Assembly (NCBI GenBank): GCA_022646745.1
Contig: CP060262.1
Span: 690,001 to 722,000, forward strand
Direction of reading: 5' to 3'
Source: Planctomycetales bacterium
GTDB lineage: Bacteria; 4484-113; JAFGCY01
Length of the DNA stretch: 32,000 bases
In this document: positions 1-32,000 of the stretch, in pieces
How the letters are laid out: each line of letters opens with the position of its first letter
Position numbering within the stretch: the stretch's first letter is position 1
The notes under the pieces: model-generated
Database searches by the model: none
What the model was told of the DNA's origin: nothing
Seen by the model: only the letters and a program-made list of their open reading frames with translations
Translations under genes and position numbers: made by a program

Positions 1-170
1 AGCGCCTCCGTATTTCCTCAGCGCCTCTGCGCCAAAATAACCGCTACGCAAGCCACCTCGTCACCCGAGCGCATGCGAGCCTATGCAGCGCGCAGTCGCG
101 CGGGCAGCACTGTACTCGCCAGACTGGTTTTCTTGGCGCAGAGGCGCGGAGAAAGACATGAGGCGCGGAG
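1..170 (+). repeat. Dispersed ~170-nt hairpin / MITE-like element, copy A (possibly clipped by window edge)
   Basis: Roughly 75-80% identical by eye to the reverse complement of 13699-13862. Perfect 15-bp terminal inverted repeat gcgcctctgcgccaa (21-35) / ttggcgcagaggcgc (133-147). Shared core cgcagtcgcgcggg..cac.gt.ctcgccag.ctggtttt. Confidence 0.6.
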
Positions 171-265
171 AAAACTCTCTATTGCCAATCCCGTCAGCCA
201 TGCGCACTTCACTGCATCCACTGCCAGATGCCGCAAGGCGGCACCGCTACCGATCCCTTCCTTTA

Positions 266-307
266 CTTCTTCCACTATTCGGACTATCAGAATTATTCAG
301 ACTTCTT
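266..307 (-). repeat. TCTGAATAG-type word block ending in TGGAAGAAG (reverse orientation)
   Basis: Reverse complement reads gaagaag tctgaataat tctgatag tccgaatag tggaagaag. The same block occurs at 13421-13456 and 29506-23 on the plus strand. Confidence 0.6.
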
Positions 308-326
308 CAGGAAGCGCGCGGCGCTA

Positions 327-476
327 CCCCTCCAACCTCAAAACTCCCCCACTCCAAACTAAAAAGGGAGGCCATTGCGGCCTCCCTCGTTGTCATTTCA
401 GTTCAGGTTGTAGTTTGGCGGTTTGAGCTTGGAATGAATCTCTCCAAACTCCGCACTCCAAACGCCCCACTCCAGC
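327..476. repeat. ACTCCAAA / TTTGGAG heptamer-word arms flanking the atpC terminator
   Basis: cccctccaacctcaaaactcccccactccaaact (327-360) is partly complementary to caggttgtagtttggcggtttgagcttgga (405-434). A further block tctccaaactccgcactccaaacgccccactccagc lies at 441-476. The same word family occurs at 26261-26334. Confidence 0.55.
361..386 (-). terminator. Rho-independent terminator of the atp operon
   Basis: Minus strand reads gggaggcc-gcaat-ggcctccc followed by ttttt, about 110 nt downstream of the atpC stop. Confidence 0.75.
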
Positions 477-496
477 CAGGCTAACAACCTGGCCTC

Positions 497-946
497 CTAG
501 AACATGTGCGTGCGCTTCTCGCCTTCCTTCTTCGCGGCCTCGCGGCGCACCATCGCCTTCTTCAGGGCGAAGATCGCGCGCTCGATGTCGACGTTCAGGT
601 CGTTCTGCGAGTAGTATGCCTGCAGGCGCTCACGCGCGCGCTTCTCGGCTTCCTCAGCGCGATGCACATCGATGTCGCCCGCCTGCTCAGCGGTTTCGGC
701 CAGCACGGTCACGCCGTCCTTGCCGATCTCCACGAAGCCGCCACCGACCGCGATGAAGCGGATGCGGTGCTCCTCCGGGTGCTCGATCATCAGCGTGCCC
801 TGCTCAAGCCCGCTGATCAGCGGGGCATGGCCCTTCCACACGCCGAAGTAGCCGTCCAGGCCGGGGATCACGCAGCTGGTGGTCTCCCCGCTCCAGACCT
901 CGCCGTCGGGGGTGACAACCTTCAGTGCGTACTTTGCCGTTGACAT
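497..946 (-). CDS. atpC: F1 ATP synthase epsilon subunit
   Basis: 149 aa, last gene of the cluster, 18 nt after atpD. N-terminal beta-sandwich-like sequence (LKVVTPDGEVWSG...VIPGLDGYFGVWKGHAPLIS) and a C-terminal charged helical hairpin. Confidence 0.9.
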   Translation of the reverse strand: MSTAKYALKVVTPDGEVWSGETTSCVIPGLDGYFGVWKGHAPLISGLEQGTLMIEHPEEHRIRFIAVGGGFVEIGKDGVTVLAETAEQAGDIDVHRAEEAEKRARERLQAYYSQNDLNVDIERAIFALKKAMVRREAAKKEGEKRTHMF

Positions 947-964
947 GCTTGGCTCCTATCCGAC

Positions 965-3246
<2,282 letters not shown>

Positions 3247-3404
3247 GTCTACTGAATCGAGAGAGTGCTCGGTGCAGTTAATCAGCATACAGCTCAGGAG
3301 TGTCCCGGACCTGCCGCTGTTCAATCCACGCACAGCTGATTTTCCGCGCGCAAGCGCCTGCCGGAAAGCGGCAGGTTGGCCTGGTGTTGCGCGATTCAGC
3401 CTGA

Positions 3405-4280
3405 TCATCCCTTCAACGCCTCCGCGCCGCCGACGATGTCCAGCAGCTCAAGCGTGATGCCCGCCTGGCGGGCCTTGTTGTATTCAAGTGTCAGGGCATC
3501 GATCATGTCGCCAGCAGCCTTGGTGGCGTTTTCCATCGCCACCATGCGGGCGCCGTTCTCGGAGGTGAAGTTCTCCATCGCGGCCTGGAACATGATCGTC
3601 TGGAAGTAGCGCGGCAGCAGTGCGGTCAGCAGCTCCTCCGGGCTCGGTTCAAGGTCGTAATTGTCGGCGAAGCCCTCCGCCTCGTCCTCACCGGCCGGCT
3701 CCAGGCTCTGGATCGGCAGCAGGCGCACGGCTGTCGGGTCGGACTTCATCACATTGATGAAGCGGGCGTAGATCATGTGCACTTCGGCGACCTCGCCCTC
3801 GAGGTAGGCATTCGTGAGCACTGCGTTCACCGGCTTCAGGTCGGCGTAGCTGGTGTTCTCATTGAAGCCCGGGAACCAGCTGCCCCCCTTGCCAAGCGCC
3901 TGCCAGCCCTTCTTGCCGACGAACACGATCTCCGTTTCGCGGCCCTGGGAGCGCTGTTCACGGATGAACTGCTCAGCCTTCTTCACGAGGTTCGCATTGA
4001 AGCTGCCGCACAGGCCCTTGTCGCCCGTGAACAGGAGCAGCATCACCTTCGGCGCTTCCGCGTTCACATGGCTCAGGAAAGGGTGGTCCACCTCGGTAGC
4101 CACGCTCGCGAGGTTGCGCATCACGCCGGCCAGGGTGTCCGTGTAGGGACGGCTGGCCTGGGTGCGGCCCTCGCTCTTGCGCAGGCGAGCGGCAGCGACC
4201 ATCTTCATCGCCTTCGTGATCTGCTGGGTGCTCTTCACCGATTTGATTCGGTTGCGGATTTCCTTGCCGCCCTTAGCCAC
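3405..4280 (-). CDS. atpG: F1 ATP synthase gamma subunit
   Basis: N-terminus (M)AKGGKEIRNRIKSVKSTQQITKAMKMVAAARLRK and C-terminus ARQAGITLELLDIVGGAEAL are canonical gamma. GTG start with AAGGAGG 6 nt upstream. Confidence 0.93.
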   Translation of the reverse strand: MAKGGKEIRNRIKSVKSTQQITKAMKMVAAARLRKSEGRTQASRPYTDTLAGVMRNLASVATEVDHPFLSHVNAEAPKVMLLLFTGDKGLCGSFNANLVKKAEQFIREQRSQGRETEIVFVGKKGWQALGKGGSWFPGFNENTSYADLKPVNAVLTNAYLEGEVAEVHMIYARFINVMKSDPTAVRLLPIQSLEPAGEDEAEGFADNYDLEPSPEELLTALLPRYFQTIMFQAAMENFTSENGARMVAMENATKAAGDMIDALTLEYNKARQAGITLELLDIVGGAEALKG

Positions 4281-4641
4281 CTGCGTCCTCCTTCGTATCG
4301 TTTCCGTTCAGCCGGGGCTTGAAGCCGATGTCACTTTCATCTGCTCCGGCCCGCCAGCCCGTGCGCTCGGGGAACTGGATCACCGTCGCGATGTAGTCCC
4401 AGCGGACCAGGATCACCGCGCGATGGCTCTCTTCCCGTCGCTGCTCCGGCGGAATGTAAGTCTCCTGCTGGTCGTAGACCGGCACCACCTTGTAGTTGGG
4501 GTGTTCGATCCACATGCCCAGTTCGTCAAGGCCCGTCACGTCCGCCGCGAACTTCTCGCTGTAGACGCCCGGCAGGTCCAGCAGCTCATAGGCGGTCCGG
4601 TCGAGCTGGATCAGCACTCGCGTGCCGACCACATCCTCCAT
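4273..4641 (-). CDS. Hypothetical small cytoplasmic protein between atpA and atpG
   Basis: Stop TAA (4273-4275) overlaps the atpG GTG start by 8 nt, and the atpG SD lies within its last codons. Alternative in-frame ATGs at 4686 and 4716 overlap the atpA 3' end. No signal peptide or TM segment, and no family recognised. Confidence 0.6.
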   Translation of the reverse strand: MEDVVGTRVLIQLDRTAYELLDLPGVYSEKFAADVTGLDELGMWIEHPNYKVVPVYDQQETYIPPEQRREESHRAVILVRWDYIATVIQFPERTGWRAGADESDIGFKPRLNGNDTKEDAGG

Positions 4642-4675
4642 CGTGACTGCCTTGTGCAAAGCTGCCTCCCGTCTG

Positions 4676-6328
4676 TTAACCGGCATGCTTCGCCGCGAAA
4701 TCGGCGAAGTAGGCATCGGCGGCGGTCTTCATGCTTTCCTCGACATCCGCATGGTTTCCGGTCTTGCGGATCGTCTCCAGCACCTGGCCGTAGTTTTCCT
4801 TCAGGTATTTCACGAAGCCTGCGCTGGAGGCCTGTACCTGGTCAACGGGCAGCTTGTCGTAGTAGCCCTTACTACCGGCCCAGATCTGCGCGACCTGCTC
4901 CTCGGTGGCAAGCGGGACGTACTGGCCCTGCTTCAGCAGCTCCACCATGCGCTCACCACGGGTGAGCAGTCGCAGGGTGGCGGCATCCAGGTCAGAACCG
5001 AACTGTGCGAAGGCCGCCATTTCGCGGTACTGCGCAAGGTCCAGCTTCAGTGAACCGGCGACCTTCTTCATGGCCTTTGTCTGAGCGCTACCACCGACTC
5101 GCGACACGGAGATACCCACGTTCACCGCGGGACGGATGCCCTGGTAGAACAGGTCACTCTCCAGGAAGATCTGTCCATCGGTGATGGAGATCACGTTCGT
5201 CGGGATGTAAGCGGACACGTCGCCGGCCTGGGTCTCGATCACCGGCAGGGCCGTGATCGATCCGCCGCGGCGCACTTCGACACCACTAATGTCGTTGCCG
5301 CAGCTGGCACATTTCTTGAAGATGGCCTGCTCCTCATAGGCATGCAGCTTGTTGAGCGGGTTGTTGTTGCCGCACTGCGGGCAGAGCTTGTAGTCGGCCA
5401 GCTTGACGGCGCGCTCCAGCAGGCGCGAGTGCAGGTAGAACACGTCTCCCGGGTAGGCCTCACGGCCCGGCGGACGGCGCAGCAGCAGGGACAGCGTACG
5501 GTACGCGGCAGCCTGCTTCGTCAGGTCATCGTATGCGATCAGCACATCCTGGGAGTTGTACATGAACTCCTCGGCCATTGCCACGCCCGCGTAGGGGGCG
5601 ATGTACTGCAGCGGCGCGGGATCGGAGGCGGAGGCGGAAACCACGATGGAGTAGGCCATCGCTCCGGTCTCTTCCAGCTTGGCGACCGTACGCGCCACGT
5701 TGGATTCCTTCTGGCCGATCATCACGTAGATGCAGAACACGGGGGTGTTCGTCTCGTGGGTGTACTTCTGGTTGATCATCGCGTCGAGGATGATCGCGCT
5801 CTTGCCGGTTGAACGGTCGCCAATGATCAGCTCGCGCTGTCCACGGCCGATCGGGATCATCGAGTCGACGGCCTTGAGGCCCGTCTGCATCGGCTCATGC
5901 ACCGGCTGGCGGTAGACCACGCCGTCTGCCTTGCGCTCCAGCGGACGGTAGCGGTCGGTGACGATCGGGCCCTTGCCGTCAATCGGCTGGCCGAGCGGGT
6001 TGACAACACGGCCAAGCATGGCCTTGCCGACGGGCACCTGCAGCACCTTGCCGGTGCGCTTGACCGGGTCGCCTTCCTTCACGCCCGAGTCGTCGCCAAG
6101 CAGCACGACGCCGACGCTCTCCTCCTCCAGGTTGAGCGCCATTCCCATGACGCCACCGGGGAACTCAAGCATCTCGGACGCGAGGCAGTTGGACAGGCCG
6201 AAGACTCGTGCGATACCGTCGCCCACCTGGACGACCGTACCCTGGTCCTCGAGCTTGAGGCTGCCCTCGTAGCTCTCGATCTGCTTCTTGAGTAATGCAG
6301 TTACCTCTTCAGGTCTGATAGCTGACAT
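4676..6328 (-). CDS. atpA: F1 ATP synthase alpha subunit with Cys4 insertion
   Basis: Walker A GDRSTGKS, plus [42 protein letters not shown] and [25 protein letters not shown]. 550 aa, longer than the usual 500-515, because of the insertion at 5267-5398. Confidence 0.97.
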
Positions 6329-6421
6329 GACTTGCTATATCTCCTGTGTTGTCAAACACGCGTTGTCAGGGGGAAGCGGATAGCCTTCCGCCTGCCCCAG
6401 TTTTGGTCCGATCGGCCCCGC

Positions 6422-6982
6422 TCAGGCCCCGGCGAGCGTACGCCGGTAGTTGAGCATCTGCTCCTTGAGGTCGTCCAGCCGGTGCGCCAGGGTCCCGTCG
6501 ATCACGAGGTGGTCGCCGAGCTGCACCTTGACCCCGCCGAGCACCGCCGGGTCCACCTTCTCGGTGACGCCGAGGTTCTCGTAGTCGCTGAAGCGCTTCA
6601 CGCCCGCCACGATGGCCTGCTTCTGCTCCGCGGAAAGCGGCACGGCGCTGACGATCGTGATCTCCTCGACACCACGGTGCATATCCGTCAGGTGGTCGAA
6701 GTAGCGCAGTGTATCCGGCAGGGCCAGGATACGGTTCTTGTCGATCATCAGCAGCACCAGCGTGAGCAGGGTGTCGTCAATCCGGCCACCGAGCTGGGAC
6801 CTGATCAGGTCCTTCTTGGAGGCACTGGGCACCTGCGGTGACCCGAGGAAGTCGCGGACCTGGCGGTCCTTGAACACATCCTCAAGCACCTGGGCCTGGG
6901 CGTCTACGGCCTCCATCGTGCCACGTTCGAGCGTCAGCTCGAACAGGGCAGTGGCGTACCGCTTGGCTACAGCTCCGAGCAT
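6422..6982 (-). CDS. atpH: F1 ATP synthase delta (OSCP) subunit
   Basis: 186 aa, N-terminus AKRYATALFEL. Sits between atpF and atpA, and its start lies 1 nt after the atpF stop. Confidence 0.85.
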   Translation of the reverse strand: MLGAVAKRYATALFELTLERGTMEAVDAQAQVLEDVFKDRQVRDFLGSPQVPSASKKDLIRSQLGGRIDDTLLTLVLLMIDKNRILALPDTLRYFDHLTDMHRGVEEITIVSAVPLSAEQKQAIVAGVKRFSDYENLGVTEKVDPAVLGGVKVQLGDHLVIDGTLAHRLDDLKEQMLNYRRTLAGA

Positions 6983-6983
6983 G

Positions 6984-7472
6984 CTAGTTGAGCTCCCTCA
7001 TATCGGAGATGAAGCTGGAGACCAGCCTGTCATGGCGGTCCTTGTCCAGGTCTTCCTTCATCACCCGCTGGGCGATACGGAAGGAGAGGTCGATCGCAGC
7101 GTTGTTGAGCTCGGCCAGGGCCTTCTCCTTCTCACGCTGGATGTCCTCCTGGGTACGGGCCAGCAGCTTCTCGCGCGCTTCTTCGGCATGTGCCTTGATT
7201 TCCGCGGCGGCCGCCTGGCCCTTATCCAGTGCTTCCTGCATCTTCGCCTGTGCTTCGGCGTTGATATCGGCCATGCGCTTCTCGTACTCAGCCTGCTGCT
7301 TTGCAAGCTCGGTACGGGCACGGTCGATCTCGTCGAAGGCGTCCTCGATACTCTTGCGGCGTGAGTCGATGACCTGGGGCACTGCCGTCCACAAGGGCTT
7401 CTTGAGCACAGCCATCAGGATCAGGAATCCAACGAGGCTGGCTACGATTACTGGCAGATTTGCTAGGTCCAC
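6984..7472 (-). CDS. atpF: Fo ATP synthase b subunit
   Basis: One N-terminal TM helix (LPVIVASLVGFLILMAVL) followed by a long charged coiled-coil region. Position is after atpE. Confidence 0.85.
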   Translation of the reverse strand: MDLANLPVIVASLVGFLILMAVLKKPLWTAVPQVIDSRRKSIEDAFDEIDRARTELAKQQAEYEKRMADINAEAQAKMQEALDKGQAAAAEIKAHAEEAREKLLARTQEDIQREKEKALAELNNAAIDLSFRIAQRVMKEDLDKDRHDRLVSSFISDMRELN

Positions 7473-7485
7473 AACTTACTCCTTG

Positions 7486-7719
7486 TTAAGAGATCTTGCC
7501 CTGAAGGACGAAAGCGATAACGAGCGAGTAGATCGTAAGTGCCTCGATGAACGCGGCACCGATCAGCATCGCCGTCTGGAGCTTGCCGATGGCTTCGGGC
7601 TGACGGCCCATAGCTTCCATTGCGCCCTTCACGGCCAGACCGATACCAATACCGGATCCAAAGGCCGCGAGGCCGAGGCCGATGGGGATACCCAATCCTA
7701 AGGCTGCACCTGCATCCAT
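7486..7719 (-). CDS. atpE: Fo ATP synthase c subunit
   Basis: 77-aa two-helix hairpin with a GRQPE loop and the carboxylate in [13 protein letters not shown]. Ala follows the Glu, so it lacks the ES/ET Na+ motif. Confidence 0.92.
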
Positions 7720-7752
7720 GACGAAAACTCCTAAAACGTTGATGAATTGATG

Positions 7753-8841
7753 TTACGCGTGGCTGTGCGCATGGTCATGCGCATCATGGTGTTCATGATG
7801 CTCGTGGTGGTCATGCGGCTCCCACATTGTGATGTAAACGGCTGAAAGCAGGCTGAAGATCAGCGCCTGGATGGCACCGAGCAGCAGGCCCAGGAACAGG
7901 AACGGCGTATGCAGCGGGACCCAGGGAATGAGGCCGGCGAAAACGCCGAGCAGCACATCCTTGCCGAGCAGGTTGCCGTACAGTCGCAGTGACAGAGAGA
8001 TGGGCTGGATGAACAGCTCCATGATGTGGATGATCGTGAACAGGGTCGCCATGAAGGCGATGATGCCGTAGCTGGCGCCACCCATGCCCAGCTCCTTAGC
8101 AGTCGGCAGTGTGCCGGGGAAGTGCTTGAGCCAGCCAAGCGGGCTCTGCATGATGGCGGAGCCGTGCACGTAGAGGAAGACCACCAGGGCCATTGCCAGG
8201 TTGAAGGACAGGTTGGCGGTCGGGGCCTTGCCAAGGAAGATCAGGCCCATCGTGTTGCAGACGAGGATGTAGATGAACAGTGTGCCGACCAGCGGCAGGT
8301 GGCGGCGTACCTTGTCGCGGCCGACGATCGCGCCGAAGAAGTCCTCGAAGAACTCGAACACGATCTCAGCGAACAGGCCGCGGCTCTTGAGCTGCTCACC
8401 CTTCTCGGGGCGGGCCTTGAGCTGGCGGGAAGCACCGAGGAAGAAGGCGCAGAGGCCGATCACGACCACGAAGCCGAAGATGATGGTCTCGAGCGCGGTG
8501 AAGGCGTCGCCATTCGGGTCATTCAGGCCAAGTCCCTTGGCCCAGTTGTCAACACCGACGATGCCGTCATGCAGCGGATCGCCCGCCGGACGGGAGTAGG
8601 CTTCGTGGTGGATCAGGCCCAGCAGGTTGGGAAGCTCGGGAATCTTGGAGCCATGGTGCTCCGCATGTCCATCGCCATGGGAATCACCCTGCGCATCGCC
8701 ATGCGCGCCGTCGTGGCCTTCAGTTGCCATGTGGCCACCGTCGGCGGCCTGCGCGGAATGGACACCGTTGTCCGGCGCTGCATGGTTGTCGTGCGTATCC
8801 TCGGAGACGCTGTCTCCGTGAGACTGCCACATGGCAAGCAT
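7753..8841 (-). CDS. atpB: Fo ATP synthase a subunit with His-rich N- and C-terminal extensions
   Basis: Conserved Arg block ISLSLRLYGNLLGKDVLL and five or more TM helices. I prefer the ATG at 8841 (GGAAGG 8 nt upstream, 1 nt after the atpI stop) over the ORF-track start at 8862. Confidence 0.9.
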   Translation of the reverse strand: MLAMWQSHGDSVSEDTHDNHAAPDNGVHSAQAADGGHMATEGHDGAHGDAQGDSHGDGHAEHHGSKIPELPNLLGLIHHEAYSRPAGDPLHDGIVGVDNWAKGLGLNDPNGDAFTALETIIFGFVVVIGLCAFFLGASRQLKARPEKGEQLKSRGLFAEIVFEFFEDFFGAIVGRDKVRRHLPLVGTLFIYILVCNTMGLIFLGKAPTANLSFNLAMALVVFLYVHGSAIMQSPLGWLKHFPGTLPTAKELGMGGASYGIIAFMATLFTIIHIMELFIQPISLSLRLYGNLLGKDVLLGVFAGLIPWVPLHTPFLFLGLLLGAIQALIFSLLSAVYITMWEPHDHHEHHEHHDAHDHAHSHA

Positions 8842-8842
8842 G

Positions 8843-9226
8843 TTATCTACCTTCCTCAACAACTGGGTCAGTCGGCCTGTCGAGCAAGCCCCTCACGATA
8901 AGCACGACAGGGAAAGCTACGAGCCCGGCAACCAGTCCCCTCAGATCCGTGAAATCGGCTGACAACAGCCACAGCAGGATGAGGTAGGACGCCGGAATTT
9001 TAGCACAGACCAAAATGAACACCAATAGTTTCCCGGGGCTTTTCTGTGCAATCAGGGACGAAATGAACAGGGCCAGCAGGGCGAGGTTGGACGCCGCCCA
9101 GAGGCAGGCCAGCAGGAATGACGCTCCTGCTCCCTCATCCCAGTAGATGCCTATACCAATCCCGCCGACCAGCCCGAGCAGGGCCAGGTCTCGCACGCAG
9201 CGGATTGTCATCGCAGTGCTCAGCAT
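8843..9226 (-). CDS. atpI: AtpI-like small membrane protein
   Basis: 127 aa with about 4 TM helices, directly upstream of atpB as in classical atp operons. Assignment rests mainly on position and topology. Confidence 0.55.
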   Translation of the reverse strand: MLSTAMTIRCVRDLALLGLVGGIGIGIYWDEGAGASFLLACLWAASNLALLALFISSLIAQKSPGKLLVFILVCAKIPASYLILLWLLSADFTDLRGLVAGLVAFPVVLIVRGLLDRPTDPVVEEGR

Positions 9227-9238
9227 CTCTGGTCCGGT

Positions 9239-9601
9239 TCATCGGTTCAGGCTTGCCATCAGGCGTATCACCATCGCAAAGGATGCAACAGTGAACATCA
9301 CCACCAGCAGCGGCAGCCAGAAGGCCGTACCCAAGCGCTGGTCAAGCCAGCTACCGGCGAGCCATCCGGCGACCGTGCCACTGACGAGGTATGCCGGGAT
9401 CACGAAGGCGTATGAAACGCCCCGCATCCGCTTGCTGCGGTCCTCCTCTGACTGCTGCTCGCGGCGTATTTCCTGGTCACTGGCTTTATGGCGCCTGTAC
9501 TTGAAGCGGAAGTCCACTCCAAGATTATAAGGAGTGCGAGACCCTCCGTGGCTGGTTCGCACCAGCCCCAATATACCATGAAACAGACTTAATTCGTGCA
9601 A
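9239..9601 (-). CDS. AtpZ-like two-TM protein (start uncertain)
   Basis: C-terminal two-helix membrane hairpin (SYAFVIPAYLVSGTVAGWLAGSWL...FWLPLLVVMFTVASFAMVI) preceded by a charged segment, located upstream of atpI as in Bacillus atpZ. The ORF-track start is TTG, and an internal ATG at 9427 would give 62 aa. Confidence 0.45.
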   Translation of the reverse strand: MHELSLFHGILGLVRTSHGGSRTPYNLGVDFRFKYRRHKASDQEIRREQQSEEDRSKRMRGVSYAFVIPAYLVSGTVAGWLAGSWLDQRLGTAFWLPLLVVMFTVASFAMVIRLMASLNR

Positions 9602-9713
9602 TCATTCACAATAAAATACGCAAATTCCACAATTTTCAGGCTCATCTGATGCGGACAAACCCGAGGATAGTCAATTATTCCGTTTTGATCGTGAACGCTT
9701 GCACGATTTTGTC

Positions 9714-11048
9714 CTACCAGTCAGCGCGGTAGGGCGGATCCTCATCCTCTTCAGAGGCCGGCGGGGGCTTTATGCCGCCGAATATCTCATCCAGGTTGCT
9801 GGCCGGGGTCTGCTTCGGGGTACTGTCCGCTCCGGCCTGCATCACGTCAGGCACAGCATCGTCTGCGGGTTCGCTGATTTCGAAGTCGTAGCGAGGCTCG
9901 GGCGCCGGGGCAGGTGGGGGATCCGCCATGCTGCGCGAGGGCTGCAGCCGGCTGCCATACAGCAGCTCGCTGTCGGCAAACGGATCGGGAGCTGGGGCTG
10001 GGGATGCCTCTTCTTCCTCGGGCGCTTCATCGGCCATGGCCCAGTTGTCTGCATGCGGCTCCGATGGCGCTTCCCAGGGATCGTCCTCAGGCGGGGGCGG
10101 CGGACGCAGTCCCTCCACTTCCTCCAGCGGAGGCGGGTCGGGCATCGCAGGGGCCTCAGGCACTGGCTCAGCATTCACCGATGCAGGCATATCAGGCACA
10201 TGCCAGTCGGCGACTTCCTCATATTCAACCTGCTGGTCGATCAGCTCCACTTCATCGGAGATGTCGAGGTCCTCATCCATGTCGCGGGCCGGAGGGACCG
10301 GCGTGCTGACATCCACCGGCGGGGCTGCCGGCGGGACGTGTGGTGCGGTATGCTGCTGCGCTTCACTGAGGATGCGGCTGAAGTCGTCGTGGTCGCTGTC
10401 GCGCTCGTCGAGGTTGCCGCGGCTGCTGGTGATCCTGGGACTGGGCGGCTCCGGCGTCCAGCTGGGGGGACGCTGCATGGGAGCTGGTGCTGCCAGCTCA
10501 TCCGGGTCGTCGTCGTCATCCACCGGCAGGGTCTCATTCATCAGTTCCAGCATCTCATCCATCGGCTCCGGCGACCGCGCCGGTTCGGGCATTGCCGGGG
10601 CAGCCTGCACTGAGGGCTGGGGCTCGCTGGCCATCTCCGGGTTGCGCTTCTCGAGCCGGTGCAGGAAGCCGCTGAGCAGTCCATGGAAGGCGTACTCGAA
10701 CTCCTCGCGCTCGGCGCGGATGCGGGCCATCTCATTGCGCATCGCCTGGCAGTCAGCCTCGGCGCGGGCCTTGATCAGACCGGCTTCCTCGCGCGCATTG
10801 GCAATCACGTCCTCGCCGGTCTTCTGCGCGGTCAGCATGCTGGTCTGGATCAGGTCCTCGCGGCCCTTCAGGTCAGCCAGCCGCTCTTCCAGCTCGGAGA
10901 TGCGGCGCCTGAGCTGGGCCACGTCCTGGATATTGTCCTCCAGCGCCTGTACGACCATCGCCCGGAACTGTTCAACGGCATTACGGTCATAGCCGCGAAA
11001 CCCTGAGGGGAATTCGAACTTCTCGGCATCCAGTGGGGTGAGACCCAT
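9714..11048 (-). CDS. divIVA: DivIVA-domain protein with long acidic/Pro-rich tail
   Basis: N-terminus MGLTPLDAEKFEFPSGFRGYDRNAVEQFRAMV followed by a coiled coil, which is the canonical DivIVA domain. Residues about 136-444 are low-complexity and rich in P, E, D and A. GAGGTG SD. Confidence 0.85.
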   Translation of the reverse strand: MGLTPLDAEKFEFPSGFRGYDRNAVEQFRAMVVQALEDNIQDVAQLRRRISELEERLADLKGREDLIQTSMLTAQKTGEDVIANAREEAGLIKARAEADCQAMRNEMARIRAEREEFEYAFHGLLSGFLHRLEKRNPEMASEPQPSVQAAPAMPEPARSPEPMDEMLELMNETLPVDDDDDPDELAAPAPMQRPPSWTPEPPSPRITSSRGNLDERDSDHDDFSRILSEAQQHTAPHVPPAAPPVDVSTPVPPARDMDEDLDISDEVELIDQQVEYEEVADWHVPDMPASVNAEPVPEAPAMPDPPPLEEVEGLRPPPPPEDDPWEAPSEPHADNWAMADEAPEEEEASPAPAPDPFADSELLYGSRLQPSRSMADPPPAPAPEPRYDFEISEPADDAVPDVMQAGADSTPKQTPASNLDEIFGGIKPPPASEEDEDPPYRADW

Positions 11049-11065
11049 CTCTGCACCTCAAATGC

Positions 11066-11317
11066 TTATCGGATACTTGCTATCAGCGACCTGAAAATGT
11101 ATAGCACGAAGATAGCGATCATCGGGCTCAGGTCGAACATGCCAAAGCGCAGGGGCAGACCCTTGAACACGTTCATATAAGGCTCGACAATACTGGACAG
11201 CATCTTAAACCATTCCTGGTAACGCCAGTTGGGGAACCAGCTGCCGAACACCCAGATGAAGCACATGTATGAGTACAGTGTCACCGCCATGATCATTGCT
11301 TGCTGGATAGGATTCAT
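11066..11317 (-). CDS. yggT: YggT family membrane protein
   Basis: 83 aa with two TM helices, and a central PYMNVFKGLPLRFGMFDLSPMIAIFVL block typical of YggT/Ycf19. Adjacent to divIVA, as in dcw-associated clusters. Confidence 0.85.
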   Translation of the reverse strand: MNPIQQAMIMAVTLYSYMCFIWVFGSWFPNWRYQEWFKMLSSIVEPYMNVFKGLPLRFGMFDLSPMIAIFVLYIFRSLIASIR

Positions 11318-11370
11318 CAGATCTCCGCTTGACCTCTGCGAGGTCCAGGCAATTGATTCTACTCTCTGGC

Positions 11371-13305
11371 CTAGACGTCGAAGTAGTCGTGCACTGTTTC
11401 AACCGCGTCCGATTCCCCGGCTTCCCCGGGTGCCAGCCCGCTTTCCGCCTGGCGGATGAGCTCGTCCGCCAGCTTGCCGAACACTTCCTTCGCGGCATGT
11501 GCGGCATCATTGCGGTAGCGTGATCCGACCTGCGGGTCGGACTCAATTGCATGGCGCAGCAGCTCAATCGCATGCACCTTGTGGTCATGCGCAAGCTTCA
11601 GCAGGGTATGGCGGGCCAGTTCCATGTCGGAAGGGGCCACCAGCCGCATGATGAGGCAGGATGTGTACCAGACGTCCTTCAGTACGCAGTACTTGAGAAT
11701 GATTCCGATCTTGCGCGGGCTGATCTTCTTCGGTACGGGCAGGCCGTTGCTGACGGCGAAGATGAAGTCTATGTAATCCACCACCGCATCCTCGCGGCTG
11801 GCGCCGTCCTTCTCCTCAGTGCTCGTGCCGTAGCTGAGCTTCTTTGAGGCCCCAGTGAACTTGACCACGGCCTTCTGCTCGATATGCCCGGCGTATTCCG
11901 CCATGAAGCTGTCGGAGACCCGCTCGCCACGGTAGTTGAAGATGTCGCCACGGGCCAGGAACAGGCCCATGATGCGCAGGGCGGCGATGTCCGTACCGGA
12001 CAGGGACAGCTCGCTGCCCTGGCGACCGGGTTCGGTCTGCACGAAGCTCGCGATGTAGCGGTCGTCCATCCACTTCAGCATGCCGACGCCGGGTTCGATG
12101 TAGACGGCGGGGATCACCGGCTGGCCGTTGCCATCCAGCGGGAAGCAGTTGATGTGCAGGCGCAGCATGGCCTCCATTGAGGCATGCAGCGCGGAGACCG
12201 TCAGCAGGCAGTCGCGCTTCGGGTCGCTGAACTTCTCCAGCTGCTCATCCAGCAGCACTCGCGCACTGGACCAGGCGCTGCGCTTGGCGTCATTGATCAG
12301 GGTCTGGTTGACGAAACTGGCGGCGCTTGACCAGTCAGATTCGACGAGTTTGCGGGCCTTTTCATCCAGCACGACCACCACATCCGCCGGGGCGGCTGCA
12401 CTGCCGGCCACAGCCGGGCCATCCTGCAGCCGCCGGGCGAGGCCGGCCACGCTATCCATCGACTCGAGCAGTTCAATCTGGCTGCGCTCAAGGTCGGCGC
12501 TGGCGCTGGCGAACTGTTCGCTCAAGCGGCGCAGGCGCGCAATCGAGTCATGCTGCTTCGGGGCCTTGCCGAGGTCCAGCGCGGACAGGCTGGCCAGTGC
12601 CTGGCCGTCCTGGCTGAGGCGCTTCAGTTCATTGGCGGGGTGCATCAGGCCCTGCATCACCGGGCCGAGGTTCTCGCTGGCAAGCACTTCCACCAGCCGG
12701 CGGGTGCGCTGGCCGACCTCCTGCTGCAGCTGGCGGCAGCGGGAGTATTCCTGCTCAAGCTGCTGCGGGTCGGCAGATCCAGTTGCAGCCGTCTGGTTAC
12801 CCGCGACCTGCAATGCTTCGCCGCTGTAGCGGCCACTGCGGTTTGAGTCGAAGGGCTTCAACTGGCCGGAAGCAAGGATGTGAATCCGGTTTGTCGGGTT
12901 GAGGATCCAGGCCGGGGCCACGATCTGGTTCGTGAATTCCTCCAGCAGCGCTTCATAGAGCGAATTACTGAGCAGCTGCAGGCAGAGCTTCTCGCCGGCG
13001 CTGTCCTTGACGGTCACGCTGTCAGCGACGGCGCCTGTCATCAGGAAGAGTTGCTGCTGCGGGTTGAGCATGTCAAAGCGCTCACGCAGCAGGCATTTCA
13101 TCAACTCAAGCCAGGCTGTGCGCAACTTTGTAGAAGCATCGGCGCCCGCCTTGCCCTCACGCTGGGCGGCCAGCTCGAGGAAGGCCTCACCGATGGAAGC
13201 CGCGGCCTCGCGCGGCACTCCATCCATCAGCTGCTTCAGGTGCTGGTTGACTGTCGTATCTGCGGCCATGTTTCCCAAAGGGTAACCGGATTGCGACTGG
13301 GCCAC
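11371..13305 (-). CDS. Hypothetical 644-aa protein (orphan)
   Basis: Long ORF with strong GC3 bias and no TM helix or signal peptide. The central region is Q/L/E/R-rich and probably coiled coil. The track start is GTG, with an alternative ATG at 13269. No family recognised. Confidence 0.75.
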   Translation of the reverse strand: MAQSQSGYPLGNMAADTTVNQHLKQLMDGVPREAAASIGEAFLELAAQREGKAGADASTKLRTAWLELMKCLLRERFDMLNPQQQLFLMTGAVADSVTVKDSAGEKLCLQLLSNSLYEALLEEFTNQIVAPAWILNPTNRIHILASGQLKPFDSNRSGRYSGEALQVAGNQTAATGSADPQQLEQEYSRCRQLQQEVGQRTRRLVEVLASENLGPVMQGLMHPANELKRLSQDGQALASLSALDLGKAPKQHDSIARLRRLSEQFASASADLERSQIELLESMDSVAGLARRLQDGPAVAGSAAAPADVVVVLDEKARKLVESDWSSAASFVNQTLINDAKRSAWSSARVLLDEQLEKFSDPKRDCLLTVSALHASMEAMLRLHINCFPLDGNGQPVIPAVYIEPGVGMLKWMDDRYIASFVQTEPGRQGSELSLSGTDIAALRIMGLFLARGDIFNYRGERVSDSFMAEYAGHIEQKAVVKFTGASKKLSYGTSTEEKDGASREDAVVDYIDFIFAVSNGLPVPKKISPRKIGIILKYCVLKDVWYTSCLIMRLVAPSDMELARHTLLKLAHDHKVHAIELLRHAIESDPQVGSRYRNDAAHAAKEVFGKLADELIRQAESGLAPGEAGESDAVETVHDYFDV

Positions 13306-13335
13306 ATATAGATATTGGATAAATCAGGGTGACGA

Positions 13336-13362
13336 GGGACCGGGGAACAGGGAATATGGGGG
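13336..13362 (+). repeat. GGGACC-type G-tract word block
   Basis: gggaccggggaacagggaatatggggg contains four G3+ tracts with loops of 3-5 nt. On the sense strand of the 644-aa gene it reads C-rich, 31-57 nt upstream of that gene's start. Confidence 0.7.
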
Positions 13363-13420
13363 ATGAGGTATGCGGGGTGGGCATGCCGTAGCGGCGGCAC
13401 TCCTGCCGCCGGAGGGCAAG

Positions 13421-13456
13421 TCTGAATAGTCTGAATAGTCTGAATAGTGGAAGAAG
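13421..13456 (+). repeat. 3 perfect tandem 9-mers TCTGAATAG followed by TGGAAGAAG
   Basis: tctgaatag tctgaatag tctgaatag tggaagaag, read directly from the sequence. Confidence 0.9.
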
Positions 13457-13542
13457 TAGCGGCTGCTTCCAGCAGCCGAAACCAAAGCAGTAGCGGCGCA
13501 CGCTTCGCGCGACTGAGAGGGGATGCTACATGGGAGACGTAG

Positions 13543-13663
13543 GGCAAGGCCACCGTGCCTTGCCAAGGATGGCAAAAGCCATCCGTTTGGTTGATGTCAG
13601 CCATCGCGTACAAGGGTCATTACGGTCGGCAAAGCCGACCGGGACGGGGTATTACCCCGTCCC
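13543..13663. repeat. Array of four perfect GC-rich hairpins
   Basis: Four stem-loops: ggcaaggc-caccgt-gccttgcc (13543-64), ggatggc-aaaa-gccatcc (13567-84), cggtcggc-aaa-gccgaccg (13623-41) and gggacggggt-att-accccgtccc (13641-63). Confidence 0.8.
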
Positions 13664-13698
13664 TACTTAAAAGCGGTTTTGGCAACGAGCTGATTCAA

Positions 13699-13862
13699 CT
13701 CTGCGCCTCCTTTCTTCCTCTGCGCCTCAGCTCCAGTAAAACCAGCCTGGCGAGCACGGTGTTTCCCGCGCGACTGCGTGCCGGCGAGGTTCGCATACGC
13801 TTGGGTGACAACGGGGTGTGAGTAGCGGTTTTATCAACGCGGAGTCGCGGAGGCGCGGAGGA
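13699..13862 (-). repeat. Dispersed ~170-nt hairpin / MITE-like element, copy B
   Basis: Its reverse complement aligns with 1-170: gataaaaccgctac...cacgcagtcgcgcgggaaacaccgtgctcgccaggctggtttt...gaggcgcagagg. Terminal inverted ctctgcgcctc / gaggcgcggag motifs are retained. Confidence 0.6.
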
Positions 13863-13904
13863 TTTTGGAGGGGTGGTCACGACAATGCGTGATTGCCGCA
13901 CAAT

Positions 13905-13991
13905 CTTCACTCGCATGCTCTCGAGTGACAGCGAGACCTGCGCAGCGGTTCTGTTGGCGCAGAGGCGCAGAAGGGATCCTGAGGCGCAGAG
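13905..13991 (+). repeat. Partial third copy (C) of the same element
   Basis: 13947-13991 ggttctgttggcgcagaggcgcagaagggatcctgaggcgcagag matches 126-170 ggttttcttggcgcagaggcgcggagaaagacatgaggcgcggag. The internal part is shortened. Confidence 0.5.
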
Positions 13992-14141
13992 ATGGATTAA
14001 CTCTGGCAATATAACCTCACTCACGAAGCGCATTGCGCACGAAGTTTCCCCTCGCGTGCTGGCACATCGGGGATGCGCCGCTAACCCTGATTTGCTTTGG
14101 CATGGTGATTGGCGACGCACGGATGGCGCAAATTGAGAAAC

Positions 14142-14171
14142 AAAAAAGGGGCGCCCCCGCAGGAGCGCCCC
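14142..14171 (-). terminator. Rho-independent terminator of the IPT/PKD lipoprotein gene
   Basis: Minus strand reads ggggcgc-tcctgcgggg-gcgcccc followed by tttttt, 28 nt after the stop. Confidence 0.75.
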
Positions 14172-14198
14172 GATTGAATCCGGTTCAGGACTCGTGGA

Positions 14199-17100
14199 TT
14201 ACGGAGTCGGATCGGGCGGAACCTTGTTCAGGCCGTTACCGTGACCGTTGCCCACCATACCATCATCCAGGTCGATGGTGGAACCATCGGCGAAGCTGCC
14301 ATCGTTGAACAGGATGATCTGTCCCGGCAGCCACTGGCCCACCGCGTTCTTGGACTCGGTTGTCTGGATCGTGGCAATACCGCCATCTGTGATCGGCACG
14401 TTGTTGAAGGAGAAGGAACCATCAGCGCCGGAGGTCGTCAGGGCGAAGGCCACAGCGGAACCATCCAGGTAGATGCCGACTTCCTTGCCGGGCAGGGGCT
14501 GCTTCGGAGGCAGCGGACCACCCAGCGGCGGGACGCTGTCGAACAGGTATACAGTACCGCCGAAGTTCAGGTTGATGTCACCACCACCGCCGCCGCCAAC
14601 GGAGATCAGCACCTGGTCAGTGTCGGTCGCGTTGTCGGACATGCGCTCCACGGTCAGGGTCGCGGTGTAGTTGCCATCGGCAGCATACACATGCGGCTGG
14701 TTCGGGGGAGTGGTGCCAAGCGTCCAGACCTCATCACCACTGCCGTCGCCGTAGCTCAGGGTGTAGGTGTATTCAAGGTCGGCGCCTGTGCTGGAGCCGG
14801 CGGCATTGAAGGTCACGTTCAGCGGGCTTGCGCCGCTGGTCGGGTTGCCACTCAGGTTGGCGTTCGGGCCGGTCACGACCGCGGTGCCCATCGCCACTGC
14901 GTAGGCCTCGCTCATCACGCCGGAGTTCGCCACTTCCTGGTTGGTGCCGCTGCCAAGTGCGCCGGTCCAGACGTAGAAGTAGTGCTGGGTGCCGTCAGTG
15001 GTGATCATGTTGCCGGTCACCACCGCGCTCTCGCTTGCATCGGCACCATTCACGACCTCAACCATCAGGTTGCCGCCGAGGCGGTTCATGTCGAAGCTGA
15101 TCGTGGTGCTCGTCGGGGTCACCTCAAACGGGGTGACCACCGGGACCAGGCCGGAAGACGGGCTGGCGGTGAACGGATCCACGTAGTTGGCCTGCACGAC
15201 CCAGAACAGGTAGGTCTTGTTGCCGACCTTGCCGGGGATCTGCGGCGGGACGAGGTCACGGCCGTTGAACTGCATGGTGCCGTCGGCGACCAGGCCGTCC
15301 GCGGGCTGGATGCTCAGCTTGTGGGCGGAGCAGACCAGCGGCTCGACGGAGGTGAACTCAGCGCCGCCGGAGGTCATCACCTTGATCTTGCCGCTCAGGC
15401 TCTTGCCGGTCTGGGCCGGAAGGTCGAACTCGATCGCGGTGTCAGTCCAGTCAAGGTTGTTGCCGCTGACAATGTCAACGAGCACCTTGTCCGCGGTGTC
15501 AGTGGCAAGCTCAAGGCTGCCGGCGCTGGCACCGAAGTTGAGGCCGACCAGGCGGATGCGGGAACCGCTGCCGCCGGCGTCCACATAGCGGTAGCCGAGC
15601 GGACGGTTGGTCGCGCCACCCGGGCTGAAGGCCTTGAGGTCACGACGGAAGGTGTTCAGCTTGTTGCCGCTCTCGATGTGGTCGGAGCGGTCGGAGTGGT
15701 ACCAGGCCTCGGAGCCGAAGCTCATCACCTTGTACTTCTCCTCGCCGTTGTCATCGTAGAACATGAACAGGTTCGGGGCATCCTGGCCGAACTGGTTCCA
15801 GTCGGAGGTTCCCATCTCGGTGATCACCGGCTCGTTCGGGCCGACGACCAGCACCTTGCTGTTCACATCAACGATCACGCTGTCGTTGGTGCTCTTGTCA
15901 GTGATCAGGACCTGTCCCTGGAAGGTGCCCTTCTTGTCATAGACATAGGTGAAGGGGCTGCTGTTCTGGACGTTGCCCTTGATGCTCGGGTCACCGGCAT
16001 CGGGGATCAGCTGGTAGCTGTAGCTGCCGCTGCCGCCGACCACGGAGACGCTGTAGCTGAACTGGGTCAGGCCCTGCACGCCAGCCGTCGGGGTGACGTC
16101 GGCGAAGCCCGTCAGGTCAGAGGTGATCTTCACGGTGAACGGATCGCTGGCGAGGCCGGCATCGTTGGTGACGACGACGTCGACGTTGCCGTCGCCATCG
16201 GGGGTCACGCTGCCGAGCGCCGGGATCAGGATCTCGTTGTCAACCCAGCCGGCCTGGCTGCCGTTGGTGTCAGCCACATCCTGGCCCTTGCCACCGACGG
16301 AGATGTCGCCACTGCCCTGCTGGAAGCCGAAGTTGGTTCCACGCACGATGATGCTGCCGCCGATGCGCACGTTGTTCGGGGACACGCCGGTGATCACCGG
16401 CTTGTTGCCCACCTGGAACGGGCTGCTGTACTCGTCGAACTCACCACCGACGGTCACGCGGATCGAACCGCTGACGGCACCCTCGGGGATGCGGACGGTG
16501 ATGCTGGAGTCACTCCAGAACACGATCTCCATCTGCTTGCCGTTGAGGGTCACCACGCTGCCGGCCTGGGTGTCGCCGAAGCCGGAACCGGTGATGTTGA
16601 TGGAGTCGCCCACGCCGCCGGTGAGCGGATCGATGTTGTCGATGCTCGGCGGGTTGACGCTGGAGTCAGGGGTCAGCGCGTTGAACGGCTTCAGGTTGGA
16701 CTGGTTCTCGCCGACCTGCACGTAGACGGTGCCGTTGCTTGAGGCGGTGGCGGGCACGAACACCTTGATGTTCGTGTTGGTCCACTGCGGAACGTCCACG
16801 CCGCCGATGTTCTGCACGGCCACGCGCGCCTTGACGATCTGGGCGTTCTGGCTCACGGCGGAGTCAGTGCTGAAGTAGACGCCGCTGGTGCCTTCACTGG
16901 AACCGAAGCCTGAACCGATGATGGTCACCTGGTCCTGGCCGCGGCGCCCGAAGTCAGGGCTGATCGCGTTGATGATCGGCGTGGTGTTCGGCGCAGTCGG
17001 GATGAACAGCTGGGCATTGCTGCCGCTCTCGCTGTTCAGGCCACCCACGGTCACGACGACGATTCCAGAGCTCATCCCGGAGGAGACCACGGCATTGATG

Positions 17101-17363
17101 CTCGTGCTCGACCAGGAGTTGATCTGGAAGTCGACCCCGTTGAGGCGGACGCTGCTGCCGGACTGTGAGGTGCCGAAGTTGGCGCCGCTGATCACGACCT
17201 CATCGCCGACATTCGCAGAGTTCCTGCTAAGGGCTGAGATCGAGGGGCGCGGCCCCATGTTGTCGTTGTTGGTCTCACTGCCACCGCCGCAGCTCCCAAG
17301 CAGGAACAGCAGGCACAACAGTGAAACCTTCCATATCAGGTTTCCTTGTCCGAATGCCCTCAT
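14199..17363 (-). CDS. Large surface lipoprotein with IPT/TIG repeats and a PKD domain
   Basis: Lipobox LLFLLGSC-GGGS. At least 4 IPT/TIG-like repeats (VGDEVVISGANFG, VTIIGSGFGSS, SINITGSGFGDTQ, IIVRGTNFG). PKD-like block SPLNVTFNAAGS...YTLSYGDGS...HVYAADGNYTATLTV. Strong AAGGAGG SD. Confidence 0.85.
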   Translation of the reverse strand: MRAFGQGNLIWKVSLLCLLFLLGSCGGGSETNNDNMGPRPSISALSRNSANVGDEVVISGANFGTSQSGSSVRLNGVDFQINSWSSTSINAVVSSGMSSGIVVVTVGGLNSESGSNAQLFIPTAPNTTPIINAISPDFGRRGQDQVTIIGSGFGSSEGTSGVYFSTDSAVSQNAQIVKARVAVQNIGGVDVPQWTNTNIKVFVPATASSNGTVYVQVGENQSNLKPFNALTPDSSVNPPSIDNIDPLTGGVGDSINITGSGFGDTQAGSVVTLNGKQMEIVFWSDSSITVRIPEGAVSGSIRVTVGGEFDEYSSPFQVGNKPVITGVSPNNVRIGGSIIVRGTNFGFQQGSGDISVGGKGQDVADTNGSQAGWVDNEILIPALGSVTPDGDGNVDVVVTNDAGLASDPFTVKITSDLTGFADVTPTAGVQGLTQFSYSVSVVGGSGSYSYQLIPDAGDPSIKGNVQNSSPFTYVYDKKGTFQGQVLITDKSTNDSVIVDVNSKVLVVGPNEPVITEMGTSDWNQFGQDAPNLFMFYDDNGEEKYKVMSFGSEAWYHSDRSDHIESGNKLNTFRRDLKAFSPGGATNRPLGYRYVDAGGSGSRIRLVGLNFGASAGSLELATDTADKVLVDIVSGNNLDWTDTAIEFDLPAQTGKSLSGKIKVMTSGGAEFTSVEPLVCSAHKLSIQPADGLVADGTMQFNGRDLVPPQIPGKVGNKTYLFWVVQANYVDPFTASPSSGLVPVVTPFEVTPTSTTISFDMNRLGGNLMVEVVNGADASESAVVTGNMITTDGTQHYFYVWTGALGSGTNQEVANSGVMSEAYAVAMGTAVVTGPNANLSGNPTSGASPLNVTFNAAGSSTGADLEYTYTLSYGDGSGDEVWTLGTTPPNQPHVYAADGNYTATLTVERMSDNATDTDQVLISVGGGGGGDINLNFGGTVYLFDSVPPLGGPLPPKQPLPGKEVGIYLDGSAVAFALTTSGADGSFSFNNVPITDGGIATIQTTESKNAVGQWLPGQIILFNDGSFADGSTIDLDDGMVGNGHGNGLNKVPPDPTP

Positions 17364-17415
17364 ACGGATTTCGCCTCCTTATTTGAACCGGAGTGGATGT
17401 CTCCCATAAACCATG

Positions 17416-17445
17416 ATTTTATCCGATATCATGGCCCACGGGCAA
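17416..17445 (-). promoter_or_regulatory. Possible sigma70-type promoter for the IPT/PKD gene
   Basis: Minus strand reads TTGCCC-N18-TAAAAT within a locally AT-rich spacer. Weak, by eye only. Confidence 0.3.
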
Positions 17446-17559
17446 GCCCATATACCTTATAAAGGTATAGATGGAACCCACATTACTACTGAAGATGATA
17501 ACAAGGCGCCATTTAAGCGTCACTGAACACATCGGCGCCAAAATGGACTACACACTTCA

Positions 17560-20262
17560 TTATTCCCCGTCAGCGCCCTCATTATTAACAAGGGTGCCGC
17601 AGACCACGGTCGCGAGCCGGGCCGGATCCATGAATTCGGCGGCTGCGGCATTGACCTGCTCGAGGGTCACGGCGTTGATGATCGACTCGTAATCCTCGAT
17701 GTAGCCGGCACCCTTGCCGAGGTACAGGCTGTCGGTCAGCAGGGAGGCCACCGCACCATTGGTGCTCAGGCGCACCGGGAAGTTGCCGGTCAGGTAGCTC
17801 TTGGCCAGCTCCAGCTCCTCCGCGGTGATGCCCTCGGAGGAGATCTTCGCCAGTTCCTCATTGGTGGCGGCCACAGCGGCGTCGATGTTGGCCGGGTTGA
17901 CCTGCACCACAGCGGCCCAGGGGCCGGAGGCCGCGCCGTTGCTGAAGAAGGAGTAGGCACCGTAGGTCAGGCCGTCCTTCAGGCGCAGGCGGTTGTTGAG
18001 CCTGCTGGAGAAATCGCCGCCCATGATGAAGTTCGCCACCAGGCGGGCCGGCCAGTCCGACCCGGCCTTGCTGCAGCCGGGGCCAATCCACAGCAGGCTG
18101 ACATTGCTCTTGTCCGGCATGTCGATATCAAGGTTCTGGCCGCCGATCGACTGGAACTCAGCGCTCTGTGCCAGCAGCCCGGCACGGTCCGCACCACCGC
18201 CCTGCCAGGCGGAAAAGCGTTCGCGCACCATCGCCTCGGCGGCTGCGGCATCAATGTCACCGACGATGCTGATCACCGTGCCGGCGGGCACGACATGCGC
18301 GCCGTACCAGCCGATGAGGTCAGCAACCGTGATCGCCTCGACATCCGCGCTGCGGCCTTCGATGCGGCCGCTGAAGGGATGGTCCTCGCCGTAGAGCAGC
18401 GCGCGGCCGGCCACGAAGGACTCATCCATCGTCTCGTTTTCGCTGGCGAAGATCGCGGTCAGCACCTGCTGGCGGGTCAGTTCCAGCTCATCCTCCGGGA
18501 AGGAGGGCTCAAGCAGCTGCTCGGCAAGCATGTCCAGCAGCAGGCCGAAGTCCTCGGTCAGGCTGCGGCCACTGAAGCTGAAGCTTTCACGCGCCGGGCT
18601 GAAGCCGAGAGCGATGCCGCTGTCCTCCATGATCTCCGCCAGCTCGGCCTTACTGTGCTTCGTGGTTCCGTTGGAAAGCATGCTGACGACCATGTTGCCC
18701 AGCCCGCGGCGGTCAACGGGGTCGTTCACACTGCCGGCCGGCACCACGCCGGAGACACTGACGGTCGAATTGTTGTGGTTCTCACGCAGCACGAGCGTGA
18801 TGCCGTTGCCAAGCTGCACGACGGAGGTGTCGGAGGCAGCCGCGGCCTGCAGCGAGATGTGATTGCCGGCCGCCTGCGGGCGGTAATGCGGGGCGATGAA
18901 CTGCGGACGGAAGGATGGCGGCTCAACGCCGTCCGGGCCGGTGCCTCCGAGCATCGGGGCTTCAGGCTTGATCGCCTCGAACACGCCGACGGTGCGGTTG
19001 TCATCCACCAGGTACTGGTTAGCGACTCGCATCACGTCCTCATTGCTGACGGCCTCGATCGAGGGCAGGTAGTTGTCAACGTCACGCCAGTTGCTCATCA
19101 GCTCGAAGTCCACCAGCGAGCGGGCCTCGTTCTCGATGCTGTCCTTGTCGAACACGAAGGCCACGCGGGCCTGCTTCTTGGCGCGGGCCAGCTCGGCCTC
19201 GGTCACGCCCTCATCCTTGATCTTCTGGATCTCGTCGTAGAGCACCTTTTCCAGCCCAGCGGTGTCAACGCCGGGGTTGGCAACCGCGAAGGCCATGAAC
19301 AGGAAGGGGTCCTGGTAGCCGAAGGCCGAGCTCTCGGCCTGGGCCCCGGCGGCCATCCCGCTGTCCACCAGCGCCTTGTACAGCCGGCTGGTGCGCCCGC
19401 TGCCGAGGATGTTGCCAAGCACCACCAGCGGGTAGGCGTCGGGGTGCTCGCTCTCGGGCACGTGCCAGCCCGCCATCAGGTAGTCCAGCTGGCCGGCCTG
19501 GCGCAGCTTGAAGCGGCGCTCACCGAGCTGCTTCGGCTCCTGCGGCAGGCGCGGGTGCTCCACGCCGCCGGCCGGAATCGAGCCGAAGTACTGCTCGATC
19601 TTCGCGAACATCTCATCGCTGTCGAAGTCACCGACGGCGACGATGAAGGCGTTGTCAGGGTGGTACCAGGTGTGGTAGTAGTCCGCAATCTGCGAGGTCT
19701 GGATGCCCTCCACGTCGTCAACCCAGCCGATGGTCGGGATGCCGTAGGGGTGCGCCTTGAAGGCATTGGAGATCAGCTCCTCGTAGAGCCGGCCCATCGG
19801 GTTGTCCTCGCGCTGCTCCAGCTCGTTGCGCACAACCTGCATCTCGAACTCATGGTCCTCCGGCAGGCAGCTCAGGTTGGACATGCGGTCCGCCTCGAGC
19901 TCGAGCGCGATGTCGATCTCATGCGACGCAATGGTCTCGTAGTAGACGGTCTGGTCCAGCCAGGTGTAGGCGTTGTTGTCAGCGCCGACGGCCTTCAGGC
20001 GGCGGTCGAACTCCCCGAGCGGGAAGTTCTTCGTGGTCTTGAACATCAGGTGCTCAAGCAGGTGCGAGATGCCGGTGATGCCGGGGCGCTCGTACTTGCT
20101 GCCAACGCGGTAGACCACGTTCAGGTTGATCACCGGCGCGTTGTGGTTCTCCTTGAGCAGGACCAGCAGGCCGTTGTCAAGCTTGTATTCGCGGACGTCA
20201 TCCGCATAGGCGACTGTAGACATGAAAAGCACAGCTCCAAGGATTGCGAGGAAGGTCCTCAT
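17560..20262 (-). CDS. Secreted two-module M16 (pitrilysin-family) zinc peptidase
   Basis: Inverted zincin motif HLLEHLMF in the N-terminal module, followed by a second M16-like half that lacks HxxEH. Signal peptide MRTFLAILGAVLFMSTVAYA. I prefer the ATG at 20262 (AAGGTGG 5 nt upstream) over the GTG at 20271. Confidence 0.88.
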   Translation of the reverse strand: MRTFLAILGAVLFMSTVAYADDVREYKLDNGLLVLLKENHNAPVINLNVVYRVGSKYERPGITGISHLLEHLMFKTTKNFPLGEFDRRLKAVGADNNAYTWLDQTVYYETIASHEIDIALELEADRMSNLSCLPEDHEFEMQVVRNELEQREDNPMGRLYEELISNAFKAHPYGIPTIGWVDDVEGIQTSQIADYYHTWYHPDNAFIVAVGDFDSDEMFAKIEQYFGSIPAGGVEHPRLPQEPKQLGERRFKLRQAGQLDYLMAGWHVPESEHPDAYPLVVLGNILGSGRTSRLYKALVDSGMAAGAQAESSAFGYQDPFLFMAFAVANPGVDTAGLEKVLYDEIQKIKDEGVTEAELARAKKQARVAFVFDKDSIENEARSLVDFELMSNWRDVDNYLPSIEAVSNEDVMRVANQYLVDDNRTVGVFEAIKPEAPMLGGTGPDGVEPPSFRPQFIAPHYRPQAAGNHISLQAAAASDTSVVQLGNGITLVLRENHNNSTVSVSGVVPAGSVNDPVDRRGLGNMVVSMLSNGTTKHSKAELAEIMEDSGIALGFSPARESFSFSGRSLTEDFGLLLDMLAEQLLEPSFPEDELELTRQQVLTAIFASENETMDESFVAGRALLYGEDHPFSGRIEGRSADVEAITVADLIGWYGAHVVPAGTVISIVGDIDAAAAEAMVRERFSAWQGGGADRAGLLAQSAEFQSIGGQNLDIDMPDKSNVSLLWIGPGCSKAGSDWPARLVANFIMGGDFSSRLNNRLRLKDGLTYGAYSFFSNGAASGPWAAVVQVNPANIDAAVAATNEELAKISSEGITAEELELAKSYLTGNFPVRLSTNGAVASLLTDSLYLGKGAGYIEDYESIINAVTLEQVNAAAAEFMDPARLATVVCGTLVNNEGADGE

Positions 20263-20278
20263 GGGTTCCACCTTTGTT

Positions 20279-20433
20279 GAGTGGTCAGTGGCCGGTGGTC
20301 AGTGGTCATTCAGAAACTGTTGGCAGAATCAGAAGCAGCGGAATCACCTGTTGTGCTTTCCGGCACCCTGGGCTGCTTCTCATTCTGATTCTCATTCTGT
20401 CGCTGGCCACTGACTACTGACTACTGCCCACTG
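20279..20433. repeat. ~155-nt imperfect palindrome built from heptamer and hexamer words (divergent promoter region)
   Basis: Left arm: gagtggt cagtggc cggtggt cagtggt ... cagaat cagaag cagc. Right arm: gctg cttctc attctg attctc attctg ... gccactg actactg actactg cccactg. Confidence 0.75.
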
Positions 20434-20439
20434 ATTAAG

Positions 20440-21126
20440 GTGCATATTCTATCGGCTGCTGGAGCGTGCTTTGCTACAATCGCGCCCGTGCCCGACGAAC
20501 AGCTGCAGATCCTGAGATGGAGCTTCAACCCCTGGAAGCAGGGGCTGGGCGGCTGGCGGCGGCCGCAGCTGGCCCTGCCGCTGTCGCTCATGCTCGCCGT
20601 GATCCTGAGCTGGAGCCTGACCGTGCCGAACTTCCCGCAGGGGTATGAGGCCCAGCTTGAGGGCGCACTGGCTGAGCTCGGGAATGCCCCGTTCGCCGTA
20701 CTGGATGGGCGGCAGCTCAGCCGCGAGCAGGTGGAAGGCCAGCTTGCACAGGTGCGCACGGCACGCGAGAGCTTCCCCGTGCAGTGGCTGCTCTGGGGAC
20801 TTGTCAGTGCAGTGCTGCTGCTGGGGATGAACGCCTCGCTCTACCTTCCGGTGCGCTATGAGCTGAATGAGCAGGGTGTGCGCGTGGAGTTCATGGGTAT
20901 GCCGAGCCTGCGCCGCTGGGAGCACTACCGCAACTTCTACCCGCATGAGCACCTGGTGCACCTGACTACCCTGCCCCGCCCAAGCGCGCTGGACCCCTTC
21001 CGCGGACACTCACTGATGTTCTCGGGGAATAGGGACTCTGTACTTGCTTATATTGGGAAGCATGTGGAAAGGCGGGATTCGAAGGGACCTGGGACCAGGG
21101 ACCAGGGACCTGCCAGTGGCCAGTAA
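20440..21126 (+). CDS. Hypothetical membrane protein (2 TM)
   Basis: TM segments LALPLSLMLAVILSWSLTV and WLLWGLVSAVLLLGMNASLYL, with high GC3. The track start is GTG at 20440, and an in-frame GTG at 20488 sits 7 nt after TGcTACAAT. The last ~14 codons and the stop lie inside the heptamer repeats. Confidence 0.65.
   Translation: MHILSAAGACFATIAPVPDEQLQILRWSFNPWKQGLGGWRRPQLALPLSLMLAVILSWSLTVPNFPQGYEAQLEGALAELGNAPFAVLDGRQLSREQVEGQLAQVRTARESFPVQWLLWGLVSAVLLLGMNASLYLPVRYELNEQGVRVEFMGMPSLRRWEHYRNFYPHEHLVHLTTLPRPSALDPFRGHSLMFSGNRDSVLAYIGKHVERRDSKGPGTRDQGPASGQ
20472..20490 (+). promoter_or_regulatory. Extended -10 (TGcTACAAT) 7 nt before an in-frame GTG, a candidate leaderless start
   Basis: TG 20472-73, TACAAT 20475-80, GTG 20488-90 in frame with the 20440 ORF. 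No SD. Confidence 0.4.
21084..21110 (+). repeat. GGGACCN x4 heptamer array (G3N4G3N4G3N4G3)
   Basis: gggacct gggacca gggacca gggacc, lying inside the 3' end of the 20440-21126 CDS. Confidence 0.9.
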
Positions 21127-21169
21127 TCAGTATTCAGTAGTCAGTGGCCAGTAGTCAGTGGTTAGTGGG
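21114..21169 (+). repeat. Eight tandem CAGTNNN heptamers
   Basis: cagtggc cagtaat cagtatt cagtagt cagtggc cagtagt cagtggt tagtggg. The TAA stop of the upstream CDS is inside the second unit. Confidence 0.9.
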
Positions 21170-21304
21170 CGGAGTGCTTTTTGCAAAACAGAGGAATCAT
21201 CTAAGCGGATAATCCCAATCGCCGCAGGGCGGCGCCGGTCCTTGATTTCTCTTTCGATCAACAATGCTTGGAATTCCCATCCCTTATCCCTGACCCAGGA
21301 ATCC

Positions 21305-21360
21305 AGAAACCCGATCCCGGAAACCCGAAACCCGATCCCCGGTCCCGGGTCCCCGGTCCC
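21305..21360 (+). repeat. GAAACCCGATCCC words followed by a GGTCCC (C-rich) heptamer block
   Basis: agaaacccgatcccggaaacccgaaacccgatcccc ggtcccgggtccccggtccc. This is the complement orientation of the 21084 block and ends at the -10 box of the next gene. Confidence 0.8.
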
Positions 21361-21378
21361 TGATAAACTCTTCCGATG
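21361..21378 (+). promoter_or_regulatory. Extended -10 (TGaTAAACT) 6 nt before ATG, a candidate leaderless start
   Basis: TG 21361-62, TAAACT 21364-69, ATG 21376. No SD. Confidence 0.45.
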
Positions 21379-22089
21379 CCAAACATGAAGTGCAGTTTCG
21401 CGCGGCTCAGGGGAGTCGGCGAGGGGCAGCTGCAGGCACTGGCCAAGCGCCTCAGCGAAGTCAATTTCGTCAAGAATCCCGGGATGCAGGTGGTCGGCAT
21501 CGACCGCGAATTCCCGCAGGTCTCCTTTGAGCTGGTCGTGCGCTCCGAGCGCGAGGGCCGGCGCTATGACGATGAGGAAGGCAAGCTCATCGTGGAGAAG
21601 CGCTACGACGACCGGGTGCTGTTCTGCACCTTCGATGTGAAGAAGGAGCTGATCTACACCCCGCAGGGCCGGCGCGAGCTCGGGCTGTTCACCGAACTGC
21701 TGAAGCAGTGCGGCAGCGGCGGCGGTACGGAGATGATCGAGCTCGAGGTGGACGTCATCGGCTGGACCCGCGAGATGCTGAAGATGTACGACACGGCGCA
21801 GCTCGGGCTGGCCAGCTTCGAGCACTTCTTCGTGGAGCCGAAGATGATCGGCCGCTTCCAGGCCAAGACCGTGGACAACCAGCTCAATCTCGACGCGCTG
21901 ACCAGCCAGCCGGGACGGATCAAGTCCATCCGGCTGTCCTTCTTCTATGAGGGCACGCGCCGCACGGCGGAAGTGCGCCGCGACGGGGTGCTGAGCGTCT
22001 CCAGCGGTGACGAGGAGGACCTCGAGCACTTCTTTGCGGAGCAACTGCGCCTGGTGCAGAACTTCGTCAGCGTGCCGGAAGGCGATTAG
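21376..22089 (+). CDS. Hypothetical cytoplasmic protein (orphan)
   Basis: 237 aa with balanced composition and high GC3. I prefer it over the antisense 371-aa ORF (21127-22242). No family recognised. Confidence 0.65.
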   Translation: MPNMKCSFARLRGVGEGQLQALAKRLSEVNFVKNPGMQVVGIDREFPQVSFELVVRSEREGRRYDDEEGKLIVEKRYDDRVLFCTFDVKKELIYTPQGRRELGLFTELLKQCGSGGGTEMIELEVDVIGWTREMLKMYDTAQLGLASFEHFFVEPKMIGRFQAKTVDNQLNLDALTSQPGRIKSIRLSFFYEGTRRTAEVRRDGVLSVSSGDEEDLEHFFAEQLRLVQNFVSVPEGD

Positions 22090-22112
22090 CCTGCCGAAAG
22101 GCGGGAACTCCG

Positions 22113-22118
22113 TATAAT
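22113..22118 (+). promoter_or_regulatory. Consensus TATAAT -10 box upstream of the subtilase-like gene leader
   Basis: cgTATAATagggagagg, just after a GAAA-loop hairpin (cctgcc-gaaa-ggcggg) that follows the 21376 CDS stop. No clear -35. Confidence 0.35.
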
Positions 22119-22319
22119 AGGGAGAGGTCAGTAACATGGCCGCGGCTCCCTGGAGTCCGGCGGTCCTGCAACTGCAACCCGGACAGGCAGGCGGCTTCCG
22201 TGCAAGCGGGGCCGGCAGGCCGGGCAATACGGCACAAGCCATGAGGTATCGGCGCGAGCGGGTACTATATGGGTGGACCGTACAAGTAATCTGAACGAAT
22301 GGAAGAAGGGGAGATACAC

Positions 22320-24680
22320 ATGAAGCGTATCTATCTCGTTATGGCCGCGATCCTCGTGAGCCTGTTCGCCTTCAGCTGCGGAGGCGGATCAGGCCAGGTC
22401 GCGGACCCGAACACTCCGGCTGGAGGCAATGGGGACCAGAACGGTGAACTGTCACTGTCTCCCTTCACCGTCGAGGGTGAACGCGGCGTCAGCATAATCG
22501 ACGGCAAGCTGAACATCCGCTCCGCCGTGTCCGACTCTGAGCTTGATGCCGTGCTGGGCCGCTACAACTGCGCGGTGGACAGCCGCGACGGCAGCAAGGC
22601 CGTGATCGACGTGCCGCCGGGCACCGACCTTGAGGCCCTGTCCCGTGAGCTGGTGAAGGAATATGCGATCAGCGATGCCAGCCCGATCCACCGCATCAAC
22701 ATCCCGGTGGTGCTCGACAAGTTCGATGGCGGCAAGGTCTCCTCCTGGGTCCCGCAGGACCCCTATGCCTCGACCGAGTTCGTCGGCATCGGTGACAACG
22801 GCACCGACCTGGTGGCCGCACTGTTCCCCGGACAGGGTATGCCAAACGAGATCCTCGGCATGAACTCCGCCTGGGACGTGACCCTGATCGGCGCTGCCTC
22901 CGCTGCCCCGGTCAACATTGCGATCATCGACGCCGGCTTCTATGACTATTCAGTCGAGGCCCGCGCCGACCTTGATGCCACTCCAGGTACCGGCCAGATT
23001 GACGAAGTGAATTCAGGTTCCGTCGCCAGTGACGGCACCTTCGTGGCAGGCTACACCGCTGCTTCCTGGGACCTGTTTGACGACGGCGACCCGGGCACGC
23101 AGGACCTGCCTTTCCGCCAGACCGGTGAGAACCTGTTCGGCATGCTGGCCTCGCTGCACAACAACATCTTCTCCGTGTCCTTCGGCGACACCAGCGTGGG
23201 CGGCGCACCGCCGGATGGCACGATCGACAGCAACGAGATCTTCAACGAGGGCATCGCCGGCATGGTGCCCAACGCCAAGTACATGCTGATCAAGACCGGC
23301 GAGCCGAATGGCAACGCCTGGTCCTTCACCGACAACCACATCGCTGAGTCCATTGACCACGCGGTGGCGGCCGGTGCGAACATCATCCTGCTGGGCATGT
23401 TCGCCGAGGGCCCGGTCGGCGGCAGCGTCAGCACCGCCCTGGCGAATGCGGCTGACAACGACGTGCTGTGCATCGCACCCGCAGGTGACACCGTGCTGAG
23501 CTATAACGCCGGCACCTTCGACGCCCCGGCGGACATCGGCACCACGAGCTTCACCCCGGCCTCCGACCCGAACTGCTTCAGCGTGAGCAGCACCGGCTTC
23601 AAGCGCGTTGACATCAGCCTGCTTGACCCGCAGGATCCCGGCGCTGGCCCGATCCCGAACAACGGCCGCGCCTTCCGTCCGTTCAGCATTGCAGGCTTCA
23701 ATGAGAGCTACTTCGCGGTGCAGGCCTGCTCAAACACCAATACTGACATCTCCGCCCCGGGCTTCGGCATCGGCTGGGCGGTGCATCCGTATTCCGGCGG
23801 CACCTTCCCGGGACACAACTACAACCTGCAGTTCTCGCAGTTCGGCACCGCCCCGGCAGCGGCTTACGTGGCCGGCGCGGCAGCGATGGTGTACAAGAGC
23901 CTGAGCGCTGCCAACGGCACCCCGCCCTCCGATGACGAAGTGCGCCAGGTGCTGCTTGACAACGTGCATGACCCCGCGCTCTTCGACTTCACCGGCGTGT
24001 CCGGCGGCCTGCTGAACATCAGCCAGGCTGTCAACGCGGTTGCCGGTGGTGGTGTGAGCGGTCCCGCAATGGGCCTCTCCGTGCCGGCCGGCCAGCTCGT
24101 GCCCGCCACGCTTTTGACCACCTTCCAGCTGGCACCTGCCGTCACCGGCGGTACCGGCCCGTTTGACCTGTCCATCGACTGGGGCAACGGTGATGCCCCG
24201 ACCGTCGTCAACAACTGGGCCAGCAATGACCCGGTGGCACTGACCGGCGGCTGGGACACCCTCGGCCTGAAGACCGTGCTGATCACCGTCAGCGAGACCA
24301 CCGGCGACATGCGAAGCGCCAACCGCACCGTGGAGATCCCGGTCTACAACGCGATCACAAGCAACCTGACCGTGATGGGCCCGATCGACCCGCAGGACCC
24401 GGGCCAGGGCGAGAAGCTGTTCACCCCGGCGCAGCCGATCCAGGACGCCGTGACCTACACCTTCAGCGCCAACGTCGCCAACGTGTTCAACGGCAGCGTG
24501 AACGGCACCCCGAACAACCCGCAGTTCGGCTGGGACTTCGACGGTGACAACGTGATTGACAAGCCCGGCACCACTGTGGAGCATGCCTTCATCAATACCG
24601 GCAGCTTCAACATCAAGTTCATCGTGACCCAGGATGTGCTGCCCGACTTCGAGGTGACCCGTACGGTTCTGGTGAACTAA
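22320..24680 (+). CDS. Subtilase (S8)-like lipoprotein with degenerate catalytic residues and C-terminal PKD-like domains
   Basis: Lipobox LFAFSC-GGGSG and SD GGGGAG. S8 blocks NIAIIDAGF (Asp), SDGTFVAGYT (His position is Asp), IAPAGD (Asn position is Asp) and FGTAPAAAYVAGAAAMVY (Ser position is Ala). PKD-like C-terminus FGWDFDGDNVID...VEHAFINTGSFNIKFIV. Confidence 0.8.
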   Translation: MKRIYLVMAAILVSLFAFSCGGGSGQVADPNTPAGGNGDQNGELSLSPFTVEGERGVSIIDGKLNIRSAVSDSELDAVLGRYNCAVDSRDGSKAVIDVPPGTDLEALSRELVKEYAISDASPIHRINIPVVLDKFDGGKVSSWVPQDPYASTEFVGIGDNGTDLVAALFPGQGMPNEILGMNSAWDVTLIGAASAAPVNIAIIDAGFYDYSVEARADLDATPGTGQIDEVNSGSVASDGTFVAGYTAASWDLFDDGDPGTQDLPFRQTGENLFGMLASLHNNIFSVSFGDTSVGGAPPDGTIDSNEIFNEGIAGMVPNAKYMLIKTGEPNGNAWSFTDNHIAESIDHAVAAGANIILLGMFAEGPVGGSVSTALANAADNDVLCIAPAGDTVLSYNAGTFDAPADIGTTSFTPASDPNCFSVSSTGFKRVDISLLDPQDPGAGPIPNNGRAFRPFSIAGFNESYFAVQACSNTNTDISAPGFGIGWAVHPYSGGTFPGHNYNLQFSQFGTAPAAAYVAGAAAMVYKSLSAANGTPPSDDEVRQVLLDNVHDPALFDFTGVSGGLLNISQAVNAVAGGGVSGPAMGLSVPAGQLVPATLLTTFQLAPAVTGGTGPFDLSIDWGNGDAPTVVNNWASNDPVALTGGWDTLGLKTVLITVSETTGDMRSANRTVEIPVYNAITSNLTVMGPIDPQDPGQGEKLFTPAQPIQDAVTYTFSANVANVFNGSVNGTPNNPQFGWDFDGDNVIDKPGTTVEHAFINTGSFNIKFIVTQDVLPDFEVTRTVLVN

Positions 24681-24683
24681 TCA

Positions 24684-24715
24684 GGGATCTGGGACCAGGT
24701 ACCTGGGACCAGGGA
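24684..24715 (+). repeat. GGGACC-type G-tract word block right after the stop codon
   Basis: gggatct gggacca ggtacct gggacca ggga, starting 4 nt after the TAA at 24678-80. Confidence 0.8.
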
Positions 24716-24734
24716 ATCGAACCCGATTCAATGA

Positions 24735-24761
24735 GGGAGGCCTGCGGGCCTCCCTTTTTTT
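24735..24761 (+). terminator. Rho-independent terminator
   Basis: gggaggcc-tgcg-ggcctccc followed by ttttttt. The 8-bp stem is the same as in the atpC terminator at 366-386. Confidence 0.8.
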
Positions 24762-24795
24762 GCAGCCGGATTCCGGGGTGAGCATTGTTCAAGCT

Positions 24796-24829
24796 GGTCC
24801 CGGGTCCCTGGTCCCCGGTCCCTGTCCCC
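24796..24829 (+). repeat. GGTCCC-type C-rich word block abutting the folE -10 box
   Basis: ggtcccgggtccctggtccccggtccctgtcccc, an imperfect complement of 24684-24715. Confidence 0.8.
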
Positions 24830-24844
24830 TATAATTTCCCCATG
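24830..24844 (+). promoter_or_regulatory. TATAAT 6 nt before the folE ATG, a candidate leaderless start
   Basis: TATAAT 24830-35, ttcccc spacer, ATG 24842. No SD. The upstream in-frame extension only translates the repeat block. Confidence 0.5.
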
Positions 24845-25420
24845 TCCCCAAGCCCCATCGACAAGGCGCGCATCGAAGCCGCCGTGCGTGAGCTGATCGC
24901 CGCCCTTGGCGATGACGTGTCCCGTGATGGACTGCATGGCACGCCGGACCGCGTGGCCCGCATGTACACCGAGATATTCTCCGGCATGCATGAGGACCCG
25001 GGCGTGCACCTCGAGACCCAGTTCGACCAGGAGTTCAGGGAGCTGGTGCTGTTTCGCGACGTGAAGTTCTTCTCGATGTGTGAGCACCACCTGATGCCCT
25101 TCTTCGGATCGGCGCATATCGCCTACATCCCGGACGGCAAGATCACCGGACTGTCCAAGGTTGTGCGCAGCTTCAAGAGCCTTGCCGCCCGCCCGCAGGT
25201 GCAGGAGCGCCTGACCGGCGAGATGGCGGACCTGCTGATGGACAGGCTGAAGCCGATGGGCTGTGCCGTCGTCGTAGAGGCCCGGCATATGTGTATGGAG
25301 ATGCGCGGCGTGCGTGCTCCCGGCAGCCTGATCACCACCTCCGCGCTGCGCGGTGTGATCAAGGACCGGGAGATCACGCGCAATGAACTGTTCACGCTGA
25401 TTGCCGGGGGCCGCTCATGA
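24842..25420 (+). CDS. folE: GTP cyclohydrolase I
   Basis: Blocks GDDVSRDGLHGTPDRVARMY, FFSMCEHHLMPFFG and VVVEARHMCMEMRGV. Confidence 0.93.
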   Translation: MSPSPIDKARIEAAVRELIAALGDDVSRDGLHGTPDRVARMYTEIFSGMHEDPGVHLETQFDQEFRELVLFRDVKFFSMCEHHLMPFFGSAHIAYIPDGKITGLSKVVRSFKSLAARPQVQERLTGEMADLLMDRLKPMGCAVVVEARHMCMEMRGVRAPGSLITTSALRGVIKDREITRNELFTLIAGGRS

Positions 25421-26280
25421 GCGCAGCCGGCAGCTGGGAGCTGGGCAATGGGCTGGCCATCGACTGCAGCCGGCCACGGATCATGGCGATCCTGAACGCC
25501 ACACCGGACAGTTTCCACCCTGGCAGCCGCCTGCCTGACAACCGCGCGGCCTTGTCAATCCGCCTGAACAACCTGCTGCAGCAGCAGCCTGACCTGGTGG
25601 ACATCGGCGGCCAGAGCACACGGCCCGGCAGTGAGCGGGTCGGCGCGGACGAGGAACTCAGGCGCGTGGTGCCGGTGATCGAGGAGCTCAGGCGGCAGGA
25701 CCCGCATGTGCCGGTCACGATTGACACTTACCACGCCGAGGTGGCTGAAGCTGCGCTGGACAGCGGCGCCAATGCGGTGAATGACATTTCCGCCGGCCGG
25801 CTGGACCCTAAGCTCACCGAACTGGTGGCCCGGCGCGGCTGTGGATACGTGCTGATGCACATGCTTGGCACGCCGGAAACGATGCAGCAGGAGCCCTGCT
25901 ACAGCAATTGCCACCTGGAGATCCGCGAGTTCTTCGAGCGCGAGCTCGAGCGCCTGGAGCAGGCCGGGATCGCACGGGAGCGCATCGTGCTGGACCCGGG
26001 GATCGGCTTTGGAAAGCGGCTGGGCGACAACCTCGACCTGATCACCTGGGCGAAGAGCTTTCTGGAGCTGGGCCGGCCGCTGCTCTACGGCGTGAGCCTG
26101 AAGCGCTTCATCGGGGAGCTGTCCGGCGAGGAGGACACCGCGAACCGCGTGAGCGGGACTCTCGGCGTGATCTGGGAGCTGCTGAACCAGGGCGTGATGA
26201 TCCACCGCGTGCATGACGTGGCCACGGCAAGGCAGATGGTGAATGTGTGGATGGGGCTGCGAGGTTTGAGGTTGGAGTGA
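25417..26280 (+). CDS. folP: Dihydropteroate synthase
   Basis: Blocks IMAILNATPDSFHPGS, VDIGGQSTRPG, VNDISAG and LDPGIGFGK. Its ATG overlaps the folE TGA (ATGA). Confidence 0.92.
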   Translation: MSAAGSWELGNGLAIDCSRPRIMAILNATPDSFHPGSRLPDNRAALSIRLNNLLQQQPDLVDIGGQSTRPGSERVGADEELRRVVPVIEELRRQDPHVPVTIDTYHAEVAEAALDSGANAVNDISAGRLDPKLTELVARRGCGYVLMHMLGTPETMQQEPCYSNCHLEIREFFERELERLEQAGIARERIVLDPGIGFGKRLGDNLDLITWAKSFLELGRPLLYGVSLKRFIGELSGEEDTANRVSGTLGVIWELLNQGVMIHRVHDVATARQMVNVWMGLRGLRLE

Positions 26281-26334
26281 GGAGTTTGGAGGGACTGAAA
26301 ACTGCCTCCAAACTGCAAACTGCAAACTCCAACC
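26261..26334 (+). repeat. TTTGGAG / CTCCAAA heptamer-word hairpin spanning the folP stop
   Basis: G-rich arm gaggtttgaggttggagtgaggagtttggaggg (26261-93), loop actgaaaactg, C-rich arm cctccaaactgcaaactgcaaactccaacc (26305-34). Confidence 0.75.
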
Positions 26335-26335
26335 T

Positions 26336-26360
26336 GATTTCGGGAACCTTTCCCGAAATC
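26336..26360 (+). repeat. Perfect 10-bp hairpin
   Basis: gatttcggga-acctt-tcccgaaatc. Confidence 0.8.
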
Positions 26361-26426
26361 GCAGGTCTTACATACCGATGACACTGAAATGGTGTTGTCG
26401 ACCAGTAATTATTCCCCCTACAGCGG

Positions 26427-26452
26427 CCTCCGGGTAACCGGAGGTTTTTTTT
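26427..26452 (+). terminator. Rho-independent terminator of folE-folP
   Basis: cctccgg-gtaa-ccggagg followed by tttttttt. Confidence 0.8.
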
Positions 26453-26482
26453 GCCTGCCGGGTCCGGCAATCCAGGCAGGGA

Positions 26483-26511
26483 TTGAAACGGGCATCTGGA
26501 CTGGTTACAAT
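26483..26511 (+). promoter_or_regulatory. Sigma70-type promoter TTGAAA-N17-TACAAT
   Basis: -35 at 26483-88 and -10 at 26506-11, about 29 nt upstream of ATG 26540, which has a GGAGA SD. Confidence 0.55.
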
Positions 26512-26539
26512 CAATGCAGTACCAGCTCCGGAGATGCAC

Positions 26540-27514
26540 ATGAAAAAGTTCAGCGCAGCGATCCCGATTCTGTTCGTCCTGCTTCTGGCCTGCACATCAG
26601 CTACCAGTCGCGTTTCACACCAGGCAAGCGTGCAAGTGCAGGTGATTGCAAGCCCACGCGCCTTTGACCGTCTGGCGCAGAATTCAATAGCTGTAAAACC
26701 GCTGGACAGCCCGGGCAACCCATATGTCGGTGAATACTCCGCCATCGACCAGTGGATCCTTGAGAATGCCCTGGCGGATCCGTCAAAGCTGAATGAGCAG
26801 GCAGAAGGAGAAACCGGCGAGCAGGCTTTCGTCACGGAGGATGGCTACATGATCCCCGTATATGTACAGCTGCACCAGGCCGAAACACTGAAAAGCAGCG
26901 GCAAACTCACGGCACTGGCCGACCAGCCGGTTTATGCAATCCAGGCGAAAGGCGTGATCGACCCGGAGCTGCATGCGTCACACCGGGACAAGCTCACGCT
27001 GATCAAAGCGCAGTATCTCCCGCAGATCCCGGGCTGGCTGGCTGGCAACCCACCGCCGAACTCGATGTTCACGGACAAGGGCACTGTGGTCACCATTGGG
27101 CTGCCTGGTGAGGAAAGGAGGAAGAGTGGTGCCGCGCATGATTTTCCGGTAAGCCCACAGCCGTTCTATCTGTTCAGTGCTGATGGCATACAACTTGCCG
27201 GACCGTCAGACACTATCAACGCCCTGTTCGGTGAAGAGCGCTGGCTGCAGATCTATGATGAAATGTTGCAGCGCGGCTGGGCCAGCGCTGATTCCGGCCA
27301 GGGCTTCAGCGCCAGAACGCAGGAAACCCGTTCCGCCGGGGTGTACCAGTTCCGTAACGGAGAAGGCGAGATCATAGGCATCTTCAACTATGACGGGACC
27401 GAGCTGAGCGAGCAGACTGCCCCCGTGCGGGATGCGCACCTGTTCAGCTTCATAAACAGGACGATGCTGCCAGAGATGTACAAAGCCCAGCAGCGAATCA
27501 TCGGACAGATCTAG
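26540..27514 (+). CDS. Hypothetical lipoprotein
   Basis: MKKFSAAIPILFVLLLAC-TS lipobox, with GGAGA 5 nt upstream. The ORF-track start at 26483 lies inside the promoter. No family recognised. Confidence 0.7.
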   Translation: MKKFSAAIPILFVLLLACTSATSRVSHQASVQVQVIASPRAFDRLAQNSIAVKPLDSPGNPYVGEYSAIDQWILENALADPSKLNEQAEGETGEQAFVTEDGYMIPVYVQLHQAETLKSSGKLTALADQPVYAIQAKGVIDPELHASHRDKLTLIKAQYLPQIPGWLAGNPPPNSMFTDKGTVVTIGLPGEERRKSGAAHDFPVSPQPFYLFSADGIQLAGPSDTINALFGEERWLQIYDEMLQRGWASADSGQGFSARTQETRSAGVYQFRNGEGEIIGIFNYDGTELSEQTAPVRDAHLFSFINRTMLPEMYKAQQRIIGQI

Positions 27515-28326
27515 CTGCCCGCGCTTTCGTAGCGCCGGAAGCCCTGGTTGTAGACCAGTACAACGGCGAGTGCCAGCACAAGCAGCACCGTGGCCAGCTC
27601 CAGCGGCAGGTTCGGCCGGCGTGTGCTGTCCAGCATGTAGTCCGCCGGATAGGCCGCCGTGTAGGCGAAGGGCAGCACGAAGGTGAAGAAGCTGCGCACC
27701 GCCGCAGGGTAGATGCTCATCGGGTAGCGCACGGCCTCGCCGAAGTCGAACATCAGGCCATTGAATCCAGCGCGGTCCTTCAGCCAGAAGGCGATCGCGG
27801 CACTCAACAGGTGCAGCGCACCAAGCACACAGCCGCCGCACAGGCCGAGCAGGCTGAACAATGCAATACTGCCCGGGTTGATCGGCAGGCCGCAGTTGGC
27901 CATCGCCCAGATCACAAGCACATAGCCCTTCAGGAGCACGGTGGTGTCCTGGAAGTTGACGTTCTCGCAGAGCAGCTGCCACAGCGCTGGCAAGGGGCGT
28001 ACGAGCACGCGATCGAGGTTGGCCTCGATGATGTAGCTGTCGGCCAGGTTATTCGCCGTGTTGAGGAACAGCACCGACAGCCAGCCCCAGCTCAGCTCCG
28101 CCAGGCCCCAGATCAGTACGACCTCAGGCATGGTGTAGCCGCGGATGTCAGGCACATGCAGGAAGATCGTCCAGAAGAAGAACAGCTGGATCGCGCTGTA
28201 GAGCATGTTGGCAAGGGTCTCGGAAATGAAGTCCCAGGGGTAGGCCATGTCCATCTTCAGGCGCTGCAGCGCGAAGTGCCAGCCCAGGCTGAACATCACG
28301 AGCAGTCGCTGCAGGGCCGATGCCAT
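27511..28326 (-). CDS. ABC-2 family transporter permease-like membrane protein (no partner genes nearby)
   Basis: About 6 TM helices. The LDRVLVRPLP block and the C-terminal FRRYESAGS resemble ABC-2 (DUF990-like) permeases from memory. The stop overlaps the convergent lipoprotein stop (CTAG, 27511-14). Confidence 0.6.
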   Translation of the reverse strand: MASALQRLLVMFSLGWHFALQRLKMDMAYPWDFISETLANMLYSAIQLFFFWTIFLHVPDIRGYTMPEVVLIWGLAELSWGWLSVLFLNTANNLADSYIIEANLDRVLVRPLPALWQLLCENVNFQDTTVLLKGYVLVIWAMANCGLPINPGSIALFSLLGLCGGCVLGALHLLSAAIAFWLKDRAGFNGLMFDFGEAVRYPMSIYPAAVRSFFTFVLPFAYTAAYPADYMLDSTRRPNLPLELATVLLVLALAVVLVYNQGFRRYESAGS

Positions 28327-28416
28327 CGTGCATTCACTTTACCCAGCGCGCAGCGGGATACAAGCGCCTGATCGCCGGAAATGCGAGTGGATATTGTGGC
28401 GGGCAGTGCAAACAGA

Positions 28417-28434
28417 TGGGATAATTCGCGCATG
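28417..28434 (+). promoter_or_regulatory. Extended -10 (TGgGATAAT) 6 nt before the purS ATG, a candidate leaderless start
   Basis: TG 28417-18, GATAAT 28420-25, ATG 28432. No SD. Confidence 0.5.
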
Positions 28435-28683
28435 CAGTTCGCATGCGAGATCATCATCAGCCCCCGAAGCGACATCCTCGACCCCGAGGGCGACGCGATC
28501 GGGCGCAGCCTGGCGCGGCTCAACTTCAGCGGTGCCAGCGAGGTGCGCGTCGGCAAGTACATGACCCTGCAGGTCGAGGCTGACAGCGCGGAGCAGGCGC
28601 GTGAGCGCGTGGGAGAGATGTGCAAGGCACTGCTCGTCAACCCGATCACGGAAGACTACGAAGTGAGCGTGAACCAGCTGTGA
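28432..28683 (+). CDS. purS: FGAM synthase subunit PurS
   Basis: 83 aa with SDILDPEGDAIGRSLARLNF...VRVGKYMTLQVE...ALLVNPITEDYEV. Confidence 0.9.
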   Translation: MQFACEIIISPRSDILDPEGDAIGRSLARLNFSGASEVRVGKYMTLQVEADSAEQARERVGEMCKALLVNPITEDYEVSVNQL

Positions 28684-29381
28684 AGGCCGCCGTAGTCATC
28701 TTCCCCGGCTCGAACTGCGACCATGATGCCCTGCACGCCTGCGACAAGGTGATGGGCTGGACGACGCTGCCGGTCTGGCATGAGAGCACCAGCCTGAGCG
28801 GGGCTGACCTCGTGATCCTGCCCGGCGGGTTCAGCTATGGTGACTACCTGCGCTGCGGCGCCATCGCCGGTCGCAGCCCGGTGATGGAGGCCGTGAAGAA
28901 GCATGCCGGCAACGGCGGGCTGACGCTTGGGATCTGCAACGGTTTCCAGATCCTGATCGAGGCCGGCCTGCTGCCGGGAGCGCTGCTACGCAACAGCTGC
29001 ATGGAGTTCCGCTGCCGCCACATCTACCTGCGCACGGAGACCACGGACAGCCCGTTCACCCGTTCAATGCAGCAGCGTGAGGTGATCAAGGTGCCGATCG
29101 CGCATGGCGATGGCAACTACTTCGCCACGGAGAATCAGCTGGCTGAGCTGAATGAGCAGGACCGCATCCCCTTCCGTTACTGCAACGAAGCGGGGGAGAT
29201 CACGGCTGATGCCAATCCGAACGGCGCGCTGGAGAACATCGCCGGGGTGCTCAGCGAGGGGCGCAATGTGCTGGGCATGATGCCGCATCCGGAACGGGCC
29301 AGCGAGTCCGTGCTTGGCAGCGCCGATGGCAAGAAGCTGTTTGACAGCCTCGCCGTGGCCTACGCCGACGTCGGCTGGTAG
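28680..29381 (+). CDS. purQ: FGAM synthase glutaminase subunit PurQ
   Basis: [26 protein letters not shown], nucleophile block [10 protein letters not shown] and MMPHPER. Its GTG overlaps the purS TGA (GTGA). Confidence 0.9.
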
Positions 29382-29388
29382 GAAGACA

Positions 29389-29415
29389 GGGACCGGGGAC
29401 CAGGGAACAGGGAAC
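29389..29415 (+). repeat. GGGACC-type G-tract word block after the purQ stop
   Basis: gggaccggggaccagggaacagggaac, starting 8 nt after the TAG. Confidence 0.8.
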
Positions 29416-29423
29416 ACGTGGAG

Positions 29424-29466
29424 GTCAGGCCCATGGCCTGACAGGAGGCCAATCCCATGGATTGGC
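29424..29466. repeat. Two perfect 8-bp hairpins with cat loops
   Basis: gtcaggcc-cat-ggcctgac (29424-42) and gccaatcc-cat-ggattggc (29448-66). Confidence 0.8.
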
Positions 29467-29505
29467 AGGGGCTGCCATGCGAAAGTCTGGCAACAGTTTC
29501 ATTAG

Positions 29506-29523
29506 TCTGAATAGTGGAAGAAG
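29506..29523 (+). repeat. TCTGAATAG TGGAAGAAG word
   Basis: Identical 18-mer to 13439-13456. Confidence 0.85.
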
Positions 29524-29652
29524 ATCCTGGTTGTCAGTGCTTAGTTCTTAGTTGTAACCTCAACGCAGCGCATCATGCATGGACATGATTTCGCAACACA
29601 GCTCCGTTGTACGTCTTGCGCCGCAGCTCCCACATCCATCAACCCGCATTCA

Positions 29653-32000
29653 TTATTGCCCGATCACTGCGATCCGGCCCAGTTCATCCATCGCGTACAG
29701 CGTGCCGTCAGGGCCGACCGACAGTTCCTGGCGGAATGTGGTGTAGGTGTCGATCTCGTACAGCAGGTTGCCACCGAGGTCACTGCAGTGCAGCATGCCA
29801 TCCATTGTCAGCCAGGCAACCAGCCCACTGCCGTCGCAGACCGGCTGGGACTCGCAGCTGCCCTCGCCGTCGAACAGCAGCTGCGGCGTATGGTCCGCGC
29901 CGGTGATGTCCAGCATGTAAAGATCGCCCTCGCTGCTGACGCAGACCAGGCTGCCATCGGAGCCGATCGCCGGTGTGGCACTGATGCCACCCGGGATGTT
30001 CTCGCTGAATGCCAGTGCCCCGTCGGAGATGTCAATCGCCACAACACCATCCGCCGTACCATAGAACAGCAGGCTGCCACTGAGCACCAGTCCACTCGTT
30101 GGCAGGGGATGGCTCTCCTGCCACACGTCCTGGCCCTGTTCATTGAGCCGATGCACCGTCCCGCTTTCCGTCACCACATAGGCCTGTGCATCATCATCTG
30201 AAACTGGCACGGCAGCCGCCGCACTGTCAATTTCCTTGCTCCACAGCTCGGCCCCGGTGGCCTCAGTCAGGCAGAACACGCGGTGCGTGCCGCTCACCAG
30301 GTTGCTGCCGTTGAGCAGCAGGCGGCGGAAGCTGAATGACGGTGCGCTGATTTCCTCATCGTCGTAGAATTCGTCCCAGGCAATGGACCCGTCGTCCTCG
30401 AACATGGCAACGCCGCAGACGCCGGTGCCGCTGGAGGCGCTGCGCAGGCTCTCGGTCTTGCGCGTCGGCTCAAATACCGGAACATCGGTACGGAAGGTGA
30501 TGCCGACGCGGCGGCGCTTCTGGGTCGGGCTGAGCGGAATCTCAGTCAGCACTGAGCTTGTCGCGCGGATGTCCGGGTCGTTGTCCAGCGGCCCGCCAAG
30601 CGTCAGCTGCGGTTCGCCCGTCAGCTGCAGCTGGCCCTCCAGCCCGCTGAGCAGGCGGTCAAGCACGCTGGCATTGCCGGCCTGCATCGCGATGTTGAGC
30701 CGGGACTCATTGAGCATCTGCCCGCGATCCACGAGGATCGTGCCGTCTGCGTTGTCAATCCCACCCAGCCGCGGCATGCTGATGAGGCTCAGCCGGCCAT
30801 CGCTGCCGATCGCCGGGTTGAAATCGATGCGCACATCCTGCAGGCGCTCCATGTCAACGAGCGGGCTGGCCTTGAAGCGCTGTGTAAGGATGTTGTCAAA
30901 GGAACGCACGCTGCCATCACCGAACAGTCCGGCGATGGTCGCCCCGCTGTCCAGCAGCTGGATCACCGGCTGGTCCACCGGCTGGCTGTCCGTTTCGCTG
31001 TTCGTTGCCGTGTCCCAGTCCACGATGCTCCATGAGCCGGAGTCATCATTGGCAACCAGCAGGCGGTCCTCCGTAGTGTCGGTGGTGAATGCGCCCCACA
31101 GTCCGCTGGCGGGCACGGCTGCCGCATCCATGCTGCCATCCGGCAGCCAGGACTGCAGGCTGGCACCATTCAGGTTGGCCCAGACACGGTCATCAGCACC
31201 CACGGCAAGCCGCGGATCGATGCCGCTGGAGCTCTGGATGCTCTGCGGGTTGAGCCCGGCGAAGTCCAGCGTGACGATAGAGTCGTCGGCCCCGTCCGTG
31301 CCCTTCAGCACCACGAACAGTCGCAGCCCGCTGGAGACGATGTTGCCCGGTGCCGGGGCGGCGAAATCATGCTCAAATGACTGCTGCACGCCGCTGCCGT
31401 TGATCAGGTGCAGGCCGAACACCAGGCCGCTGGCCGTCACGCCGGCGATGTTCTCCGTCGATGCATCCTTGAAGAAGGTGGCGGGGCGGGACAGCACGCG
31501 GCCGACGGCCTGCTGCTCCAGCACACTGCCTGTTGCATCAAGGAAGGTGTATCCGTTGTCATGCAGGGCCATCACGCCGAACTCGCCGCCGAAGTACTGC
31601 AGGTCGTTCACGCGCCAGCCGAGGTCCACGCTCCACAGCTCGCCACCGTTCTCATTGAGTTTCAATACGCGACCGTCGGTGGTGCCGAGGTAGTAGTTGT
31701 CATTTTCGTCGAAGGCCGGCGTGGTACTGTAGCCGAGGTTCAGTCCGCCGGTGTTGTACAGCACCTGTCCGTGGGTGCTGAAGTAGGTGTCACTCAGGCC
31801 GCTGTGCTGCGCGTCGCCACCGGCCATCGGCCAGCCGACGCTCTCTCCCGGCGGCTTGGTCTCATAACTGGCAATGCCCAGCTCGCGCACGCCGTTGGAT
31901 TCGAAATAGGGGCGGATGCCATAGGCATCGCCGGGGGCCAGGCTGTCCAGCTTGACCTCGAAGTAGACCTGCTTCGTCTCCGTCGGCAGGCTGATCGCGC
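29653..32000 (-). CDS. PQQ-like beta-propeller repeat protein (5' end outside window)
   Basis: The WPMAGGDAQHSG motif and repeated DG.L..L...G...W blades (DGRVLKLNENGGELWSV, GTVHRLNEQGQDVWQES, DGTLYAMDELGRIAVIG). The frame stays open from the GTG at 31890 to the window edge (…LPTETKQVYFEVKLDSLAPGDAYGIRPYFESNG), so the true start is probably beyond 32000. Confidence 0.75.
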   Translation of the reverse strand, partial: AISLPTETKQVYFEVKLDSLAPGDAYGIRPYFESNGVRELGIASYETKPPGESVGWPMAGGDAQHSGLSDTYFSTHGQVLYNTGGLNLGYSTTPAFDENDNYYLGTTDGRVLKLNENGGELWSVDLGWRVNDLQYFGGEFGVMALHDNGYTFLDATGSVLEQQAVGRVLSRPATFFKDASTENIAGVTASGLVFGLHLINGSGVQQSFEHDFAAPAPGNIVSSGLRLFVVLKGTDGADDSIVTLDFAGLNPQSIQSSSGIDPRLAVGADDRVWANLNGASLQSWLPDGSMDAAAVPASGLWGAFTTDTTEDRLLVANDDSGSWSIVDWDTATNSETDSQPVDQPVIQLLDSGATIAGLFGDGSVRSFDNILTQRFKASPLVDMERLQDVRIDFNPAIGSDGRLSLISMPRLGGIDNADGTILVDRGQMLNESRLNIAMQAGNASVLDRLLSGLEGQLQLTGEPQLTLGGPLDNDPDIRATSSVLTEIPLSPTQKRRRVGITFRTDVPVFEPTRKTESLRSASSGTGVCGVAMFEDDGSIAWDEFYDDEEISAPSFSFRRLLLNGSNLVSGTHRVFCLTEATGAELWSKEIDSAAAAVPVSDDDAQAYVVTESGTVHRLNEQGQDVWQESHPLPTSGLVLSGSLLFYGTADGVVAIDISDGALAFSENIPGGISATPAIGSDGSLVCVSSEGDLYMLDITGADHTPQLLFDGEGSCESQPVCDGSGLVAWLTMDGMLHCSDLGGNLLYEIDTYTTFRQELSVGPDGTLYAMDELGRIAVIGQ

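Follow-up and report, generated by a model that had tools for sequence, protein, structure and literature searches.

The alpha subunit of the F-type ATP synthase encoded in the window, that is, in the whole 32,000-nucleotide stretch of DNA that we analysed, contains an insert with four cysteine residues arranged as two CxxCG knuckles. We have moderate confidence that this insert is a lineage-specific structural Zn(Cys)4 ribbon of the rubredoxin-knuckle type, an independently folding module with a static role in a permissive peripheral loop. According to this explanation, the ribbon would have been acquired once, by the common ancestor of a clade of uncultured carriers known from MAGs labelled UBP7, 'Planctomycetales', or 'bacterium'. 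The four cysteine residues would hold one structural metal ion, probably Zn2+, and the metal would staple together a 39-residue domain whose small size leaves no room for a proper hydrophobic core. The three copies of the domain in each F1 would project outward as rigid knobs. Selection would keep the folded shape and a polar surface (K314, P324, E332, Q334, and R354) and not the thiols, and in a subgroup of carriers that lacks the cysteine residues the metal ligands would have been replaced by a hydrogen-bonding set, D/T/S/T. The role of the ribbon would most likely be a static one, either as a point of contact or bracing with an adjacent subunit, with the peripheral stalk, or with another partner, or in stabilizing the fold of alpha.

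The gene that carries the insert, atpA, is a single uninterrupted ORF of 550 amino acids in the ORF list of the window. Translation of positions 5267-5398 on the plus strand gives nonsense, and translation of the minus strand gives residues 311-354 of AtpA. The protein has the N-terminal beta-barrel, the nucleotide-binding domain, and the C-terminal helical domain of an F1 alpha subunit, represented by the Pfam domains ATP-synt_ab_N (PF02874), ATP-synt_ab (PF00006), and ATP-synt_ab_C (PF00306), and its Walker A motif, GDRSTGKS, occupies residues 170-177 in the alignment with PDB sequences. HMMER comparison of window AtpA with the solved alpha subunits in the PDB yields E values of approximately 1e-200. 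Window AtpA scores 765.1 bits against the TIGR00962 profile, for which the cut-off for F0F1 alpha membership is 484.45, while its score of 573 bits against the alt_F1F0 alpha profile of the alternate N-ATPase falls below the cut-off of 750.5. The gene resides in a complete atp operon, atpBEFHAGDC, whose features are listed in Table 1 together with the parts of the insert.

Table 1. Position of the ATP synthase genes and of the parts of the AtpA insert in the window.
Feature	Position	Strand	Basis
F-type ATP synthase operon	497..9601	-	ORFs and called genes with Pfam on identical contigs
atpZ-like	9239-9601	-	Operon gene
127-aa membrane ORF	8843-9226	-	Operon ORF
atpB	7753-8862	-	Operon gene
atpE	7486-7719	-	Operon gene
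atpF	6984-7472	-	Operon gene
atpH	6422-6982	-	Operon gene
atpA, F0F1 alpha, carries the insert	4676..6328	-	ORF, Pfam, TIGR00962, PDB alignments
Insert proper, residues 315-352 (LCPQCG...GVEV)	5273..5386	-	Alignment break at 314/353, loop of 48 versus 9 residues, pLDDT
Knuckle 1, C316-P-Q-C319-G	5369..5383	-	Turn of predicted beta-hairpin, strands 312-315 / 322-325
Inter-knuckle segment, residues N323 to 334	5327..5362	-	P324, E332, and Q334 invariant in Cys and Cys-less forms
Knuckle 2, C340-A-S-C343-G	5297..5311	-	Follows short predicted helix 335-338
Small conserved ORF between atpA and atpG	4273-4716	-	Operon ORF
atpG	3405-4280	-	Operon gene
Exported 316-aa ORF between atpG and atpD	2458-3408	-	Operon ORF
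atpD	965-2404	-	Operon gene
atpC	497-946	-	Operon gene

In the HMMER alignments with the PDB, the solved alpha subunits match residues 3-314 and 353-544 of window AtpA, and residues 315-352 are unmatched in all of them. The insert lies between a helix and the strand GGSITALP. The loop between the motifs HSRLLER and GGS is 48 residues long in window AtpA compared with 9 residues in typical relatives, which leaves 39 extra residues, and 20 residues separate Cys319 from Cys340. A preliminary description of this DNA had reported approximately 40 extra residues with the knuckles CPQCG and CASCG 20 residues apart in a continuous reading frame, and all of this is confirmed. The reported coordinates hold, with the gene running on the minus strand, and the frame is that of one 550-aa ORF to which solved alpha subunits align on both sides of the insert. 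The loop length of approximately 9 residues that it gave for Bacillus PS3 is consistent with the 9-residue loops of Firmicutes-type relatives and with the PS3-type PDB alignments.

The insert is far beyond chance, since the same length and motif recur in 43 distinct insert sequences. These sequences come from independent metagenome and MAG assemblies, and the loop is exactly 48 residues long in all of them, with zero indels. A protein that is 100% identical to window AtpA was recovered from 8 contigs, which belong to different ENA samples. In a whole-protein search, approximately 40 clusters with 73-100% identity and lengths of 544-565 aa have the 48-residue loop in every member, whereas the next group (P0160-P0171, 65-68% identity) and all more distant AtpA proteins have the 9-residue loop. 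A degenerate DNA pattern identified the insert in nine GTDB species representatives, eight with a complete loop and one (L010) in which atpA runs off the end of the contig and which is a genuine carrier locus; the same pattern identified 12 further carrier atpA loci in JGI metagenomes. The GTDB carriers are MAGs titled 'bacterium ... UBP7', 'Planctomycetales bacterium', or 'bacterium', and the AtpA encoded by JAGRNR010000075 (UBP7 HKST-UBA01) is 99.8% identical to window AtpA. The complete HSRLLER...GGS motif pair was not found in the loci L016 (Bacillota), L026, and L031. When the insert and its flanks were used as the query of a protein search, P0001 was the sole carrier recovered, the rest of the matches being ordinary AtpA fragments. 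P0127, a protein of 822 aa, was considered as a possible fusion and rejected, being an internally duplicated AtpA of the alphaproteobacterial type.

When the insert columns were left out of the alignment, an NJ tree grouped the carriers in a single clade, with the insert-less group P0160-P0171 as its sister. Given this single clade and its insert-less sister, a single ancient acquisition is the simplest history of the insert. An alignment of AtpA orthologues had been proposed at the outset as a means of mapping the lineages that carry the insert; among the sequences aligned here, all carriers belong to the one clade whose MAGs bear the labels UBP7, 'Planctomycetales', or 'bacterium'. The carriers and the sister clade also have in common a 5-residue insertion at residues 188-192 of AtpA.

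The predicted structure of the insert resembles a zinc ribbon. In an AlphaFold2 model of full-length alpha based on a 72-sequence alignment, the pLDDT of the insert is 76-91, which is above that of several core segments of the monomer model. Strands 312-315 and 322-325 flank knuckle 1 in this model, and a short helix at residues 335-338 precedes knuckle 2, so that both CxxC knuckles of a zinc ribbon are predicted, one at a hairpin turn and the other after a short helix. An AlphaFold2 model of the isolated 48-residue segment, made with 36 homologues, has the same elements and a mean pLDDT of 88.4. The fold neighbours of the isolated insert in a Foldseek search of the PDB are almost exclusively Cys4 zinc or iron knuckle modules, all with E values of at least 1. 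They include the MCM N-terminal Zn and PolC Zn modules, the rubrerythrin C-terminal domain, rubredoxins, RNAP subunit P/RPB12, and NZF. None of these PDB matches is significant, which is expected for a segment of 48 residues, and Foldseek comparison of the full alpha model returns F1 alpha subunits only.

Profile comparisons point in the same direction. In a Pfam scan of 36 inserts, the matches are to zinc-ribbon families only (e.g. DZR for 26 of 36 and Zn_ribbon_3 for 25 of 36), and all of them fall below the gathering thresholds. For the insert of window AtpA, the best match is DUF6510 at 20.4 bits (cut-off 26.4), and Zn_ribbon_3 scores 17.7 (cut-off 27). Thus, no curated Pfam zinc-ribbon family (DZR, Zn_ribbon_3, TFIIS, and others) was matched at its gathering threshold. 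A profile search of 1.84 billion representative proteins found no credible homologue of the insert, a result that informs on free-standing homologues only, the carrier AtpA proteins having evidently collapsed under insert-less representatives. A marginal profile match (E of 3e-4) to a repetitive 1665-aa protein was regarded as spurious. A word-index search with the insert-only alignment produced 4 candidates, none of which was a match.

Rubredoxins, which are Fe(Cys)4 carriers, and the rubrerythrin C-terminal domain share CPxCG/CxxCG knuckles with the insert and are among its nearest predicted-fold neighbours, with TM scores of approximately 0.45-0.56. However, their spacer is approximately 29 residues long compared with 20 in the insert, and neither the sequence score nor the fold score is significant (Foldseek E values of at least 2.6). 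Nor does the insert have an electron-transfer context, as the operon consists of atp genes only, and Cys-less orthologues of the insert exist. No rubredoxin family occurs among the Pfam matches listed, and those of a related type are limited to sub-threshold matches to RUBY_RBDX (17 of 36) and to LapB-type families. A rubredoxin identity was therefore rejected. Judged by its sequence and its model, the module takes the form of a zinc ribbon that lies outside any curated family, and binding of Zn by the insert is a prediction. The earlier suggestion that the insert is a genuine metal-binding module thus holds for the authenticity of the insert, for its Cys4 zinc-ribbon/rubredoxin-knuckle sequence, and for its predicted fold, whereas metal binding itself stands as a prediction.

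The position of the insert in alpha can be deduced from the topology of the fold. The insert directly precedes the central strand of the core, and the loop that contains it joins this strand to the helix that follows the Walker-B region. In the ASCE/RecA topology, the central strand lies between the P-loop and Walker-B strands, and its C-terminal end faces the nucleotide site and central cavity. The insert is attached to the opposite, N-terminal end and is therefore expected on the outer rim of the alpha3beta3 ring, remote from both the nucleotide and gamma. The tolerance of the loop for insertions agrees with this placement. In other bacteria, the same alpha loop is extended by +8 to +49 residues through unrelated inserts that lack Cys, suggesting that the site is exposed and sterically free. 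A co-variation check revealed only one carrier-specific residue of alpha outside the insert, A311, which is immediately adjacent to it; thus, no co-evolved docking patch is visible on alpha.

All four cysteine residues are invariant in 37 of the 43 distinct carriers (35 tabulated variants and 2 further JGI variants), and N323, residue N17 of the loop, is invariant in the 35 tabulated four-Cys variants. The other six variants (P0139, P0145, P0149, P0150, P0158/L008/L014, and P0159) lack three or four of the cysteine residues. In these variants, C316 is changed to D or retained, C319 is changed to T or N, C340 to S, and C343 to T or S, yielding DPKTG...SPHTG with no change in length. Ligand conservation among homologues is thus that of a zinc ribbon in 37 of 43 carriers, and the remaining six display a concerted replacement of the ligands. 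K314, P324, E332, Q334, and R354 (K8, P18, E26, Q28, and R48 of the loop) are invariant in the tabulated Cys and Cys-less variants alike. The inter-knuckle segment between N323 and residue 334 is a candidate for an interaction or packing surface. In the NJ tree, the Cys-less sequences are nested within the carrier clade beside four-Cys groups, although the internal branches of the tree are short and neither the direction of the change (Cys4 to Cys-less) nor the number of losses, one or several, is firmly fixed by it. Because the Cys-less subgroup exchanged its ligands for D/T/S/T and kept the rest of the module, selection would seem to act on the fold and its surface rather than on the thiols, and a fold that is kept without thiols makes a static role the most likely one. 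Conservation of the four cysteine residues among carriers had been put forward as a test of the idea of a metal-binding module; the residues are invariant in 37 of 43 carriers and replaced in concert in the six nested ones.

The insert has a pN/pS ratio of approximately 0.3 (0.27-0.36 in four close pairs), compared with 0.10-0.23 for the rest of atpA, where it is approximately 0.1 in three of the four close pairs. Among these close pairs, the insert evolves approximately 3 times faster than the AtpA core. As estimated from these sequences, selection on the insert is purifying, yet more relaxed than selection on the core. The faster evolution is compatible with a weakly constrained decoration and, to that extent, counts against a structural ribbon with a maintained role.

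Several other explanations of the insert have to be weighed against a structural ribbon. It could be a redox or metal-sensing switch, in which a Zn(Cys)4 site or a dithiol/disulfide pair senses oxidants or zinc, shifts the conformation of alpha, and thereby regulates ATP hydrolysis or synthesis; the disulfide of chloroplast gamma and the zinc-thiolate switches of the Hsp33/RsrA type are analogues. The invariance of the four cysteine residues in 37 variants would fit such a switch, as would the chemical suitability of CxxC pairs and the location of the insert on a strand running into the region of the alpha nucleotide site. However, the six nested carriers that lack three or four cysteine residues keep the module, its length, and its other invariant residues, indicating that the conserved function needs neither thiols nor metal. 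In addition, the alpha sites are non-catalytic, the loop would lie at the end of the strand that is far from the nucleotide, and a thioredoxin-like or sensor gene was not found in the operon. On the evidence of the sequences, we therefore regard a redox or metal-sensing switch as distinctly unlikely. The same six carriers argue against a redox or metal regulatory handle, which the preliminary description had entertained, as the core function of the insert, and a thiol regulatory element of the chloroplast-gamma type was rejected, given that the element here is in alpha and that its cysteine residues are dispensable in 6 carriers. Another explanation, also anticipated in that description, is that the insert is a dedicated dock for one of the extra proteins encoded in the operon, either the cytoplasmic 128-aa protein whose gene lies between atpA and atpG or the 316-aa protein whose gene separates atpG from atpD. 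Both extra genes are present at every carrier locus for which the fetched DNA covers the relevant intergenic region, including the Cys-less loci, and the insert offers the invariant polar residues E332 and Q334 for an interaction. The 316-aa gene co-occurs with the insert in the loci compared and is missing from all three loci (L017-L019) of the two genomes examined in the sister clade. On the other hand, the small protein, which is 128-147 aa long across loci and has no Pfam, NCBIfam, or PDB match, has a counterpart with 40-45% identity at the same place, between atpA and atpG, in the sister clade, which lacks the insert, and so it predates the insert and is independent of it. The 316-aa orthologues, whose sole Pfam match is a weak one to PepSY_2, begin with classical Sec signal peptides ending in AxA (e.g. 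MKRFTLLVLTAAAVLMMAAPCFA followed by EGQ); the 316-aa protein should therefore be periplasmic and have no contact with alpha, which is cytoplasmic. These observations speak against docking of the operon proteins, and we consider a dedicated dock unlikely. There is a small but real chance that, in a broader sense, the ribbon acts as a functional handle on the exterior of F1, serving to attach a lineage-specific regulator or the stator (for example the 128-aa protein or the b2-delta stalk) or, in the four-Cys lineages, acting as a zinc-thiolate switch.

The insert could instead be a neutral decoration, a small stable domain in a permissive loop that persists without a specific function since its clean removal is unlikely. 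This would account for the many unrelated insertions that the loop accepts in other lineages, for the faster evolution of the insert relative to the core, for the lack of a co-evolving patch elsewhere in alpha, and for the failure of the profile and word-index searches to find a homologous module elsewhere. Such neutrality is nevertheless improbable in light of the complete absence of length variation among 43 variants, the invariant residues other than cysteine, and the pN/pS ratio of approximately 0.3, and in the Cys-less group the ligands have been replaced in concert rather than decayed. An artefact, whether an assembly or frameshift error, a mini-intein, or the remnant of a mobile element, has a next to negligible probability. 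The oddity of the segment is all that would suggest one, and against it stand the identical protein on 8 contigs from different samples, the diverged versions in 9 GTDB genomes and 12 JGI contigs, the continuous frame, and the purifying selection. An intein or mini-intein was rejected specifically, as the insert has 39 residues compared with at least approximately 130 and its junctions, K-L/C and R-R-G-G-S, lack splice residues and blocks; a Hint-domain or intein Pfam family is not among the matches listed. The preliminary description had likewise argued that the segment is too short for an intein and had named an assembly or frameshift artefact as the outcome to guard against. The first point is borne out by the 39-residue length and the lack of splice-junction residues and Hint blocks, and independent assemblies and the continuous frame dispose of the second.

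The structural ribbon that we favour can be compared with several known systems. Canonical F1 alpha subunits such as those of Bacillus PS3 (4xd7) and Caldalkalibacillus (2qe7/5hkk) are approximately 60% identical to window AtpA and have the same three domains, P-loop, arginine finger, and operon order, but their loop consists of 9 Cys-free residues as opposed to 48 residues with a Cys4 module. The alpha subunit of E. coli has a longer loop at this site. Other inserts in the same alpha loop fall into a class of 27-35 residues and a class of 53-58 residues (e.g. P0060, 'Deltaproteobacteria bacterium'); they share the LLER/GGS insertion point and presumably the same exposed position. These inserts are unrelated in sequence, Cys-free, and variable in length within each class, whereas the insert described here has a fixed length and the signature of a metal site.

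The coexistence of Cys and Cys-less forms also has parallels. The LID of adenylate kinase contains a Cys4-Zn site in Bacillus and a hydrogen-bond network in E. coli. For bacterial ribosomal proteins (L31, L33, L36, and S14), it is well established that a given ribbon can exist in Cys+ and Cys- versions, as outlined in PMC5912738, which cites Makarova et al. 2001. Like the insert, the ribosomal ribbons and the adenylate kinase LID are small domains with two CxxC knuckles in which polar residues replace the ligands at constant length in some lineages, although neither has detectable sequence homology with the insert. The insert differs from the ribosomal ribbons in that it is an internal insertion in a subunit of a rotary ATPase, and in that its two forms are orthologues across species and not zinc-regulated paralogues. 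For additional mass on the outer surface of alpha, there is the trypanosome protein p18, an extra element of unknown function that is present in three copies per F1 on an enzyme with conventional catalysis (PMC13545225). By analogy, p18 may offer a precedent for an alpha subunit that bears added mass on its exterior without a change in catalysis, but it is a separate mitochondrial PPR protein, whereas the insert consists of 39 residues that are covalently part of a bacterial alpha subunit.

Zinc ribbons are commonly found inserted in surface loops of conserved enzymes, and the alpha loop is a hot spot for insertions. F1 alpha itself ranks among the most highly conserved of known proteins. To our knowledge, the F1 head has been elaborated in only a few cases, such as the C-terminal extension of mycobacterial alpha and trypanosome p18. 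Full-text literature searches revealed no report of a zinc ribbon or a Cys4 insertion within F1 alpha, and the insert is apparently undescribed. The insert alone leaves the understanding of rotary catalysis unchanged. However, a folded and probably metal-binding domain inside alpha provides a clean molecular signature of a whole candidate lineage, and the Cys4 and Cys-less carriers constitute a natural experiment on the stabilization of small domains. The insert is also a possible contact point for accessory factors, and the alpha loop, which can host a folded domain, is of use in attaching engineered tags or handles to F1. Were the ribbon to be a functional handle, it would be the first metal-dependent regulatory or docking domain within a bacterial F1 alpha subunit, and were it to be a zinc-thiolate switch, it would couple the activity of the ATP synthase to oxidative stress or to zinc status.

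The loop of the F1 alpha subunit between the motifs HSRLLER and GGS, into which the four-cysteine insert is placed, is an insertion hot spot. Other bacteria (P0002-P0120 among the proteins recovered in our searches) carry unrelated, cysteine-free inserts at this same position, giving loops of 17-58 residues. Examples include a class of 27-35 residues with the pattern AAKVINDD..MNDLP..VKG and a class of 53-58 residues that contains AAKMAEEWVVVK... One further match from the whole-protein AtpA search, P0127, is an alphaproteobacterial-type AtpA of 822 amino acids in which approximately 320 residues are duplicated internally. This duplication is probably an artefact of assembly or gene calling, and P0127 ranks highly in the search only because two copies contribute to its score.

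The a subunit of the window carries His-rich tails, with ...HGDAQGDSHGDGHAEHHG... in the N-terminal tail and PHDHHEHHEHHDAHDHAHSHA in the C-terminal tail. Similar tails are found in relatives of the clade (L009, L011 and L013); a short PHEEAH is all that the atpB product of the insert-less sister clade has. These tails may serve in metal binding or proton buffering.

Features of the atp operon and its upstream flank in the window
Feature	Coordinates	Strand	Position and remarks
316-aa ORF	2458-3408	-	between atpG and atpD; overlaps the atpG stop
Small ORF	4273-4716	-	between atpA and atpG; 128-147 aa, depending on start choice
atpB, a subunit, 369 aa	7753-8862	-	His-rich tails at both ends
Small membrane-protein ORF	8843-9226	-	upstream of atpB
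Small membrane-protein ORF	9239-9601	-	upstream of atpB
DivIVA-domain protein, 444 aa	9714-11048	-	directly upstream of the atp operon

Both small membrane-protein ORFs are kept throughout the clade. One of them matches ATPase_gene1 (AtpZ-like) at 25.6 bits, which is below the cut-off of 26.6, and the other has no family match. The position of the DivIVA-domain gene next to the operon is syntenic in L009, L013 and L015; the C-terminal half of its product is long, of low complexity, acidic and proline-rich.

Two additional ORFs lie among the F1 genes, and each is found in all insert-carrying loci whose fetched DNA covers the region concerned. The 316-aa ORF is absent from the three sister-clade loci examined (L017-L019, from two genomes), and its sole family match is a weak one to PepSY_2. 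Sec signal peptides at the N-termini of its orthologues indicate that the product is an exported protein; it is unusual for an atp operon to encode one. The small ORF between atpA and atpG is also present in the insert-less sister clade, at 40-45% identity. Searches of Pfam, NCBIfam and PDB returned no match to its product, which may be a hitherto undescribed protein that associates with F1 or acts in assembly.

Follow-up and report, generated by a model that had tools for sequence, protein, structure and literature searches.

Cyanobacterial STRR heptamers form hairpins between the genes of operons, for example between hupS and hupL, and have been suggested to stabilise transcripts. The STRR1 unit, CCCCA(A/G)T, complements GGGGAYT, and the STRR3 unit CAACAGT has its CAGT core in common with the CAGT arrays described below. 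Heptamer repeats that carry a quadruplex motif, GGGAATC in Xanthomonas and GGGGA(C/T)T in Nostoc PCC 7120, are intergenic, show a polarity over 0-50 nt that includes overlap with stop codons, form convergent inverted pairs and vary in length among close relatives (Rehm et al. 2015, PMC4692102). TAACTGA direct repeats have been described from marine Beggiatoaceae, cyanobacteria and Bacteroidetes (MacGregor 2015, PMC4679880). According to the summary in PMC4679880 of Mrazek et al. 2007, heptanucleotides are the commonest of the long SSRs (5-11 nt) in non-pathogen genomes, their phylogenetic distribution is sporadic, and polymerase slippage has been proposed as their origin. The traits of the arrays analysed here, which come from a 32-kb window (the whole stretch of DNA under study), are already published for the repeats of Rehm 2015, for the cyanobacterial STRRs and for the TAACTGA repeats of MacGregor 2015.

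Results

Two heptamer arrays at the end of a conserved gene

The array pair at 21084-21169 (Table 1) consists of the units GGGACCT, GGGACCA, GGGACCA and GGGACCT, a separating tgc, and the units CAGTGGC, CAGTAAT, CAGTATT, CAGTAGT, CAGTGGC, CAGTAGT, CAGTGGT and TAGTGGG. TRF reported the first array with a period of 7, 4.0 copies and 90% matches (21083-21110) and the second with a period of 14 and a score of 68 (21114-21161); period-7 arrays showed 0% indels, their units running head to tail without spacers. Four G3 tracts at 7-nt spacing (21084-21107) match the motif G3N4G3N4G3N4G3. Each frame of the CAGT array holds a stop (TAG at 21138; TAA at 21124 and TAG at 21163; TAG at 21152), and GGGACCN arrays have zero stop codons across all sense frames. 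The sequence, TRF and the codon positions therefore bear out the preliminary description, which had reported both arrays, a canonical G4 motif in the first and stops in three frames in the second; the G4 is confirmed as a sequence motif.

An assembly or sequencing artefact that yields a false CDS end is almost certainly not the explanation. Short-read contigs do break within arrays (at both ends of L001 and at the end of L025), but two further assemblies, one of them from an independent sample, agree on the array sequence: NCBI contig JAGRNS010000031.1 is 100% identical over the stretch, and an independent ENA contig is 99.9% identical, its sole mismatch, at 20499, falling outside the arrays. 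Moreover, the units keep phase without indels, and a MAG with a 1.88-Mb contig has arrays at the orthologous sites.

The ORF as called mechanically starts at GTG 20440, with GTG 20491 as the likely start, and its C-terminus reads RRDSKGPGTRDQGPASGQ before the TAA in the second CAGT unit, the tail peptide ending in DSKGPGTRDQGPASGQ. A Pfam search of this 228-aa protein gave no match. It has 36 homologues, and in alignment A1 its conservation stops at HV.(K/R)R, near 21083; because orthologues terminate 3-8 residues past the conserved HV.KR, the last ~13 residues (~14 codons) constitute a non-conserved, repeat-encoded tail. Orthologues of ~70% identity end in KREQ, KRGE or RRESEN, and that of L005, a 96%-identical genome, ends in KRSGST; in L002 and L006 the orthologous gene also takes its stop from a CAGT-type array, there from unit 1. 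When the copy number of the first unit was varied from 0 to 8 in a simulation, every version of the ORF stopped within the CAGT array, giving 221-242 aa, and the conserved protein was untouched at every copy number.

A second case is folP (25417..26280), which ends in GLRGLRLE within the units GAGGTTT, GAGGTTG, GAGTGAG and GAGTTTG; an array supplies this end in the window as well as in L006, and the protein ends in GLRGLA in L005 and L002, which is taken as the ancestral state. The S8 protease and purQ genes have conserved stops of their own, with arrays beginning 0-7 nt beyond. Earlier claims that the ORF at 20440 reads through the first array to the TAA of the second CAGT unit, that folP ends inside TTTGGAG words and that such arrays create variable tails all held, the C-termini of both the 228-aa protein and folP differing between the window and L005.

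Table 1. Heptamer arrays and accompanying features of the window
Feature	Coordinates	Strand	Remarks
TTTGGAG-type arrays	330..474	-	Downstream of atpC; a complementary segment and terminator hairpin lie between them
Degenerate GGGACC-type array	13331..13375	+	Upstream of minus-strand gene 11371..13305
CAGTGGT-type array	20275..20308	+	Left arm; divergent intergenic region 5' of the CDS
CCACTGA-type array	20403..20437	+	Right arm; complement of 20275-20308
CDS, conserved uncharacterised membrane-protein family	20491..21126	+	From ORF list; 36 homologues, alignment A1
G-rich heptamer array (GGGACCW)x4	21084..21111	+	Inside the CDS tail; TRF, in-phase blocks
Heptamer array (CAGTRRY)x8	21114..21169	+	Unit 2 gives TAA 21124-21126; stops in 3 frames
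GC-rich hairpin CGCCGCAGGGCGGCG	21220..21234	+	Between two array blocks; kept in L002 and L006
C-rich arrays GAAACCC/GATCCCN/GGTCCCN, ~9 units	21299..21364	+	End at -10-like TGATAAACT before ATG 21376
GGGAYCW array	24680..24715	+	Begins at the final base of the S8-protease stop codon
GGTCCCN array	24796..24830	+	Complement of 24680-24715; fold z -8.2
TTTGGAG-type array	26261..26291	+	Overwrites the final codons and stop of folP
CTCCAAA/CTGCAAA array	26306..26335	+	Complement of 26261-26291; fold z -4.5
GGGACCN/GGGAACA array x4	29389..29416	+	Begins 7 nt past the purQ stop; fits the G4 motif

Placement, polarity and arm pairing

The window contains 10 period-7 arrays, whereas 30 dinucleotide shuffles averaged 0.07, and the same scan gave near-zero values for periods other than 7. 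Intergenic DNA makes up 10.5% of the window and holds 87% of array bases; overlap with coding sequence is restricted to CDS tails. At least four unit families were found, GGGACCN, CAGTRRY, TTTGGAG and GGTTTCG, with unit positions 5-7 variable and the CAGT or GGGA core retained, and TRF detected superperiods of 14 and 21 nt. An Rfam search over the window gave no hit, and a tRNA/tmRNA search found nothing.

Because the sample (~85 kb from four genomes) spans largely orthologous loci, the counts of placement and of arms are not independent: in hand tallies, G-rich arrays followed the stop of 13/13 plus-strand genes, at -43 to +28 nt, a pattern that held at only ~2/5 minus-strand gene ends, and the nearest array before a start was C-rich on the sense strand for ~11/11 plus-strand and 5/5 minus-strand genes. 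Array 13331..13375 reads C-rich on the sense strand of gene 11371..13305. Some convergent intergenic regions have arrays in the G-rich orientation alone (L002 16000-16423 and 20051-20370). At 24796-24830, the C-rich arm ends at a TATAAT (24830-24835), the likely folE start ATG 24842 lying just after it, and an intrinsic terminator (24733-24756) lies downstream of the G-rich arm at 24680-24715. The hairpin at 21220..21234 may be a weak terminator.

Complementarity at ≥6/7 unit positions was found in 8/20 arm pairs from the same region versus 12/146 from different regions (Fisher p 0.0006). This unit-level test was used in place of a permutation of RNAduplex energies over 70-nt intergenic arms, which was not significant (p 0.2-0.36), because the latter had poorly positioned arm windows and pairing occurs between G-rich and C-rich arms of whatever origin. 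Intergenic folds, in which the two arms pair into stems across the region, gave z-scores of -7.2 (20272-20440), -8.2, -4.5, -6.8 and -5.5, and the whole-region fold of the intergenic region holding 21084-21169 was modestly better than shuffles (z -2.5). In that region, 21337-21364 complements the array 21084-21111 and is paired in the fold with 21084-21110; no complementary partner of the CAGT array 21114-21169 was found nearby.

Turnover among relatives

Arrays are present in the window and in L001, L002 (16 in 20.6 kb), L005 (7) and L006 (9), whereas the sister lineages L003/L004 and L008-L018 have the same genes but no arrays. When the window is aligned with L005, the breaks in homology coincide exactly with the array regions, where unit families are also replaced. 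The comparison of repeat copy number proposed earlier revealed differences by whole units in arrays neighbouring the pair, 4 in the window versus 3 in L005 for 24796-24830 and ~9 versus 13 for the 21299-21364 block. Turnover is not fast on the strain scale, since four same-strain assemblies showed zero variation in another array-bearing region. Exact-protein look-ups returned assemblies identical to the window, with no polymorphism, and a metagenome scan returned only relatives at 37-38% identity, hence no strain-level copy numbers for the 21084-21169 locus. In L005, two PF05635 four-helix-bundle genes, missing from the window, lie exactly between array arms.

Comparison with described heptamer repeats

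The window arrays resemble the repeats of Rehm 2015 in their 7-nt unit with a G3-4 tract, strong intergenic bias, polarity towards genes, convergent inverted pairs able to form stem-loops, and variation of length and sequence at conserved sites among close relatives. GGGACCW has the G tract and period of GGGNATC/GGGGAYT and deviates at positions 5-7, whereas GGGGATC (L002 14403-14519, L006 2538) and GGGGACC are one base from the Nostoc unit GGGGA(C/T)T or fit the Xanthomonas-type GGGNATC. In contrast to those repeats, the host belongs to a different, uncultured lineage, the G4 is a predicted motif, the density reaches about one array per 1.3-3 kb versus ~186 per genome in Xanthomonas campestris, families lacking a G tract (CAGTRRY, TTTGGAG, GGTTTCG) coexist and behave likewise, and divergent intergenic regions do carry arrays.

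With the STRRs, the arrays share dispersed, intergenic tandem 7-bp units, but the genome has 62% GC and its host is not a cyanobacterium, as had been claimed from the sequence and is consistent with the MAG labels 'UBP7' or 'Planctomycetales'; UBP7 as now defined in GTDB (Ca. Bimafiota, 0.8-1.4 Mb, 36-53% GC), however, is a poor match to a 62% GC genome having a 1.9-Mb contig. The accompanying claim that the units differ from STRRs stands insofar as they are not identical; they are nonetheless related, GGGGACC and GGGGATC being one base off Nostoc GGGGA(C/T)T.

The TAACTGA repeats of MacGregor 2015 are also mostly intergenic heptamers, some of them lying over the stop codon of the upstream gene; their stops in three frames were noted explicitly, and they too encode residues at non-conserved protein C-termini. 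The complement of TAACTGA, TCAGTTA, resembles TCAGTAG/TCAGTGG here. However, they comprise one unit type in 2-6 copies, mainly immediately 5' of start codons, with inverted pairs rare (one indirect repeat reported), whereas the units here are CAGTRRY or ACCACTG and the arrays at 21084-21169 follow a CDS. As far as the summary in PMC4679880 goes, the long SSRs of Mrazek et al. 2007 are a statistical class without defined architecture, paired arms or polarity.

Other repeat classes are more distant. REP elements are likewise intergenic 3'-UTR hairpins able to stabilise upstream mRNA, but their conserved palindromic unit is absent here, and REP/BIME/MITE elements were rejected, the arms being made of tandem heptamers that differ in family and length and have no unit in common. 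In contingency SSRs, as would be the case here, slippage changes unit number and shifts reading frames; because the arrays sit at 3' ends, however, a frame shift alters just a few terminal residues and leaves the gene on, and the neighbours are the housekeeping genes folP, purQ and atpC. A contingency locus was rejected, the arrays lying at the 3' tail and not in a 5' CDS or promoter spacer, as was CRISPR, the repeats being contiguous with no unique spacers. Programmed frameshifting was considered and rejected.

Discussion

The arrays are probably lineage-wide heptanucleotide repeats of the STRR/long-SSR class, closest to GGGNATC/GGGGAYT, that overlap coding sequence through slippage encroachment. 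Replication slippage would make arrays grow and shrink, and they would expand until reaching sequence under selection; where a C-terminus is dispensable, as is presumably the case for the 228-aa protein and folP, the array would overwrite the final codons and translation would continue until a TRR triplet comes into frame. In a CAGTRRY array this happens within three units, since 7 is not divisible by 3. With encroachment by slippage and read-through to TRR, the repeat-encoded tail and stop would therefore be by-products and not a function. More tentatively, any function of the arrays would reside in nucleic-acid structure, with G-rich and C-rich arms pairing into a long stem in the 3' UTR, in a read-through transcript or as a DNA cruciform. 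Such a stem, enclosing a terminator or promoter region, might serve as an RNA-stabilising, processing or insulating hairpin and would compete with a G4. We infer both the slippage and the stem-loop steps from sequence.

Encroachment by the arrays accounts best for their overlap with coding sequence, rather than the universal stop pad proposed in the preliminary description, that is, a selected device that guarantees termination in any frame and generates variable C-terminal peptides. The arithmetic of that proposal holds at 21084-21169, where stops occupy all frames of the CAGT array, every simulated copy number terminates inside it, the orthologues in L002 and L006 are also stopped by the first CAGT-type unit, and tails vary among relatives. 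As a purpose it is not supported: the GGGACCN arrays, the type most often abutting stop codons, lack sense-frame stops, most genes retain a conserved stop of their own with the array starting afterwards, about half of the arrays are located 5' of genes or at a distance from any stop, and the repeat-encoded tails are not conserved. Stops in three frames are, moreover, arithmetically expected, since the unit is 7 nt long and contains TRR, and have a precedent in TAACTGA (MacGregor 2015, PMC4679880), so that a selected pad is highly unlikely. At the other extreme, the arrays could be neutral slippage debris without any function, their placement, polarity and complementarity resulting from tolerance and from their origin, for example by inverted duplication. 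This possibility fits several observations: unit families turn over and are replaced even between genomes of 96% identity, sister lineages with the same genes lack arrays, the arrays end exactly at the onset of conserved sequence, and no function has been found in Xanthomonas or Nostoc despite study. It is nevertheless somewhat unlikely, given that genomes with only ~70% protein identity retain arrays in the same intergenic positions and that strict polarity and matched arms are hard to get by slippage alone.

A G4 formed by four G3 tracts, in the non-template strand of the DNA or at the mRNA 3' end, is rather unlikely to be the reason why GGGACCN arrays exist; such a G4 would act by pausing or terminating transcription, by stalling ribosomes or through a G4-binding protein that it recruits. 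Several observations do point that way. All canonical motifs of the window (7/7) fall within intergenic arrays, the expectation for the window as a whole being 2.1 ± 1.4, and four in-phase G tracts recur just after stops or just upstream of minus-strand starts, arrays with exactly four tracts being found at 21084 and 29389 of the window, at 2270 and 14286 of L002 and at 2538 of L006; Rehm 2015 reported a preference for four units and, by CD, G4 formation by GGGAATC/GGGGAYT oligonucleotides. Yet CAGTRRY, TTTGGAG and GGTTTCG, which lack a G3 tract, are alike in placement and polarity, and tract numbers spread broadly in this small sample, from 3 to 17 (exactly four in 7 arrays, three in 20, more in 6). 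Furthermore, GGGACCW is self-complementary through CCWGG, and for the predicted G4 motif at 21084-21110 hairpins are favoured in silico: with the G-quadruplex option on, ViennaRNA chose a G4 for 29380-29425 and not for this array, the 27-mer yielding a hairpin as its MFE fold (-13.9 kcal/mol) and the array pairing in context with a GGUCCC partner. It is very unlikely that the arrays are multimeric binding sites whose 7-nt register is read by a lineage-specific RNA- or DNA-binding protein. The strict phase, the constant core with variable positions 5-7, the equivalence of three units (21 bp) to two helical turns, the TRF superperiods and the proposal of S1, Csp or CsrA for TAACTGA repeats (MacGregor 2015, PMC4679880) are in keeping with such sites, but no candidate protein was found, and a single sequence-specific reader is argued against because at least four unrelated unit families behave alike. 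Finally, complementary array pairs might form a genome-wide modular system, in which a G-rich arm at one end and a C-rich arm at the other would enclose every intergenic region, and the long stems would insulate or process units, for instance as RNase III substrates, and provide docking or exchange sites for small cassettes resembling the intervening sequences (IVS) of 23S rRNA. The PF05635 genes between the arms in L005 have the same layout as a ribosomal intervening sequence, but outside rRNA; on the whole we consider such a system quite unlikely.

In practical terms, the arrays break short-read assemblies and move annotated CDS ends by a few codons, and work on orthology or structure cannot rely on the C-terminal tails of housekeeping proteins such as folP. 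Direct slippage rates could be obtained from the 9-year sludge series of the plant behind the related HKST MAGs. Quadruplex-motif, hairpin-forming heptamer repeats, whose earlier hosts were Xanthomonas, heterocystous cyanobacteria and Beggiatoaceae, are now extended to a high-GC lineage of uncultured bacteria in saline activated sludge, in which the arrays are unusually dense and several unit families follow one placement rule. That the rule is common to these families points to the 7-nt period and strand composition, and not to G4 potential alone, as what governs placement and polarity, and it provides a useful constraint on the function of this class of heptamer repeats.

Heptamer arrays as a lineage-wide feature

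A tolerant period scan detected 10 period-7 arrays in the window, compared with 0.07 in dinucleotide shuffles, and at most three arrays of every other period save 14, a multiple of 7. Non-coding DNA, 10.5% of the window, contained 87% of the array bases; overlap with coding sequence was limited to CDS tails. Of 12 intergenic regions measuring 80 nt or more, ~7 carried arrays; two divergent promoter regions just beyond the window carried none. Among the related loci, arrays were present in L001, L002/L007, L005 and L006, and absent from L003/L004, the 69%-identical orthologous locus, and from L008-L018, which comprise every more distant relative. The two arrays at the end of the gene for the 228-aa protein are one case of this lineage-wide feature. 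Both contain 0% indels (TRF), and an assembly or sequencing artefact was rejected, since the same sequence is found in NCBI contig JAGRNS010000031.1 (100% identity over 8.7 kb) and in an independent ENA contig (99.9% identity, the sole mismatch lying outside the arrays). Short-read metagenome contigs of this organism (both ends of L001, the 3' end of L025) start or finish within heptamer arrays, which are therefore assembly break points.

Record titles of the array-bearing MAGs read 'Planctomycetales bacterium' or 'bacterium isolate UBP7 HKST-UBA0x', with no cyanobacterial label among them, in agreement with the preliminary description of a host that is clearly not cyanobacterial. Related MAGs derive from a saline activated-sludge time series. 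The depositors' label is UBP7 for L005, L006 and L022 and Planctomycetales for other relatives. The phylum now coded UBP7 (Ca. Bimafiota) is described as having 0.83-1.39 Mb and 36-53% GC, which does not fit a 62% GC genome with a relative represented by a 1.88-Mb contig; because of this mismatch, no phylum was assigned.

Coordinates of arrays, predicted folds and neighbouring elements (window positions unless a related locus is named)
Feature	Position	Details
First array	21084-21111	GGGACCT GGGACCA GGGACCA GGGACCT, four units
Second array	21114-21169	begins 3 bases after first; CAGTGGC CAGTAAT CAGTATT CAGTAGT CAGTGGC CAGTAGT CAGTGGT TAGTGGG, eight in-phase heptamers
Unit families		GGGACCN/GGGATCN, CAGTRRY, TTTGGAG, GGTTTCG, plus complements of each
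Predicted fold	20272-20440	z -7.2
Predicted fold	24675-24835	z -8.2; stem encloses canonical terminator
Predicted fold	26255-26345	z -4.5
Predicted fold	L002 14280-14545	z -6.8; stem encloses canonical terminator
Predicted fold, region of the two arrays	21076-21375	z -2.5
-10-like box	20472-20480	TGCTACAAT; likely start GTG 20491
-10-like box	21361-21369	TGATAAACT; likely start ATG 21376
-10-like box	24830-24835	TATAAT; likely start ATG 24842
GC-rich hairpin	21220-21234	CGCCGCAGGGCGGCG, then CCGGTCCTTGAT; also L002 (~10753), L006 (~10745)
Non-conserved tail DNA	L003 5520-5581	AGCAAGG AGGCGGG AGGGAGT AGTCAGG AGCAGAA
Weak period-7 pattern, folP first codons	25423-25453	GCAGCCG GCAGCTG GGAGCTG GGCAATG; kept in L005 5779-5809
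Segment missing from L005	26456-27512	~1 kb, including 343-aa ORF 26483..27514
PF05635 gene	L005 1190-1555 (+)	E 1.5e-34
PF05635 gene	L005 6672-7097 (-)	E 4.8e-36
PF05635 gene	L002 16481-16882	follows folP
20-mer AGTCTGAATAGTGGAAGAAG	266-285 (-), 13437-13456 (+), 29504-29523 (+)	0 expected by chance
Perfect 9-mer tandem AGTCTGAAT	13419-13448	x3.3, ahead of the 20-mer

Arrays at gene ends and their turnover

The gene of the 228-aa protein (ORF 20440..21126) ends ...RRDSKGPGTRDQGPASGQ*. As previously described, it reads through the first array, in which four G3 tracts spaced 7 nt form a canonical G4 motif, and takes its TAA (21124-21126) from the second unit of the CAGT array, in which each of the three frames holds a stop; folP likewise ends in ...GLRGLRLE* inside TTTGAGG/TTGGAG words. 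The 228-aa family, comprising 36 homologues, is uncharacterised, with no Pfam match found. Its alignment is conserved up to ...HV.(K/R)R, and the last ~13 residues of the window ORF are an array-encoded extension, because ~70%-identity orthologues end 3-8 residues past this motif (KREQ*, KRGE*, RRESEN*). In L002 (MAG AC1.30) the orthologue stops at a TAG in unit one of a (CAGTGGT)x7 array, and in L006 at a TGA supplied by a CAGT-type array. For folP, the end GLRGLA*, retained in L005 and L002, is ancestral; array sequence stands in its place in the window and in L006 (GLRGISGE*, TAG within CAGTAGT). The S8 protease and purQ keep their conserved ends (VLVN*, YADVGW*), with an array beginning 0-7 nt further on. 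The suggested variability of the tails was borne out between relatives: in the 96%-identical genome L005, the 228-aa protein ends ...KRSGST*, ahead of a different array, (GGTTTCG)x4, and the folP product also differs from that of the window.

The array-free relative L003 also encodes an orthologous protein with a long non-conserved tail (...KRNSKEAGGSSQEQKSRKGQ*); the underlying DNA, scoring under the array threshold, may be a decayed heptamer array taken into the CDS. The weak periodicity at the start of the folP coding sequence either arose by chance or marks an N-terminus that captured an old array.

Alignment of the window with L005 (~96% identity) is interrupted exactly at the array regions. 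Ahead of folE, the GGTCCC array counts 4 units in the window against 3 in L005; for the block ahead of the 237-aa gene the counts are 9 and 13. The arrays following the 228-aa gene and folP are of different families in the two genomes. Same-strain assemblies are all identical, with no array differences; change, for which the preliminary description proposed a comparison between strains, is therefore seen at the species scale and not at the strain scale. Arrays occupy the same intergenic sites in genomes with just ~70% protein identity. L005 also lacks a segment with a 343-aa ORF without a Pfam match, the match to window 26341-26455 joining directly to 27513 onwards.

Placement, arm pairing and predicted folds

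The G-rich array lies on the sense strand, -43 to +28 nt from the stop codon, in 13 of 13 plus-strand cases from four genomes, and its C-rich complement directly upstream of the next gene (~11/11 plus-strand, 5/5 minus-strand; hand tally), often ending at a -10-like box 6-10 nt ahead of the start codon. Exceptions are some convergent regions holding G-rich-orientation arrays only. The arms of one intergenic region tend toward complementary families: 8 of 20 same-region pairs were complementary at 6 or more of the 7 unit positions, versus 12 of 146 different-region pairs (Fisher p 0.0006; some of the loci are orthologous, so that the counts are not independent). Paired-array regions are predicted to fold into long stems across the intergenic region. 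At the 228-aa gene end, the GGGACC array is predicted to pair with the GGUCCC array of 21337-21364 around a non-palindromic interior, in which the CAGT array lacks a local partner.

Three -10-like boxes lie 6-10 nt ahead of likely starts that lack a Shine-Dalgarno sequence, and the genes concerned may be leaderless. The starts assigned to the mechanical ORFs, 20440 and 24785, probably lie too far upstream. The GC-rich hairpin, kept across ~70%-protein-identity genomes while the arrays around it turn over, may be a weak terminator or other RNA element.

In L005, two genes for 23S_rRNA_IVP four-helix-bundle proteins (PF05635) are each bordered exactly by a G-rich arm on one side and the complementary C-rich arm on the other. 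One of them is wholly enclosed by a predicted ~37-bp arm stem (z -5.5); the matching window sites (~21170-21298 and 26292-26340) hold no gene. The layout resembles that of a ribosomal intervening sequence (IVS), but outside rRNA. The association may be coincidental, because most intergenic regions hold arrays anyway. A separate 20-mer recurs in three intergenic regions of the window; exact matches to its 15-mer core among the fetched loci were only same-strain copies of the first site.

Origin and possible roles of the arrays

Observation covers what the arrays are, how they are distributed and oriented, the complementarity of their arms, their turnover, and the non-conserved tails that they encode; behind these features, replication slippage, the mechanism put forward for heptamer excess (Mrazek et al. 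2007, summarised in PMC4679880), would add and remove units. Arrays would grow up to the edge of selected sequence, now and then overwriting dispensable terminal codons, after which the ribosome would read on to the first in-frame TRR. With 0-8 simulated copies of the first unit, the ORF always ended inside the CAGT array, at 221-242 aa. The 'universal stop pad' proposed previously thus holds as arithmetic at this site and fails as a general array property, GGGACCN having no stop in any sense frame. Stops in all frames arise because 7 is not a multiple of 3, arithmetic stated earlier for TAACTGA repeats (MacGregor 2015, PMC4679880). Since three-frame stops are automatic and GGGACCN is stop-free, the repeat-encoded tail and stop codon are treated as by-products.

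Quadruplex folding of four G3 tracts is improbable as the reason for the arrays, even though the window's 7 canonical G4 motifs all fall inside arrays, where 2.1 +/- 1.4 would be expected in the window as a whole. In several arrays that closely follow a stop codon, or closely precede the start of a minus-strand gene, the number of tracts is exactly four, echoing the four-unit preference reported by Rehm 2015 (PMC4692102), where GGGAATC/GGGGAYT oligonucleotides form G4 in vitro. However, the placement rule is also obeyed by unit families without G tracts, GGGACCW is self-complementary via CCWGG, and the G4-aware ViennaRNA model favours a hairpin for the 27-mer and a long duplex in context. Should the arrays have a role, the paired-arm stem is the candidate with most support; it would act either in RNA, as a hairpin with a 3'-end, processing or insulating role, or in DNA, as a cruciform.

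Essentially all features of these arrays have been described for Xanthomonas and Nostoc repeats (Rehm 2015, PMC4692102). The published repeats are G-tract heptamers, biased to intergenic DNA, with a 0-50 nt polarity rule whatever the gene orientation, stop-codon overlap included, convergent inverted pairs, four-unit arrays and length differences at conserved sites among close relatives; they are transcribed, without known function. Cyanobacterial STRRs are 7-bp repeats forming hairpins between genes, and the heptamers of MacGregor 2015 (PMC4679880) show stop-codon overlap, three-frame stops and repeat-encoded non-conserved C-termini. New here are the host lineage, the density (~one array per 1.3-3 kb across the loci sampled), a single placement rule shared by several coexisting unit families, and the comparison showing arrays in place of the terminal codons of housekeeping genes.

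Follow-up and report, generated by a model that had tools for sequence, protein, structure and literature searches.

The stretch of DNA analysed here (the window) comprised 32,000 nucleotides of a Planctomycetales bacterium (contig CP060262.1, positions 690,001 to 722,000 of the forward strand). It carried six blocks built from GGGACC-type words, at the positions given by the original prediction. All six were tandem heptamer arrays with a period of 7 and three to five units, typically about four (27–31 nt). Tandem dimers of the unit (GGGACCNGGGACC, with at most one mismatch) occurred 15 times in the window, versus 0.35 expected, and all 15 were located inside the six blocks. The single word GGGACC was not enriched in the window (28 matches, 22.9 expected). 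No further GGGACC arrays were found in a 48-kb composite of the window and its flanks. The window had no rRNA, and scanning it with Rfam (gathering thresholds) and for tRNAs gave no match.

Four of the blocks formed two pairs. In the spacer between an S8-like gene and folE, a G-rich arm on the plus strand (24684–24715; GGGATCT, GGGACCA, GGTACCT, GGGACCA, GGGAATC) had its first base 3 nt past the TAA stop at 24678–24680. A C-rich arm (24794–24829), with five GGGACC-type units on the minus strand, adjoined a TATAAT box at 24830–24835, and the block at 24796–24829 ended 12 nt ahead of the folE ATG at 24842. Between the two arms, on the plus strand, there was an intrinsic terminator (24733–24763), composed of the hairpin GAGGGAGGCC-TGCG-GGCCTCCC (24733–24756) and a T run. 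The second pair began with four GGGACC units on the plus strand (21084–21110), within the last 14 codons of the ORF 20440–21126, where they encoded ...KGPGTRDQGPASGQ* (stop at 21124–21126). Its partner was a composite arm (21298–21360), C-rich on the plus strand and thus with its G-rich units on the minus strand, made of GAAACCC units, GATCCC and three GGTCCC. This arm adjoined a TGnTAAACT -10 box and the ATG at 21376, with the last base of its GGGACC-type block (21337–21360) 15 nt ahead of the start codon. The other two blocks were single G-rich arrays on the plus strand. One (29389–29415; GGGACCG, GGGACCA, GGGAACA, GGGAAC) had its first base 7 nt past the TAG stop of purQ (29379–29381). The other (13336–13362; GGGACCG, GGGAACA, GGGAATA, TGGGGGA) was located upstream of, and antisense to, a minus-strand gene of 644 aa, at 30 nt from the GTG of the longest ORF (66 nt if counted from the start that the annotations of relatives give).

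The original prediction held that the G-rich form follows stop codons and the C-rich form precedes starts. Seen on the G strand, such an array has as its nearest ORF the one 5′ of it. All six blocks in the window had this orientation, but the block at 21084–21110 lies inside an ORF and not after a stop. The window offers only four independent spacers, because the arrays of one pair are not independent, and the two-sided p value was ~0.125. The significance of the rule comes from data outside the window.

Heptamers of other families had a similar layout. The divergent spacer at 20280–20434 consisted entirely of nested inverted heptamer arrays (fold z = -6.3). Its outer arms were four AGTGGTC units (20280–20308) and four ACTGACT units (20404–20434), a pair kept in the related genomes L133 and L137, and its inner arms were of GAATCAG type (20324–20339) and CTGATTC type (20372–20399). 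About seven CAGTRGY units on the plus strand (21114–21168) were located downstream of the GGGACC arm and overlapped the stop of the ORF 20440–21126. A tight pair at 26270–26334 had the G-rich arm first, with GGAGTNN units overlapping the folP stop, followed by CAAACTG/CTCCAAA units. On the minus strand past the atpC stop (330–496) we found GGAGTNN-type arrays, a complementary array, a terminator and another G-array. In this lineage, the families TCAGTRG, GGAGTTT and CAGTGAA have no G3 tracts, and their architecture and polarity are as for GGGACC. The GTCAGAY arrays also share the architecture, without a G/C bias by which polarity could be scored.

Both GGGACC pairs were complementary, over 31 nt at 87% for 24682–24712 with 24794–24824, and over 26 nt at 88% for 21083–21108 with 21336–21361. 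In the minimum-free-energy fold of the RNA 24678–24845 (-97.1 kcal/mol, z = -7.9), the two arrays formed an outer stem of ~33 bp around the terminator. The spacer 21127–21375 folded weakly (z = -2.5) and had no convincing terminator. The prediction that the blocks of two spacers pair over 30 nt or more around terminators was thus borne out for the pairing, slightly shorter in one case, while the terminator was clear only in the S8-folE spacer. Within the GGGACC pairs of other genomes, terminators were found in 4/27 (0.28 expected), so that pairing around terminators is not general. The variable seventh base was complementary between arms in 77% of cases, versus 53% in permutations; this was set aside, because genome-specific unit preference confounds it.

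The arrays changed rapidly between close relatives. Compared with a sister strain (L135, ~96% nucleotide identity), we saw gain and loss of whole units and replacement of whole arms. The C-rich arm of the S8-folE spacer had one unit fewer in the sister strain (four, versus five in the window). The GGGACC arm at 21084–21110 was replaced by four GGTTTCG units, and the GAAACC part of the composite arm at 21298–21360 had ~9 units, versus three in the window, pairing with GGTTTCG around a gene of the PF05635 family. The purQ array was degenerate, with two G3 tracts remaining. A convergent spacer of the sister strain had two non-complementary G-arrays, one past each stop, which suggests a tie to the adjacent ORF beyond pairing. 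In L137, the orthologous S8-folE spacer contained no GGGACC arrays; it was organized as four GTCAGAY units, a terminator, ~11 units in all of GTCTGAY and CGACTGA, the -10 box and ATG. Long-range stems were nevertheless predicted for the orthologous S8-folE spacers, with GTCAGAY arms in L137 (z = -8.75) and mixed arms in L133 (z = -5.5). Relatives at ~75% nucleotide identity retained the leaderless -10 arrangement without any C-array ahead of it; they had neither the purQ-site array nor the arrays preceding the gene at 21376.

Beyond the window, GGGACC blocks were not oriented 50:50. In other genomes (119 blocks, with gene calls based on a GC3 heuristic), 82 blocks obeyed the strand rule and 30 broke it, as expected from the original prediction. 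The bias was strongest in Xanthomonadales and weak outside them (42:25). For single arrays the ratio was 48:26. Among GGGACC pairs, 27 had the G-rich arm first and two the C-rich arm first. Because a pair of G-array and C-array is identical on both strands, the strand rule amounts to a strand-independent polarity. The asymmetry is the G-first order of the pair, and not a gene-strand rule. Three other sources of the polarity were rejected. Transcription-associated mutation bias would favour the wrong strand ahead of starts, the unrelated unit families are too many for a telomerase-like addition, and replication-strand bias was absent from the sister repeats described by Rehm et al. (2015; PMC4692102).

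Two genes of the sister strain connected the arrays with PF05635. IVP1 (8526–8891) was located between four GGTTTCG units and a composite arm of nine CGAAACC units, GATCCC and three GGTCCC, and IVP2 (14008–14403) between CAGTGAA-type and ACTGTTT-type arrays. Both belonged to PF05635 (E = 1e-34 and 1e-36). Their spacers correspond to window spacers that hold array pairs without a gene, the one of IVP2 being 26270–26334. No PF05635 gene was found in the window or in the ~48 kb, and no remnant in the spacers of the window. A six-frame PF05635 match with E = 0.009 lay within the 644-aa gene in opposite orientation and is regarded as chance.

The association was general among metagenomic PF05635 copies, sampled as the 80 best-matching loci for two query proteins and not as the whole family. 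Flanks forming an inverted repeat were found for 53 of 65 copies (82%), versus 5 of 194 control windows from the same contigs (2.6%). Of these 53 flanking pairs, 52 were G-first and 44 had arms with a period of 7; the median arm was 27 nt. Period-7 arrays reached 0.98 per kb near PF05635 genes versus 0.15 per kb elsewhere on the same contigs. GGGAACA was among the commonest flanking families, and many others had only GG (GGTTACA, GGTGACA, GGCAACA). Similarity between PF05635 proteins followed the heptamer family (Mantel r = 0.56, reached by no permutation), although host phylogeny confounds this correlation. As predicted, all four G-first GGGACC pairs with gaps of 375–475 nt enclosed a PF05635 gene (in Xanthomonas codiaei, Pseudoxanthomonas wuyuanensis and two MAGs). 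On a Riemerella and a Gemmatirosa plasmid, genes annotated as “four helix bundle protein” had G-first arms (periods of 7 and ~8), and on two Nostoc plasmids such genes had heptamer arrays without a clear pair. In the table of Rehm et al. (PMC4692102), the start of XCC0516, the homologue with a solved structure (PDB 2GSC), carries a GGGAATC array. Seen from the PF05635 ORF, the arrays are directed inward, breaking a rule of “outward from the nearest ORF”, and the gene behaves therefore as cargo within the unit.

The closest relatives of the GGGACC arrays are the heptamers GGGAATC/GGGANTN of Xanthomonas and GGGGAYT of Nostoc, found antisense up to 50 bp upstream of an ORF or sense up to 50 bp past a stop, whatever the ORF orientation (Rehm et al. 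2015; PMC4692102). The strand rule is thus already published for these sister repeats. Like the GGGACC arrays, they are intergenic tandem heptamers with G3 tracts, have a mode of four units and frequent convergent inverted pairs, are rare between divergent genes and vary in length among relatives. They differ in the host, here an uncultured lineage, and in the unit, which here is mostly GGGACCN or GGGAAYA, with C and not T at position 6; only isolated units (GGGATCT, GGGAATC, GGGAATA) fit GGGAATC/GGGANTN or GGGGA(C/T)T. Also, the GGGACC arrays coexist with families of the same architecture that lack G3 tracts. Rehm et al. (PMC4692102) did not connect their repeats with PF05635 genes.

The intervening sequence (IVS) of the 23S rRNA, known from Coxiella burnetii and Leptospira, resembles the window pairs in other respects. 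In Coxiella it combines an S23p ORF with a terminal stem of 28 bp and with GACAGAT heptamers, three in tandem and variable in number among strains; RNase III cuts the stem at the first repeat (Warrier et al. 2016; PMC4990558). The S8-folE stem was similar in length (~33 bp, with 31-nt arms of 87% complementarity), the heptamers of the stem region were likewise variable in number (five versus four and three versus nine units), and arms of the identical kind enclosed a PF05635 ORF in the sister strain and in other genomes. Unlike the IVS, which is inserted in helix 25/45 of the 23S rRNA, the window modules lie between protein-coding genes and have no ORF, and one encloses an intrinsic terminator.

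Cyanobacterial STRRs and the TAACTGA repeats are also intergenic tandem heptamers, the latter proposed as binding sites of a translational regulator in Beggiatoaceae, Cyanobacteria and Bacteroidetes (MacGregor 2015; PMC4679880). They share with the window sense-strand NNACTGA units directly upstream of starts (20404–20434 and the reverse complement of 20280–20308), and their taxa overlap with taxa in which “four helix bundle protein” genes abound. They differ in being described as direct repeats, without inverted pairing or a PF05635 link. REP/BIME elements, too, are extragenic, transcribed and hairpin-forming, are possible barriers at 3′ ends and are commonest between co-directional or convergent genes. 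However, a REP is a single imperfect palindrome of ~35 nt, conserved in sequence and mobilised by a RAYT, whereas the arms here are tandem heptamer arrays of several unrelated families, and 30 to 475 nt separate paired arms.

We propose that the GGGACC blocks are arms of G-first, IVS-like modules, of which the window holds copies without cargo, and that the stem is an RNase III substrate; we put the chances of this combined reading at about even. In this model, tandem arrays of about four heptamers would be the arms of inverted-repeat modules that fill a spacer from ORF to ORF. Because such a module reads G then C on either strand and its arms adjoin the ORFs, G-rich arrays come after stops and C-rich arrays before starts. 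In many other bacteria the same module brackets a small gene of PF05635/TIGR02436, coding for a four-helix-bundle protein (the 23S rRNA intervening-sequence protein S23p, related to Avd of diversity-generating retroelements). The pairs of the window may have arisen by loss of this cargo or by the same generating process. Since only 4 of the 27 GGGACC pairs outside the window had a PF05635 gene, we infer, rather than observe, that cargo-less pairs come from such cassettes. By analogy with the Coxiella IVS, an RNA running through both arms would form a dsRNA stem of ~30 bp, around the terminator in the S8 case. RNase III may cut the S8-folE stem and separate the neighbouring transcription units, from which the host might benefit. 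Several observations stand against the module model: the window lacks a PF05635 gene or remnant, the single arrays at 13336–13362 and 29389–29415 are unable to form a stem, the convergent spacer of the sister strain has G-arrays that do not pair, and with an efficient terminator inside the pair and the -10 box past the 3′ arm few transcripts would have both arms.

The turnover of the arrays could also reflect (nearly) neutral slippage of microsatellites, made of heptamers favoured by the polymerase and tolerated at spacer edges, with PF05635 genes as incidental insertions. The polarity would then come from selection against G-rich, Shine-Dalgarno-like runs on the sense strand before starts, and against exposed C-rich, rut-like RNA before its partner is made. 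Whole units and arms were indeed gained, lost, decayed or replaced at ~96% identity, the purQ-site and pre-21376 arrays were missing at 75%, the literature treats such repeats as polymorphic SSRs without known function, and Xanthomonas genotyping (MLVA) papers contain the GGGAATC unit. Slippage alone leaves unexplained the inverted partners with their 27:2 G-first bias, the persistence of long-range stems of different sequence in orthologous spacers, and both the 82% versus 2.6% PF05635 association and the co-variation of protein and heptamer; we regard it as unlikely. The terminal inverted symmetry and fixed polarity, the nested pairs at 20280–20434 and the exchange of whole modules at one site between strains recall instead REP/BIME-like or MITE-like mobile elements, with a transposase taking the arrays as terminal inverted repeats. 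This is hardly credible, given that the inner sequences were unrelated between copies and included host terminators, that arms differed among copies of one genome, and that no RAYT-like or transposase-like gene was found in the ~48 kb and no conserved GTAG-type motif.

Two readings attribute a function to the arrays themselves. They may be putative binding sites of pentameric PF05635 proteins, with one heptamer per subunit, the cognate flanks serving autoregulation and the cargo-less arrays forming a regulon. The homologues XCC0516 and Avd form pentamers, of which that of Avd binds nucleic acid. Arrays of 4–5 units would match this, as would the correlation of protein similarity with heptamer family and the several heptamer families per genome, with two or more PF05635 paralogues, differing in their arms, in the sister strain. 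Yet no PF05635 gene was found in the ~48 kb that include the window, and co-inheritance in a cassette accounts equally well for the co-variation. We consider binding sites quite unlikely as the explanation, but compatible with the module model and not exclusive of it. The original prediction had favoured G-quadruplexes (G4), with RNA G4 past stops and template-strand DNA G4 upstream of the -10 box, in place of a -35 element, tuning termination and initiation. Its reading of the sequence was right, since five blocks fit the G4 consensus and 24684–24715 needs one 11-nt loop. All six have at least four G3 tracts and the mode is four units. Moreover, GGGAATC and GGGGAYT oligonucleotides gave K+-dependent G4 spectra in vitro, and transcript starts and stops were more frequent at G4-capable than at control repeats (Rehm et al., PMC4692102). 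The mechanism was poorly supported by the comparisons, and we think it very unlikely to be the purpose of the arrays. Families without G3 tracts matched in unit number, pairing, ORF-adjoining position and polarity; GTCAGAY arrays took the place of GGGACC in the orthologous S8-folE spacer of L137; many arms flanking PF05635 genes were GG-only; the purQ array was down to two G3 tracts in the sister strain; and the leaderless promoters of relatives were alike but array-free. Within pairs, a duplex stem of ~30 bp would compete with G4 formation.

What is new in the strand rule and in the G4 potential, both already published, is only the GGGACCN unit and the lineage. Of more consequence could be the link between heptamers and PF05635. 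Among the tandem repeats between prokaryotic genes, a period of seven is the most common, and no function is known for such heptamers (Mori et al. 2018). The large PF05635/TIGR02436 family, for its part, is an orphan for which a structure has been solved (2GSC) and which has a homologue in diversity-generating retroelements. More tentatively than for the window modules, and with considerable doubt, we suggest that the “quadruplex-forming” repeats of Xanthomonas and Nostoc, the STRR, the TAACTGA-type repeats and GGGACC could be one widespread class of IVS-like modules whose cargo, where there is any, is a PF05635 gene, the cargo-less pairs at the borders of transcription units being derivatives or trans-targets. 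If true, this would account for the dominance of period 7 among the intergenic tandem repeats of prokaryotes and would provide a nucleic-acid partner for PF05635, an orphan family. Both puzzles would be testable in Xanthomonas or Nostoc if repeats and protein form one system.

The window has a G + C content of ~62%. On the minus strand it encodes an ATP synthase operon, a DivIVA-domain gene, a 644-aa gene, a TIG/PKD protein, an M16 peptidase, an ABC-2 gene and a PQQ-propeller gene, and on the plus strand two hypothetical proteins, an S8 peptidase, folE, folP, a further hypothetical protein and purS/purQ. The single word GGGACC was not enriched (28 matches vs 22.9 expected in the window). Tandem dimers, GGGACCNGGGACC with up to one mismatch, occurred 15 times vs 0.35 expected and were confined to exactly the six blocks originally predicted (13336-62, 21084-21110, 21337-60, 24684-24715, 24796-829 and 29389-29415). 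These were recognized by Tandem Repeats Finder as period-7 arrays of ~4 units each. Their orientations and distances to genes agreed with the proposed strand rule, the G-rich form after stops and the C-rich form before starts, except that 21084-21110, correctly oriented, lies within the last 14 codons of ORF 20440-21126 and not behind its stop.

Two inverted pairs were found among the blocks, 26 nt long at 88% and 31 nt long at 87% complementarity. The computed fold of the S8-folE spacer reached −97.1 kcal/mol (z = −7.9), the arrays being an outer stem of ~33 bp that encloses a canonical terminator (24733-24756). Pairing around terminators had been proposed for two spacers; it applies to this one, and in the other (21127-21375) no convincing terminator was detected and the computed fold was weak (z = −2.5). 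Paired arrays cannot be counted separately, which reduces the tests of the rule within the window to four independent ones.

The strand rule is real as a positional rule, and is not new, being known already for sister heptamer repeats (Rehm et al. 2015, PMC4692102). Those G-rich repeats, GGGAATC/GGGANTN in Xanthomonas and GGGGAYT in Nostoc, are intergenic, have four units as the commonest array size and form 70–75 convergent pairs per genome. They lie near the ORF on the 5′ side of the G-strand, “irrespective of the ORF’s orientation”, in practice on the sense strand ≤50 bp after stops or on the antisense strand ≤50 bp before starts. They formed G-quadruplexes (G4) in vitro, and no function was identified (PMC4692102). 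For GGGACC we used 168 arrays from 119 blocks of 8 kb, taken from a genome scan, with genes called by a GC3-based heuristic that on the window recovered 25 ORFs matching the main genes and missed a few short ones. Intergenic arrays were nearer to the 5′-side ORF by 82:30 (p = 9e-7), with median distances of 33.5 nt to this ORF vs 131.5 nt; for unpaired arrays the ratio was 48:26. Xanthomonadales (40:5) and other Proteobacteria (11:2) showed the preference strongly and Acidobacteriota (17:9) moderately; the small number of arrays from Actinomycetota and Gemmatimonadota among these blocks did not show it. A pair of G-array and C-array reads the same on both strands, so that its sole real asymmetry is which of the two comes first. 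Outside the window, 27 GGGACC pairs were G-first and 2 C-first: the rule for pairs is a G-first polarity, not a gene-strand rule.

Many other heptamer families (among them TCAGTRG/CYACTGA, GGAGTNN/CTCCAAA, GAATCAG, GGTTTCG/CGAAACC, CAGTGAA and GGGATGA) occupy spacer edges in the window and its relatives, with the same inverted, ~4-unit architecture as GGGACC. In 23 of the 24 period-7 arrays of this lineage, counts that are partly non-independent, it is the G-richer strand that points outward from the closest ORF. The 23 include 14 of the 15 arrays classed by script outside GGGNNNN, a few of which have GGG by rotation (GGTTTCG) or near-tied G and C. Orthologous spacers were compared with the sister strain L135 (~96% nucleotide identity) and the relatives L133 and L137 (~75%). 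In the S8-folE spacer, L135 lacks one of the C-units and its final G-unit is mutated, L133 has a third inverted repeat of mixed type, and L137 has, at the equivalent place, four GTCAGAY units, a terminator, GTCTGAY and CGACTGA units (~11 in total), a −10 box and the ATG. Long-range stems were computed for the window (z = −7.9), L137 (−8.75) and L133 (−5.5). Only two G3 tracts remain in the purQ array of L135, and an extra GGGATGA array after its PQQ gene stop is nearly missing from the window. L133 and L137 retain the leaderless promoter of the 237-aa gene (TAATAT, 6 nt, ATG), and have no C-array upstream of it. Thus, sequences are replaced, G-tracts among them, within an architecture that is kept.

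Promoters appeared leaderless, with a −10 box (TATAAT, TGaTAAACT or TAATAT) exactly 6 nt before the ATG and no recognisable −35 (24830-24844 and 21361-21378), an arrangement kept in the relatives of 75% identity (L133 near 9060-9070, L137 near 9070-9080). Both divergent starts are immediately preceded, on their sense strands, by NNACTGA heptamers (20280-20308 and 20404-20434). Their inverted pair is conserved across three relatives at genus-level divergence (L133 14830-14916, L137 14748-14785), and they resemble the TAACTGA repeats before starts in Beggiatoaceae, Cyanobacteria and Bacteroidetes (MacGregor 2015, PMC4679880).

Several further features were recognized in the window. An element of ~155 nt is repeated (16-170 vs 13699-13853 as reverse complement, 77% identity; also 2-79 vs 13910-13987), bounded by the 8-nt tandem motifs GGCGCAGA / CTCTGCGCC as inverted repeats, C-rich first. 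It had no Rfam match and may represent either a structured RNA gene or a small mobile element. Three spacers (264-304 as reverse complement, 13418-13458 and 29502-29525) share a 9-nt tandem repeat, AGTCTGAAT, with AGTGGAAGAAG after it, and the L133 S8-folE spacer has a related GAATAGGAATCAGAG...GGGATCGGTAGCGG stretch. The middle ~1.4 kb of the S8 peptidase gene (22441-23840 within 22299-24680) is essentially unalignable with a strain otherwise 96–97% identical, the proteins sharing only 63% overall identity; this is a hypervariable segment of a probable secreted protease. The F-type ATP synthase operon is interrupted by two minus-strand ORFs without Pfam match, 2458-3408 (316 aa) and 4273-4716 (147 aa by ORF call, 128 aa annotated), one insert site being between the gamma and beta genes and the other between alpha and gamma.

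Two L135 spacers hold a small gene where the window spacers (21127-21375 and 26281-26482) have gene-less array pairs. IVP1 (L135 8526-8891, plus strand) lies between four GGTTTCG units and a composite of nine CGAAACC units, GATCCC and three GGTCCC units, and IVP2 (L135 14008-14403, minus strand) between CAGTGAA-type and ACTGTTT-type arrays. Both belong to PF05635 (23S rRNA intervening-sequence protein) and TIGR02436 (four helix bundle protein), and match the DGR Avd weakly; the structure of a homologue, XCC0516 of X. campestris, has been solved (PDB 2GSC). Both genes are low in G + C, and whole modules with different heptamer families are exchanged at the same sites between the window strain and L135. 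A 343-aa ORF of the window (26483-27514), with low GC3 (0.68) and no Pfam match, has no counterpart in L135, where its place is taken by a PF05635 cassette and an 81-aa ORF.

Scanning metagenomes with the two IVP proteins as queries gave 80 loci (34–70% G + C), a biased PF05635 sample, and inverted repeats were scored between the 350-nt flanks on either side of the gene for the 65 copies in which these were usable. Such a repeat flanked 53 of the 65 copies, vs 5 of 194 control windows on the same contigs; 52 of the 53 were G-first and 44 had period-7 arms. The arms had a median of 27 nt, lay ~37 nt from either end of the protein match, and included the families GGTTACA, GGGAATA, GGGAACA, GGGGATA and GGTGACA. 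Period-7 arrays reached 0.98 per kb near these genes vs 0.15 per kb elsewhere on the same contigs. Protein identity tracked heptamer family (Mantel r = 0.56, p < 0.0005), with host relatedness as a confounder. From this association, GGGACC pairs with ~380-nt gaps were predicted to hold such a gene, and one was found in all four G-first GGGACC pairs with 375–475-nt gaps (X. codiaei, Pseudoxanthomonas wuyuanensis and two MAGs).

Genes annotated as “four helix bundle protein” also have G-first arms on one plasmid each of Riemerella (period 7) and Gemmatirosa (period ~8); on two Nostoc PCC 7120 plasmids heptamer arrays lie beside the gene, without a clear complementary pair. Plasmid matches were mostly from Nostocales, classic heptamer-repeat taxa. 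In a supplementary table of Rehm et al., the XCC0516 start carries a GGGAATC array, and their text nowhere mentions the family (PMC4692102). Seen from the PF05635 ORF, the arrays are directed inward, breaching the “outward from nearest ORF” rule, and the gene therefore behaves as cargo inside a G-first unit. On contigs with PF05635 genes, additional G-first heptamer pairs, of matching or different families, lie at a distance from the gene (L184 1329-1354 and 1751-1783; L164 1673-1771; L166 591-716 and 1754-1828), and one such pair, with a ~400-nt gap, might hide a divergent cargo gene.

[quoted passage not shown] It carries an S23p ORF of the PF05635 family and, at its 5′ end, three tandem GACAGAT heptamers of strain-variable number, and RNase III cuts its 28-bp terminal stem where the first repeat begins (PMC4990558). 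The window pairs resemble it in stem length, in being built of heptamers and in a unit number that varies between strains. Unlike the IVS, they sit between protein-coding genes, have no ORF, and in one case enclose a terminator. As the reading with the best support, we give even chances to the GGGACC blocks being arms of cargo-less IVS-like modules, possibly of common origin with those carrying PF05635 genes. The strand rule would then reflect an intrinsic G-first polarity of the modules, together with a spacer filled up to both ORFs. A transcript with both arms is predicted to form an RNase III-type stem, and RNase III may process it; the modules may also have a function. Weak points are the single arrays, incapable of forming a stem, and one convergent L135 spacer with two non-complementary arrays. 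An efficient terminator inside a pair would also limit transcripts spanning both arms.

Among the alternatives, neutral slippage with selective filtering could have made the arrays, which we regard as rather unlikely. Somewhat more doubtful is that they are binding sites for candidate PF05635 pentamers, which would be compatible with the IVS-like modules. Regulation by G4, the mechanism of the original prediction, is the weaker reading and quite improbable, as the architecture outlasts the G-tracts in relatives: families outside GGGNNNN share it at spacer edges, the purQ array is down to two G3 tracts in L135, L137 uses GTCAGAY at the S8-folE spacer, and the leaderless promoter of the 237-aa gene dispenses with the C-array. 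REP- or MITE-like mobile elements are very unlikely.

Among the papers searched, none joined heptamer repeats in general to the PF05635 family, which is no proof of newness. The GGGACCN unit and the lineage go beyond what is described for the sister repeats, as does, most of all, the connection with PF05635/IVS-type modules, which provides a testable lead.
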